Part shown: positions 1-32,000 of the stretch, one piece after another
How positions within the stretch are numbered: position 1 is the first letter of the stretch
Layout: every line of letters starts with the position of its first letter
Assembly (NCBI GenBank): GCA_015485525.1
Contig: WFTM01000433.1
Location: 1-32,000 of the forward strand
DNA from: Candidatus Zhuqueibacterota bacterium
GTDB lineage: Bacteria > Zhuqueibacterota > Zhuqueibacteria > Zhuqueibacterales > Geothermadaptataceae
Length of the DNA stretch: 32,000 nucleotides
Direction of reading: 5' to 3'
Translations under genes and position numbers: made by a program
Notes under the pieces: model-generated
The model's database searches: none
Seen by the model: the letters and a program-made list of their open reading frames with translations, nothing else
Told to the model about the DNA's origin: nothing

Positions 1-722
1 CGGGGGATGACAAAAGCAAAGGGATAGTTGTTCTCGTTGCGCTGCAGCATGATGTCAGGCATATTCCATAATGTAACATCCGTTTCGCCGCGCGCCAGTG
101 CGATGTACAGCAGATTGGGGTTGAGGGTATAAGACGCCGTGTTGCGATCGAGCCGGCGCAACCACTCAAAGCCGGCATCAGGCCGTCCGGTCCGCCGCAG
201 TTCGCGCTGAATTATGGCGGCAAAAATCGCACGCATTGTGCCACTGGCCAGCGGGTCTCGGATGACGATGCGACCGCGCCATTGCGGGTGCAGCAGGTCA
301 TCCCAGTCCTGCGGTGCGCTGCTGCTGTCGAGTTTTTCGCTGTTGTAGGCGATGACTTCAGGGGTGAGAAAAGTGCCGTACCAGCGATCGGCAGAATCGT
401 GATGAGCAGAATCTACTTCCGAGGCCCAGGAAGGGCGATACGGCTGCAGGAGTCCTTCCTCAGCAGCCTGCATGAACAACGGCGCCGGCGCACCCCACCA
501 CAAACTCGCCTGGGGATTGGCCTTCTCGCTGCGGATTCGATCCAGGGCATCCTGCGAGCCCATATCGATGGCATAGACGCGCACCCCGGGGTTCTCCTTT
601 TCGAACAGACGTGCGTATTCGGAGGTCAGCTCCTCACCGTGGGTTGTGTAAATCACCAGCGTCTTTTTTCCATCTCCACACGAGCTCAGAACTATCAGCA
701 GCAGGACAACAGCTGCTTTCAT
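1..722 (-). CDS. ABC transporter periplasmic substrate-binding lipoprotein, Fe(III)/AfuA-FbpA-like family-1 SBP; the C-terminal part lies outside the window
   Basis: Minus-strand ORF running off the left edge, so it is absent from the ORF track. My translation from the ATG at 722-720 reads MKAAVVLLLIVLSSCGDGKKTLVIYTTHGEELTSEYARLFEKENPGVRVYAIDMGSQDALDRIRSEKANPQASLWWGAPAPLFMQAAEEGLLQPYRPSW... It has a lipobox (LSSC). The TLVIYT, WWGAP and RIVIRDPLASGT blocks follow the usual layout of iron(III)-type binding proteins. Plus-strand ORFs 282..827 and 611..910 are antisense shadows of this gene. Confidence 0.75.
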   Translation of the reverse strand, partial: MKAAVVLLLIVLSSCGDGKKTLVIYTTHGEELTSEYARLFEKENPGVRVYAIDMGSQDALDRIRSEKANPQASLWWGAPAPLFMQAAEEGLLQPYRPSWASEVDSAHHDSADRWYGTFLTPEVIAYNSEKLDSSSAPQDWDDLLHPQWRGRIVIRDPLASGTMRAIFAAIIQRELRRTGRPDAGFEWLRRLDRNTASYTLNPNLLYIALARGETDVTLWNMPDIMLQRNENNYPFAFVIP

Positions 723-863
723 CGCTATATTCACTTCAGAACTCCTGTTTTTTGCGCAAATATCGGTTCAAAACCATGCTCAGGTTGGGCCACAAAAAGC
801 GTCTTGCATCCTTTTCCTGCGATATGACCCGAAAAATCAGTCCGGCGTTGTATGCTGCCGGCA

Positions 864-897
864 GCAACAAAAAAAGCCGAGAAAAACTCGGCTTAAA
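864..897 (-). terminator. Rho-independent terminator downstream of the 949..1359 gene
   Basis: The plus strand reads aaaaaAGCCGAGaaaaaCTCGGCTtaaaata (stem 875-881 / 887-893). On the minus strand the hairpin is followed by tttttttgttg. Confidence 0.7.
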
Positions 898-948
898 ATA
901 TCATGTGTGAACCAGGCCACCGTATCGGATCATCAGAGTGGACCAGAG

Positions 949-1359
949 TTAGCGGCTTGTTTGCGGCTCAAAAGTAAAATTGTATTTCTGGTAAGTATAA
1001 AGCCCCGGTCCGTCTTCCCTGATCTGCAGGATACGGTAGTAGATACGACCTCGCTCAGCAGGATGGTCCACAAAACGGTAGGAAAAGCCAGCAGTCCCGG
1101 CATCGAATCCATGCGCCGGAACATAACCAGCCTTGACAAAACCGCTGCTGTCCGTTCTTCGCTCGATCTGATAGCCCGTAATGCCTGTTTCGTCGCTGGC
1201 CTCCCACTCGACCAATACCGTTTCGGGGCCGAAATGCCTCACATCGATCGTGAAATTGTTTTGCACATTTTCGTAGCTGGTATATTCGGTCTTGATCGAA
1301 ATCGGAACCCCGATTACGAGAACAAGAACGACCAGCAGAAATAATCGGCACTTACTCAT
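949..1359 (-). CDS. Small secreted or membrane-anchored protein with an Fn3-like domain
   Basis: This is track ORF 949..1476. I moved the start to the ATG at 1359 (MSKCRLFLLVVLVLVIGVPISI, a hydrophobic signal/anchor). The block VLVEWEASDETGITGYQIERR is a typical fibronectin-III-like strand pattern. The 39 upstream codons look non-coding. Confidence 0.6.
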   Translation of the reverse strand: MSKCRLFLLVVLVLVIGVPISIKTEYTSYENVQNNFTIDVRHFGPETVLVEWEASDETGITGYQIERRTDSSGFVKAGYVPAHGFDAGTAGFSYRFVDHPAERGRIYYRILQIREDGPGLYTYQKYNFTFEPQTSR

Positions 1360-1711
1360 AGGTATGGTCTGTAGCCTTAAAAATTCGTGAATTTTGCAAA
1401 ATTCCATCTCACCCCGATGTTGCACACAGACGCATTGCATACGAGGCGAGCCAGTTTCGATCAAAAACGAACCCAAAGATAAGGCTTTTCAGGAAATAAG
1501 CAAGTTTTTTCGTATCAATACGACTGTTCCGGAAGCGAACGGCAGGCCAAGAAAGGTTGCACGACCAACCTGAGTGATTTCTTATTTTGAACAAAAGAAG
1601 CCGTTTGATATGGAAAGTTTATCTTTACCTGTCCCATAGGGTCTGAGTATCTCGTCCATACATTTGGGCTGAAGCCAGGTTTCACCGCAAAGACGCGAAC
1701 TGCGCGAAGCG

Positions 1712-1928
1712 GTCTGGCTATCCATTTGACTCAGCAATGTTGCATTTTTTCAGCCAGACCGCCAGAACACAGCACGTGCCTGCACCAGAACGGTCATTCC
1801 GGTTTCCCCGCAGGGAAAGACCGGACTCTGGCACGTGCCCGAAAAGATGAGATTCAGGCACGGCGCTGCGCCTGGCCGGAATGACAGATGTCGGAATCTG
1901 AGCCGGGCATGGGTTGCTGAGTAAACTG
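1712..1928 (+). repeat. Family A repeat, copy A1: MITE-like element with terminal inverted repeats and internal nested hairpins
   Basis: It aligns along its full length with 31188..31416. The left end is gtctggctatccatttgactcagca and the right end tgctgagtaaactgg (inverted). Internal hairpins are tccggtttcccc-gca-gggaaagaccgga and attcaggc...gccggaat, plus a long-range inverted pair gtcattccgg / ccggaatgac. Confidence 0.8.
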
Positions 1929-2144
1929 GGCACCCGGGCATTTCTGCGAACGTCACCTTTTTTCCCTTTGCGCCCTTGGCGTCTTAGCGGTTCAAAAAAA
2001 TGCACAGATGATATTGAAACTCAGCAACCGGAACGGTTCCATCGTTTCGGGTATGAGATCAAACGGGTGGGATACGGAAAAGCATCACAACGAACGTCCC
2101 CAAACTCTTGCCAGATCAATGCGGTACTGCGGAACGCAGGTGTA

Positions 2145-2783
2145 TCATTTCACCAGCAAACTGACGCGCCGGTTGACGGGCAGGCCACGTCTGGTTTCAT
2201 CTTCCGGTTCACGCAACCGGGTATCGGCAAACCCCACTGCGACGAAGCGCTGCGGTACAAGCCCGTGATCGATCAGATAGCGGATTACGCGAGCGGAGCG
2301 CGCTGTGGAGAGCTCCCAGTTCGATGGATAGATCGCGTTTTTTGACAGAGGCAGGGTATCGGTGTGGCCCTCGACCTGGATGCTGCGGTCGGCGACTTCT
2401 GGTGTACGAAATATGGCTGCAATAGCGTCGAGCACAGGCCCTGCCTCTTCCTTCAATTCTGCCCGGCCGGAGGCGAAGAGAATCTTGTCCTGAAAATTCA
2501 GCAGCAGGCCATCTTTGGTCAGCTCAACATCGACACTTTCCTGCAACTGATATTCGGCGATGAGCTGCTGGAGTTTTTCTTCCAGTTGGTGCAGAGGCAT
2601 CTGGCGGCTCTCGCTGAAGTATTCCATGATCATCTCAAATTTGCTCTGATCAACCTGCGAGATGGCAAAAAAGAGCACAAAAAAAGCCAGCAGCAGCGTC
2701 ACGAGATCGCTGAAAGAGAGCAGCCAGGGTTGATCATCAGCAGCAGGCTGCCGGCGCAGGAGTTCGGGCATTTCGATTTGCAT
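2145..2783 (-). CDS. motB: MotB-type stator subunit: OmpA-like peptidoglycan-binding domain plus an N-terminal TM helix carrying the conserved Asp
   Basis: This is track ORF 2145..2894. I moved the start to the ATG at 2783 (MQIEMPELL), 4 nt after the MotA stop. The TM segment PWLLSFSDLVTLLLAFFVLFFAIS contains the MotB/ExbD-type protonatable Asp. The C-terminus IQVEGHTDTLPL...NWELSTARSARVIRYL...NRRVSLLV is an OmpA-family domain. Confidence 0.85.
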   Translation of the reverse strand: MQIEMPELLRRQPAADDQPWLLSFSDLVTLLLAFFVLFFAISQVDQSKFEMIMEYFSESRQMPLHQLEEKLQQLIAEYQLQESVDVELTKDGLLLNFQDKILFASGRAELKEEAGPVLDAIAAIFRTPEVADRSIQVEGHTDTLPLSKNAIYPSNWELSTARSARVIRYLIDHGLVPQRFVAVGFADTRLREPEDETRRGLPVNRRVSLLVK

Positions 2784-2787
2784 GGCC

Positions 2788-3594
2788 TTACGCTGCCTTT
2801 CTGATTTTCCTGCGCGCGCCGCTGTCCGCTCGGCTGAGCTTGAACCGCTCGGCCGGACTGAGCAGAGCAGCGAGTTTATCGCGGACGTACACATAATTCT
2901 GCTTATCGTACATCATCAGTACAGCCTCTACCTGCAGGGTTTCGTGCAGCAGATTTGCCTCCGCACGCTCCTTGATCTTGGCAGCAATCGGCGCAAAAAT
3001 CATATTGGAAAGAATCAGGCCGTAGAACGTCGTGGTCAGCGCGATCGCCAAACCGATGCCAACCTGCCCGGGCTGTTCCTGAAGTGTCATCAGCATATTG
3101 ATCAGACCGATCAGCGTGCCGATCATACCAAAGGCCGGTGCGATCCTGCTCATGGTCTGAAACAGCTCGCTCTGCTTGTGCTCGCGGACCATTTTCCAGC
3201 GTACATGGTCTTCGAGAATAGCCCTGGCCTCTTCGCGCGTGTAGCTGTTCGCGAGCATGGACAAGCCATCTTTAAGCACCCACAAGCCATTGAGATTCTT
3301 AATTTTTTCGCTCAACGCCTGCACGCCTTCTTTCTGAAAAATCCGCACAGCCATGACGATATTTTCGATCGCCTTGACATTGTCGTGCACGCCGGAACGG
3401 AAGATGACAAAATAACTCTTGAACCCTCGCAGGACTTCCGGGAAAGGAAACGAAACAAAGGTTGCCGCAATGGTGCCGCCCAGCACGATAGCAAGGCCCT
3501 GCCAGTTGACGAAAACCTCGGGCTCGGCGTTGCCGCTCAGGATGCCGGCGATAACGAGAAACCCGCCGACGAGTATTCCGAATAGTGTAGCCAA
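2788..3594 (-). CDS. motA: MotA/PomA-type stator channel subunit (4-TM MotA/TolQ/ExbB family)
   Basis: 268 aa. There are two N-terminal TM helices, a cytoplasmic loop of about 100 aa, then PAFGMIGTLIGLINML and LTTTFYGLILSNMIFAPIAAKI, the family signature helices. The tail is MotA-like. The start codon is TTG at 3594-3592, preceded by gaggagag 8 nt upstream, and an in-frame stop lies 4 codons upstream, so no ATG alternative exists. Confidence 0.85.
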   Translation of the reverse strand: MATLFGILVGGFLVIAGILSGNAEPEVFVNWQGLAIVLGGTIAATFVSFPFPEVLRGFKSYFVIFRSGVHDNVKAIENIVMAVRIFQKEGVQALSEKIKNLNGLWVLKDGLSMLANSYTREEARAILEDHVRWKMVREHKQSELFQTMSRIAPAFGMIGTLIGLINMLMTLQEQPGQVGIGLAIALTTTFYGLILSNMIFAPIAAKIKERAEANLLHETLQVEAVLMMYDKQNYVYVRDKLAALLSPAERFKLSRADSGARRKIRKAA

Positions 3595-3711
3595 AGTGAT
3601 CTCTCCTCAAAAATTGAACGCCAGAACACAGCGTTGCGCCGGAACCAGCGGATATTCAGGGAATGATAAGAGCGTGGCCGGTGCTGCACAGGCACAGGCT
3701 GCCTTTTCCTC

Positions 3712-4404
3712 TTACTCTGCCGTGCGTACTGCATCCTTCTTGAACCGCGCCACCAGTTGCTTGATCTCATCGAGACCGGGGTTGATCTGCAGGGCGTTTT
3801 CCCACGCCCGTACAGCTTCTGCAACATCGCCGTTGACGAAATAGATCGACCCGCCCAGGGCATAAGCCGAAGCGGTCTCCTGTTTTTTCAGGGAAGCATT
3901 GAGCACGCTCAGCGCCTGTTCATATTTTTGCTGATAAAAGAGCTTCTGCGCCAGATTGATATCCCGGATGATGTCATCGGTGAGGTTCTCATCCGCAAAA
4001 CGGAAGTCTCCGCGCTCCAGTTCCGTATTCAGGCTGTCGGCTGGTGGTGATGCAGGATCACCGGTGAGCAGGCTGTCGCCGTGGGTGATCTCAAGCTCTC
4101 CTTCGCCGCGTTTCAGCTCAAGGTTGAGATTGGTCTGCAGCGGGTCCAGCACCATTTCCACTTCGGTGTCGTTCTGCTTGAACCGTATGTTGAGGTAGGG
4201 ATAGCTGACGGTTTTTTTCAAAACCGACCCGTCCAGCTCAGTGGTCATATAGTTCCGTTTTGCCGCGCTGGTGTCGGGCAGGTCCGCCACGAGTCGCTTC
4301 TCTTCCTGCACGTGCTGCACAACCGTCTCCTTTTTACCGGCACACCCGGCGAGCACGAGAGCGGAAAAGAACAACACACTGTATCGTTGTTGTCGAAAAG
4401 GCAT
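3712..4404 (-). CDS. TPR-repeat lipoprotein
   Basis: MPFRQQRYSVLFFSALVLAGCAGKK carries a lipobox (LAGC). The C-terminal segment YEQALSVLNASLKKQETASAYALGGSIYFVNGDVAEAVRAWENALQINP has TPR character. Confidence 0.75.
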   Translation of the reverse strand: MPFRQQRYSVLFFSALVLAGCAGKKETVVQHVQEEKRLVADLPDTSAAKRNYMTTELDGSVLKKTVSYPYLNIRFKQNDTEVEMVLDPLQTNLNLELKRGEGELEITHGDSLLTGDPASPPADSLNTELERGDFRFADENLTDDIIRDINLAQKLFYQQKYEQALSVLNASLKKQETASAYALGGSIYFVNGDVAEAVRAWENALQINPGLDEIKQLVARFKKDAVRTAE

Positions 4405-4491
4405 GGCCTGTTCCTCTGCGTTTGAAAGTCTGGGAAGTAACCTGAAATTATATTTGACGTCGGGCCCGGCAGTCGGTTTATGATCCGTGGC

Positions 4492-5625
4492 TCAAAACGT
4501 GTACTGCAGCATGAAAATCTCATACTGCAAACCGTTGATGCGCATCTTGTAGGCAACCTGCCCCTGCTCCAGTGGTACGCCAAGAAATTCCTGTCCCATG
4601 ATCAGATTGAAACCGGTGGAAAAGGAAAAATGCTCGCCGACATCGGTGCGCAGGCCCAGTCCGAGCCCAGTGACATCAGGCATATTCAGGGTGAAATAAC
4701 GGGTCAGAGACAGGTAGAAGGACAGCCAGTCGCTGGTAGCACTCTTCCGGTTTTCGATCAGTGTGGAATAGATCAGCGAGCGCAGGTTATACGACACCGG
4801 ACGGGCTGCCGAGATGCCGTCTTTGCCTTCGGCATAAAAGGAATTGCCGGCGAACTGATCACTGGACAGGCGGACACCTTCGTTCAAAAAAGACAGGCCG
4901 ACACGCAGCTCATAGCGCAGGCGGCTTTTTTCCCAGAGATAATGAAAGACCCCCACATACAAAGACTGATGCGTGATCTTGCCGGAAAAATCTGAGCGCA
5001 GAGCCGTTTCTGCCGCAGCTTCCAGCTCGACGGGGAACACCTCGACACCGCCGATAAAAGAAAATTTGAACGGATTGTTTGAAGGCATACGCATCTGTTC
5101 ATAGGCAGCGAAAGAGCCGGCCCAGAGGACTTCATTGGTGCCGGTGCGGTTCAGGCGCAGATCGAGCATCAGGGCTTTGTCCGGCACATAAGCGAGGTTG
5201 CCTTCGAAGTAGGCATCCACACGCAGGCTGCGGCTGACGCGCCAGAGCTCCCCCGGCGAGGGCAGCGCATTGATGATGGTAAAAGAGGTATCTGTCGAAG
5301 AAATCTTCAGCGTATTGAGCTCCGGCAGGGTCACAACTTTCGGCGTGTCGAGCTGGCGCAGTACTTCGACCAGCCGGTTGCGGAAGTGGTCGCGCAGAGG
5401 CGGTGGAAACCAGGCCTGGTCAGCCTGAATGCGGTACACCGCAACCCGGCCCAGAGTCGGGTCTATGGTGTCGATTTTTTTAGCGACTTCGTCGAGGACT
5501 TCCTCCATCAAGGCCAGCAGCAGGGTGTTGTTATCTTCAGCTTCCTGCCTGGCCGGGGCCTCTCCCGCACCGAAGAGTGCGACACAAACGACAGCGAGTA
5601 CGAACATTTTATTGATCGATTTCAT
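4492..5625 (-). CDS. Outer-membrane beta-barrel protein with an N-terminal periplasmic alpha/beta domain (CsgG/FlgO/TolB-N-like pattern)
   Basis: The signal peptide is MKSINKMFVLAVVCVALFGAGEAPA. The C-terminal half has alternating amphipathic strands and ends in ...EIFMLQYTF, an OMP beta-signal with terminal Phe. The N-terminal block RVAVYRI...VDAYFEGNLAYVPDKALMLDLRLNRTGTNEVLW resembles the domain of the 14675..15400 protein. The start codon lies 4 nt after the stop of the FliG-like gene. Confidence 0.65.
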   Translation of the reverse strand: MKSINKMFVLAVVCVALFGAGEAPARQEAEDNNTLLLALMEEVLDEVAKKIDTIDPTLGRVAVYRIQADQAWFPPPLRDHFRNRLVEVLRQLDTPKVVTLPELNTLKISSTDTSFTIINALPSPGELWRVSRSLRVDAYFEGNLAYVPDKALMLDLRLNRTGTNEVLWAGSFAAYEQMRMPSNNPFKFSFIGGVEVFPVELEAAAETALRSDFSGKITHQSLYVGVFHYLWEKSRLRYELRVGLSFLNEGVRLSSDQFAGNSFYAEGKDGISAARPVSYNLRSLIYSTLIENRKSATSDWLSFYLSLTRYFTLNMPDVTGLGLGLRTDVGEHFSFSTGFNLIMGQEFLGVPLEQGQVAYKMRINGLQYEIFMLQYTF

Positions 5626-5629
5626 GATA

Positions 5630-7453
5630 TCAGCTCACAATCCTTGTCTCATCCTGATTCCCGGGTTTATGATTTTCGCGCACAGCCCTGAGAACCTGCC
5701 TGCGGGCTCGGGCGACGTCATCTTCCGGCGCGTCCTGATTCGCCTCAATGCTCGCCTGTACCAGCTCGGCGAGTTTGTCCGGCAGTGAGGAGATAATCTT
5801 CCCGACGACTTCATCATCAACGCGCACCAGAGATTTGGCCAGAAGCTCGCGATCAACAGCAAAGGCGTACTCGCGCAGTTTTTCGCCGGGCAACTCGACA
5901 AAATCGTTGAAGGTCAGGAAGCGGCGGCGCACACGTTGGGCCAGGTCCATGTCCTGCGTCTCAATCCACGCCAGTGTTTCTTCCTGCTCCTGCTCGTCCA
6001 TGGTTTCGAGAATATCGAGCAGTGCTTCGAGCCCGTTGGCGCGCACGAAACGCATTTTTTCCAGCTCCCGGGCACGCTCTGCAAGCTGGCGGGCAATTTT
6101 GCGGTAAACATCGCTGGGAATGCGCTCGATGCCGCCCATGGATGCGAGCAGTGAGCGGCGCGCTTCCGGCTCCATGGTTTTCAGAAGTTTTGCCGAGCGC
6201 TCCGGACGCAGTTGTGCCAGCACGATTGCTTTCACACCCGGCTTCAACGGTTTGATCAGATGCTGCAACTGGTCATCACTCATCTGGTAGAGGAATGCCA
6301 GCGCGTCTTCCTCCTCGGCATGTCTGCGCGCCTGAAGCGCCAGAAAGCGCAGGTCCTGATCGAACAGTTTGAGCAGGGCGAGACTACGCTCTTTTTGCTC
6401 TTCTTTATCCAGCCGGTCGAGCTCAAGCTGGATTGCCCCGGAGACTTCAGGCCCGAGATACGGCGAGAGCAGGTCCAACAGGCGCGGCGAAGCAGCCGCG
6501 AGCACGATTGCGGTATCGCGCACGCCCTGCTGGCCGTTTTTCTGCATCCACTGCTGAAAAACGCGCGCTGTTGCAGCCGGCGTTCCGACGATGGCGTCGA
6601 TGGTGGCGGCTTTCATTTCTGTCAGCTCTGAACGCTGTTTTACGGCTTCAGAACGTTGCTTTTCCCGATCCCGGGCAGGGAGCGCATGTGCTGAAGCAGC
6701 AGGGGGATTTTCCGCATTTTCGCCCGCCGGGGGACGCAGATGCCGGACGATCGACCGCAAACCGAACAGGAACAGAGCGACCAGCAGAATAGCCAGGCCG
6801 GCAGCAAAAAAGTATGGAAACCAGGCAGACTGCGCGAGGGCGCTTTCCTCAGCCGGCTTCTGGAGTGGTGAAGCAGGCACTTCATCCTGCTGCTGAAGCT
6901 GATCAGGTTCCTGGGGCTCGGGCTTGACCGGAAAAGGCAATGCTTCGACGCGTACCCGGTCGCCGCGCGAGGGGTCTAATCCGGAAATCAAAGCCACCAG
7001 TTTGCGGATGAAGGTTCTGTCCTGTTCTGAAAAAGCATCATCCACCAGGACGGTGGTGCGGATTCTGTTGATAACAATACCAGCCGGCTGCTGAGCCGTG
7101 TCTGCTGTTTCTTCACGGGCTGAATTCGCCGAAGGCTGGTCCGGGACATAGGGCAACCCGGGCAGATTGGTGATATCGCGGCTGAGCAGCGCATCGGGCA
7201 GTTTCGGCAGATCAGCCTGTGGCGTGCGTTTCTCCAGTTCAACATCAGCCCGAACGACAAATTTATTGTGCGGGAAATATGCCAGCAGGGCATTTTCGAG
7301 GTTCCAGCTCAGGTTTGCCTCCATCGAAGCTTCCAGGGCTTCGACAGAGTGAGCGGGGTAAAGTCTGCTCTGGGCCGGGAGAGCCGGCGGAAGAATATTC
7401 CAGACCAGCAGCAGGAGAACGACTGGTTTGACTGTCCTTTTCACGAGTTCCAT
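5630..7453 (-). CDS. Membrane-anchored FliG-like protein: N-terminal signal/TM, a periplasmic FliF/SctJ-type ring-building-motif-like domain, a second TM, then a cytoplasmic full-length FliG (N, M and C domains)
   Basis: This is track ORF 5630..7753. I moved the start to the ATG at 7453 (MELVKRTVKPVVLLLLVWNILPPALPAQS). The second TM is AWFPYFFAAGLAILLVALFLFGL. The last ~330 aa align colinearly with canonical FliG as I remember it: GVRDTAIVLAAASP (FliG_N); KPGVKAIVLAQLRPERSAKLLKTMEPEARRSLL (FliG_M); RRRFLTFNDFVELPGEKLREYAFAVDRELLAKSL...DDVARARRQVLRAVRE (FliG_C, cf. the MFVFEDI.KLDD..IQ..LREVD pattern). The periplasmic part ends in IRTTVLVDDAFSEQDRTFIRKLVALISGLDPSRGDRVRVEALPF, which resembles the FliF/YscJ RBM terminus (..RGD.v.V...pF). 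Confidence 0.7.
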   Translation of the reverse strand: MELVKRTVKPVVLLLLVWNILPPALPAQSRLYPAHSVEALEASMEANLSWNLENALLAYFPHNKFVVRADVELEKRTPQADLPKLPDALLSRDITNLPGLPYVPDQPSANSAREETADTAQQPAGIVINRIRTTVLVDDAFSEQDRTFIRKLVALISGLDPSRGDRVRVEALPFPVKPEPQEPDQLQQQDEVPASPLQKPAEESALAQSAWFPYFFAAGLAILLVALFLFGLRSIVRHLRPPAGENAENPPAASAHALPARDREKQRSEAVKQRSELTEMKAATIDAIVGTPAATARVFQQWMQKNGQQGVRDTAIVLAAASPRLLDLLSPYLGPEVSGAIQLELDRLDKEEQKERSLALLKLFDQDLRFLALQARRHAEEEDALAFLYQMSDDQLQHLIKPLKPGVKAIVLAQLRPERSAKLLKTMEPEARRSLLASMGGIERIPSDVYRKIARQLAERARELEKMRFVRANGLEALLDILETMDEQEQEETLAWIETQDMDLAQRVRRRFLTFNDFVELPGEKLREYAFAVDRELLAKSLVRVDDEVVGKIISSLPDKLAELVQASIEANQDAPEDDVARARRQVLRAVRENHKPGNQDETRIVS

Positions 7454-7632
7454 CCTGTTCTGTATTTGGTGAAATATACAGGGGATATCGGAACCAGAGG
7501 ACAACTCTTGACTGAGGAGATGATTTTTCACCGTATGAATCGGACCTGGCGAGGCATCCTCATCGTGGGGGTGGTGACCAGCGCTGAGGGTGTAGCAGGC
7601 AGGCGAGGCCTGAGAGGTGCAAAGCGGAAATT

Positions 7633-9297
7633 TCAGGGTTTGCGGTTTGTCCCTCGTACCTCCTGTGCCCATTCCGGCTGTGTGCACCGGCACAAGGTCC
7701 GCATGTAGGCGACCAACGACCGGATTTCCGCCGCGCGCAAAGTTTTTCCCCATGCCGGCATGAAGGGATGCTTATCCAGAATCATGCCGCCGGCGGCGAT
7801 GCCATCGAACAGGGTATCGTCTGCCCTGGGCGCCATGGCCGCTCTGTCGGCATGGGCGGTTGGCTTCACGGGTAAAAAGGAGGCGTTAAAGCCGTCTCCC
7901 TGCCCCTGAAGCCCATGGCATGAGGCACAATAGGCACGATAGAGTTCAGGCGCTGAGCGGGGATTTTGCGGGTAAAACCAGGGGGTGAACTCCGGCAGAC
8001 TCTGAGCTGTGGCTGGCCCTGTTTTGTGGGTGAGATATCGGACCAGTGCTTCCCTCCTGCCCGCCGGCATGGGGTGCGCAGGCATAGCGCGGTGGCCCAA
8101 AACCGCCACAGGATCGCGAAGCAGAGCGGCGATAATAGCAGGCTGCAAACGAGAGCCAACCGCTGAAAGGTCCGGCCCGACACGGCCTCCGCGGCCATCG
8201 AGTTGATGGCAGCCGAGACAGGACAGTTTTTCGTGCAGCATTTTTTCGATTTTCCGGCGGGCGAATGGCGATAACGGTGCAGGCACGTCCGCGTTCGATT
8301 CCTTTTCCGGCTTCAGAAAAGTGAGTATTTCGCGGACTTCTTCGTCATCGAGATGAAAGTCAGGCATGCGGCTACCGGAACCGGGGAAATAGCCTGCAGG
8401 ACGCACGACCGTGGGCTTCTGCAAAAAATCTGCGAGCCAGCCGGAGCGCAAACGCCCGCCGGCACCTGCCAGCGGCGGGGCATTGTACTGCCATGGCGCT
8501 TCGAGACCCTTCAAACGGTGGCACGCGAGGCAATTCTGGCTCAAAAACAGCTTTTCCCCAAGCTCAGCCGTTGCGTTGGGGAACGCGGTTCGCGCCTGCC
8601 GGAAGAGTTCTTCGTCCTCTCTTCGCTCATCTTTGCCGCGCGCTGCGAGAAAACGGGCAATCTCCGTAATTTTCCGCCGCGCCCCCGGCAGGCGTTGCTG
8701 CAGGGTTCCGCGTGTCGAATCTGCGGTAAAAAACAGCGCCGGCATGACAGCAGCAGAAACGCCGTAAAACTGAGGCTGAACGAGATAATTTTGCAACCAG
8801 TCCTGCTGCAGCCGCCGGCCCATGCGCGTGAGTTCGGCTGCAGTTCCGGCGCCTGTGCCGTCGAGGGTATGGCACTGCAGGCATCCTGTCTGGGAAATGA
8901 GTTCAGGGGTGGGAATTTTCTCATCGGTATCCGCAGCCTCAGAGATGGCAGCAAATGGCCGCCGGGATGGGTCGGATTTCTGTTCCTGGAGAAAAAGCGT
9001 CACTGCCAGGGCCTGTTCTGCGGAAAAATTGAAATCCGGCATGCGGCTGCGGCCGATATGGACGCGAATCTTTTCAGGCTGCTGCAGGTAGCGGAACAGC
9101 CATGCGGGCTGATATCGTTCACCGGCAAAAGTCAGGTCCGGGGTTTTACTGCGGAAATTCTCTTCCACCGGCACGCCGGGGTGGCAGCCCCCACACCCCA
9201 ACTCTGCCAGCAGATTCTGGCCGGCTGCAGGGGGCGGCGCCACTGCTGAGAGCAGAACGGATATCACTGCCCAGGCTGGTTGTCGGATGGTATTCAT
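7633..9297 (-). CDS. Secreted penta-haem c-type cytochrome (five class-I cytochrome c modules)
   Basis: The signal peptide is MNTIRQPAWAVISVLLSAVAPPPAAGQ. There are five CXXCH motifs: CGGCH, CLQCH, CLACH, CLGCH and CASCH. Each is followed 40-70 aa later by a candidate Met-ligand motif (SRMPDF twice, AVMPALF, HRAMPAH, PFMPAWG). The ATG overlaps the upstream gene stop (ATGA at 9297-9294). Confidence 0.85.
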   Translation of the reverse strand: MNTIRQPAWAVISVLLSAVAPPPAAGQNLLAELGCGGCHPGVPVEENFRSKTPDLTFAGERYQPAWLFRYLQQPEKIRVHIGRSRMPDFNFSAEQALAVTLFLQEQKSDPSRRPFAAISEAADTDEKIPTPELISQTGCLQCHTLDGTGAGTAAELTRMGRRLQQDWLQNYLVQPQFYGVSAAVMPALFFTADSTRGTLQQRLPGARRKITEIARFLAARGKDERREDEELFRQARTAFPNATAELGEKLFLSQNCLACHRLKGLEAPWQYNAPPLAGAGGRLRSGWLADFLQKPTVVRPAGYFPGSGSRMPDFHLDDEEVREILTFLKPEKESNADVPAPLSPFARRKIEKMLHEKLSCLGCHQLDGRGGRVGPDLSAVGSRLQPAIIAALLRDPVAVLGHRAMPAHPMPAGRREALVRYLTHKTGPATAQSLPEFTPWFYPQNPRSAPELYRAYCASCHGLQGQGDGFNASFLPVKPTAHADRAAMAPRADDTLFDGIAAGGMILDKHPFMPAWGKTLRAAEIRSLVAYMRTLCRCTQPEWAQEVRGTNRKP

Positions 9298-10652
9298 GGT
9301 TGATAGTTCACTACAAAAAAGTCGCGGATGATCTTCTTCCTGCGCAACTCCGTGCCTTTGCGTTTGGCCTGTTCTTTGGTGGCAAAGGCGCCGACACGGA
9401 TTTTATACCAGCCGCCTTTTCGTGCTGGTGCAGCCAGGACGGCATCGAGACCGGCCTTTTTCAGCCGGCGCAGTTCTTTTTCCGCACTGCTCCGCTTCTT
9501 GACCGCAGCCACCTGCAGAGCAAAACGGGTATTCTGTGGAATGACCTTTGGCGCTGCGGCCGCGGCCTTTTCGGTCTCGCTCTTTGGAGCCGGCAGAAAG
9601 AGATAGAGCACCAGCAGAAAGACAGCAGCAGCAAGAGTATAATAAACATAACGCCGGTACAGGACAACGCGCTGCCACAGTTGTAAAGCCTGTTGCTGCA
9701 CCAGAAAAACAAGCCGTGCTGCGCGGCCGCTCAGGCTGCGGCTTTCCTGCTCTATTTGATCCTGCTCCCAGCGGGCGATATCTTCGGGCTGAAACTCCGT
9801 GACAACGGTGCGGAGTTTTTCGGCCAGTTCTCCGCTCAGGCCCAGGGCCACGACAGCCTGGTGGCACCTGTACAGCTGGCGATCGATCTCCTGTCTCCTG
9901 TCTTCAGGCCCCTGCTCACGGGCCGCCAGATACAACCAGCAGGCGAAGTCATCATGCCTGTCTGCCCGCAACACCTGCGGCAGACACAGTGCGATGATCT
10001 CTGCTGTCATGCTGCTGCCCTGCTGCAGTGCCTGTTTGTAAAAATACTCAGCACGGAAGTGGGTCTGCCGGTCTTTGAGATAGTGTGCGGCCATGTAGTG
10101 AATGATATCGCGGTCATCCGGCCTGTGTTCATGCAGGGTTTCGGCGAGATCGACAAGGGACAGCGTGAGAACGGGCTGGCGGAGCAGAAACTGTTTGAGG
10201 GCGATGAAGGCATCCTCCTCGCGAATCCCGCGCTGCAGACAGTGCAGCAGCACGCGGCGGTAGCGGGCGGAGGCGACGTTCAGGCGATAAAAATCGAAAT
10301 AGCGACGCAGAAGATTGTTGCGCAGGGTCTCTTTCTGGGCACGGGACAGCAGCCCGCCGCTGAACAAGCGATCGAGCCAGGTAAAGACCTCACTCAGCCG
10401 GTTGGTTTCATTACTCTGCAGAAAATACCAGCCCACGCGGTCCAGCGCTTCGAAACGCCGGCGGCCGATGAGATTGAGCAGGAGGTGAATGGTCAGCAGA
10501 AGCACCACCCAGCTCAGCAGAACAACCGGCACATCGCGGAAGTAGGTTTGCGGGAAGACGAGTTCATGCAGCACAAAAAGCACGGCCAGTGCAACTGGTG
10601 GCAGTGCGACAAAACTGATAAATAGACGCAGGGCAAGACTGTTCATAATCAT
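9294..10652 (-). CDS. Polytopic membrane protein with a large cytoplasmic helical domain and a C-terminal periplasmic SPOR (peptidoglycan-binding) domain
   Basis: 452 aa. Two N-terminal TM helices, about 280 aa of helical Arg/Leu-rich region, a third TM (YVYYTLAAAVFLLVLYLFL), then FALQVAAVKKRSSAEKELRRLKKAGLDAVLAAPARKGGWYKIRVGAFATKEQAKRKGTEL, which matches the SPOR pattern. Confidence 0.8.
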   Translation of the reverse strand: MIMNSLALRLFISFVALPPVALAVLFVLHELVFPQTYFRDVPVVLLSWVVLLLTIHLLLNLIGRRRFEALDRVGWYFLQSNETNRLSEVFTWLDRLFSGGLLSRAQKETLRNNLLRRYFDFYRLNVASARYRRVLLHCLQRGIREEDAFIALKQFLLRQPVLTLSLVDLAETLHEHRPDDRDIIHYMAAHYLKDRQTHFRAEYFYKQALQQGSSMTAEIIALCLPQVLRADRHDDFACWLYLAAREQGPEDRRQEIDRQLYRCHQAVVALGLSGELAEKLRTVVTEFQPEDIARWEQDQIEQESRSLSGRAARLVFLVQQQALQLWQRVVLYRRYVYYTLAAAVFLLVLYLFLPAPKSETEKAAAAAPKVIPQNTRFALQVAAVKKRSSAEKELRRLKKAGLDAVLAAPARKGGWYKIRVGAFATKEQAKRKGTELRRKKIIRDFFVVNYQP

Positions 10653-10693
10653 GGTCGGGTTTGACAGGCGTATCAGCCGAAATGGGGGGCGGC

Positions 10694-12022
10694 TTACTGG
10701 CCTTTCTCCCGTTTCTTCTGAATTTTCTCAATTCTTCCGGCTGCTTCGCGGGCCTTTTTGTGCTCGGGATAATTTTTCAAAACCAGGTCATAGCAACCGA
10801 GGGCGCTTTCCAGATCATTGGCTTTGTTCTCATACAACCGGCCGGCCTTGACGAGCAGGTCAGGTGCCTTGTTATACGTCGGGAAAGCTTCAACGATCCG
10901 GACGTATTGCAGCGCGGCATTGACGTAATCCTTGAAACGGCGTTCATATAGATAAGCTGCCTCTTCCAGGGCTGGAATCGCCCTTTCATCATCGGAATAG
11001 TTGTCCGCAATCTCGAGGTAGGTGGCGATGGCACCGGCATAATCTTTTTTCTCATCTGTCTGGATTTCTGCAACCTGCAGCAAAGCATCGACAGCATACG
11101 GAGAGTCCGGGTACTGCTTGACGACACTGCGGTAGGTCACCATGGCAGCATCGGGCTGCTTGAGTTTTCTCTCTTCTACTTCAGCCAGCAGGAAGAGCGC
11201 ACGCGGCGCAACAGGACTTCTGGGCTGCTCAGATACGATCATTTTGAAGACCTCTGCAGCGTCTTCCGGCTTGTCGAGTTTTTTGTACAACAGCTCCCCC
11301 CGCCGGAAACGTACATCAGCGAGCTGGGGGCTCAATGGAAAAACACTCTCGAATTTAAACAACAGCGCGGCAGCCTGATGCTGTCTGCCGGCACGCAGAT
11401 ACATCCCTGCCTGCATGGCCAGCATTTTATCACCGCGGTCATCGTCCGGGAAACGCGTCAGCCAGGAGCGCGCTTCACGCAGCAGCCAATCGTTCAGGGA
11501 ACGGATATCCAGAGCATACAACGCCTTGACCAGAGCAAACCGCCGGCCCGCATCACTCTGGCCATCGCTGCCGTTCATCAACGCGAGTACAGCGTCAGCG
11601 TTTTTCTTAAAACTTTTCTCCTTAGCCACCAGGGCACGCACACGATCTCTGGCCACATCCAGGTCTTCAAAATCGGGATACAAAAACAACAACTTCAAAT
11701 ATGAGGCTATGGCCTCAGGTCGCTTCCGCTTCTCGGAATAGACCTCAGCAAGCATCGCCTGCACGCGTGGCGCATATTTGGAGAACGGAAACGTTTGATG
11801 AAAACTCTCCAGTTCCTCGATCAGCAGGGTGTAGTTTTTTTTCTCATGCTGGTCGTAAACATTTTTCAGCCAGTCAAAAACACGATCATCCTGCACGCCG
11901 GACTGCGGCTCCGGAACAACCACAGCACCCGGCGAGCCCGGGGCTTCCTGAAGCAACAGCAACACAGCCAGAATGATAATCTTAGCCAGTACAAACTGTC
12001 TTCTGCTTCTGCCATTTTCCAT
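10694..12022 (-). CDS. TPR-repeat protein (YbgF/BamD-like TPR_6 type) with an N-terminal signal anchor
   Basis: 442 aa. It starts MENGRSRRQFVLAKIIILAVLLLLQEAPG. Helical-hairpin units recur, each ending in ..YP(D/E)S(P)..(A)..A.. (for example VVKQYPDSPYAVDALLQVAEIQ and VLKNYPEHKKAREAAGRIEKIQ). It is the first gene of the minus-strand cluster. Confidence 0.8.
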   Translation of the reverse strand: MENGRSRRQFVLAKIIILAVLLLLQEAPGSPGAVVVPEPQSGVQDDRVFDWLKNVYDQHEKKNYTLLIEELESFHQTFPFSKYAPRVQAMLAEVYSEKRKRPEAIASYLKLLFLYPDFEDLDVARDRVRALVAKEKSFKKNADAVLALMNGSDGQSDAGRRFALVKALYALDIRSLNDWLLREARSWLTRFPDDDRGDKMLAMQAGMYLRAGRQHQAAALLFKFESVFPLSPQLADVRFRRGELLYKKLDKPEDAAEVFKMIVSEQPRSPVAPRALFLLAEVEERKLKQPDAAMVTYRSVVKQYPDSPYAVDALLQVAEIQTDEKKDYAGAIATYLEIADNYSDDERAIPALEEAAYLYERRFKDYVNAALQYVRIVEAFPTYNKAPDLLVKAGRLYENKANDLESALGCYDLVLKNYPEHKKAREAAGRIEKIQKKREKGQ

Positions 12023-12154
12023 GCCGGTACCCTCGTAAATTTGAATTCACCAAAAACGAAAATCGTTTTCGCGCTGTGCACTCCTGATGTCTTATCAAGG
12101 TCCGGATAACATAGGCAACACGGAAGAAAATTAAAAGATAATTGTGACATCTTG

Positions 12155-12178
12155 GGATTATCCATTTAACTCATCCAA
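12155..12178 (+). repeat. Solo family-A left-terminus-like sequence
   Basis: ttatccatttaactcatcca versus the A1 left end ctatccatttgactcagca (16 of 19 by eye). No matching right terminus was found. It directly abuts the family B cluster. Confidence 0.4.
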
Positions 12179-12189
12179 GCAGGCCTTGC

Positions 12190-12690
12190 GCAGGGAGCCA
12201 TCCCCGGTATTCCAGCCACAGAGAAGCGGTGTGACGAGAGGAAGCGGGGAAGAAAAACGTGACAAAACATCAACAAACCTTCAGCCCTATCGGATCAGTC
12301 ACGATCAGTAAAACAGACCCGGACGAAGCGAGTGCGGGCTCGCAGAAGCACACTCGCCTACAGCGTCACACTACTGAAGCGAAGCGGAGTGTCTGAATCT
12401 CCCCGGCATGGATGCGGCTTTTGGGGCAGGTGGTATTTCCTTGCGCTGGTGACCTGCCGCAGGAGCGGCAAGAGGGCGTCACACCGCAGGAGCGGTGTGA
12501 CGAGAGGAGACCTGGACGAAGCGAAGCAGTGTGCCGGCAAATCCCCGGCGTGGGTGCAGGCTTTTGGGGAGCGGTATTTCGTTTCGCTTGTGGACTGCCC
12601 CGCCGATGCGGGGCAACTGGGGCGTTACACCGCAGGAGCGGACGTTACACCGCGGGAGCGGACGTTACACCGCGGGAGCGGTGTAACGAG
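12190..12690 (+). repeat. Family B repeat cluster: one truncated unit (about 12190-12242) plus two tandem units (about 12316-12509 and 12510-12690)
   Basis: Units I and II align as ac(c/t)ggacgaagcga..gtg..aatc(t)ccccggc(a/g)tgg(a/g)tgc(g/a)gcttttgggg..ggtatttc..cgct.gtg.actgcc..gc..cgt(c/t)acaccgc-agga-gcggtgt(g/a)acgag. The terminal hairpin cgtcacaccgc-agga-gcggtgtgacg lies at 12477-12502. The same modules recur at 14413, 16711, 24742 and 24905. Confidence 0.8.
12623..12688 (+). repeat. Head-to-tail 20-bp triplication of the 5' arm and loop of the family B terminal hairpin
   Basis: cgttacaccgcaggagcgga (12623-12642), cgttacaccgcgggagcgga (12643-12662), then the complete hairpin cgttacaccgc-ggga-gcggtgtaacg (12663-12688). 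Confidence 0.85.
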
Positions 12691-12792
12691 GGCTTTTCAG
12701 ATATCGCGCTTTCTCTGTGCACTGTGCTTCTTCTGAAAGCAGAGTGCATGCGCAATCAGCAACCGTCATTCCAACCTCCGGAGAGTACCACA

Positions 12793-13167
12793 ATGTCACA
12801 TCTTCAGCTCAGCAGCAACCGGCTCCCGACCAACCGCCGGTCGGCTACACGAATTCAGACCTGGCGTATCCTGTCCTTTTTGAAAGATGACAGCTGGCAC
12901 ATCGGCTATGTCAAGGACATCAGCGAAACGGGCGTACAGATCATCTGCAGCACGCCGCTCTCTCCCGGCGAAAAAACGGCAATCCTGTTCGAAAATATCG
13001 AGCATCTCTGGAATATCATCGTGGAGGGGACGGTGGTGTGGCAGAAAAATTATCATGAGGACCAGGATCACCGGAACACAGAACCGACGATGGGGATTGA
13101 ATTTTTCCAGCGTCTGCCGGTTGAAATCACCCGCTTCGCGCGTGTAAAAATGCGCATGGCCGAATAG
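12793..13167 (+). CDS. Stand-alone PilZ-domain protein (predicted c-di-GMP receptor)
   Basis: This is the C-terminal 124 aa of track ORF 12412..13167. The start is set at the ATG at 12793, with ggagag 9 nt upstream; the ATG at 12748 is an alternative. Both PilZ signatures are present: RRSATR (RxxxR) and DISETG (D/NxSxxG). The upstream part of the track ORF reads through family B repeats. Confidence 0.8.
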   Translation: MSHLQLSSNRLPTNRRSATRIQTWRILSFLKDDSWHIGYVKDISETGVQIICSTPLSPGEKTAILFENIEHLWNIIVEGTVVWQKNYHEDQDHRNTEPTMGIEFFQRLPVEITRFARVKMRMAE

Positions 13168-13200
13168 AGCGACCGCACTCCTGCACAGGTGCCGGGTGTT

Positions 13201-13905
13201 TCACTGATACTGCGTCCAGGGGTAGAGCAGGTTGAGGGCCATAGTGAAAATCGGGCTGAATACCGAATCAAATACCTGCCAGGCGAGCAGGATACCGAGC
13301 AATGAAAACATGGGATTGTGGGAAAACTCCGCAAACCTGCGCGCTGCGCTCTCGCTGAGAAACAATCCGACAACCGCATTGCCATCCAGGGGCGGAACAG
13401 GTAATAAATTGAAGAAACCCAGCAACAGATTGAGCGCAAAAGTAATGCTCAGAAAACTCGCCATCGCTCCCCAGAAACCCGCCTGATGGGCTGCGACCAC
13501 CGTCGTATAGTTGACACTCTCCGGATTATAAAAATAACCCGCAGCGATACCTGCATGGATCAGAGCCGCGGCTATGAGCACCAGCACGAAATTCGCGACC
13601 GGGCCGGCCAAAGCCATCCATGCAGCCCGTTTCGGATAGCGGTCTGCCCACACCGGATCATAGGGCGCACTGGCCCAGCCCAGCATCCAGCCACTGAGGA
13701 TAAACGACAGAAACGGAATGACAACCGTGCCCACAGGCTCACGCTGCATGTGCGGCAAAGGGTTCAGGCTGACTTGTCCGGCCATGGCAGCGGTATCATC
13801 ACCACCGATTTTCGCAGCAAGGGCATGAGCAGCTTCGTGACAGGTAAGCGCAAACAGGAAACAGACGTACCAGATCGGTCCGAGGGCCAGGATATCTGAG
13901 GTCAT
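13201..13905 (-). CDS. Peptidase M50 (site-2 protease family) integral membrane metalloprotease
   Basis: It has an HExxH motif in a TM helix (LTCHEAAHALAA) and the second family motif FFNLLPVPPLDG. The protein is polytopic and hydrophobic throughout. Confidence 0.85.
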   Translation of the reverse strand: MTSDILALGPIWYVCFLFALTCHEAAHALAAKIGGDDTAAMAGQVSLNPLPHMQREPVGTVVIPFLSFILSGWMLGWASAPYDPVWADRYPKRAAWMALAGPVANFVLVLIAAALIHAGIAAGYFYNPESVNYTTVVAAHQAGFWGAMASFLSITFALNLLLGFFNLLPVPPLDGNAVVGLFLSESAARRFAEFSHNPMFSLLGILLAWQVFDSVFSPIFTMALNLLYPWTQYQ

Positions 13906-14412
13906 AATCTACCTTTTGGGTTACAGCCTGAAGAACACCGTTTGTGAAAGAATCGGGCTGAATGTGGCTATCGTCCGGTAAAGCCCGATACTTATAAGCC
14001 GCTTGGCAGGCTTCACACACTGACGGAAAAATAAAACACAACATCTTTATTTATAAAGAGTTAGAAAATTGCGCTGAATGTATGAAATTTGCCTGCAAAA
14101 GTCAAGAACAGGCATTCAGTCGGCGCCTACACTGAGCTGGAAACTCCAACATGGCACCGAAAAACGCTGGAGGGGAAACATACATCCCCGCCCACTCCAT
14201 ACGCCTGGCTTCTGAAAACGCCTGCCGCTCATCACCAACGCCAGAAAAATGTTACACTTTTTTCTAATTTCAACAAAAAAAACAGACCTGCTTCTTCCGC
14301 ATTCCAGTGCAAAAACGCTATAGTACTGAAGACAAGACAGCCTGAAAATTCAGATATGTATAAATTCCGCTCGATCAGATTTATTTTGAAACAGCGTGAC
14401 GCCTGCGCAGAT

Positions 14413-14523
14413 CGATTCCCGGCTCAGCGCTGCTCAAGGATAACAGGCTTTCGGGGCAGGCGGCATCCCGCTTCGTCTATGTACTGCCGCAGGAACGTCA
14501 CACCGCTGGAGCGGTATGACGCG
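14413..14523 (+). repeat. Family B repeat, shortened copy B3
   Basis: gattcccggc..ggataacaggctttcggggcaggcggcatcccgcttcgtctatgtactgccgcaggaacgtcacaccgc-tgga-gcggtatgacg is colinear with 12395-12502. The H4 hairpin is deleted and the terminal stem carries one C/A mismatch. Confidence 0.7.
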
Positions 14524-14674
14524 TGCAAGATGAGAGTACTGAACAGACTTGCTGTTGTTTTAAAAATGTGTTCGTGCAGAGAACGTATCCAAAAGAGATT
14601 CCTGCGCACAAGATAAAATGTACACCGACCGTCCACTCCGGCCGGGTGGATCGATTTACTAGGGAGAGTAACTA

Positions 14675-15400
14675 ATGAAGAAATTCGTCGTGGGGCTGCT
14701 GGTTTTCGGCATGGGCTATTTCAGTGTTATGCCGGCAGTACTGGCTGTGACGCAACAGGGGAGGCGCATCGTTATCGCCGTGGTTGACTTCAAGAACAAC
14801 AGCGGCAACCCTCAGCTCGATAACTTCGAACAGGCCATCCCGGAAGCACTGATCACCAACCTTGCCCGCAATGAACGCATCGAAATCGTCGAACGCACCC
14901 AATTGCAGAATGCCCTTTCAGAGCTGCAACTGAGCATGTCCGGCATCGTCGATGCGCGTACGGCTGTGGAGGTCGGCCGTGCAGTCGGGGCAACGGCGAT
15001 CCTGGTCGGCAGTTTTCTGCAGATCGAAGGGCGCATTCAGATCAACGCCCGCCTGATCGATGTGCGCACCAGCCGGGTTTTGAAGGCAGCAGGGGTTCGC
15101 GGGCGCAGCGGAGCGGAAATCTTTGAACTCATGGACAGACTGGCCGCTTCCATCGAAGCGCGCCTGTTTGGCAAAAGTGTTCCGCAGACGCAAAACAGAA
15201 CGTCAGTAAACGGAGCATCGCGCCAGCGCAGTAACGCGAATGCTGCTGAAAAGTCCGGTGGTTCGTTTCTCAGCTCACCGATCTTTTGGGGTGCCATGGC
15301 GCTTGGGGCCGGAGCCGGGGCTTTCCTCGTTTTGGGGGCTACGGAAGATGAACCAGCCAAAACCGCGGTGACCATCACCATTTCTCTGCCCGACAGATAA
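14675..15400 (+). CDS. CsgG/FlgO/LpoB-like periplasmic alpha/beta-domain protein with a C-terminal hydrophobic segment
   Basis: The SD agggagag lies 7 nt upstream. The signal peptide is MKKFVVGLLVFGMGYFSVMPAVLA. The block RIVIAVVDFKNNSGNPQLDNFEQAIPEALITNLARNERIEIVERTQLQNALSELQLSMSGIVD...ATAILVGSFLQIEGRIQINARLIDVRTSRVL is the pattern shared by CsgG, LpoB, FlgO and TolB-N-like proteins. A C-terminal segment FLSSPIFWGAMALGAGAGAFLVLGA follows. Confidence 0.65.
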   Translation: MKKFVVGLLVFGMGYFSVMPAVLAVTQQGRRIVIAVVDFKNNSGNPQLDNFEQAIPEALITNLARNERIEIVERTQLQNALSELQLSMSGIVDARTAVEVGRAVGATAILVGSFLQIEGRIQINARLIDVRTSRVLKAAGVRGRSGAEIFELMDRLAASIEARLFGKSVPQTQNRTSVNGASRQRSNANAAEKSGGSFLSSPIFWGAMALGAGAGAFLVLGATEDEPAKTAVTITISLPDR

Positions 15401-15519
15401 ACCCGGGAAAAGCATCCCGATGCATGCGCGATTCATCACATCACGCAGGGATAGCGGAATAAATACCAGAAACCGAAAAAAAGAACAAATGATAACCATC
15501 ATGGAAACAAGGCGTTATA

Positions 15520-16530
15520 ATGAAACGGACTTTGTATAACTCCCTGATCATAACAGGCATTTTCCTGCTCCTGCACAGCTGCGGACGCCTGCCGGGTTCT
15601 GCTTCGCGCAGCACGCAGGTCAACCTCGAAATTGATATCTCAGAAAAAGCTATTGGAAAAATTTCACCGGGCAAACAGATCGCCGGGCCTGAGACAGTGA
15701 TCATCACAGTCACAGCACCTGATATCACCGATCCCATCGTCGTTACAGCAGGTATCATCGGCCGCCGTGCGCAGGTGGATGTGGATGTTCCTCAGGGTGA
15801 ATCGCGAACATTTACGCTGGAAATCACCGGGCCACGTGGCTTTATCTGGTACACCGGCACAAAGACGGTGGACCTGACCGAGCAGCAACTGAGCATGGCA
15901 ATCCGCGCAGTAGATGCGTGGACAGATGCCGGCAATTCGTCCCTCGACCCGGCGCAGATCACCAACGTTGTCTGGGCCAGCGCTATAGACGCTGCTTTTG
16001 CTGAGGAAATCGATTTGCCACCCGACGAGGAGGTGTATTTCTGGGGGCTGGCTTTTTACATGGGTGCAGGAGAGATCAAACCCGATGAATACGAAGTTGC
16101 GGCCTACATTGGCAACCTGGCAGATGGTTCAGCACAGCAGTTTGTTTCCGGAAATCCGGCGCTCACCGCAGAACAGTGGAACACCATCCCGATCAGCTGG
16201 AATGATGAAGAGGCCGCGTTGATTTCCGGAAAAATCAACATCGGCCTGATCTACAAAACCGATCTCGGCCAGCCGCGGATCGGCTATGAACCGAAGAATT
16301 CGGCAAAGACCTGGTTTTTCTCGCCCAGCTCCGGCACCTGGCTGAATGTGGCCAATGATCTCTCCTCGATCAATCCCGGTGCTCTCGCTGTGCGCGCGCT
16401 CTTTTTACGGCGTACCCTGCCTGCGGCGGATCCGCAGAGTCTGATCGCCATCTCGCCTGATGGCACTGTAGAAAAATGGCCGATCACTCACGGGCAGATT
16501 TCCAGCCAGACCCTGCACCAGGTGCGCTGA
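15520..16530 (+). CDS. Lipoprotein of unknown function
   Basis: MKRTLYNSLIITGIFLLLHSCGRLPG carries a lipobox (LHSC). It is 336 aa and I recognise no family motif. Confidence 0.7.
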   Translation: MKRTLYNSLIITGIFLLLHSCGRLPGSASRSTQVNLEIDISEKAIGKISPGKQIAGPETVIITVTAPDITDPIVVTAGIIGRRAQVDVDVPQGESRTFTLEITGPRGFIWYTGTKTVDLTEQQLSMAIRAVDAWTDAGNSSLDPAQITNVVWASAIDAAFAEEIDLPPDEEVYFWGLAFYMGAGEIKPDEYEVAAYIGNLADGSAQQFVSGNPALTAEQWNTIPISWNDEEAALISGKINIGLIYKTDLGQPRIGYEPKNSAKTWFFSPSSGTWLNVANDLSSINPGALAVRALFLRRTLPAADPQSLIAISPDGTVEKWPITHGQISSQTLHQVR

Positions 16531-16608
16531 AACCGGCTGCAGTTTACAGCGCAGATGACACACTTCAGCCTCGCTCGCTGCGAGGTGTTCTGTCAGAAAA
16601 CTTCTATG

Positions 16609-16663
16609 AACAACAAACCCCGGCCGCCATCGTCCTCAACGATGCAGCCGGGGTTTGTTGTTT
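16609..16663 (+). terminator. Long perfect hairpin, probably a rho-independent (bidirectional) terminator after the lipoprotein gene
   Basis: aacaacaaaccccggc (16609-16624) pairs perfectly with gccggggtttgttgtt (16647-16662). The GC core ccccggc/gccgggg is followed by tttgttgttt. The loop contains an inner catcg/cgatg stem. Confidence 0.55.
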
Positions 16664-16710
16664 GCGGTGGCAGGGGCAGTTATGTGAGCATACAAGTGCG
16701 GGCGACAAAA

Positions 16711-16883
16711 CGTTCGTAGTGCACGCTTTAGCGTGCCTGAAACCCGCCAACCTTCCGGGAGTACCGGAGTACCCCCGGAATGGATGCTGGCTTCCAGAGC
16801 CGCGAGTATCCCGCATCGCTCGTGGGACTGCCCCGCGGAAGCGGGGCAACAGGAACGTCTCACCGCAGGGGCAGTATGAGAGA
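16711..16883 (+). repeat. Family B repeat, full-length copy B4
   Basis: cgttcgtagtgcacgctttagcgtgcctgaaacccgccaaccttccgggagtaccggagtacccccggaatggatgctggcttccagagccgcgagtatcccgcatcgctcgtgggactgccccgcggaagcggggcaacaggaacgtctcaccgcaggggcagtatgagaga is colinear with the reverse complement of 24905-25080. Confidence 0.8.
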
Positions 16884-16885
16884 AT

Positions 16886-17152
16886 ATGAAGAAAAGCCTT
16901 TACGCTTTTGCCATCTCAGATTTCATCATTTTGCAACAACCAGCCCCATTTGCTCAAGATCCGTGTGCAAAAGGCCGAAACCCGGAATTCACCTCCCCTC
17001 GGTCTGCGCACATGCCGGATGGTCGGTACACAAAGGTAATGTACAAACCCAATACTTCACACGTCGCACACCACGCACGAGTATCGGGTTTCTTCATTCT
17101 GACTAAGGACGACTCGCATGGACGCGATGACCCACACCCGGATGGAATCTGA
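16886..17152 (+). CDS. Possible small secreted protein (88 aa) or remnant of a paralogous gene 5' end
   Basis: ATG start. The N-terminus MKKSLYAFAISDFIILQQPAPFAQD resembles the signal peptide of the adjacent giant protein (..VFLIQPAPSFTQD). The SD is weak, third-position GC looks lower than in neighbouring genes, and I recognise no domain. Confidence 0.3.
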   Translation: MKKSLYAFAISDFIILQQPAPFAQDPCAKGRNPEFTSPRSAHMPDGRYTKVMYKPNTSHVAHHARVSGFFILTKDDSHGRDDPHPDGI

Positions 17153-17182
17153 ACCGACTACGCTATCGACAAGGAGCCGGCA

Positions 17183-20100
17183 ATGCGGTTTGTGCAGTTA
17201 TCCGCTATCATCACTCTCGTTTTCCTCATCCAACCTGCACCTTCTTTTACCCAGGACCTGAAGTTTTCAGACATCTCCAGAGCCGCAGGCATCGCCTCGC
17301 CGCTGGACACAACGGGTTACGGCCATGGTGCCAGCGTCGCTGATTTCAACAACGACGGCTATCCGGATATCTATCCGGCGATGTATGAAATATACAACCC
17401 GCTCTACCTCAACAACCACGATGGCACCTTCAGCAATCAGGCTTCTGCCTGGACAGTTGGCGGCAAGAAAGCCTGGCTCGACCGTGGCATTGCAGCCGCG
17501 GATTATAACAATGATGGCAACATCGATATACTGCTCAACAACGCCTGGGAGCCCAGCGCCCTGTTCCGCAACGACGGCTCGTCATTCACCGACGTAGCCA
17601 CAGATCTGTGGATCAACTTCCGCGGACAGGCTCAGGGTGTCCTCTGGTTTGACATGAACAACGACGGGCTGCTGGACCTCTTTTTCCCGAGTTACAGCTC
17701 CGAGTCCGAGCTCTACGTTCAACGCAGCGACGGCAAGTTCGAAAACCGCACAGGTGCAGCCTGGCTGGGAAACACCAAATACGCGATTTCCGCCATCGCC
17801 GTGGATGTGAACAACGACGGATTTCTGGATATGTTCGTCACCCGGGGCGAGGGTTACAGCAACCTGCTGCTGATCAACCGCAACGGCTCCACCTTCAGTG
17901 ATGAAGCCGCGAAACGGGGTATAAGCGACACCAGCGCTCATGCCCAGGGCCTCACTGCCGGAGATTTCGATAATGACGGCGATATCGATATCTACGTCGC
18001 CAATGCGACCGGCACCAACATGCTCTACCGCAATAACGGCAGCGGTTATTTCCGCGACGAAGCCTGGAATCTCGGCGTCGGCGACTGGCATCGATCTCTG
18101 GGTGCACACTTTGCTGATTTTGACAACGACGGCTGGCTGGACCTGTATGTGGTCAATTTTGGCAGCAACCGCCTGTATCACAACCAGGGGGATGGCAGTT
18201 TCCGCGAGGCAAACTCCAGCGGTGCGGGCGGCCAGTCATTCTGGGCCAGCTATGGCTCCGCAGTAGCGGATTTCGATCAGGATGGCGATCTCGATATCTT
18301 CTTCACCAACTCCGGCCAGGAGAGCACGCTCTTCGACAACCAGACCGAGGCGGGGAACTGGATCGACATCGCCCTCGAGGGCAGCCGCAGTAACCGGGAC
18401 GGTATCGGCGCCAAGGTGGATTTCTGGGCCAACGGGCGCATCCATCACAACCAGATGCGCGCTTCGGACGGTTTTGTTTCAGGTGCAATTCTGCCCATGC
18501 ACTTCGGGCTGGGCAGCGGCACCTACGCAGACAGCATCATCGTGCGCTGGCCTTCGGGCACGGTGACGAAGCTGTTCACCGTTGATTCTAACCAGAAAAT
18601 TCTCGTCAAAGAAGAAGGCACGACGACCTACAGGCGCTTTGAAATCAACTTCAGTGAGGCGCAGGACAGTGGGCTAGACAGTTTCGCGCTCACCGGTGAT
18701 ATCGCTGTCATCGACATCGACCGGGATGAACGTCCGGATATTTTCGCCACCGGCAACCGGGGCAGCGAGTTCTTTCTCCTGCGCAACGAAGGTACCGGCC
18801 GCTTTGTGCGCAGTGACAGCAGCTTTGGCCTGACAGCACCCAGAAGCTCTGGTGTCACATCTTTCCTTTTTATCGATTTCGATGCTGATGGCGACAGTGA
18901 CCTGCTCACGGCCGAGACCCAGTCTGGCCAGGCACAGCTCGCTTTGTACAGATTCGATGCAGGGAAATTTTTCAGGGACACTGATGTTCTTCTGCCGCAA
19001 ATCGAAGCCGACAGCGTGCACTTCATGTTTTTCGGACAGATCGATCCGGATGGCATCGATGACCTGTTCCTGATCGCTGGCGCGCAGCGCAGAGCCCTGA
19101 TTTTCCTCGGTAACCGGCAGGGTGGATTCACCCAGTCACAGAGTAGTGCTTTCCTGCCCGAGGGAATCGGCAACAGCCGGCTCGTCGATTTTGACCGTGA
19201 CGGCGATGTCGATTTGTTTCTCGAACGCAATGGCGTAGTTGAGCTGTATGACAACCGCAGCGGTGAATTCAGCCGTATTTTCCCCCCTGGCCTGCCGGCT
19301 GGCAGCGCCCTCAAGTCCTTTGAGATCGCGGACATGAATTCCGATGGTCTCCCCGACCTGCTGATCAGCCAGACCAGCAGTCCGGCCTATGCCATCTATA
19401 CGTATGACGGCAGCAGCTTTGGTAAAACCTGGGAGCAGGAAGCTGCCGCAGAAGTGCCGGTCTCTGATATTGCCGCAGCTCTGGTTCTCGATCTGGAGAA
19501 TGATGGCGATCTGGATATGATGCTGCCTTCGGCGCAAAATAAATTGCATGCCAACCAGGGGGATGGTACGTTCCGGCCCATCGACAACTCGCGTTCCGGC
19601 CTGCCTGCTGACCTGCCCGGTGCACGCCACACCCTCACGCTCGACAGCAACGGCGATGGCCTCACCGACGTGCTTTTTATCTCAATGGAGGGTTCGGCCT
19701 CCCTGTTCAGAAACGCTTTCAGCGACGCTCGCAACTGGCTGAACGTCCGCGTCGCAGGCCACAACGGCCGCATGCCGGCTGCAGGTGCCGTCGTCCGGCT
19801 GCTGGCAGAAGACGGCCAGCCCGTTGCTCTGCGCATGCTCGACGCCGGCAACAGCAACGGCCGCCAGCAGAGCTCCCTGCTCCATTTTGGTCTCGGAGAT
19901 CGCGACCGGGCCGACCTTGTCATCGATTTCCCCGGCGGCCAGAGCAGAAGTTTCACCGCCGTCCCCTCACGCCAGCTCTTTGACGCTGCCCTTGACCGGC
20001 CAGTCGTCACGATCATTTCTCCGCAGGATCAGAGCACGGTTTATGGCGACAGTATCCGGGTTCACGGTGCGGTTTGGGATGCAACGATCAGCACGGTCTC

Positions 20101-22141
20101 GATCAACGGAGTGGGTGTTCCGGTGCTGGGTGGGGAGTTCAGCCATGTGCTTGCTGTAACAGCAGGGATGACCAGTCTGACAGTTTCAGCGACTGACAGC
20201 CAGGGCAGAGAAAGCCGGGCCAGCATCGAAGTAGTGGTGGTGGAAGACCGCACCCCGCCGGCGCCTGCCGATATTCTGCTCATGCCCGTGCTGCCGCGCG
20301 TGGTCATGCAGGTGAGCACGGACGAGCCGGTGCGCCTGCTGCTGGAATATGGCTCGAAACAGCGGGCGACGCAAAAATTCTACGCGACGACTTCCATCGT
20401 TCTCGATGATCTCGAATCCGACTCGATCTATTCCGCGCGTCTGACCCTGACAGACAGAGCCGGCAATACCACGATACAGGAGCTGAAGCGCTTCATGCCC
20501 TATCCCGCACAGTTTCGTCTCAGCCTGCCGGCCGGAGCCTTTGCCCCACAATCCGGTCACTCCATAGCCGGCCAGGCAGGGACAGAGCTGCCACCGGGTG
20601 ACAGCCTGACTGCCGCGGTGAGCATCCCTGAAGACGATACCTATTTTGTTCTGCTCGACAGTGAAAGCCGTCTGAATACGCAGGTTCTGCTGAAAATCGG
20701 TGATTCTGAGCGCATGCTGGCGGTTGGGAAAGATGACCTCTCCCCTCGCCTGGCACGCTTCACCCTGCCTGCCGGCGAGTATGATCTGATCTTAAAAAAT
20801 GCGGCCAGCGACAGCAGTGGCCCGGATGTGTTGAACATCCGTGAGGTGACGATACTGGGGCCGGATGCCGGTGACATTCTGCCTCCTTTGCTTGTAAATC
20901 TGAATACCGAAGTCCTCTCCCCTACCTCGTTGCGCCTGCGCTGGCAAACCGACGAACCTGCTGCAGGCAGCGTAATTTACCGGCTCCTCGGAGGAGCAGA
21001 TTCCCTGCAGACCGATTTCGGTTTTGCTGCCGAACAGGATATCGTCCTGGAAAATCTCTGGCCGGACTCGACATATCTCTACACGATTTCTATGCGGGAC
21101 AGTGCCGGGAACAATGAAGTTTATGCGGGCAACAGCTTCTTCATCGCTGTCAAAAGCGATTCTGTCCCCCCCGAACTCTCCGGCATTTTTGCTCTGCAGA
21201 CAGGCAAGCGCAGCTTTCGTTTCAGATGGAAAACCGATGAACCCAGCCGTAGCTGGGTTGAGATCAACGGTGCCGGCAGCGCTCTTCGCAGCGATATCAG
21301 TACCAGGTATTCGCGGCTGCACGAGCACACCATCACGGCGCCAGAGGCAGAAGGCAACTACACCGTGCGCCTGCTGGCCAGAGATTATGGGGGCAATACC
21401 GCTGCGGCAGATACGAGCCTGCTGCTCCCGGATGGTAATTTTATCGCTTTTTTCGAGGCCGGAACCGTGCAGGAGCGCACGGGTGGGACGATAGCGGAAA
21501 ACGGCGGCTGGCTGGCGCACTCTGCAGGCTATCTCGGGCAGAGCATCTCCCTGCCGGATAGCGGGAACTACCGCCTGCGCTTCGCGGCACGCAGCCTGGC
21601 AACCGGTGCTTCGCCGCAGGTAACCCTCTCAGCCGGAGGTGATTCGCTGGCAACCTTCGCGGTCGCAGGAGACAGCCTGCAACGTTTTGCCGCCCAAATT
21701 TCTCTTCCGGCTGGTGACTCCGATCTCCGCCTGGCGTGGCAGGATGTGAACCCGGCAGACAGCTCAGCCTTTCTTCAGATTGACTGGCTGGATGTCAATA
21801 AATTACCTATGACAACGGGTGTCGTGGACGGACAGCAGCTGGCTGTGCCAACGAATTTCCAGGTCTCTGCCGCCTATCCCAACCCATTTAATCCGAGTAC
21901 GGCGATCAAAATTTCTGCGCCTGAGACGGCAAAAATACGTGTGTTGATTTTCAATATCACCGGACAAATCATTTTCAGCCGGGAACTCGGGAGAGTGAAT
22001 GCAGGAGAGTATGTCTTTCGCTGGAATGGACGCGATGATAAGAACAGAGTCGCAGGCAGCGGCGTGTATTATGCCCGAATCGAGATACAGAGCGCCAAAG
22101 GGATGGAATTTTTCGTGCGCAAACTCAGTCTGCTCAAATGA
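17183..22141 (+). CDS. Giant secreted FG-GAP/VCBS-repeat protein with two ASPIC/UnbV domains, Ig/Fn3-like and CBM-like modules and a type-A T9SS C-terminal sorting domain
   Basis: The SD aaggag lies 7 nt upstream. There is a signal peptide. FG-GAP-type repeats recur (DFNNDGYPDI, DYNNDGNIDIL, DMNNDGLLDLF, DFDNDGDIDIYV, DFDQDGDLDIFF and others). Two UnbV/ASPIC blocks are present (RSNRDGIGAKVDFWANGR...HFGLGSGTYADSIIVRWPSGT, and a second ending HFGLGDRDRADLVIDFPGGQ). Three Fn3-like modules (..LRLRWQTDEP.., ..FRFRWKTDEP..) are interleaved with two CBM-like modules. The C-terminus is AYPNPFNPSTAIKI...GEYVFRWNGRDDKNRVAGSGVYYARIE...RKLSLLK. Confidence 0.9.
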   Translation: MRFVQLSAIITLVFLIQPAPSFTQDLKFSDISRAAGIASPLDTTGYGHGASVADFNNDGYPDIYPAMYEIYNPLYLNNHDGTFSNQASAWTVGGKKAWLDRGIAAADYNNDGNIDILLNNAWEPSALFRNDGSSFTDVATDLWINFRGQAQGVLWFDMNNDGLLDLFFPSYSSESELYVQRSDGKFENRTGAAWLGNTKYAISAIAVDVNNDGFLDMFVTRGEGYSNLLLINRNGSTFSDEAAKRGISDTSAHAQGLTAGDFDNDGDIDIYVANATGTNMLYRNNGSGYFRDEAWNLGVGDWHRSLGAHFADFDNDGWLDLYVVNFGSNRLYHNQGDGSFREANSSGAGGQSFWASYGSAVADFDQDGDLDIFFTNSGQESTLFDNQTEAGNWIDIALEGSRSNRDGIGAKVDFWANGRIHHNQMRASDGFVSGAILPMHFGLGSGTYADSIIVRWPSGTVTKLFTVDSNQKILVKEEGTTTYRRFEINFSEAQDSGLDSFALTGDIAVIDIDRDERPDIFATGNRGSEFFLLRNEGTGRFVRSDSSFGLTAPRSSGVTSFLFIDFDADGDSDLLTAETQSGQAQLALYRFDAGKFFRDTDVLLPQIEADSVHFMFFGQIDPDGIDDLFLIAGAQRRALIFLGNRQGGFTQSQSSAFLPEGIGNSRLVDFDRDGDVDLFLERNGVVELYDNRSGEFSRIFPPGLPAGSALKSFEIADMNSDGLPDLLISQTSSPAYAIYTYDGSSFGKTWEQEAAAEVPVSDIAAALVLDLENDGDLDMMLPSAQNKLHANQGDGTFRPIDNSRSGLPADLPGARHTLTLDSNGDGLTDVLFISMEGSASLFRNAFSDARNWLNVRVAGHNGRMPAAGAVVRLLAEDGQPVALRMLDAGNSNGRQQSSLLHFGLGDRDRADLVIDFPGGQSRSFTAVPSRQLFDAALDRPVVTIISPQDQSTVYGDSIRVHGAVWDATISTVSINGVGVPVLGGEFSHVLAVTAGMTSLTVSATDSQGRESRASIEVVVVEDRTPPAPADILLMPVLPRVVMQVSTDEPVRLLLEYGSKQRATQKFYATTSIVLDDLESDSIYSARLTLTDRAGNTTIQELKRFMPYPAQFRLSLPAGAFAPQSGHSIAGQAGTELPPGDSLTAAVSIPEDDTYFVLLDSESRLNTQVLLKIGDSERMLAVGKDDLSPRLARFTLPAGEYDLILKNAASDSSGPDVLNIREVTILGPDAGDILPPLLVNLNTEVLSPTSLRLRWQTDEPAAGSVIYRLLGGADSLQTDFGFAAEQDIVLENLWPDSTYLYTISMRDSAGNNEVYAGNSFFIAVKSDSVPPELSGIFALQTGKRSFRFRWKTDEPSRSWVEINGAGSALRSDISTRYSRLHEHTITAPEAEGNYTVRLLARDYGGNTAAADTSLLLPDGNFIAFFEAGTVQERTGGTIAENGGWLAHSAGYLGQSISLPDSGNYRLRFAARSLATGASPQVTLSAGGDSLATFAVAGDSLQRFAAQISLPAGDSDLRLAWQDVNPADSSAFLQIDWLDVNKLPMTTGVVDGQQLAVPTNFQVSAAYPNPFNPSTAIKISAPETAKIRVLIFNITGQIIFSRELGRVNAGEYVFRWNGRDDKNRVAGSGVYYARIEIQSAKGMEFFVRKLSLLK

Positions 22142-22160
22142 CCGGAAAATTTACTTACAG

Positions 22161-22200
22161 AAAAAGCCCGGCAGCGAGCTCGTTGCCGGGCTTTTTTGTT
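22161..22200 (+). terminator. Rho-independent terminator of the giant gene
   Basis: aaaaaGCCCGGCAgcgagctcgtTGCCGGGCttttttgtt lies 20 nt after the stop codon. Confidence 0.8.
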
Positions 22201-22239
22201 CCGATCAATTCTCATGCCCCCCTTGCGCAGATAAGACAC

Positions 22240-22572
22240 TCAGCCTCGACTCCCCTGCATCGGAGGCTGGTCACGGTCGCCGGGGCGGCGCATGCGTGCG
22301 CGCGAAAACTGCCACAGCAACAGGACAACAAATGTCAGAATGACGAGCACGATCGTGACAGGATAGGGTTCAAACTCAAACCAGCGCTCATACTGGCTCT
22401 GATTTTGTGGAGAAGCTGAGAGCGGGGAAAACAGGGCGAGAGAAAGCAGCAGAGAAAAGCCCGGATAACTGGCAGCAAAAACGCGGAACAGCCCTCGCCG
22501 GCGTGCTGATGATGGAAAAAATCCGGATGATTTCAGCGAGGGTCTTCGGGGGGGCACTTCAGTACTGTTCAT
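22240..22572 (-). CDS. Possible small membrane protein (110 aa), unknown function
   Basis: ATG start. It has two hydrophobic segments (FSLLLSLALFSPLSA and VTIVLVILTFVVLLLW). I saw no recognisable family and no convincing SD. Confidence 0.3.
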   Translation of the reverse strand: MNSTEVPPRRPSLKSSGFFPSSARRRGLFRVFAASYPGFSLLLSLALFSPLSASPQNQSQYERWFEFEPYPVTIVLVILTFVVLLLWQFSRARMRRPGDRDQPPMQGSRG

Positions 22573-22903
22573 GCAAAAATCCGAAATTGTTCAACATGAC
22601 GGATTGACGCCGGCACAGCCGGTAGAAAACAGTAGCGAAAAGCGCTTTGAATTGCAAGCAGATTTTACTGCCCTGCCGCGTTAAGGTGCAACCAGGACGG
22701 CAGGCAAAGAGGCCACCGGAGACCTGAATGGTGCTGTAAAATAGTCCACGATGTTGTCCTGATTGGGAACAAGAGTTAAAACCCTGCGGAAGGAAAGCAT
22801 GAATCGTCTGGCCGCTGCATGTAAATCGTGGCTACTGTTCCCTCCGCAGGGTGATTGTACCTCAGGCTGGTTTCAGGGCTTTTCAGGCGGCGAATTCCTC
22901 GCG

Positions 22904-24364
22904 CTATTTGATCCGTACCAGCTCGATTCTCCTGTTGGCCCGCCGCCCTTCTGCAGTTTCATTCGGCGCGATAGGGTTCGCTTCGCCATACCCTGTGCAG
23001 ATCAGGCGTGCCGGCTCGACTCCTTTACTGATCAGAAAAGCACGCACGCTGTTGGCCCGGCGCAGGGACAGGCGCAGATTGCTCTCCGCATGGCCGCGGT
23101 TGTCTGTGTAACCGCGGATTTCCAGCGAGATATCCTGCTCCTGTTTGAGAATACGCGCGATCTTTTCCAGAATTTGATAACTGGTGCTGCTGAGCCGATC
23201 CGAGCCGCTGTGAAAACTCACGCCTTCCATCACCCGGCGCTCCCCGATGCGCAACCAGGGCAACGTGTCCGGCGCGCCGTCGTCGTCCTGATAGCCGTTG
23301 ACAGTTTCGGGATGATTTGGGGCTGCATCTTCAACGTCCGGGATGCCATCGCCATCATTGTCCGGATCGGGGATACCATCCTGATCCTGAAAACCATCCT
23401 TGTCTTCAGCTACATTGGGTGCGGCATCGCGCACATCAGGGATACCGTCGCCATCATTGTCCGGGTCCGGCATGCCGTCGCTGTCTTCAAAATCATCGAA
23501 ATCCTCGGCATGATCCGGTGCTGCATCCTTGCTGTCCGGAATGCCGTCGCCATCGTTATCGAGGTCCGGAATGCCGTCATGGTCTTCAAATCCATCCATG
23601 TCCTCGGCTTCATTCGGTGCCGCATCCCGCAGGTCCGGAATGCCGTCGCCATCATTATCCGGGTCAGGCGCGCCATCGTGATCGGCGAAACCATCGAAAT
23701 CTTCCGGGTTGTACGGGTCGCTGTCCTCGGAATCATAGATACCGTCACCATCTTTATCCGCGTCACTTTTGAAGTGATACATGAAACTGAGGTTGGCGTT
23801 GAGAAAACCGTCGGCATCGTTGCGGGCCACACGACCGTCGAGGCCATCGGAGAAGGCGTAGTTGTAGTTTCCGGAAAACTGCACCGACCACCTGGGCGTG
23901 AGCAGAATTTCAACCCCGGCACCAAACAGAGCGACTTCTTCCCATCCCTGGAACTCCTGCCCATCCTGACTTTTCAGCGGGCTGGTGCGGTCAGGGCCAA
24001 AGGCACGGTAGCGCAGCCCACCGGCACCGCTGTAAATATAGGGCGAGACGCGCATTTCCGGAAAGAACAGCAGGATGACACTCAGTTTTGCATCGAAAAT
24101 GTCGGTATAGAACTGGTTGAACGGTATCTCATCGCGCAGAGCGCTATAGCCGGAATTGATCTGCAAGCCGAGAAACGGAAAAGGCATAACCCGGGCAAGA
24201 AAGGATACCGAAGGTGTGTACCCGCTTCGCTGCAAGTCTCCCTGATAGTGTTGAACCCCTGTCTGTATGCCGATGCCAATCGGGCCGCGTTTGAACTGTG
24301 CAGTGCCGGGTTCGGCCATGAACAAGAAACTCGAGGCGAGAAGCAAGATCAATTGGGTGCGCAT
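22904..24364 (-). CDS. OmpA-family outer-membrane protein: N-terminal beta-barrel, thrombospondin type-3 (Ca-binding) repeats and a C-terminal OmpA peptidoglycan-binding domain
   Basis: This is track ORF 22904..24394. The start is set at the ATG at 24364 (MRTQLILLLASSFLFMAEPGTAQ), with aggagg 7 nt upstream. It contains repeated DxDxDGxxDxxD units and the C-terminus LEIRGYTDNRGHAESNLRLSLRRANSVRAFL...RRANRRIELVRIK. The 591-aa plus-strand ORF 22763..24538 is its antisense shadow. Confidence 0.9.
   Translation of the reverse strand: MRTQLILLLASSFLFMAEPGTAQFKRGPIGIGIQTGVQHYQGDLQRSGYTPSVSFLARVMPFPFLGLQINSGYSALRDEIPFNQFYTDIFDAKLSVILLFFPEMRVSPYIYSGAGGLRYRAFGPDRTSPLKSQDGQEFQGWEEVALFGAGVEILLTPRWSVQFSGNYNYAFSDGLDGRVARNDADGFLNANLSFMYHFKSDADKDGDGIYDSEDSDPYNPEDFDGFADHDGAPDPDNDGDGIPDLRDAAPNEAEDMDGFEDHDGIPDLDNDGDGIPDSKDAAPDHAEDFDDFEDSDGMPDPDNDGDGIPDVRDAAPNVAEDKDGFQDQDGIPDPDNDGDGIPDVEDAAPNHPETVNGYQDDDGAPDTLPWLRIGERRVMEGVSFHSGSDRLSSTSYQILEKIARILKQEQDISLEIRGYTDNRGHAESNLRLSLRRANSVRAFLISKGVEPARLICTGYGEANPIAPNETAEGRRANRRIELVRIK
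23300..23695 (-). repeat. In-frame tandem repeat, four units of 99 bp (33 aa) encoding TSP3 units
   Basis: The protein period is D234, D267, D300, D333 in track numbering. The unit is DGF.D.DG.PD.DNDGDGIPD..DAAPN.AED. The repeat lies inside the OmpA-family CDS. Confidence 0.85.
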
Positions 24365-24741
24365 ATCGAACCTCCTGGGTCGCGAAAAGTCCATCCCGGT
24401 AGAGTCAGAAAATTTATCATTCGCTTAAAAACCAGAATACCTCCATCAAAGGGCATACCAAACAGCCCCCTGAAAAATTTTCAGCCATCACCGGGATGGG
24501 GACTGCGATGCACGTGGCGTGCCACAGTCCGGTGGTGAATTCCGGTTAAACAGAGTTATCGGCAGAGCAGAAAGAAATATAGCCCAAAAGTAACAACCCG
24601 GAGACATGTCCGGAATAACCGCAAAAGAATCAGAAGATTAGGTCAGATAAAAAAAATCAGTCACTCAGGCGATGTGGTGCATCAACTGAAAAAATGTGTC
24701 ATATTTTGAACCAAAACGGGAAGTGGCACCCTGGCAGTCGA

Positions 24742-24904
24742 GGAAGATTCCGGCACTTTGCTTCTGCCGGGATGAAGAGACAGGCATGCAAGTCACCAGT
24801 ATTGCACCGGTGGGAACAGGCGCCTGCAGGGAACTGAAACCGTATCCATTCCGAGGGGACTCCGGTACTCCCGGAAAGCTGGCGATTTTCAGGCATTTCG
24901 AACG
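24742..24904 (-). repeat. Family B repeat, variant/partial copy B6 (inverted orientation)
   Basis: The reverse complement reads acgttcgaaatgcctgaaaatcgccagctttccgggagtaccggagtcccctcggaatggatacggtttcag...gaagcaaagtgccggaatcttcc. It shares the ccgggagtaccggagt / ggaatggat module and the gaagc..gtgccgg..aatc module with the other copies, and lacks H4 and H5. Confidence 0.55.
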
Positions 24905-25080
24905 TTCTTCTCGTCACACCGCTCCTGCGGTGTGACGTTTCTGTTGCCCCGCTTCCGCGGGGCAGTACCACGAACGAAATGAGACACCGCCACCTCTGAA
25001 AGGCAGCACCCAGTCCCAGGGGACTCCGGCACTCCCGTAAAGTTAGCGGCTTTCAGACACGATTAATCGTGCACCAAACG
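24905..25080 (-). repeat. Family B repeat, full-length copy B5 (inverted orientation)
   Basis: The reverse complement reads cgtttggtgcacgattaatcgtgtctgaaagccgctaactttacgggagtgccggagtcccctgggactgggtgctgcctttcagaggtggcggtgtctcatttcgttcgtggtactgccccgcggaagcggggcaacagaaacgtcacaccgcaggagcggtgtgacgagaaga. Confidence 0.8.
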
Positions 25081-25234
25081 TTTCGCTTCTCGCACTTGCA
25101 TTCCAACCTTACTGCAATTGCTGCTGCAGAGTTCGGTTCCACATCCCCTGGCCCGGATGCAGGCATCACACGATGTGGGGGGAGAGCCAAAATACAGGTA
25201 CGGTGGTATTTTGTAAGATTTGGGAATTCTCAGG

Positions 25235-25954
25235 CTAAAATGCTTCGGCAATCGTCGGGGACGCAGGCCGTCCTAAAGCGCCTTCGACGACGATACGGCT
25301 GAGTTTGCCTTTGTGCGCTTCGAGGAAATCAGCGAGCTGTTGCGGATGCTCCTGCCCGACGATCCTGAGAAACCAGCCGAGTGCGATCTGCACGGTAGGA
25401 TGATTGTCTTCGATCACCGGTTCGACAAAGGCAAAAACTTCGAGGGGTTGTAGCAGGATTTCGGGTTTGAGGGTTTTGGGTTGCAGATAGACCAGGCTGA
25501 CCAGGGCAGAACGTCTGCGCAAGGGTTCAACCCCCTGCAGCCAGGGTGCCATACGCATGATCAGCCGCGGAGATTTCTTCAAAGCGATAGCGCGGACGTG
25601 GCCGAGCCAGTCTGCCAGGGCCCAGTTGTCGATGTCGTTGGTCCAGTGATCGAGCATGCCCCACATGTGAGAATCGACGAGGTCCGGCAGAGCAAATAAC
25701 ATTTCCAGTCCGAGCATGCGCGACTCAAACCAATTGCTCTCCCACAGGTCCTGCAGCAGGTTCAACCACGAGAACTCTTCTTCAATATCCGGCAATCTCG
25801 CTTCGAGTTCACGCAGGACAGCGATATGCTGCTCGCGATTCAACCCGGCTATCTGCAAACGTGTACCGAGTTTTTCGCGCAGTTCTTTTGCATGCTGCTC
25901 ATCCTTCCTGGACAAGATAACGCGTTCGATTTCGTCCACTGTAAGCTGGCGCAT
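25235..25954 (-). CDS. DNA alkylation repair enzyme-like HEAT-repeat protein (AlkD/AlkC-related family)
   Basis: This is track ORF 25235..26011. The start is set at the ATG at 25954 (MRQLTVDEIE), with aggaga 7 nt upstream. The protein is all-helical and has the W-rich pattern DLWESNWFESRMLGLEMLF...HWTNDIDNWALADWLG...LRRRSALVSL typical of that family as I recall it. Confidence 0.6.
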   Translation of the reverse strand: MRQLTVDEIERVILSRKDEQHAKELREKLGTRLQIAGLNREQHIAVLRELEARLPDIEEEFSWLNLLQDLWESNWFESRMLGLEMLFALPDLVDSHMWGMLDHWTNDIDNWALADWLGHVRAIALKKSPRLIMRMAPWLQGVEPLRRRSALVSLVYLQPKTLKPEILLQPLEVFAFVEPVIEDNHPTVQIALGWFLRIVGQEHPQQLADFLEAHKGKLSRIVVEGALGRPASPTIAEAF

Positions 25955-26382
25955 TGATGTTTCTCCTGTAAGAATGGGCCTGGAACTGAATACGTAACCC
26001 GAGCGGCTCATGCAGGAATAGTGTGCATGAAGTCGGGATCATGGACAGGATCGTTTTTTCGAATCGGGCCAGACGGCTTCCTGCTGCTGTACCTGTCGAT
26101 AGGAATCATTAATAAAATAGCACTTTTGCAGTCGTGTTGCAGAGTTTTTTCTCTCAGCACCCACGCTGCCCCCTGAGCGGGCAGATCAGACAACCGGCCC
26201 CTGAGATCAAAACCTGAAAATATCCGGTTGGTACGCGTCGCGCTTCTTTTTGCATAATTCGGGATCAGCCATCCCGTGCAAACTTGACACCACTTTTTTT
26301 CACCTGAAAAACGGACAAGAGTGCACGGGAACAGAGCAACCCGGCCGGGAAATGCAATAAATCCGGCCGAATTCACACCAGG

Positions 26383-26847
26383 TCAGGCAGTCAATTCGCG
26401 CAGGGCAGCAAGCACCTGTTCGGCATGCCCGGTAACCCTGACCTTTGGCCAAACTTTTTGGATCACCCCCTGCTCATCGATGAGAAAAGTCGTGCGCACC
26501 GTGCCCATATATTTGCGGCCATACATGGATTTTTCCTGCCACACGCCGTACTGCTGCATCACTTCGGTGGATTCATCAGACAGAAGCGTGAAGGGCAATT
26601 GATACTTGGCGGCAAAATTTGCGTGGCTTTTCTGGCCATCCTTACTGACGCCGAGGATGACGGCATCTGCGCTGGAAAAATCGGGAAAATGGTCCCGAAA
26701 ATCACAGGCCTCTTTGGTGCAGCCGCTGGTGTTATCCTTTGGATAAAAGTACAGGATGACTTTCTTCCCCCGGAACGCACTGAGGGTCACCGGGTTGCCG
26801 TTCTGATCCGGCAATGTAAAATCAGGGGCTTTCTCTCCTGCGGTCAT
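26383..26847 (-). CDS. bcp: Thiol peroxidase / peroxiredoxin Bcp
   Basis: APDFTLPDQNGNPVTLSAFRGKKVILYFYPKDNTSGCTKEACDFRD contains the peroxidatic and resolving Cys pair in the canonical Bcp context. The protein is 154 aa. Confidence 0.9.
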   Translation of the reverse strand: MTAGEKAPDFTLPDQNGNPVTLSAFRGKKVILYFYPKDNTSGCTKEACDFRDHFPDFSSADAVILGVSKDGQKSHANFAAKYQLPFTLLSDESTEVMQQYGVWQEKSMYGRKYMGTVRTTFLIDEQGVIQKVWPKVRVTGHAEQVLAALRELTA

Positions 26848-27241
26848 GTTTATTTTTCCTTTTTCTGATTTTGCTGGAATCTGGTGCAGGCCAACGGGCG
26901 ATGAAAGTGATCACTTTTTCCACCTGCTCATCGCTCAACTCGTCACGCAAAGCGGGCATGCCATCATCTTCATCAGCATCCTTACCGTTGATGATAAAAT
27001 CCCGCACCCGGTCTCGGCCGAATTTTTCTATCGCACCACGGATGTCCGGGCCATCATAGCTGCCACTGCCGTCCCGGCCATGACAACGGGCGCAATTGGC
27101 TTTTTTGCTGACAAAACCATAGTATGTCAACTCGCCGGGATCGGTCATGCCCGGCGGTGGTTTGGCTTCACAGGAAAAAAAAAGAATAAGCACAAGAAAC
27201 GCAATCGAATTCAGCCCATGAGGGTGGGCGGTGTTTTTCAT
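26822..27241 (-). CDS. Small mono-haem cytochrome c lipoprotein
   Basis: This lies within track ORF 26822..27538. The start is set at the ATG at 27241 (MKNTAHPHGLNSIAFLVLILFFSCEAK, lipobox FFSC). It has a single CARCH haem motif and a later GMPAL block with a candidate Met ligand. The 3' end overlaps the bcp start by 26 nt. Confidence 0.75.
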   Translation of the reverse strand: MKNTAHPHGLNSIAFLVLILFFSCEAKPPPGMTDPGELTYYGFVSKKANCARCHGRDGSGSYDGPDIRGAIEKFGRDRVRDFIINGKDADEDDGMPALRDELSDEQVEKVITFIARWPAPDSSKIRKRKNKHDRRRESP

Positions 27242-27275
27242 CAGAACTTTTCTCCGGATTCGCTCATACTCTGAT

Positions 27276-29171
27276 TCAGTCCCACAATGCCCAGTACACA
27301 CCGGTACGGAGATAAAAAGGCCGCATCGGATAACCCGGGCGCCACTCAGCCTGCGTCTGCAAAATATTCTGCACGTTGACGAACAGCATGGCATCCCGGA
27401 AATACAGACGCAGCTCAGCGTCCAAAAAATAAACCGGCTGGTAGGCCAGTATTTCCGGCAGTCCGCCGCGCTCAAAAACCGGCACGCTGCGATCGCCGAA
27501 CACGCGCCCGCGAACGAGTACATCAAAACCGAGGTCACCGCCGAAGACCGTCCGGCTCAGCGAGGCTTCCACCCGGCCGGAGTAGCGCGGCTGATACCAG
27601 TACAAATACTCCGATGCCTTCTGCACACGGCCATCGGCCTGGATGAGCACCCTCCCGCCCCACTGGCTGCCCAGCTCGAAAAAAAGCGAGGCCGTGGTAA
27701 AGGTTCTGGCCTGCGGCGAATTGGTGAACATCACGACTGTATCCACCGTCGACAGGATGAACTCATCGTACAGGCGGCCGTGACGCACGCGCGCGACCAG
27801 ACGCAACCGCTTTCCTTCGCCTGTGAGGCCAAGCTCGGAATATGTTCTGCCCATGGGGTTCAGGCTGTCATTTCCTGCCAAAACCCCGGCGATAGCATTG
27901 GCATACTCCCCCGGTTCAGGCACCCGGCTTTCCCTTGCTGTGGCCGCATACGCGTTGAAGATTCCGGCGATAGTGCGCGTCAGGCTGAGTCGTGCCTCAC
28001 CATAGTTCCCGAACCGCGATCTGCGGCGCAGAGAGCCTACAGCCGATAGACGCGTTTCAGAACCCAGATTGCGGTCTGCACCTGCGGTCAGCTCGCTATC
28101 ATACAGATCGCCACCCGTATCGATCGCCGGGCCGTAGAATCGCTGCCATTCGAACCGGGCGCGCAGCGAGGTCTGCCAGTCTCTGCCCGGGAAAACTCTC
28201 TCTCCCTGCACCCCAGAGCGCAACAGCCGATTGCGCACGAAAAGCTGTTCCGCTTTTTCGCGGAGTTCCTCGCGGACATCCCAACTGAACAGGCGAAGAC
28301 TCCACAGATCACGCGCTGGTGCTGTTTCGCTGCTGTCCTGTGCCGCGGTTGCCGCAAACTCAAGAGCGTGCATGCTGCGGCTTTCTTTGCGCAGAAACGC
28401 ACCGCTGGTGCGAAGCTCGTCAAACGTCCAGGCTGCTCCTGCCGTGGTTTCATTGCGCGACTTCAGATAGCGATAGCGCAGTTCCCGTCCTGCACCGAAG
28501 GCGTACCGCATGCGCCCATACACCCTGTCGCCGGTATAAGGCCCTCTGCTCTCCACTTCAGCCTGGCCATCATTTTCAGCGATCGTACCGCCCCAGTAAG
28601 CGTCCAGCCGCGGAGAAAATTTGCGCGAAAAACGCAGGCGCAACCCGTCACCGCCATACGGCCCGCGCACATATTCCGAAATCACCAGCATGCGGCGCAT
28701 GTCCGGCCATTGGGAACGCAGTTGCAGAATATCAAAAGGGCCCTGCAGAGCAATCCCATCGATCGCAGTTTCCGGCACAGGCGTCATGCCGGTCTGGCCG
28801 TAAAGCCCAACCGGCCAGTCCAGCCCATCGAGACGCAGCCGCGTGAAGCGCGCCGGATCAGCGGCATAGCTCAGCAGCGCCGGCAGCCCGGCATCGCCGC
28901 CCCGGAAAATCATGCTGCCGGGAACATGAGACAACAGCTCAGCGCTGTCTTCGAAAATCTCTTCGCGCAGCTCTTCTCTGCTGAACACCGCCTGTTCTGC
29001 CGGTGTGTACCACTCTGCCTGCGGAATGACTGGCCGGGGAACGAGCACCGGGGCAGGCTGTACGGCCGCGCTGTCTGCAGAGGACTGCAGTGTATCGGCA
29101 GCAGTGGGCGTTTGCCCTTGTACGGTCCATGCTGCAGCCAGAAGCAGCACGATATAGCCTGAAAAATTCAT
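27276..29171 (-). CDS. TonB-dependent-receptor-like outer-membrane beta-barrel (plug-like N-domain plus large barrel)
   Basis: This is track ORF 27276..29234. The start is set at the ATG at 29171 (MNFSGYIVLLLAAAWTVQGQ). A plug-like block is present (DSAELLSHVPGSMIFRGGDAGLPALLSY...RLRLDGLDW). The rest is a long run of alternating strands ending FVNVQNILQTQAEWRPGYPMRPFYLRTGVYWALWD. Confidence 0.6.
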   Translation of the reverse strand: MNFSGYIVLLLAAAWTVQGQTPTAADTLQSSADSAAVQPAPVLVPRPVIPQAEWYTPAEQAVFSREELREEIFEDSAELLSHVPGSMIFRGGDAGLPALLSYAADPARFTRLRLDGLDWPVGLYGQTGMTPVPETAIDGIALQGPFDILQLRSQWPDMRRMLVISEYVRGPYGGDGLRLRFSRKFSPRLDAYWGGTIAENDGQAEVESRGPYTGDRVYGRMRYAFGAGRELRYRYLKSRNETTAGAAWTFDELRTSGAFLRKESRSMHALEFAATAAQDSSETAPARDLWSLRLFSWDVREELREKAEQLFVRNRLLRSGVQGERVFPGRDWQTSLRARFEWQRFYGPAIDTGGDLYDSELTAGADRNLGSETRLSAVGSLRRRSRFGNYGEARLSLTRTIAGIFNAYAATARESRVPEPGEYANAIAGVLAGNDSLNPMGRTYSELGLTGEGKRLRLVARVRHGRLYDEFILSTVDTVVMFTNSPQARTFTTASLFFELGSQWGGRVLIQADGRVQKASEYLYWYQPRYSGRVEASLSRTVFGGDLGFDVLVRGRVFGDRSVPVFERGGLPEILAYQPVYFLDAELRLYFRDAMLFVNVQNILQTQAEWRPGYPMRPFYLRTGVYWALWD

Positions 29172-29225
29172 AAATCCGGGAATCTTACACCGTGATAGTT
29201 TGATGAATAATGATTGCAACGTGCT

Positions 29226-29393
29226 TCCGGGCATCCGTTTGACTCAGCTAACCGGGCCTGATGCAGATATCGATATCTGTCATTCCGGCCAGACGAAGCG
29301 ATGTGCCGGAATTTTATCTTTTCAGGAGCGTACTGTGCTCAGGCGGACTGATTGAAAAAAGGCAACCGTGCTGAGTAAAACGGATAACCAGAC
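29226..29393 (+). repeat. Family A repeat, internally deleted copy A3
   Basis: The left end is gcatccgtttgactcagc. The right end tgctgagtaaaacggataaccagac (29369-29393) matches the reverse complement of the A1 left end (tgctgagtcaaatggatagccagac) at 22 of 25 positions. The centre is collapsed to a single hairpin, tgtcattccggc-cagacgaagcgatgt-gccggaatt. Confidence 0.7.
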
Positions 29394-29452
29394 CGTACCG
29401 CTCATCCCGGCGATGCGCAAATTTGTGAACAGCCCCGGGTAAAACCCTGCCA

Positions 29453-30016
29453 TCAGCCGGTTTGTTCCTTTTGGTCAAAATGCATATAACGCGCGGCCAG
29501 CGGATGGCGGCTGAGCTCCCGAAAAAGCAGTGGCAAGATGCCGCCGAAAATCAGGCCGTTGCTGATCAGATGGGTGAGATAAAAAAAGGCGCCCATCAGG
29601 AGCATTGCCCGGAAATCGACAGCCACAATCAGCGTCGAGGCCAGAGTAGTCAGAACATCGAAGACCAGGGTTACAGCACCGCCAAGCACGGCGAGCAGGC
29701 CGGCGTTTTGCCAGCATACGCGGGAAAAATCACGCCGGCGCACCAGCGCACCGGCAGCTCCGGCCAGGGCCATGCCAACCATTTGTGCAAACAGAACAGG
29801 GGGAGCCGCCATTCCGAAGGGGCTGAGCGAGGAATAAAAAAACATCGTCATCATGCCCACAAGGGCACCATTCCAGGAGCCGAGCACAAACCCGGCGATG
29901 AACATGGTGGCGCTGATGAGCTCGACGGGAACAGAAGCAAGGGGATAGCCAACGGCCACACCAAGGGCGATGAATCCGGCAGTGAGGGTGATTCTGCGCG
30001 TGCGTTCCTGCGTCAT
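29453..30016 (-). CDS. Six-TM membrane protein (ECF-transporter S-component-like size and topology; function uncertain)
   Basis: This lies within track ORF 29453..30169. The start is set at the ATG at 30016 (MTQERTRRITLTAGFIALGVAVG), which overlaps the cysteine desulfurase stop (ATGA at 30016-30013). There are about six hydrophobic helices in 187 aa. Confidence 0.55.
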   Translation of the reverse strand: MTQERTRRITLTAGFIALGVAVGYPLASVPVELISATMFIAGFVLGSWNGALVGMMTMFFYSSLSPFGMAAPPVLFAQMVGMALAGAAGALVRRRDFSRVCWQNAGLLAVLGGAVTLVFDVLTTLASTLIVAVDFRAMLLMGAFFYLTHLISNGLIFGGILPLLFRELSRHPLAARYMHFDQKEQTG

Positions 30017-31134
30017 CGCACCACCTCTGTAACCGCGGCAACGGTAGCACTGATATCCTGCTTCGTCGTGCTCCGGCCGAGGCTGAAACGCACCGATGAT
30101 TTTTGCAGGCTGTCTGGAACGCGCATCGCTTTGAGAACATGGGATGGCTGCACCGTGCCTGAGCTGCACGCCGATCCGATAGATACAGCTATACCCCTCA
30201 GGTCCAGCGCCATGGCCAGGGACAGACTGTCCTTGCCCGGAAAGGAGATGTTCAGAATTTGCGGCAGGCGTCCCTCTACCGGGCCGTTAAGCTGTGCCCC
30301 GGCTTGCTTTTGCAGGCCTTTGAGCAAATCATCTGCAAGCTGCGTAAGGCGTTGCTGTTCTTCCAGTCCATGCGCAGACATGAGCTCAGCCGCCTTACCA
30401 AGTCCGACGATGGCAGGAATGTTTTCCGTACCGGCACGCAGGTCATGCTCCTGCCTGCCCCCGAAAAGAATCTTGCCCAGGCGCGTACCCCGACGGATAT
30501 ACAGTGCGCCGGCACCTTTGGGCCCGTATATTTTATGCCCGGAAAGGGAAAGCAGGGTAACCGGCATCGTTTTGACGTCGATGGGGATTTTGCCAAAAGC
30601 CTGCACCGCGTCAGTGTGCAGTGCAATACCTTTTTCCGCCGCCAACGCAGCGATCTCCGCGAGCGGGTTGATGGTCCCCACTTCGTTGTTAACGGTCATG
30701 ATGCTGATCAGTCGTGTCTCAGGACTGATGGCAGCCTGTACGGTTTCGGGATCGATCCGGCCCTGTGAATCAGCAGGCAGACGGGTAATTTTCCAGCCCT
30801 GCTGTTGCAGATGCATGCATGTTTGCCGCACCGAGGGGTGCTCTGTAGCGGAAACAAGAATTTCACCTGCAGACTGGCTGGCGTAAGCAAACCCCTGTAG
30901 TGCCAGGTTGTTGGCTTCCGTACCGCCGCTGGTAAAAACGATCTCATGCGCCTCGGCAGCGATCACTTGCGCGACCTGCCCACGGGCTGTATCCAGCAGA
31001 CGCTTTGCACGGAGACCAAAGGCATGTATGCTCGAGGCATTGCCGTAAAATTCCCGGAAACAGGGCAACATGGCTTCGAGTACCCGCTCATCCACAGGTG
31101 TTGTCGCGGCATAGTCGCAATAAATTCTTTTCAT
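30013..31134 (-). CDS. iscS: Cysteine desulfurase, group I (NifS/IscS family, class V aminotransferase)
   Basis: MKRIYCDYAATTPVDERVLEAM...FTSGGTEANNLALQG...SLSGHKIYGPKGAGALYIRRG (PLP-binding Lys)...SIGSACSSG (catalytic Cys loop). The protein is 373 aa. Confidence 0.9.
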   Translation of the reverse strand: MKRIYCDYAATTPVDERVLEAMLPCFREFYGNASSIHAFGLRAKRLLDTARGQVAQVIAAEAHEIVFTSGGTEANNLALQGFAYASQSAGEILVSATEHPSVRQTCMHLQQQGWKITRLPADSQGRIDPETVQAAISPETRLISIMTVNNEVGTINPLAEIAALAAEKGIALHTDAVQAFGKIPIDVKTMPVTLLSLSGHKIYGPKGAGALYIRRGTRLGKILFGGRQEHDLRAGTENIPAIVGLGKAAELMSAHGLEEQQRLTQLADDLLKGLQKQAGAQLNGPVEGRLPQILNISFPGKDSLSLAMALDLRGIAVSIGSACSSGTVQPSHVLKAMRVPDSLQKSSVRFSLGRSTTKQDISATVAAVTEVVR

Positions 31135-31187
31135 CAGCTCGAACCGTTTGCGTGGTTTATGAATATATATAGGCGCGGTATGGCTTT

Positions 31188-31416
31188 GTCTGGCTATCCA
31201 CTTAACTCAGCAGGGTTGTATTTTTTCAAGCAGACCGTGTGACAACAGCACGTGCCTACCCCAGAGCTGTCATTCCGGTTTCCCCGCAGGGGAAGACCGG
31301 AATCTCCCCGACTCAGGCAAGAGCTCGAAAAGATGAGATTCCGGCACGGCGCTGCGCTTGGCCGGAATGACACATGCCGGCATCTGAGCCGGCCCTGGAT
31401 TGCTGAGTTAACTGGA
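31188..31416 (+). repeat. Family A repeat, copy A2
   Basis: It aligns along its full length with 1712..1928. The termini are ctatccacttaactcagca and tgctgagttaactggatat (17 of 19 inverted match by eye). Internal hairpins are tccggtttcccc-gca-ggggaagaccgga and attccggc-acggcgctgcgcttg-gccggaat, inside the gtcattccgg/ccggaatgac pair. Confidence 0.8.
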
Positions 31417-31540
31417 TATCCGGAAAGGCTTTGCGATAAGTCACTGTTTTACAAGGCAGCAATATAACGCCACCGTGGTTCTGTTTCAAGCAAATTCTGG
31501 GCGGTGTGCGCCGCCCCACAGCAGGCCTGATGGCAGCAGA

Positions 31541-31585
31541 AACGAAAAAAGGCCCTGGTGCAGCAACCCTGCGCCAGGACCTTTT
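31541..31585 (-). terminator. Rho-independent (bidirectional-looking) terminator downstream of the GWxTD gene
   Basis: gaaaaaaGGCCCTGGTGCAGcaacCCTGCGCCAGGACCttttaaaa forms a 13-bp stem with one mismatch and one G-U pair. On the minus strand it is followed by ttttttcgtttc. Confidence 0.75.
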
Positions 31586-31648
31586 AAAATGAAGAACAGA
31601 TCATTTTCACTACTGGAAACGCGTTCGATCCCGTTTTGTATAACGGGC

Positions 31649-32000
31649 CTATTCCGCTCCGGCCGTCAGTACCTGTCCTTCTTCAGCTAGAGCGAACTCA
31701 CCAAAACCGGTCATATCGGCAAAAATATATTTTCGATCCGGATTGTGGTACAACCAGACCTCGAATGCACGGCCCGAGACCGGATCGAGCTTGCGCAGAA
31801 CAGATGCAGGCTGGCCATTGCGCAGATAGATTTTGCCCTGATCCGAACGCCACCCGCGGGTGCCGAAACCGAGAAAACTCTTGTTCGCATGCGCGACACG
31901 GCGATAGAACTCGAGCATCAGCTCGTTCTCAGGCGTCTCCGGAGATGGATCGCGGCTTTTCCAGAAAGACAGCAAAGCAGCTCGTTGCACTTTGCGCGGC
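31649..32000 (-). CDS. GWxTD-domain protein, C-terminal part (the N-terminus lies outside the window)
   Basis: The reading frame stays open to the right edge. It contains RGWRSDQGKIYLRNGQPASV (the GWxTD motif context) and ends with a TAG at 31649-31651. Confidence 0.75.
   Translation of the reverse strand, partial: PRKVQRAALLSFWKSRDPSPETPENELMLEFYRRVAHANKSFLGFGTRGWRSDQGKIYLRNGQPASVLRKLDPVSGRAFEVWLYHNPDRKYIFADMTGFGEFALAEEGQVLTAGAE

Follow-up and report, generated by a model that had tools for sequence, protein, structure and literature searches.

In Vibrio and Campylobacter, stators are scaffolded by TPR/SLR proteins and by lipoproteins of the outer membrane that share the LpoB/FlgO fold, and the MotX/MotY T-ring and FlgO/FlgP/FlgT H-ring of Vibrio, together with PflA/PflB of Campylobacter, are periplasmic stator scaffolds; on the rotor side, RBM1 and RBM2 are the parts of FliF that house the export gate. 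Joining FliF to FliG has precedents as well: a natural FliF-FliG fusion has been published for the Chlamydiaceae (Bergeron, bioRxiv 10.1101/023564), and engineered Vibrio FliF-FliG fusions build S-rings according to the accessible part of PMC11481574. The locus described here carries a five-gene cassette (2145-7453) which, in the reading that we favor with slightly better than even confidence, encodes a self-contained rotor-stator module made of flagellar parts and working without a flagellum, that is, an apparent small rotary motor for a non-swimming purpose in uncultured sediment bacteria. The original prediction had called it a candidate for an undescribed system, and the literature searched, as far as its accessible text extends and including a 2025 paper on MotAB evolution, yielded no description of a cassette combining FliF-FliG with MotAB.

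The window, i.e., the whole stretch of 32,000 nucleotides that was analyzed, contains eight minus-strand open reading frames running from 12022 down to 2145; gene calls and recomputed spacers (41, -4, 179, 4, 87, 117 and 4 nt from g1 to g8) reproduce the arrangement first proposed. The domain assignments of the eight proteins were likewise upheld by Pfam and NCBIfam, and in the case of g5 by AlphaFold and Foldseek, with significant Pfam matches to FliG_M, FliG_C, YscJ_FliF_C, MotA_ExbB and OmpA. The start of g4 was set at the ATG at 7453 (M101 of a 707-aa ORF at 5630-7753) and that of g8 (MotB) at 2783, in agreement with homologues in both cases. The genes are as follows:

10694-12022, minus strand: g1, TPR protein, YbgF/CpoB-like (TIGR02795, 119.9 bits, cut-off 90.1)
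9294-10652, minus strand: g2, SPOR-domain membrane protein (SPOR at residues 374-446, 1.2e-13)
7633-9297, minus strand: g3, pentahaem cytochrome c (five CxxCH motifs)
5630-7453, minus strand: g4, FliF(RBM3)-FliG fusion, 607 aa (Pfam, AlphaFold, Foldseek, homologues)
4492-5625, minus strand: g5, outer-membrane barrel protein, 377 aa (AlphaFold, Foldseek)
3712-4404, minus strand: g6, TPR lipoprotein, 230 aa (Pfam TPR_2, TPR_1, TPR_16; lipobox LAGC)
2788-3594, minus strand: g7, MotA-type stator A subunit, 268 aa, TTG start (MotA_ExbB, 2.8e-22)
2145-2783, minus strand: g8, MotB-type stator B subunit, 212 aa (MotB_plug, 1.4e-17; OmpA, 3.2e-16)

As had been claimed, the 32 kb hold no further flagellar genes, 20 flanking ORFs having been compared with Pfam. 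The conserved unit consists of the five genes g4 to g8, which remain colinear in every one of 19 additional loci that extend far enough to reveal gene order, in KSB1, Calditrichota and Fibrobacterota MAGs (the last at 27-33% identity) and also in two metagenomic lineages, with different genes flanking the cassette at each locus. Far more distant relatives (L025, L028, L029 and L030) have permuted or reduced cassettes, L028 being without adjoining MotAB; g5 invariably adjoins g4 in the KSB1-type cassette, and a TPR gene stands beside the FliF-FliG gene in every cassette variant seen except L030. The proposed linkage of a stator with a FliG-like protein, an outer-membrane barrel and a TPR lipoprotein is thus borne out by conserved synteny.

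The original prediction described g4 as a membrane-anchored FliG. That it is an anchored FliG-like protein holds, but its anchor is no generic inner-membrane domain: it is a homologue of the FliF RBM3/S-ring, and g4 is therefore a miniature FliF-FliG fusion, composed of a signal peptide, a periplasmic ring-building domain, one TM helix and a cytoplasmic full-length FliG (N, M and C). The relevant parts are:

6941-7354, minus strand: periplasmic domain, residues 34-171, RBM3-like, alpha-beta-[insert]-beta-alpha-beta in the model
7151-7165, minus strand: LPGLP motif, residues 97-101, in a low-confidence periplasmic insertion
6737-6820, minus strand: TM helix, residues 212-239, a hydrophobic helix in the model
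5636-6676, minus strand: cytoplasmic FliG region, residues 260-606 (profile and Foldseek)
5741-5785, minus strand: torque-helix equivalent, residues 557-571, LPDKLAELVQASIEA, aligned to T. maritima MSKRAAALLKDELE

Pfam recognizes YscJ_FliF_C at residues 118-174 (27.7 bits, cut-off 23.8), FliG_M (9.3e-10) and FliG_C (1.6e-19). In Foldseek searches, the AlphaFold model (pLDDT 76) matches full-length FliG (3hjl) over 321/321 columns with an E of 1.3e-9 and, separately, FliF S-ring/RBM3 structures (8z5v_A, 8z4d_1, 8ftf_A and 6sd1_A) with probability 1.0, 8z4d being an engineered Vibrio FliF-FliG fusion S-ring; its FliG_C superposes on MotAB-bound FliG (8ucs_H) with a TM of 0.84 and an rmsd of 1.8. 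Compared with the PDB, a profile of the periplasmic domain matched FliF alone (9yh6, E 0.031), in an alignment spanning the "...RGDxVxIxxxxF" end of RBM3, and T. maritima FliG-MC (1lkv) is matched by the family profile at 7.9e-23. Both RBM1/RBM2 and the FliM-binding EHPQR motif are absent from g4. Besides 38 full-length homologues, the family comprises at least 186 representatives of clusters defined at 50% identity (E<=1e-30), mostly of 580-730 aa; about 135 of the best 150 representatives reach 530 aa or more, and in most the match is a single stretch covering the bulk of the profile. Residues W211, P213, A217 and G231 of the TM region are conserved, RGD...FP is kept in about 64 of 66 diverse members, and LPGLP, invariant in the KSB1 subfamily, ranks among the best-conserved motifs of the entire family (L60, P63, G65, L57 and P59 among the 66 representatives). 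The LPGLP segment, whose pLDDT is below 50 in the monomer model, is a putative partner-binding or collar segment.

The claim of a flagellar-type stator is one on which Pfam, NCBIfam and alignment to solved MotA/MotB agree: g7 and g8 form a flagellar (PomA/MotP-like) MotA/MotB unit with plug, channel Asp and peptidoglycan anchor. The best NCBIfam models for g7 are PomA (138.6 bits) and MotP (137.3), below their cut-offs of 341 and 394, compared with 16 bits for TolQ (cut-off 221), and none of the ZorA models in PADLOC matches it; g7 aligns over its full length to solved flagellar MotA/PomA, C. sporogenes MotA (6ysf) giving 2.9e-33. For g8, MotD (159.1 bits) and MotS (152.9) lead, below cut-offs of 283 and 264, and the TM Asp segment WLLSFSDLVTLLL aligns to WLATFSDTITLLL of 6ysf MotB.

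The remaining two proteins point to the outer membrane. Neither Pfam nor NCBIfam has any match for g5, which consists of a signal peptide, a periplasmic domain (about 26-175) and eight C-terminal strands (187-376) ending in ...LQYTF. Its AlphaFold model (pLDDT 83) combines an alpha/beta fold in the periplasmic part with a barrel formed by the eight strands, and Foldseek relates the former to TolB (2.8e-7), the LpoB C-domain (4q6z, target TM 0.62) and PelC (5t0z), the latter to FadL, OmpW, Ail, OprG and NspA. On these models, g5 is an outer-membrane barrel bearing a TolB-N/LpoB/PelC-like periplasmic domain; none of its 38 homologues carries a functional annotation. In g6, TPRs occupy about residues 147-216 and match generic TPR models only in Pfam, and the LAGC lipobox can be read directly from the translation.

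By analogy with FliF and with the engineered FliF-FliG fusions, g4 would oligomerize into an inner-membrane ring displaying a crown of FliG C-domains, against whose torque helix a peptidoglycan-anchored MotA5B2 would convert ion flow into torque, so that the ring would turn. Mechanical output would be delivered in the periplasm, since there is no FliM/FliN switch (EHPQR being lost), export gate, rod, hook or filament; by the likeliest route, the LPGLP-containing insertion of the ring would act at the outer membrane on g6 and g5, the TPR lipoprotein and the barrel protein. Candidate outputs are envelope tethering and the displacement or remodelling of some component of the outer membrane or cell surface. 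Against this reading, it is mechanically awkward for a ring to rotate while tethered to partners in the outer membrane. The best-surviving alternative, which we regard as possible but clearly on the unlikely side, is that the five proteins are a Tol-Pal/TonB-type trans-envelope force transducer or tether and not a continuous rotor. In it, the stator would pull or ratchet FliG and so alter the g4 periplasmic domain in conformation or position, and this domain would in turn act on its TPR and barrel partners, for instance in outer-membrane integrity, invagination or transport.

The rotor-stator interface speaks to this alternative from both sides. In E. coli, MotA and FliG are paired through R90-D289 and E98-R281 (accessible part of PMC7564593). 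At the positions of R90 and E98, g7 has Q and S, and those of FliG D288/D289 are A,S in the window's subfamily and acidic in many other subfamilies; because these charges are missing from the subfamily, its MotA-FliG interface may work differently, or not at all, and their absence also counts in favor of the transducer. However, the R281 position is K/R in 62 of 66 g4-family representatives, i.e., this charge is preserved across the family. Furthermore, MotA carries R/K at the R90 position where its FliG partner is acidic at or beside D289 (L025, L024, L030) and Q/H/E where FliG is neutral at D289 (the KSB1 subfamily, L021, L026, L029), the charge pair thus being co-present or co-absent in seven of seven lineages (a raw lineage count that ignores kinship), and this covariation within the cassette suggests a private rotor-stator pair. 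The TolB-N-like domain, TPR protein, OmpA-like anchor and outer-membrane component do recall Tol-Pal, a YbgF/CpoB-like gene lies upstream in the window, and the L025 variant adjoins a MoxR-DUF58-VWA envelope-type operon; nevertheless, the stator is of the flagellar type by its PomA and TolQ scores and includes the plug that characterizes B subunits of flagella, its partner is engaged via a FliG fold and not a TolA/TonB-type TM helix, and RBM3 is a ring-building module, all of which argue against the transducer.

Less probable still, and in our view doubtful, is that a true flagellum is encoded at another place in the genome and uses the cassette as an accessory or additional rotor-stator set, either as an alternative basal-body variant or as a periplasmic scaffold like MotX/MotY, FlgO/P/T or the PflA/B disks. 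TPR/SLR proteins and LpoB/FlgO-fold lipoproteins do scaffold stators elsewhere, and several members of the g4 family carry the IMG name FliG. Some KSB1 clades hold full flagellar gene sets (PMC9012183), and the genomes with duplicated genes are flagellated ones: in clade IV, fliG=2 in 8 of 12 flagellated genomes and motA=2 in 7 of those 8, with fliM at most 1 and fliF 1 in all except one (PMC9012183 Table S7). Flagella are probably present in many of the KSB1 lineages that bear the cassette, so that a functional tie to them is possible. Two KSB1 genomes in the same table (GCA_002085355.1 and GCA_014729735.1), however, have fliG=motA=motB=1 and flgD=1, the latter probably a FlgD-Ig domain match, with all other listed flagellar KOs at 0 and hence no gene for any further motor, export, rod, hook or filament part. 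From the IMG naming and not from sequence, we infer that the orphan or second fliG of this table is the cassette gene, and the table goes against g4 being the ordinary FliF/FliG of a flagellated genome. Moreover, no flagellar gene lies within 7-10 kb of the cassette in any of 12 annotated related loci, g4 is devoid of RBM1/RBM2 and EHPQR, and the rotor and stator of the cassette co-vary in their interface residues.

The original prediction had further taken all eight genes, g1 to g3 included, as one envelope-spanning system, a reading that we now consider very improbable, as co-occurrence across loci holds for g4 to g8 and fails for g1 to g3. A common strand, the short spacers (41, -4 and 179 nt), the lack of a terminator-like site on the minus strand of the 179-nt g3-g4 spacer and the same arrangement in locus L006 would suit it; yet L006 is the sole locus with g1 to g3 beside g4 and, its g1-g4 products being 91-98% identical to those of the window, it belongs to the same or a sister species and is uninformative on long-term linkage, whereas none of the remaining loci examined, including relatives at 44-51% identity, has any of the three genes in its flanks. 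Hence, g1 to g3 are local upstream neighbours outside the conserved cassette, which may be co-transcribed with it in the window's organism. That the cassette is a decaying, functionless remnant of a lost flagellar system, as the flagellar descent of its parts, the scores of all four flagellar-type proteins below NCBIfam flagellar equivalog cut-offs and the vanished canonical motifs might hint, is hardly credible given five reading frames that stay intact across dozens of lineages with 20-50% identity, the persistence of invariant motifs (LPGLP, RGD..FP, KPLK and the MotA TM3/TM4 core), the conservation of both gene order and non-flagellar partners, and the size of the family.

When the proposed rotor-stator module is set against known systems, the Vibrio and Campylobacter scaffolds resemble it, judging from general knowledge of them and from the fold class of g5, in placing TPR/Sel1-type and LpoB/FlgO/TolB-N-fold proteins beside a PomA-like stator; they are built, however, round a complete flagellar basal body, and neither Pfam nor NCBIfam showed g5 or g6 to be similar in sequence to their proteins. 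Tol-Pal (TolQR-TolA-TolB-Pal-CpoB), ExbBD-TonB, AglRQS-Glt, GldLM/PorLM and ZorAB share with the cassette an ion-driven MotA/ExbB-family unit with outer-membrane or periplasmic partners, and the partner folds recall those of Tol-Pal; yet none of them is known to use FliG or a ring of the FliF type, their A subunits, unlike g7, belong to the TolQ/ExbB or GldL type, and the B subunit of the cassette, unlike theirs, carries the flagellar plug. The Chlamydiaceae fusion likewise joins a FliG-like domain in the cytoplasm to a shortened periplasmic RBM region of the FliF type and occurs in non-flagellated organisms, but it has about 330 aa compared with about 600 for g4, an RBM2-like motif and one further RBM instead of an RBM3-type domain, a FliG-M-like region alone instead of a whole FliG, and no reported stator partner, whereas g4 is genetically tied to MotAB. 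From the flagellar motor core, the cassette differs by fusing FliF to FliG without RBM1/RBM2, by having neither FliM/FliN nor export gate, rod, hook or filament nearby, by the loss of EHPQR and, in its subfamily, of the R90/E98 and D288/D289 charges, by its obligatory outer-membrane barrel and TPR lipoprotein partners, and by the fliG/motA/motB trio standing alone in two KSB1 genomes (PMC9012183 Table S7). It is nonetheless to this core that the parts of the cassette are homologous, g4 in its RBM3/S-ring domain and its FliG N-M-C fold with torque helix, MotA in its end-to-end alignment with solved flagellar MotA, and MotB in plug, channel Asp and OmpA-like anchor, and it is with this core that the cassette likely shares its working principle, a 5:2 stator pushing FliG_C.

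The eight co-directional open reading frames of the original prediction are present on the minus strand between 2145 and 12022, and the spacers claimed for them (41, -4, 179, 4, 87, 117 and 4 nt) are reproduced exactly with the g4 start at 7453 and the MotB start at 2783, both of which are backed by homologue lengths and alignments. Pfam and NCBIfam confirmed all eight of the domain calls, and a Pfam scan that took in 20 flanking ORFs agrees that the 32 kb hold no other flagellar gene. From 12022 downward, the genes are:

g1, minus strand: YbgF/CpoB-like TPR protein, above the tol_pal_ybgF cut-off (Pfam, NCBIfam)
g2, minus strand: membrane protein with a C-terminal SPOR domain (Pfam, NCBIfam)
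g3, minus strand: cytochrome c of 554 aa with five CxxCH motifs
g4, minus strand: protein with YscJ_FliF_C, FliG_M and FliG_C domains (Pfam)
g5, minus strand: protein of 377 aa with no family match (Pfam, NCBIfam)
g6, minus strand: TPR lipoprotein with a LAGC lipobox
g7, minus strand: MotA
g8, minus strand: MotB, with plug, channel Asp and OmpA-like domain

The expected conservation of the gene neighbourhood holds for g4-g8 (2145-7453, hereafter the cassette), which are colinear in every related locus of sufficient length, and fails for g1-g3, which lie outside the conserved block. The conserved order is a FliF-FliG fusion, an unknown protein of ~370 aa, a TPR protein of ~220 aa, MotA and MotB, and the flanks are different at each locus. 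Carriers, reached via exact-protein look-up or a scan of species-representative genomes, include MAGs of candidate division KSB1, of Fibrobacterota and with the label Calditrichota, together with two deep metagenomic lineages (25-33% identity). Among the assemblies with a cassette are GCA_029261995.1, GCA_037446635.1, GCA_054026595.1, GCA_025450675.1, GCA_022562085.1 and the HyVt-473 MAG (DRLW01). The FliG-like protein g4 itself has 38 full-length homologues at 44-99% identity, whose named sources are KSB1 or unclassified MAGs. Its family reaches 186 matches at E<=1e-30 when 1.84 billion cluster representatives are scanned with HMMER, and divides into more than 20 subgroups at 30% identity; among the best 150 of the 186, about 135 are at least 530 aa long and most align as one stretch over most of the profile, and the few named sources of the distant clusters are KSB1 and one MAG labelled Pseudomonadota. 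A profile of a diverse family alignment, run against a set of 5.8 billion proteins, returned the same KSB1 set only. Gene order is permuted in four of the more distant related loci:

L025: TPR, fusion, MotA, MotB, then a MoxR-DUF58-VWA operon
L028: fusion without an adjoining stator
L029: barrel-like protein, TPR, fusion, MotA, MotB
L030: OprF-like protein, fusion, MotA, MotB

The first of these belongs to a distant lineage and lies on a contig of 2.17 Mb (ERZ26859072 ctg12719) that carries the name suffix '_c', a hint at a circular assembly; at 13496-16573 the barrel gene is absent, and TPR, FliF-FliG, MotA and MotB lead straight into MoxR-AAA, DUF58, DUF4381 and VWA genes (a Bat/aerotolerance-like operon) and a pilin-like gene.

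The AlphaFold model of g4 (pLDDT 76) comprises a signal peptide, a periplasmic domain, a single TM helix (residues 212-239) and an all-helical cytoplasmic part of ~350 residues with pLDDT around 90. In Foldseek searches this cytoplasmic part matches full-length A. aeolicus FliG (3hjl) over 321 of 321 columns (E 1.3e-9) and Salmonella C-ring FliG over 310 of 310, and the three-domain N-M-C armadillo-like FliG fold is present, with FliG_M and FliG_C above the Pfam gathering scores and the N domain detected by structure only. Against the FliG equivalog TIGR00207 (K02410) g4 reaches 77.3 bits, below the cut-off of 226.7, and over model positions 109-322 only. In FliF, RBM3, the S-ring domain, has an RGD...F end followed by the second TM helix. 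The modelled periplasmic fold of g4 (helix, strand, insertion, strand, helix, strand) is that of a ring-building motif split by an insertion, here of ~50 low-confidence residues, as in RBM3; a separate Foldseek match to the FliF S-ring/RBM3 structures 8z5v, 8z4d, 8ftf and 6sd1 has probability 1.0 and target TM 0.43-0.54, YscJ_FliF_C scores 27.7 bits against a Pfam cut-off of 23.8, and FliF is the sole PDB match for a profile built from the periplasmic domain by itself, at a marginal E of 0.031, over the '...RGDxxxVxxxxF' end of RBM3. Because fold order, Foldseek matches and domain profile agree, g4 is taken to be a miniature FliF, reduced to RBM3, fused to a complete FliG. An LPGLP motif in the insertion and the RGD..FP end of RBM3 are near-invariant in 66 diverse family members. 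In FliF, which has ~550 aa by itself, the export gate sits within RBM1 and RBM2, the region of PrgK homology; the whole periplasmic region of g4 has ~180 residues, and YscJ_FliF (PF01514; RBM1/RBM2) finds no match in the protein.

The claim of a membrane-anchored FliG is thus upheld, the TM helix joining the FliG part covalently to the periplasmic domain, with an anchor homologous to FliF RBM3. Canonical FliG, in contrast, is soluble, docked on the FliF C-terminus and partnered with FliM and FliN. The signal peptides of the g4 and g5 families (7370-7453 and 5545-5625 in the window) end in a conserved Ala-Gln, and Gln right after the cleavage site is a habit of secreted proteins of the Bacteroidota type (FCB); this ending implies that g4, unlike the two-TM FliF, would be a type I membrane protein after cleavage.

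With respect to the stator, g7 matches MotA_ExbB (PF01618, 2.8e-22), aligns over residues 5-256 to residues 10-259 of the 6ysf MotA, and finds its best NCBIfam models in PomA (138.6 bits), MotP (137.3) and MotA (122.4), in keeping with the four-TM flagellar-stator layout ascribed to it: a MotA_ExbB core and a long cytoplasmic loop, nearer to the flagellar than to the TolQ/ExbB models. A Tol/Exb-type motor is ruled out at the family level, the TolQ model giving only 16 bits against a cut-off of 221. In g8, MotB_plug (1.4e-17) and OmpA (3.2e-16) are found by Pfam, the best NCBIfam models are MotD (159.1 bits, cut-off 283) and MotS (152.9), and the TM Asp, which had been noted together with the OmpA-like peptidoglycan-binding domain, aligns with that of the 6ysf and 6ysl MotB. 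A PomA-like A subunit with a plug-bearing B subunit falls in the 'flagellar' class by the criteria of a 2025 paper on MotAB evolution (PMC12505986), and judged by sequence the cassette stator is of the flagellar kind. All four flagellar-type proteins of the cassette nevertheless score well under their curated NCBIfam equivalog cut-offs, g7 reaching 138.6 bits with its best model (NF006527, PomA) against 341. Zorya, which combines ZorA and ZorB with ZorC/D or ZorE, or another defence system was also considered and rejected, since PADLOC returned neither a ZorA match nor any partner: g8 has generic ZorB similarity (70 bits), and g4, g5, g6 and g7 have no match.

The EHPQR motif of the FliG middle domain serves in FliM binding. 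In a profile alignment, EHPQ of T. maritima FliG stands opposite P-L-K-P of the window g4 (KPLK motif, K401-K404), and in the wider family E is kept in 54 of 66 members while H, Q and R are not conserved; this loss fits the absence of fliM, for neither fliM nor fliN was found in the window or at 12 related loci with annotation. The torque helix of the window g4 has K at the position of E. coli R281, where 62 of 66 family members have K or R. At D288/D289 the KSB1 subfamily has A,S, and many other subfamilies have acidic residues. 'ARREGLLSLE' of the 6ysf MotA stands opposite 'FQKEGVQALS' of g7: cassette MotAs of the KSB1 subfamily carry Q/H at the E. coli R90 position and S/M/L/A at that of E98, and some distant cassette MotAs keep R/K and E/D there. 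R90 and D289 are a known MotA-FliG contact pair (PMC7564593). An R/K at the former accompanies a FliG with an acid at or next to the latter in three related loci (L025, L024, L030), and Q/H/E accompanies a FliG neutral at D289 in KSB1 and in loci L021, L026 and L029; this joint presence or absence of charges, across seven lineages uncorrected for kinship, is suggestive of a private, co-evolving rotor-stator pair.

These observations are, with modest confidence, best read as a g4 ring seated in the inner membrane through RBM3 and turned by peptidoglycan-anchored MotA5B2 through the FliG C-domain. FliF rings have about 33-34 subunits, and we infer from homology to RBM3 that g4 would assemble into a ring in the inner membrane. 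Engineered FliF-FliG fusions are reported to form S-rings (8z4d; PMC11481574). The MotA5B2 units, anchored in peptidoglycan, would then rotate the g4 ring via its FliG C-domain. As there is neither a switch nor an export gate nor an axle, the TPR lipoprotein and the barrel protein would take over the output in the periplasm, and the invariant LPGLP insertion of g4 would be the likeliest route, because TPR domains typically bind extended peptides. As to the barrel protein, in the AlphaFold model of g5 (pLDDT 83) a signal peptide precedes a periplasmic alpha/beta domain, and eight strands make up the C-terminal part, the sequence ending in ...LQYTF; Foldseek likens the periplasmic domain to PelC, to the N-domain of TolB and to the C-domain of LpoB (target TM 0.62), and the strands to the small barrels OmpW, Ail, OprG and NspA.

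The main rival, which we regard as unlikely, is a Tol-Pal-like force transducer that works without rotation. Tol-Pal joins a TolQ/TolR-type motor to TolA, TolB and Pal; TolA and Pal are absent from the cassette, in which the TolB-N fold is found only in the g5 N-domain.

That the cassette is an accessory to a true flagellum is still less probable, as it very probably occurs as an orphan and lacks both RBM1/2 and EHPQR. In Table S7 of PMC9012183, the KSB1 genomes GCA_002085355.1 and GCA_014729735.1 are each listed with fliG=1, motA=1, motB=1 and flgD=1 and with 0 for the remaining listed flagellar KOs, including fliM, fliN, fliF, flhA/B, fliPQR, fliI, flgB/C/E/G/H/I/K/L and fliD. The same table gives fliG=2 in 8 of 12 flagellated clade IV KSB1 genomes and motA=2 in 7 of those 8, with fliM at most 1 and fliF = 1 except in one genome. 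Since IMG labels several g4-family members 'flagellar motor switch protein FliG' (P0017, P0031, P0033, P0084, P0144, P0160, P0207), these orphan or extra fliG counts very probably represent the cassette; one further cassette protein, P0006, comes from GCA_022562085.1, a genome absent from the table. The tabulated pattern is the opposite of a full flagellar regulon without any other fliF/fliG, which the original prediction had named as its refutation. The flgD counts of the two genomes are probably Ig-domain matches. The window encodes, at 17183-22141 on the plus strand, an FG-GAP/ASPIC-UnbV repeat protein of 1652 aa whose C-terminal domain is of the FlgD-Ig/CHU_C kind (type IX secretion sorting), and two related loci (L001 and L003) have similar FG-GAP/Por_Secre_tail genes close to the cassette; FlgD_ig matches of such proteins probably explain the 'flgD' entries of non-flagellated KSB1 genomes. 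More generally, as cassette genes are at present annotated fliG, motA and motB, flagellar motility is overpredicted in MAG surveys, of which the orphan or doubled counts in the KSB1 gene table are an example.

It is very improbable that all eight genes form one envelope-spanning system, as the original prediction had it, for synteny contradicts this and only g4-g8 are conserved together. The genes g1-g3 (7633-12022, minus strand) are a tight trio of unusual combination, with spacers of 41 and -4 nt, and recur beside the cassette only in L006 (vent MAG HyVt-473, labelled Bacteroidetes), a locus that is uninformative on linkage because it is 91-98% identical to the window. They may be co-transcribed with the cassette in this organism, because an intrinsic-terminator scan found no terminator-like site in the 179-nt g3-g4 spacer; the sigma-70 promoter and terminator scan does not inform operon limits, FCB-group promoters being outside its coverage. 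By eye, the SPOR protein g2 has three hydrophobic segments. That the cassette is a mere relic is contradicted by the data and scarcely credible.

The surroundings of the cassette hold several features of their own. An ORF at 12412-13167 (plus strand), divergent and upstream of g1, encodes a PilZ domain (4.8e-10), which binds c-di-GMP. YcgR-type PilZ proteins act as brakes on flagellar motors where MotA meets FliG; a similar brake on the cassette was set aside because no other locus has a PilZ gene near it, and the proximity is probably coincidental. A lipoprotein at 14675-15400 (plus strand) matches CsgG, LpoB, FlgO and TolB_N models, a fold class shared with the g5 periplasmic domain; other loci show no link between it and the cassette, and in the window it is followed at 15520-16530 (plus strand) by a putative lipoprotein of 336 aa with no family match. 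The OmpA-family outer-membrane protein at 22904-24394 (minus strand) combines an N-terminal beta-barrel and a C-terminal OmpA domain with a long Asp-rich run of 'DxDxDGxxD' repeats that resemble the calcium-binding thrombospondin type 3 kind. Finally, an intergenic element of ~100 nt with the core TGCTGAGTnAAnTGGATAGCCAGA is present in three copies (1705-1822, minus; 31181-31292, minus; 29300-29400, plus), whereas 100 shuffles gave 0 core matches. At about 12153-12177 (minus), ~130 nt upstream of g1, there is a degenerate 3' remnant; L006 has a full copy ~85 nt upstream of its g1 (at its positions 1-95). Another copy in the window ends ~47 nt before the start of an aminotransferase gene. The element may have a promoter or regulatory role, or else be a small mobile repeat; its consensus structure is weak, and no Rfam family matched it or anything else in the window.

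A conserved cassette that ties a flagellar-type stator to a FliF-FliG ring protein, and has neither export gate nor axle nor filament, would demonstrate that a rotor-stator core is viable and open to selection in its own right, which bears directly on the long-standing question of how the flagellar motor was assembled from pre-existing modules; with five proteins, it is also far simpler than a flagellum as a system for studying torque generation at the FliG-MotA interface. It is possible, and we say so tentatively, that the cassette is a categorically new envelope machine, namely a minimal rotary motor of a FliF/FliG ring and MotAB-type stators, devoid of secretion apparatus or filament, that passes rotation to outer-membrane partners and has a wide distribution among uncultured FCB-group bacteria and others. 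If true, this machine would either have arisen by exaptation of the flagellar motor core or be an extant relative of a rotor-stator module older than the union with the type III export apparatus. To our knowledge, FliG has been shown as a stator target only in flagella, and we know of no other 5:2 motor (Ton, Tol, Agl, Gld, Zor) whose partner is FliG. A full-text literature search that covered a minority of subscription journals, together with the 2025 paper on MotAB evolution, consulted on this point, yielded no account of FliG paired with MotAB other than in flagella. We class the cassette as a rotor-stator core of flagellar type that has been redeployed on its own, and the nearest precedent to g4 is the FliF-FliG fusion of the Chlamydiaceae (bioRxiv 10.1101/023564), a protein of half the size that contains a FliG-M-like region only and has no reported stator partner.

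Follow-up and report, generated by a model that had tools for sequence, protein, structure and literature searches.

A natural fusion of FliF-type and FliG-type domains heads a conserved cassette of five genes that includes a MotAB stator

As shown in Table 1, it was found that a single ORF of 607 residues carries both FliF-type and FliG-type parts in one chain. The ORF lies on the minus strand of a 32,000-nucleotide stretch of DNA from a Candidatus Zhuqueibacterota bacterium (GCA_015485525.1, WFTM01000433.1:1-32000), which is hereafter called the window. From the N-terminus to the C-terminus, the protein has a signal-like segment, an RBM3-type domain with an insert, a transmembrane (TM) helix, a helix resembling the FliF C-terminus, and FliG N, M, and C domains, the N domain being recognized by fold only. 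The longest frame on the minus strand spans 5630 to 7753, and the 607 residues are counted from the Met codon at 7453. This Met was taken as the start because the homologues start there and because the longer frame, up to 7753, would run into the upstream cytochrome c gene. The fusion gene is the first gene of a cassette in which genes for an outer-membrane protein, a TPR lipoprotein, MotA, and MotB follow in this order.

Table 1. Positions of the cassette genes and of the parts of the fusion protein in the window
Feature	Position	Strand	Evidence
FliF(RBM3)-TM-FliG fusion gene	5630..7453	-	ORF, Pfam, AF2 model, Foldseek, 38 homologues
N-terminal hydrophobic segment, aa 1-27	7373..7453	-	model helix 8-20; homologue A-Q pattern
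RBM3a half, aa 34-75, helix and strand	7229..7354	-	H34-59, E65-75; conserved motif
50-aa insert at the FliF beta-collar position, aa 76-125	7079..7228	-	low pLDDT; LPxLPDALL…LPGLPxxP
RBM3b half, aa 126-172, strand-helix-strand with RGD end	6938..7078	-	E126-137, H143-157, E166-171; Pfam
Transmembrane helix, aa 211-233	6755..6823	-	H212-239 in AF2 model
FliF-C-terminus-like helix, aa 270-305, IDAIVGTPAATARVFQQWM	6539..6646	-	pLDDT 85-93
FliG_N-like helical domain, aa 306-385	6299..6538	-	Foldseek only
FliG_M, aa 386-470, LKPG at the EHPQ site	6044..6298	-	Pfam; aligned to 1lkv, 4fhr, 3hjl
FliG_C, aa 474-600, including F-L-T-F hinge (MFXF position)	5654..6034	-	Pfam; Foldseek
Torque-helix equivalent, aa 557-573, LPDKLAELVQASIEANQ	5735..5785	-	aligned to FliG structures
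Cassette gene 2, 377-aa outer-membrane protein	4492..5625	-	AF2, Foldseek, homologues
Cassette gene 3, 230-aa TPR lipoprotein, lipobox LAG/C	3712..4404	-	sequence; Pfam TPR matches
Cassette gene 4, MotA/PomA-type stator A subunit	2788..3594	-	Pfam MotA_ExbB; start codon uncertain
Cassette gene 5, MotB-type stator B subunit	2145..2783	-	plug, TM with Asp, OmpA-like domain

Is the fusion a chance arrangement? I found 38 full-length homologues with identities ranging from 44 to 99%, and the same fusion architecture recurs in no fewer than 132 clusters formed at 50% identity and drawn from independent projects; the family-wide column counts given below refer to 132 full-length representatives. The reading frames are intact, and dozens of residues are invariant across homologues at 44-78% identity. 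These 38 homologues and 132 representatives show that the architecture is not a chance arrangement. A third word-indexed search, using a diverse alignment of 44 members, brought back the same 39 proteins and added no taxonomy. The carriers are metagenome-assembled genomes (MAGs) throughout, only a few organism labels were obtained from cluster look-ups, and the labels are unreliable. Against the NCBIfam FliG equivalog TIGR00207, the fusion scores 77.3 bits, below the cut-off of 226.7, and eight relatives (37-112 bits) also fall below it.

The M and C domains of the FliG-like part were recognized by sequence. Pfam FliG_C scores 70.6 bits (cut-off 23.3; 1.6e-19) and FliG_M 39 bits (cut-off 25; 9e-10), and these domains were found in 44 and 43, respectively, of the 44 diverse members. 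Profile alignment of the fusion to FliG crystal structures gave an E-value of 7e-17, and full-length FliG was at the top of the Foldseek matches (8e-10), with 1qc7 (TMt 0.81) and 8ucs_H (TMt 0.84) matching the C domain. The N domain is supported by fold only. The Pfam FliG_N match gives no support for an N domain, since it sits in the M region (residues 409-492), and searching the PDB with a sequence profile built from residues 262-392 returned no significant match for either FliG_N or the FliF tail. Foldseek aligned 310-329 columns with full-length FliG (3hjl, 8umx_B, and 9n49_G), 327 of them with 3hjl, and the relative P0122 matches positions 25-328 of TIGR00207.

Profile alignment to solved FliG structures places L-K-P-G of the fusion opposite the FliM-binding EHPQ motif. 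The EHPQR columns are degenerate in the whole family: E is found in 116 of the 132 representatives, H in none, Q in six, and R160 in 11. The same kind of alignment pairs MSKRAAALLKDELEYMGPVR with LPDKLAELVQASIEANQDAP, and the torque-helix equivalent has MSKRAAALLKDELEYMG of T. maritima, Aquifex FliG, and Vibrio FliG as its partners. K560 corresponds to R281, A567/S568 to D288/D289, and P576 to R297, so that the torque-charge positions R281, D288, D289, and R297 read K, A, S, and P. Family-wide, the R281-equivalent is basic in 126/132, an acid is present at the D288 or D289 position in 83/132, and conservation extends to the MFXF hinge and to one Gly of the linker. Loss of the D288/D289 acids is thus a trait of the source KSB1 clade and not of the whole family.

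In the AlphaFold2 (AF2) monomer model of the fusion (mean pLDDT 74), the periplasmic part has an alpha-beta-(insert)-beta-alpha-beta order whose elements are listed in Table 1, and residues 260 to 603 are wholly helical. Pfam YscJ_FliF_C matches residues 118-174 with 27.7 bits (cut-off 23.8), covering Pfam positions 88-147. After FliG, the best Foldseek structures were FliF RBM3/S-ring structures with a target TM-score of about 0.5-0.6 (8z5v_A, 7bk0_B, 8z4d, 8ftf, and 6sd1). The first half has the layout of FliF RBM3a (PMC11481574) and carries a motif conserved in the homologues, SMEANLTWNLxNALLxYxPxxKFVV. The second half is colinear with …GRGDLLNV… of Vibrio FliF in the profile alignment; R, G, and D of the RGD motif are found in 106, 126, and 127 of the 132 representatives, nearly all of which have a hydrophobic segment about 50 residues past RGD. 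The insert between the halves contains the near-invariant motif LPxLPDALLxxxLxxLPGLPxxP (invariant in the homologues at L82, P83, L85, P86, L89, L90, L97, P98, G99, L100, P101, and P104), which shows that it is more than a plain linker. Family-wide, P98 and G99 of LPGLP are kept in 102/132 and 103/132, respectively, the remainder being mostly alignment gaps. No match to the N-terminal family of YscJ_FliF, and hence no RBM1 or RBM2, was found in the fusion with Pfam; the approximately 180 periplasmic residues are fully used by RBM3, the insert, and a linker.

The fusion has one clear TM helix, and the other candidate is the signal-peptide-like N-terminal segment. In the homologues, a conserved A-Q directly follows the hydrophobic stretch. 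It is likely that residues 1-27 are a cleaved Sec signal peptide (…ALPA/QS), although there are no cleavage data and a TM1 anchor remains possible. Two of the 44 diverse members have a LysM domain at the N-terminus; it might anchor the supposed rotor to peptidoglycan, which would speak against free rotation in those members. Behind the TM helix, residues G290, P292, and W302 of the FliF-tail-like helix are invariant in the homologues, and a weak HMMER stretch, individually non-significant, links this helix to VRALVANEPELAAQVVKNWM of Vibrio FliF. This may be the FliG-binding tail of FliF, but the fold and the short motif are no more than suggestive. In summary, the domain homologies show that the C-terminal half of FliF is naturally fused to a full-length, divergent FliG, the FliG-binding tail being only probable and FliG_N resting on fold.

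Most of what an initial annotation had read from the sequence alone was confirmed. Its central claim, a FliF-like ring module and a divergent FliG in one ORF, held in Pfam, AF2, and Foldseek, and all the peptides it quoted are present in the translation. The periplasmic alpha-beta-beta-alpha-beta pattern held in the model; the Pro/Asp-rich insert of about 60 residues held in part, being about 50 residues with 8 Pro and 5 Asp; and of the colinear FliG N, M, and C domains, M and C held by Pfam and N by fold only. LKPG at the EHPQ site and a torque helix with a basic residue at R281 but without D288/D289 and R297 were both upheld, and the alignment was not shifted. The annotation was to be refuted if the C-terminal region matched only MgtE-N-like repeats or if the periplasmic part had no RBM fold. 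A reading as MgtE_N alone could be rejected, as FliG_M and FliG_C have far higher scores, which exceed the Pfam gathering scores, and the RBM fold is present in the model with structural matches to FliF RBM3/S-ring.

The gene order of the cassette is identical in 17/17 related loci of sufficient length. Taken together, the loci with the cassette come from MAGs with the labels KSB1, Calditrichaeota, Fibrobacterales, and Elusimicrobiota. The same order was found in deeply diverged loci, including one at about 25% identity on a 1.36-Mb contig, one in an Elusimicrobiota-labelled MAG, and one in a Fibrobacterales-labelled MAG; thus, the five genes co-diverged in a fixed order down to about 25% identity. 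More distant members of the fusion family (L025 and L026) have no adjacent motAB. The product of gene 2, for which Pfam gave no match, has a signal peptide, a long helix, a TolB-N/LpoB/PelC-like domain, and an 8-stranded barrel ending with …QYTF. Its AF2 model (pLDDT 82) matched TolB (3e-6) and LpoB (4q6z, TMt 0.63), and the barrel matched those of Ail, NspA, OmpW, and OmpA in Foldseek. All placeable ones of its 38 homologues, on contigs or loci, adjoin the fusion gene, and in L023 and L024 the gene 2 profile matches immediately after the fusion gene. The position of gene 3 is kept in all loci. No fliM/fliN, export-gate, rod, or hook gene was found in the 32-kb window, and no flagellar gene in the 8-10 kb flanks of more than 20 loci, the rest of each genome being outside the scope. 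The cytochrome c, SPOR, and YbgF-like genes upstream and a PilZ gene nearby were considered but not accepted as members of the system, since, apart from the nearly identical contig L004, no locus has them beside the cassette. A promoter/terminator scan gave counts not above those of shuffles, and a tRNA gene search found none.

Gene 4 matches Pfam MotA_ExbB (2.8e-22) and MotA/PomA structures in the PDB (1e-28 to 3e-33, the latter for 6ysf/8ucs), and gene 5 matches Pfam MotB_plug (1.8e-17) and OmpA (4e-16). For gene 5, the Met giving 212 residues was chosen, matching the homologues (210-227 residues). The scores stay far under the NCBIfam equivalog cut-offs: gene 4 reaches about 138 bits with PomA/MotP (at best 138.6 vs 341 for PomA), and gene 5 158.3 vs 283 for MotD. 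The prolines equivalent to P173 and P222 of MotA are invariant in 19/19 sequences and the MotB channel Asp in 16/16, which shows that the ion-path residues are intact. The MotB plug domain is reportedly missing from non-flagellar MotAB relatives (10.1101/2024.07.22.604496). In one locus, L024, MotB itself has a C-terminal TPR. The canonical rotor-stator charge pairing is that of FliG R281/D288/D289/R297 with MotA R90/E98 (PMC12505986). In the cassette MotA, the R90-equivalent is mostly retained and the E98-equivalent is lost. Both canonical pairs are broken in the source clade: the R90-equivalent of MotA is present but has no D288/D289 acids to face in FliG, and the K at the R281 position of FliG has no E98-equivalent to face in MotA.

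Two inferences of the initial annotation can be judged here. That the ring has dispensed with FliM fits the degenerate EHPQR and the cassette without fliM/fliN, although FliM elsewhere in the genome is not excluded. The changed charge pattern toward the stator holds for the source KSB1 clade as regards D288/D289, an acid being retained at one of the two positions in 83/132 family members. The conserved five-gene cassette with its own MotAB had been missed.

I favor, with a probability of roughly 0.6, the reading that the cassette encodes a rotor ring that is self-contained, has no switch, is driven by MotAB, and is related to the flagellar motor or derived from it. The homologies of the domains, the elements of membrane topology, the five-gene cassette, the intact ion path, the degenerate FliM motif, and the absence of other flagellar genes from the cassette are shown, whereas rotation, ring formation, and independence from a flagellum are inferred. 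Against this reading, there is no experiment or oligomer model for ring formation or rotation, only a monomer prediction. The broken charge pairs, the fold-and-motif basis of FliG_N and the FliF tail, the LysM domain of two members, the absence of motAB beside the fusion in L025 and L026, and the restriction to MAGs with unreliable labels also count against it. The fusion would self-assemble into a ring, as do FliF and engineered FliF-FliG fusions, with FliF and FliG fixed at 1:1 and a periplasmic RBM3 ring above a cytoplasmic FliG ring. Peptidoglycan-anchored MotA5B2 would use ion flow to push the FliG_C torque helix across a re-patterned electrostatic interface. It is proposed that, without FliM/FliN, there would be no chemotactic switching and that, without RBM1/RBM2, an export gate, and a rod, nothing would be exported and there would be no axle. 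The output, likely in the periplasm but inferred, would be mechanical work or stator scaffolding, the LPGLP-bearing collar meeting the TPR lipoprotein and the TolB-N-like protein that is anchored in the outer membrane. The biological role might be an envelope or surface process powered by the ion-motive force, which is a guess.

The fusion could instead be the rotor of an ordinary flagellum, or of its second stator-rotor set, with FliF and FliG fused and pruned in these lineages and with FliM/FliN, the gate, and the rod encoded elsewhere. In favor of this, nearly complete sets of flagellar genes are reported for KSB1 clades II and IV (PMC9012183), the stator belongs to the PomA/MotA type found in flagella and has a plug, and engineered FliF-FliG fusions function in Salmonella. 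However, both RBM1 and RBM2, by which FliF holds the export gate, are missing from a periplasmic part of only about 180 residues; the FliM-binding EHPQR is degenerate; no flagellar gene lies in the window or in the 8-10 kb flanks of more than 20 loci; and the cassette has outer-membrane partners of its own. Table S7 of the same KSB1 survey lists two fliG, two motA, one fliF, and one fliM for clade IV genomes, suggesting a second fliG/motA beside a single fliF/fliM, and in two clade III genomes fliG and motA are present without fliF, fliM, flhA, and fliE. These counts could not be tied to the fusion family, the two proteins checked by locus tag belonging to other assemblies. I consider this explanation very unlikely.

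Less remote, but still unlikely, is a ring or a smaller oligomer that does not rotate but would sit fixed in the inner membrane as a platform for the recruitment and activation of MotAB, whose work would reach the envelope via the outer-membrane protein and the TPR lipoprotein in a Tol-Pal/TonB manner. The partners are indeed Tol-Pal-like (the TolB-N-like domain and a YbgF/CpoB-like role for the TPR protein), YbgF-like and SPOR genes lie upstream in the source window alone, LysM occurs on 2/44 members, and the canonical charge pairs are lost. However, since MotB is itself anchored to peptidoglycan, a fixed FliG would leave only the MotA pentamer to move, against a track that stands still. Four features that serve torque transmission, namely the FliG_C fold, the basic R281-equivalent, the MFXF hinge, and the linker Gly, are conserved across the 132 representatives, and no conservation beside the cassette is seen for the YbgF, SPOR, and cytochrome genes. 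Finally, an assembly or gene-calling artefact, or a decaying functionless remnant of a flagellum, might be suspected, as all sequences come from metagenome assemblies and the FliG equivalog score is low (77 bits vs 226.7). The recurrence of the architecture in at least 132 clusters from independent projects, the intact ORFs with dozens of invariant residues at 44-78% identity, the co-divergence of five genes in a fixed order to about 25% identity, and the invariant catalytic residues of the stator already refute this as far as sequence data go, and it is all but excluded.

A bolder version of the favored rotor-ring reading is an autonomous rotary motor in which FliG and MotAB drive a periplasmic ring that is linked to outer-membrane proteins, with no axle, filament, or type III export apparatus. 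I lean slightly against it. If true, it would be the first non-flagellar use of the FliG-MotAB pair; torque generation by FliG and MotAB is not known outside flagella. Because of the deep divergence across several phylum labels, the cassette may have arisen not from a degraded flagellum but from a rotor-stator module that predates the flagellum or runs parallel to it. How the rotary motor and the type III export machine were joined is an old open question, and models of how the flagellum arose can be compared with the cassette as a concrete case. If the favored reading is true, a compact rotor that is fused in nature, has a stator of its own, and lacks an export apparatus is widespread. With five genes and one rotor protein, the cassette would be a minimal system for studies of ring assembly, stoichiometry, and torque, and its re-patterned charge pairs a natural test of which FliG-MotA contacts are required. 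In uncultured genomes of the FCB group or labelled Elusimicrobiota, matches to 'fliG' and 'motA' alone do not mean flagellar motility. No description of the fusion family was found in the searchable literature, which does not cover most subscription journals.

Compared with the flagellum, the likeness to the FliF and FliG rotor lies in an RBM3 with an insert at the beta-collar position, the terminal RGD, and the TM helix; to FliG in the M and C folds, the torque helix, the MFXF-type hinge, and the linker Gly; and to the stator in a PomA/MotA type with a plug, the channel Asp, and an OmpA-like anchor. In contrast, the flagellar rotor consists of two polypeptides instead of one, and the fusion lacks RBM1/RBM2, with a probably cleaved signal peptide in place of TM1. 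The collar insert is about 90-110 residues in FliF, as against 50 with LPGLP here. EHPQR is degenerate, the D288/D289 and R297 equivalents are lost in the source clade, and the cassette MotA has lost the E98-equivalent. For FliG as for MotA/MotB, the scores of the cassette proteins are far under the equivalog cut-offs. Near the cassette there are no genes for FliM/FliN, the export gate, the rod, the hook, or the filament, and a dedicated outer-membrane barrel protein and a TPR lipoprotein are added.

TolQR-TolA-TolB-Pal-CpoB, ExbBD-TonB, and GldLM likewise combine a 5:2 engine of the MotA/MotB family with outer-membrane-associated partners, and the TolB-N-like domain and TPR protein of the cassette recall Tol-Pal. 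However, these systems transmit force via an extended B-subunit or a TolA/TonB-type protein, have no FliG or RBM ring, and their A/B subunits lack the MotB plug (10.1101/2024.07.22.604496). In complex flagellar motors, TPR and outer-membrane-linked proteins surround the collar and hold the stator units (PMC13023049). Such scaffolds include the TPR proteins PflA/PflB, MotC/MotK, and FlcB and FlgO/FlgP-type lipoproteins. The TPR fused to MotB in L024 resembles them, but no sequence relationship was shown, and they are additions to a full flagellum.

Engineered FliF-FliG fusions of Salmonella and Vibrio (FliFG; PDB 8z4d/8z4g) also place FliF before FliG in one chain. They form 34/35-mer rings, and a Salmonella one is reported to be functional (PMC11481574, PMC6079021); 8z4d came up in the sequence-profile search as well as in Foldseek. 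They contain full-length FliF, total about 945 residues, and work inside a complete flagellum, whereas the natural fusion has 607 residues and only the RBM3-to-C-terminus part of FliF. The nearest precedent, already published and of a different architecture, is the natural FliF-FliG(M) fusion of Chlamydiaceae (Bergeron 2016, PMC4768692), in which a shortened FliF is joined to a FliG-like sequence and whose carriers build no flagellum. The chlamydial protein has about 330 residues, with RBM2, one further RBM, two TM helices, and only the M domain of FliG; it has no FliG_C, torque helix, or MotAB, and it has been proposed to act together with the injectisome (PMC4768692). In contrast, the family described here has RBM3 only, FliG N-M-C with N by fold, 607 residues, and its own MotAB.

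At the domain level, the parts of the fusion protein belong to flagellar motor families. Its homologues start at the Met equivalent to position 7453, which gives a 607-aa protein whose minus-strand ORF ends at 5630; the longest frame, from 7753, would run into the upstream cytochrome c gene. The initial annotation had proposed a natural FliF-FliG fusion of this length, and every peptide it quoted was found in the translation. Pfam assigned FliG_C (1.6e-19; 70.6 bits vs. a cut-off of 23.3), FliG_M (9e-10), and, at residues 118-174, YscJ_FliF_C (4e-6; 27.7 bits vs. 23.8), while MgtE_N gave a weaker match, under its cut-off. The Pfam FliG_N match was rejected as evidence for an N domain, being a repeat cross-match (residues 409-492) within the M region. 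A profile of residues 262-392 had no match in the PDB, and the relative P0122 matches the FliG model starting at position 25. The FliG_N assignment rests on the predicted fold only.

An AlphaFold2 model was built with 25 homologues as input (mean pLDDT 74; elements in the table). Its top Foldseek match in the PDB is full-length FliG (3hjl; 8e-10, 327 aligned columns), followed by the FliG entries 8umx_B, 8wiw, and 9n49_G and then by FliF RBM3/S-ring structures (8z5v_A, 7bk0_B, 8z4d, 8ftf, and 6sd1; target TM-scores about 0.5-0.6). FliF has the layout RBM3a / beta-collar / RBM3b (PMC11481574), and the periplasmic domain of the fusion is split alike into helix-strand, insert, and strand-helix-strand with a terminal RGD. 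The 50-aa insert is more than a spacer: it bears the motif LPxLPDALLxxxLxxLPGLPxxP, with 12 invariant residues among homologues 44-78% identical. C-terminal to the membrane helix, the segment IDAIVGTPAATARVFQQWM, whose G, P, and W are invariant, lies opposite the C-terminal FliG-binding segment of Vibrio FliF, VRALVANEPELAAQVVKNWM; this HMMER stretch is colinear but non-significant alone.

Features of the window, of a related locus, and of the fusion protein model
Feature	Position	Strand	Remarks
377-aa protein	4492-5625	-	downstream of fusion gene; no Pfam match
TPR lipoprotein, 230 aa	3712-4404	-	downstream; lipobox LAG|C
MotA	2788-3594	-	downstream
MotB	2145-2783	-	downstream
Cytochrome c-type protein, 554 aa	7633-9297	-	directly upstream of fusion gene; five cytochrome c-type stretches, FixO-like segment
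SPOR-domain protein	9294-10652	-	upstream of cytochrome gene
YbgF/CpoB-like TPR protein	10694-12022	-	upstream of cytochrome gene
PilZ protein, 251 aa	12412-13167	+	C-terminal PilZ
Unassigned	14089-14616	+	no family match
CsgG/LpoB/FlgO/TolB_N-type protein	14675-15400	+	
Unassigned	15520-16530	+	no family match
FG-GAP/ASPIC-repeat protein, 1652 aa	17183-22141	+	Ig-like domains; type IX secretion C-terminal sorting signal
MotB of L024 (Elusimicrobiota-labelled locus), 341 aa	14758-15783	+	C-terminal TPR repeat
N-terminal hydrophobic helix	aa 8-20		AlphaFold2
Helix 34-59, strand 65-75	aa 34-75		AlphaFold2
Low-confidence stretch	aa 76-125		AlphaFold2
Strand 126-137, helix 143-157, strand 166-171	aa 126-171		AlphaFold2
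Membrane helix	aa 212-239		AlphaFold2; then disordered linker
All-helical region	aa 260 to 603		AlphaFold2

The family profile was aligned with T. maritima, Aquifex, and Vibrio FliG (E down to 7e-17), and the alignment was redone with hmmalign. Two claims of the initial annotation, the replacement of EHPQ by LKPG and an altered torque helix, both held. L-K-P-G lies opposite EHPQ in both alignments; the MFXF hinge position reads F-L-T-F and the Gly-Gly linker position N-G. MSKRAAALLKDELEYMGPVR of the torque helix is matched by LPDKLAELVQASIEANQDAP, placing K560 at R281, A567/S568 at D288/D289, and P576 at R297. The invariant E563 and the conserved E570 flank A567/S568, one turn on each side. 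The cassette MotA aligns with Clostridium sporogenes MotA of the MotAB-FliG complex (8ucs; E 4e-33), whose loop ARREGLLSLED corresponds to FQKEGVQALSE. In most of 19 family MotA sequences, R or K occupies the R90 equivalent; the E98 equivalent is not conserved among them. In canonical motors, R90 pairs with D288/D289 and E98 with R281 (PMC12505986). Thus, each canonical pair is broken on one side. If a FliG_C-MotA interface exists, it would have to be re-patterned, an inference from sequence alone.

Is the fusion peculiar to this contig? The profile was run exhaustively against 1.84 billion cluster representatives, 161 of which matched below 1e-30. Among the best 150, 132 are 540-780 aa long with end-to-end profile coverage, and nearly all of these have an N-terminal hydrophobic segment, then [LMI]PG[LIV], RGD about 65 residues on, and a transmembrane segment about 50 further. 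In 44 diverse members, Pfam found FliG_C in all, FliG_M in 43, FliG_N in 33, YscJ_FliF_C in 15, and, ahead of RBM3, an N-terminal peptidoglycan-binding LysM in two (P0181 and one more). The R281 equivalent is basic in 126/132 representatives and the R297 equivalent in 15/132; an acid occurs at 288 or 289 in 83/132 and at both in 15/132. At EHPQ, 116 have E, none H, and six Q. Thus, the FliM motif has been lost family-wide, while the complete acid loss is specific to the KSB1-type clade of the window. The organism labels recovered all come from MAGs and call for caution: candidate division KSB1, Calditrichaeota, Fibrobacterales, Elusimicrobiota, and, once, 'Pseudomonadota'. DRLW01000271 ('Bacteroidetes bacterium HyVt-473') matches the window at about 98% identity. 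In PGAP annotation, family members are either a 'FliG C-terminal domain-containing protein' or a 'hypothetical protein'. Two 331-aa proteins, P0211 and P0215, match the FliG part of the profile (E about 1e-35) and score 45 and 105 bits with the FliG equivalog model, far under its cut-off; they might be unfused members or truncated gene calls.

The order fusion, 377-aa protein, TPR lipoprotein, MotA, and MotB is kept in all 17 related loci long enough to show it, and also in three far more divergent ones: a 1.36-Mb contig (about 25% identity), an Elusimicrobiota-labelled MAG, and a Fibrobacterales-labelled MAG. On the 1.36-Mb contig and in the Elusimicrobiota-labelled MAG, a profile search placed a homologue of the 377-aa protein directly after the fusion gene. 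Other flagellar genes were found neither in the window nor in the flanks of any locus. Two distant fusion loci (L025 and L026) have TPR/Sel1 proteins and a small barrel-like protein as neighbours and no adjoining motAB; possibly the TPR/outer-membrane association predates the motAB link, or motAB lies elsewhere in these genomes.

The model of the 377-aa protein (pLDDT 82) has a signal peptide followed by a long helix; its alpha/beta domain resembles the TolB N-domain, LpoB C-domain, and PelC, and its eight-stranded barrel with a …QYTF end resembles Ail, NspA, OmpW, and OmpA (Foldseek). Thus, the protein is predicted to be a periplasmic module anchored in the outer membrane. Of its 38 homologues, all those assignable to a contig or locus adjoin a fusion gene. 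MotA has both functional prolines in 19/19 sequences, and MotB keeps the OmpA-like domain, the channel Asp (16/16), and the plug, reported missing from non-flagellar relatives (10.1101/2024.07.22.604496). These features make it very likely, as far as sequence can tell, that the stator is an active, ion-driven unit of flagellar type. TPR scaffolds work with the stator in complex flagellar motors (PMC13023049); by analogy, the TPR repeat of the L024 MotB may hint that the TPR partner cooperates with or binds the periplasmic part of MotB.

Several other genes lie near the cassette in the window. The cytochrome c, SPOR, YbgF-like, and PilZ genes were rejected as cassette members, not being conserved at other loci; the cytochrome gene recurs in one contig alone, the near-identical L004, and the other loci yielded no homologue of the PilZ protein. 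The SPOR and YbgF/CpoB-like proteins (the latter 119.9 bits with TIGR02795, over its cut-off) represent cell-division and envelope themes. The PilZ gene lies some 5 kb away from the fusion gene in divergent orientation, and its product resembles the flagellar brake YcgR in size and layout. The CsgG/LpoB/FlgO/TolB_N-type protein shares the fold class of the periplasmic domain of the 377-aa protein. Smaller FG-GAP/Por_Secre_tail proteins lie close to the cassette at two loci (L001 and L002); the sorting signal of the 1652-aa protein suggests that the organism probably has a T9SS.

The evidence establishes the domain homologies, the elements of membrane topology, and the gene cassette with its intact stator, as well as the absence of the switch motif and of RBM1/RBM2. 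I favour, at a probability of about 0.6, the inference that the cassette is a self-contained motor, whose cellular role has not been identified. The fusion would assemble into a ring with FliF:FliG fixed at 1:1, and peptidoglycan-anchored MotAB units would push FliG_C, without switching, export, or axle. The periplasmic face with its LPGLP collar would contact the outer-membrane module and the TPR lipoprotein, which would be the load or a stator scaffold.

A non-rotating, Tol-Pal-like MotAB platform is unlikely; it has in its favour the TolB-N-like partner, the loss of the canonical charge pairs, and the LysM-bearing members, which are hard to square with a freely rotating ring. It is still less likely that the cassette works inside an ordinary flagellum. 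KSB1 clades II and IV are reported to have near-complete flagellar gene sets (PMC9012183). In Table S7 of that survey, clade IV genomes mostly have two fliG and two motA with one fliF and one fliM; in clade III, GCA_002085355.1 and GCA_014729735.1 each have one fliG and one motA without fliF, fliM, flhA, or fliE. These patterns would fit the cassette as an extra unit, with or without flagella, but only by inference, since the counts have no confirmed link to the fusion family and MAGs are incomplete. An artefact or a remnant is all but excluded, with gene order and stator residues kept across loci. On the self-contained motor reading, uncultured lineages widely carry what looks like an autonomous flagellar-type rotor-stator module, with a direct bearing on the working and origin of the flagellar motor.

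Measured against known systems, four FliG criteria are missed by the fusion: an equivalog score over the cut-off (77 vs. 226.7 bits), an EHPQR motif, the torque-helix charges, and partnership with FliM/FliN, judged from the window and the locus flanks. The fusion also fails as a FliF, lacking RBM1 and RBM2. No description of the family was found in the full-text literature searched; most subscription journals were outside its scope, and therefore an earlier description is not excluded. The closest precedents are engineered FliF-FliG fusions and a Chlamydiaceae fusion. The former contain full-length FliF within a complete flagellum (PMC11481574, PMC6079021), while the latter (about 330 aa) combines an RBM2-type domain with FliG_M only and is without MotAB (PMC4768692).

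Follow-up and report, generated by a model that had tools for sequence, protein, structure and literature searches.

A probable composite REP mosaic, family B, in an uncultured FCB-type lineage: a five-hairpin unit with end modules that flank RAYT genes of two clades in other bacteria

The intergenic repeat named family B in the window (the whole stretch of DNA analyzed, 32 kb long) is, with a probability of about 80%, a composite, BIME-like REP mosaic in an uncultured FCB-type lineage, in which the closest genome bears the NCBI label “Bacteroidetes bacterium HyVt-473.” REP repeats are small mobile hairpins that are spread through bacterial genomes by domesticated RAYT transposases. The two end modules of the family B unit, hairpin H1 and the hairpin doublet H4-H5, were each shown, by comparison of sequences, to be the putative cognate flanking repeat of a different RAYT (HUH/Y1 family) clade in other bacteria. 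This finding, together with polymorphism at orthologous sites, bears out one of the two readings offered in a preliminary description of the window, namely, a REP/BIME-like mobile hairpin mosaic. In length and in amount of structure, the unit exceeds classical REPs and BIMEs.

Architecture of the unit and covariation of its stems

Five hairpins, H1, P2, P3, H4, and H5, follow one another in a fixed order in the family B unit of about 170 nt, and each of them folds locally. H1 (gcacgc-ttta-gcgtgc) is a GTAG-tagged stem-loop that forms the first module and has no inverted partner inside the unit. P2 is a long hairpin in which the outer stem, CYGRAAG/CTTTCRG, encloses a hypervariable inner hairpin, and P3 is a short hairpin between P2 and H4. 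H4 (ctgccccgc-ggaa-gcggggca, in a short or a long form) and H5 (cgtcacaccgc-agga-gcggtgtgacg) make up a double palindrome; the tops of both read CGC-NGGA-GCG, and a GAGRGGA tail follows H5. H1, H4, and H5 are palindromes of 16 to 26 nt. The modules quoted in the preliminary description, including the ccgggagtaccggagt block, are all present. They stand in one direct order throughout, and arrays run head to tail with 2 to 5 copies. The ends of the unit (ACGTTCGTAG... and ...GTGTGACGAGAGGA) are not complementary, that is, there are no terminal inverted repeats, and no target-site duplication of family B is evident.

Compared with dinucleotide shuffles, the two full copies in the window fold better, with z scores of −3.3 and −5.4, and the opposite strand of family B copies folds too. 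For the analysis of covariation, 32 full family B units were aligned with MAFFT, and pairs were counted on a manual five-helix structure of 37 pairs; RNAalifold run on the alignment recovered only parts of H1, H4, and H5. Standard pairs fill 86% of the cells (32 units, 37 pairs), compared to 24 to 48% in controls with slid partners. Changes on both sides were found at 12 pairs (shuffle mean, 7.6; at least 12 in 5 of 500 shuffles), and the observed covariation score was reached by none of 500 shuffles, a control that overstates the significance, the units being related. Two pairs of H1 account for 13 A-U/G-C swaps and 14 C-G/A-U swaps. The compensatory changes in H1 and H5 and the symmetric shortening of H4 (tgccgc/gcggca at about 12450), which had been read from the letters of a few copies, are real, and the stems covary across the 32 units. 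GTAG lies 5' of H1 in most of these units, the variants being GCAG, GTCG, and TGGT. A reading of H5 as a palindromic operator was set aside: both stem variants occur in one genome with paired changes, and such variants fit base-pairing better than recognition by a protein dimer.

Counts of G-U and A-C pairs on the sense strand are balanced in H1, P2, H4, and H5, and P3 favors the sense strand (46 G-U versus 8 A-C), largely through one inherited G-U pair. With the exception of P3, this strand test does not decide between RNA and DNA folding. The window gave 0 Rfam matches at the gathering score and nothing relevant at E ≤ 5 over positions 12000 to 25300, and a literature search with the exact repeat sequences returned chance matches only. 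Inside the units, a scan for promoters of the sigma-70-like type and for intrinsic terminators found neither, and H5 lacks a T-run.

Copies in the window

The inventory of family B, made with nhmmer, comprises two full units, two units without H1 and the 5' part, and three fragments, at four loci in 32 kb. The earlier tally of “at least seven units” was an overcount. The copies and the genes that border each locus are as follows.

16707..16884, plus strand: full unit; GTAG tag 16716-19, H1 16721-36, P2 about 16737-16798, P3 about 16800-26, H4 16828-48, degenerate H5 16856-82; between the 336-aa gene (plus; 15520..16530, its terminator) and the 1652-aa FG-GAP/T9SS gene (plus; its conserved upstream region)
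24902..25084, minus strand: full unit; H1, P2, and P3 intact, H4 24943-24966, perfect H5 24912-24937; between the DNA-alkylation-repair gene (minus) and the OmpA/TSP3 gene 24394..22904 (minus), upstream of the latter
24819..24895, minus strand: 5' fragment that stems from a second unit and consists of the P2 part alone (HMM positions 30-103)
12386..12510, plus strand: 5'-truncated unit; HMM positions 54-180, short H4 tgccgc/gcggca, perfect H5 12477-12502; locus in the divergent region between the TPR gene (minus) and the PilZ gene (plus)
12529..12690, plus strand: 5'-truncated unit; left arm of H5 triplicated with a 20-nt period (12620-12690), then a closing right arm
12223..12243, plus strand: solo 3' half of H5 with its tail (gcggtgtgacgagagga)
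14443..14532, plus strand: 3' half of a unit; P3, H4 remnant, H5 14496-14521, in which a single pair is broken; between the M50 peptidase gene (minus) and the CsgG-like lipoprotein gene 14675..15400 (plus)

The two full copies are colinear, and the identity of roughly three quarters estimated by eye was measured at 78 to 80%: positions 16719-16879 align with the reverse complement of 24914-25074 over 161 nt, ungapped, at 80%, and BLASTN matches the copies at 78% across about 195-196 nt. Hairpins H1, H4, and H5 had been assigned to both copies. H5 as quoted is perfect in 24905-25080, and H5 of the focal copy, 16711-16883, is degenerate (cgtctcaccgc-aggg-gcagtatgagag). H1 reads gcacgC/Gcgtgc in one full copy and gcacgA/Tcgtgt in the other, and H5 reads gtCac/gtGac at 12477 and gtTac/gtAac at 12663. 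The fragment at 24819..24895 adjoins the full unit 24902..25084 on its downstream side, lacks H1, and has its 3' part swapped for unrelated sequence. Patterns for H5, H4, and ccgggagtaccggagt each match three to four times in the window, where shuffles would lead to an expectation of 0 to 0.17.

Tandem copies of half an H5 were found in the window (12620-12690) and also in other contigs (L085, about 1620-1702; L005, 2518-2545; L011, L025, L046, and L067), and solo right halves of H5 (GGAGCGGTGTRACGAG) come after complete hairpins in several phyla. The half-H5 tandems could be the footprint of cutting and rejoining by a RAYT or of replication slippage.

Genes were called with a codon log-odds caller trained on the syntenic genes of the window; a crude longest-ORF call was dropped, given that its spurious ORFs cross the GC-rich repeats and make orientation data unreliable. 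With the codon model, and in agreement with two syntenic relatives, every family B copy is intergenic, as the preliminary description had it. The longest ORF of the window (22763-24538, plus strand, 591 aa) is a shadow of the real OmpA gene (22904-24394, minus strand), which contains 99-nt periodic thrombospondin-type-3 repeats at 23264-23758; a look-up of the exact OmpA protein sequence returned no record.

Polymorphism at orthologous sites

Two homologues of the 336-aa protein were detected, both on syntenic contigs, L086 (93% identity) and L087 (65% identity), and the synteny of L087 is complete from the TPR gene to the DNA-alkylation gene. A search of L087 at E ≤ 1 found family B nowhere, including the regions upstream of the PilZ, CsgG-like, FG-GAP, and OmpA genes. 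In L086, family B occupies all three of the family B intergenic regions that the contig covers, with unit numbers that differ from those of the window. Upstream of the FG-GAP gene, for example, the window has one unit and L086 has two, interleaved with the internal part of another repeat, and the spacer has a length of 406 nt (L087), 652 nt (window), or 1152 nt (L086). All three keep the stretch of about 210 nt that adjoins the FG-GAP start codon; family B lies distal to it, just past the terminator of the upstream gene. The conserved stretch (window 16975-17183, L087 9880-10020, L086 5925-6131; it includes ...ggatggaatctgaaccgac...caaggagccggcaATG) probably serves the FG-GAP/T9SS gene as its true promoter or 5' UTR.

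Family B thus shows both presence/absence and copy-number polymorphism at orthologous sites, and its copies are variously truncated, halved, or broken by nested insertions. To judge from these sequence comparisons, it behaves as an inserted, expanding repeat, not as a conserved leader. The same observations bear on a reading of the units as tandem small-RNA genes, each with its own promoter and terminator. NsiR1 and LhrC are known layouts of this kind, and head-to-tail arrays of 2 to 5 strongly structured copies resemble them; nevertheless, many copies are fragments, the family is absent from the syntenic relative L087, and the units show neither the promoter and terminator signals scanned for nor a T-run after H5, so that this reading is scarcely credible.

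A second repeat, family A, of about 240 nt, occurs in the window at 1712-1937 and 31188-31424, with a partial inverted copy at 29213-29331. It looks like a MITE: inverted repeats of about 26 nt form its two ends (GTCTGGCTATCCAnTTnACTCAGCA ... TGCTGAGTnAACTGGATAnCCGGA; DNA fold z = −6.4), and HyVt-473 has many copies of it, at 85 to 90% identity. Family A interrupts family B units in other contigs (L099; L013:4034-4221), and its internal part lies between family B units in L086 (5190-5365 and 5511-5650).

The H4-H5 doublet flanks RAYT genes in several phyla

The H5 pattern GTYACACCGCNGGAGCGGTRTRAC was searched in genome contigs, with one genome per species. Among the matches listed are more than 85 loci, about 40 of which are contigs of HyVt-473; there, H5 recurs every 165 to 180 nt, often at contig ends, and the repeats alone are common to the window and the HyVt-473 loci. 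Confinement of the copies to this locus by local duplication, a case that the preliminary description had foreseen, is therefore not what was found, and, with copies scattered across dozens of contigs, local duplication is rejected as the sole explanation. The other H5 loci among the matches listed belong to Nitrospirales, Thermodesulfobacteriota, Desulfobulbaceae, Chromatiaceae, Sedimenticola, Hydrogenedentota, and others, and all of them have a short, H4-like hairpin (SCGC-NGGA-GCGS) before H5 and GAGRGGA after it. The complete 170-nt unit was found with nhmmer in the window's lineage only. Nitrospirales CAZLII01 (L018, L030, L048, L060, L070, and L074) has its own longer multicopy family around H4-H5, with the common 5' part gactggtccgaatcgccggagtgctgccaagtat; a lineage-specific extension of the REP doublet is thus not unique to the window's lineage.

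In the Desulfobulbaceae contig L005, the only two H5 matches flank a single ORF (2667..3200, 177 aa), 150 nt upstream and 28 nt downstream of it. The encoded protein scores 100 bits on the NCBIfam model NF047646, “REP-associated tyrosine transposase” (cutoff, 80); it is not recognized in Pfam, and its match to PDB 4ER8 (TnpA-REP) is weak. The clade of this protein has more than 3,000 relatives, many of them annotated as RayT. In L082, a RAYT is flanked by H5 in the same manner, with extra copies in both orientations. Homologues at 55 to 70% identity were found in Thermodesulfobacteriota B35, Thiocapsa marina, and Pseudomonas sp. Ost2, and doublets of the same architecture flank all three. RAYTs flanked by H4-H5 occur in L005, L082, and L088-L092. 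The stems of the doublets covary between taxa (GTTCCACCGC/GCGGTGGAAC, GTGACACCGC/GCGGTGTCAC, and GTTCCCACGC/GCGTGGGAAC). Because the doublets flank the genes of this RAYT clade and their stems covary between taxa, H4-H5 is considered the putative cognate repeat of the clade. In both the Desulfobulbaceae contig (L005, 2667-3200) and Thermodesulfobacteriota B35 (L088 and L089, 3001-3534), the RAYT gene lies between cbiC and cbiD, a shared site that, on the gene order seen, would fit a domesticated transposase that has been inherited vertically.

H1 is a GTAG-tagged REP associated with a second RAYT clade

The H1 pattern GTTYGTAGTGCRCGMTTYAKCGYGC, a 25-mer with the GTAG tag, occurs in more than 120 metagenome contigs among the matches listed, and the listed metagenome copies are mostly inverted pairs or short tandems. 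H1 flanks a second, distant RAYT clade (87 to 88 bits, NF047646) in L159, L163, L126, and L100; in L159, GTAG-REPs are located on both sides of the RAYT gene, inverted, with GTAG outermost. A superfamily of GTAG-tagged REPs has already been described (Di Nocera 2013, PMC3733652), and H1, an independent REP, fits this superfamily. The possibility that the unit matches an already described Rfam or REP family, which the preliminary description had raised, has accordingly a split outcome, with no match in Rfam and a published REP superfamily (PMC3733652) for H1.

A search for RAYT genes, proposed at the outset, likewise gave a divided result. RAYTs flanked by H1 or by H4-H5 were found in other lineages; in contrast, HMM searches of all ORFs detected no RAYT of either clade in about 300 kb of lineage DNA. 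This DNA, a fraction of each genome, takes in the 32-kb window and L086 as well as about 40 contigs of HyVt-473 and those metagenome contigs in which family B occurs. The names of the cluster members included no RAYT from the window's lineage. RAYT-driven activity in the window's genome is therefore something that we infer, given that this DNA yielded no RAYT gene.

The missing RAYT gene would suit a MITE moved by a non-RAYT transposase, or else a dead relic that spreads by recombination and local duplication, and arrays clearly do change through local duplication while MITE-like family A coexists and intermingles with family B. Such an origin is quite unlikely nonetheless: the ends of the unit are not mutual inverted repeats, no target-site duplication is evident, both end modules specifically flank RAYT genes elsewhere, and about 40 or more separate HyVt-473 contigs among the matches listed carry copies. 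A REP mosaic remains the preferred reading, and family B has what is expected of a REP/RAYT system: intergenic palindromes, many dispersed copies, a GTAG foot, differences at orthologous sites, and, in other lineages only, RAYT genes flanked by the repeat.

Comparison with known repeat systems and a proposed mechanism

GTAG-tagged REPs in combination with RAYTs (“REPtrons”) were reportedly treated by Nunvar in 2010, Ton-Hoang in 2012, and Messing in 2012. H1 shares with GTAG-REPs the stem-loop of 6 to 7 bp, the nearly invariant GTAG directly at the 5' foot, subfamilies with complementary stem changes, high copy number, extragenic location, and, in L159, the inverted arrangement around a RAYT gene with GTAG outermost. 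Unlike GTAG-REPs, H1 of family B is never free-standing or paired in inverted orientation but always the first of five hairpins, and a RAYT was not found in the lineage DNA searched.

Family B resembles the BIMEs of E. coli in being a mosaic of REPs and fixed linkers, in forming tandem arrays of variable length, and in its intergenic location. In E. coli BIMEs, two REP types, Y and Z, alternate in inverted orientation, with a single RAYT, whereas family B shows no such alternation: its hairpins all stand in direct order and bring together REPs that belong to two RAYT clades. Like family B, the BOX elements of pneumococci and the mosaic intergenic regions of Neisseria are modular, with a variable number of modules, stable predicted folds, and interleaving with other repeats, but they have no sequence relationship to it, and no RAYT link is known for either. 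Terminal inverted repeats with target-site duplication, which characterize MITEs, were not found in family B; family A does have terminal inverted repeats.

“Double palindromic TIRs” flank TIRYT/RAYT genes (Di Nocera 2013, PMC3733652, Figs 8-9). H4 and H5 are, like these, adjacent stem-loops that are located on both sides of a RAYT-family gene and also form a dispersed repeat family, and we infer from the text of the publication that H4-H5 and the TIRs are the same thing. In contrast to the TIRs as presented there, H4-H5 has a constant architecture and an almost constant sequence in several phyla and is strongly co-oriented with neighbor genes. The REPINs of Pseudomonas (Bertels & Rainey 2011, PMC3116915) are comparable in that family B appears to be a nonautonomous, RAYT-dependent repeat with populations of sequence variants and that H1 is often an inverted doublet in metagenome loci. 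Unlike a REPIN, however, the family B unit does not consist of two inverted REPs that form one long hairpin.

By analogy with the known biochemistry of E. coli TnpA-REP and the TnpA of IS200/IS605, the hairpins of such a REP mosaic would arise where DNA becomes single-stranded, such as the replication fork. The stem-loop and its tag would be bound by a RAYT, which would cut and rejoin the strand, so that copies would be seeded in intergenic DNA, and the arrays would then grow, shrink, and become truncated through slippage and unequal recombination. Each hairpin would have to stay recognizable in the process, and the compensatory changes between copies would arise because the hairpins are kept as the recognized feature.

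The nearly identical REP double palindrome and its RAYT clade span Desulfobacterota, Gammaproteobacteria, and Nitrospirota, and the repeats reach an FCB-type lineage, where one repeating unit unites two REP classes, each linked to a RAYT clade of its own. It is useful for the annotation of MAGs to recognize these repeats, at which assemblies break; they form the ends of many HyVt-473 contigs.

Orientation relative to genes and the question of a role as RNA

At the four loci in the window, the direction of the units is that of the downstream gene. The downstream genes (PilZ, CsgG-like lipoprotein, FG-GAP/T9SS, and OmpA) are functionally unrelated. Family B arrays overall are co-oriented with the downstream gene at 31:9 (p = 7e-4), and at 9:1 between tandem genes, compared to 12:14 for the upstream gene. 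For H5 in four genomes of other phyla, the ratio is 21:10, and 10:2 between tandem genes; with these phyla pooled in, co-orientation between tandem genes is 19:3. The median distance from family B copies to the start codons that follow them is about 140 nt; between tandem genes, the copies are usually closer to the end of the upstream gene.

Co-orientation of this kind is atypical for REPs. It could be caused by selection on transcripts or by a replication-strand bias of insertion, which, combined with the leading-strand bias of genes, could produce part of the effect; against a pure strand bias, both strands of the window carry units within a span of 8 kb, and these units nevertheless have the direction of the local gene. 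Published REP families are found mostly at gene 3' ends and between convergent genes (PMC3733652), and, in view of this preference, some RNA-level role of, or constraint on, family B is conceivable, at low probability. The co-orientation and the position upstream of genes in this lineage bear on whether REPs act as RNA.

One form of such a role would be a cis-regulatory RNA leader or protein-bound structured RNA that is transcribed with the downstream gene, in line with the first of the two original readings; its NGGA loops (AGGA, GGGA, and GGAA) could act as protein or ribosome decoys or as a 5' stabilizer. The orientation of 31:9 and the median distance to start codons agree with this, as do the covarying stems, the P3 excess of sense-strand G-U pairs, and the likeness of the loops and the GAGRGGA tail to Shine-Dalgarno or GGA motifs. 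A leader should, however, be conserved at orthologous genes, and in L087 the element is missing from all four orthologous leaders, even though the promoter-proximal 210 nt are kept; furthermore, relatives at 93% identity differ in the number of units, truncated and halved copies occur, as do copies broken by another repeat, the downstream genes are unrelated, Rfam has no match, transposase genes are flanked by these modules, H1, H4, and H5 give a balanced strand test, and copies between tandem genes usually lie nearer the end of the upstream gene. With this evidence, a leader or structured noncoding RNA is decidedly improbable, and the candidate “new structured RNA” is removed, a known mechanism accounting for the repeat. 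There is no evidence of a conserved regulatory RNA. A reading of the NGGA loops as a CsrA sponge was set aside, as the element behaves as mobile DNA; of the features of CsrB/RsmZ-like RNAs, NGGA loops are present, and the search of the units for sigma-70-like promoters and terminators was negative.

The REP mosaic and the orientation of its units can be joined in a further reading, itself unlikely. The unit would be one mobilizable cassette with a GTAG-REP as its left end and the double palindrome as its right end, served by two RAYT clades, and these ends would correspond to the hairpins that IS200/IS605 elements have at their left and right ends; the co-orientation would then reflect exaptation of the unit, which would be transcribed and act as a 5' RNA module, for example, as an mRNA stabilizer or as a protein or ribosome decoy by way of its NGGA(G) loops.

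Finally, a possible small ORF occupies positions 16885-17106 of the window, with its ATG right after the family B unit (MKKSLYAFAISDFIILQQ...), and L086 has a similar start (ATGACGAAAAACC...).
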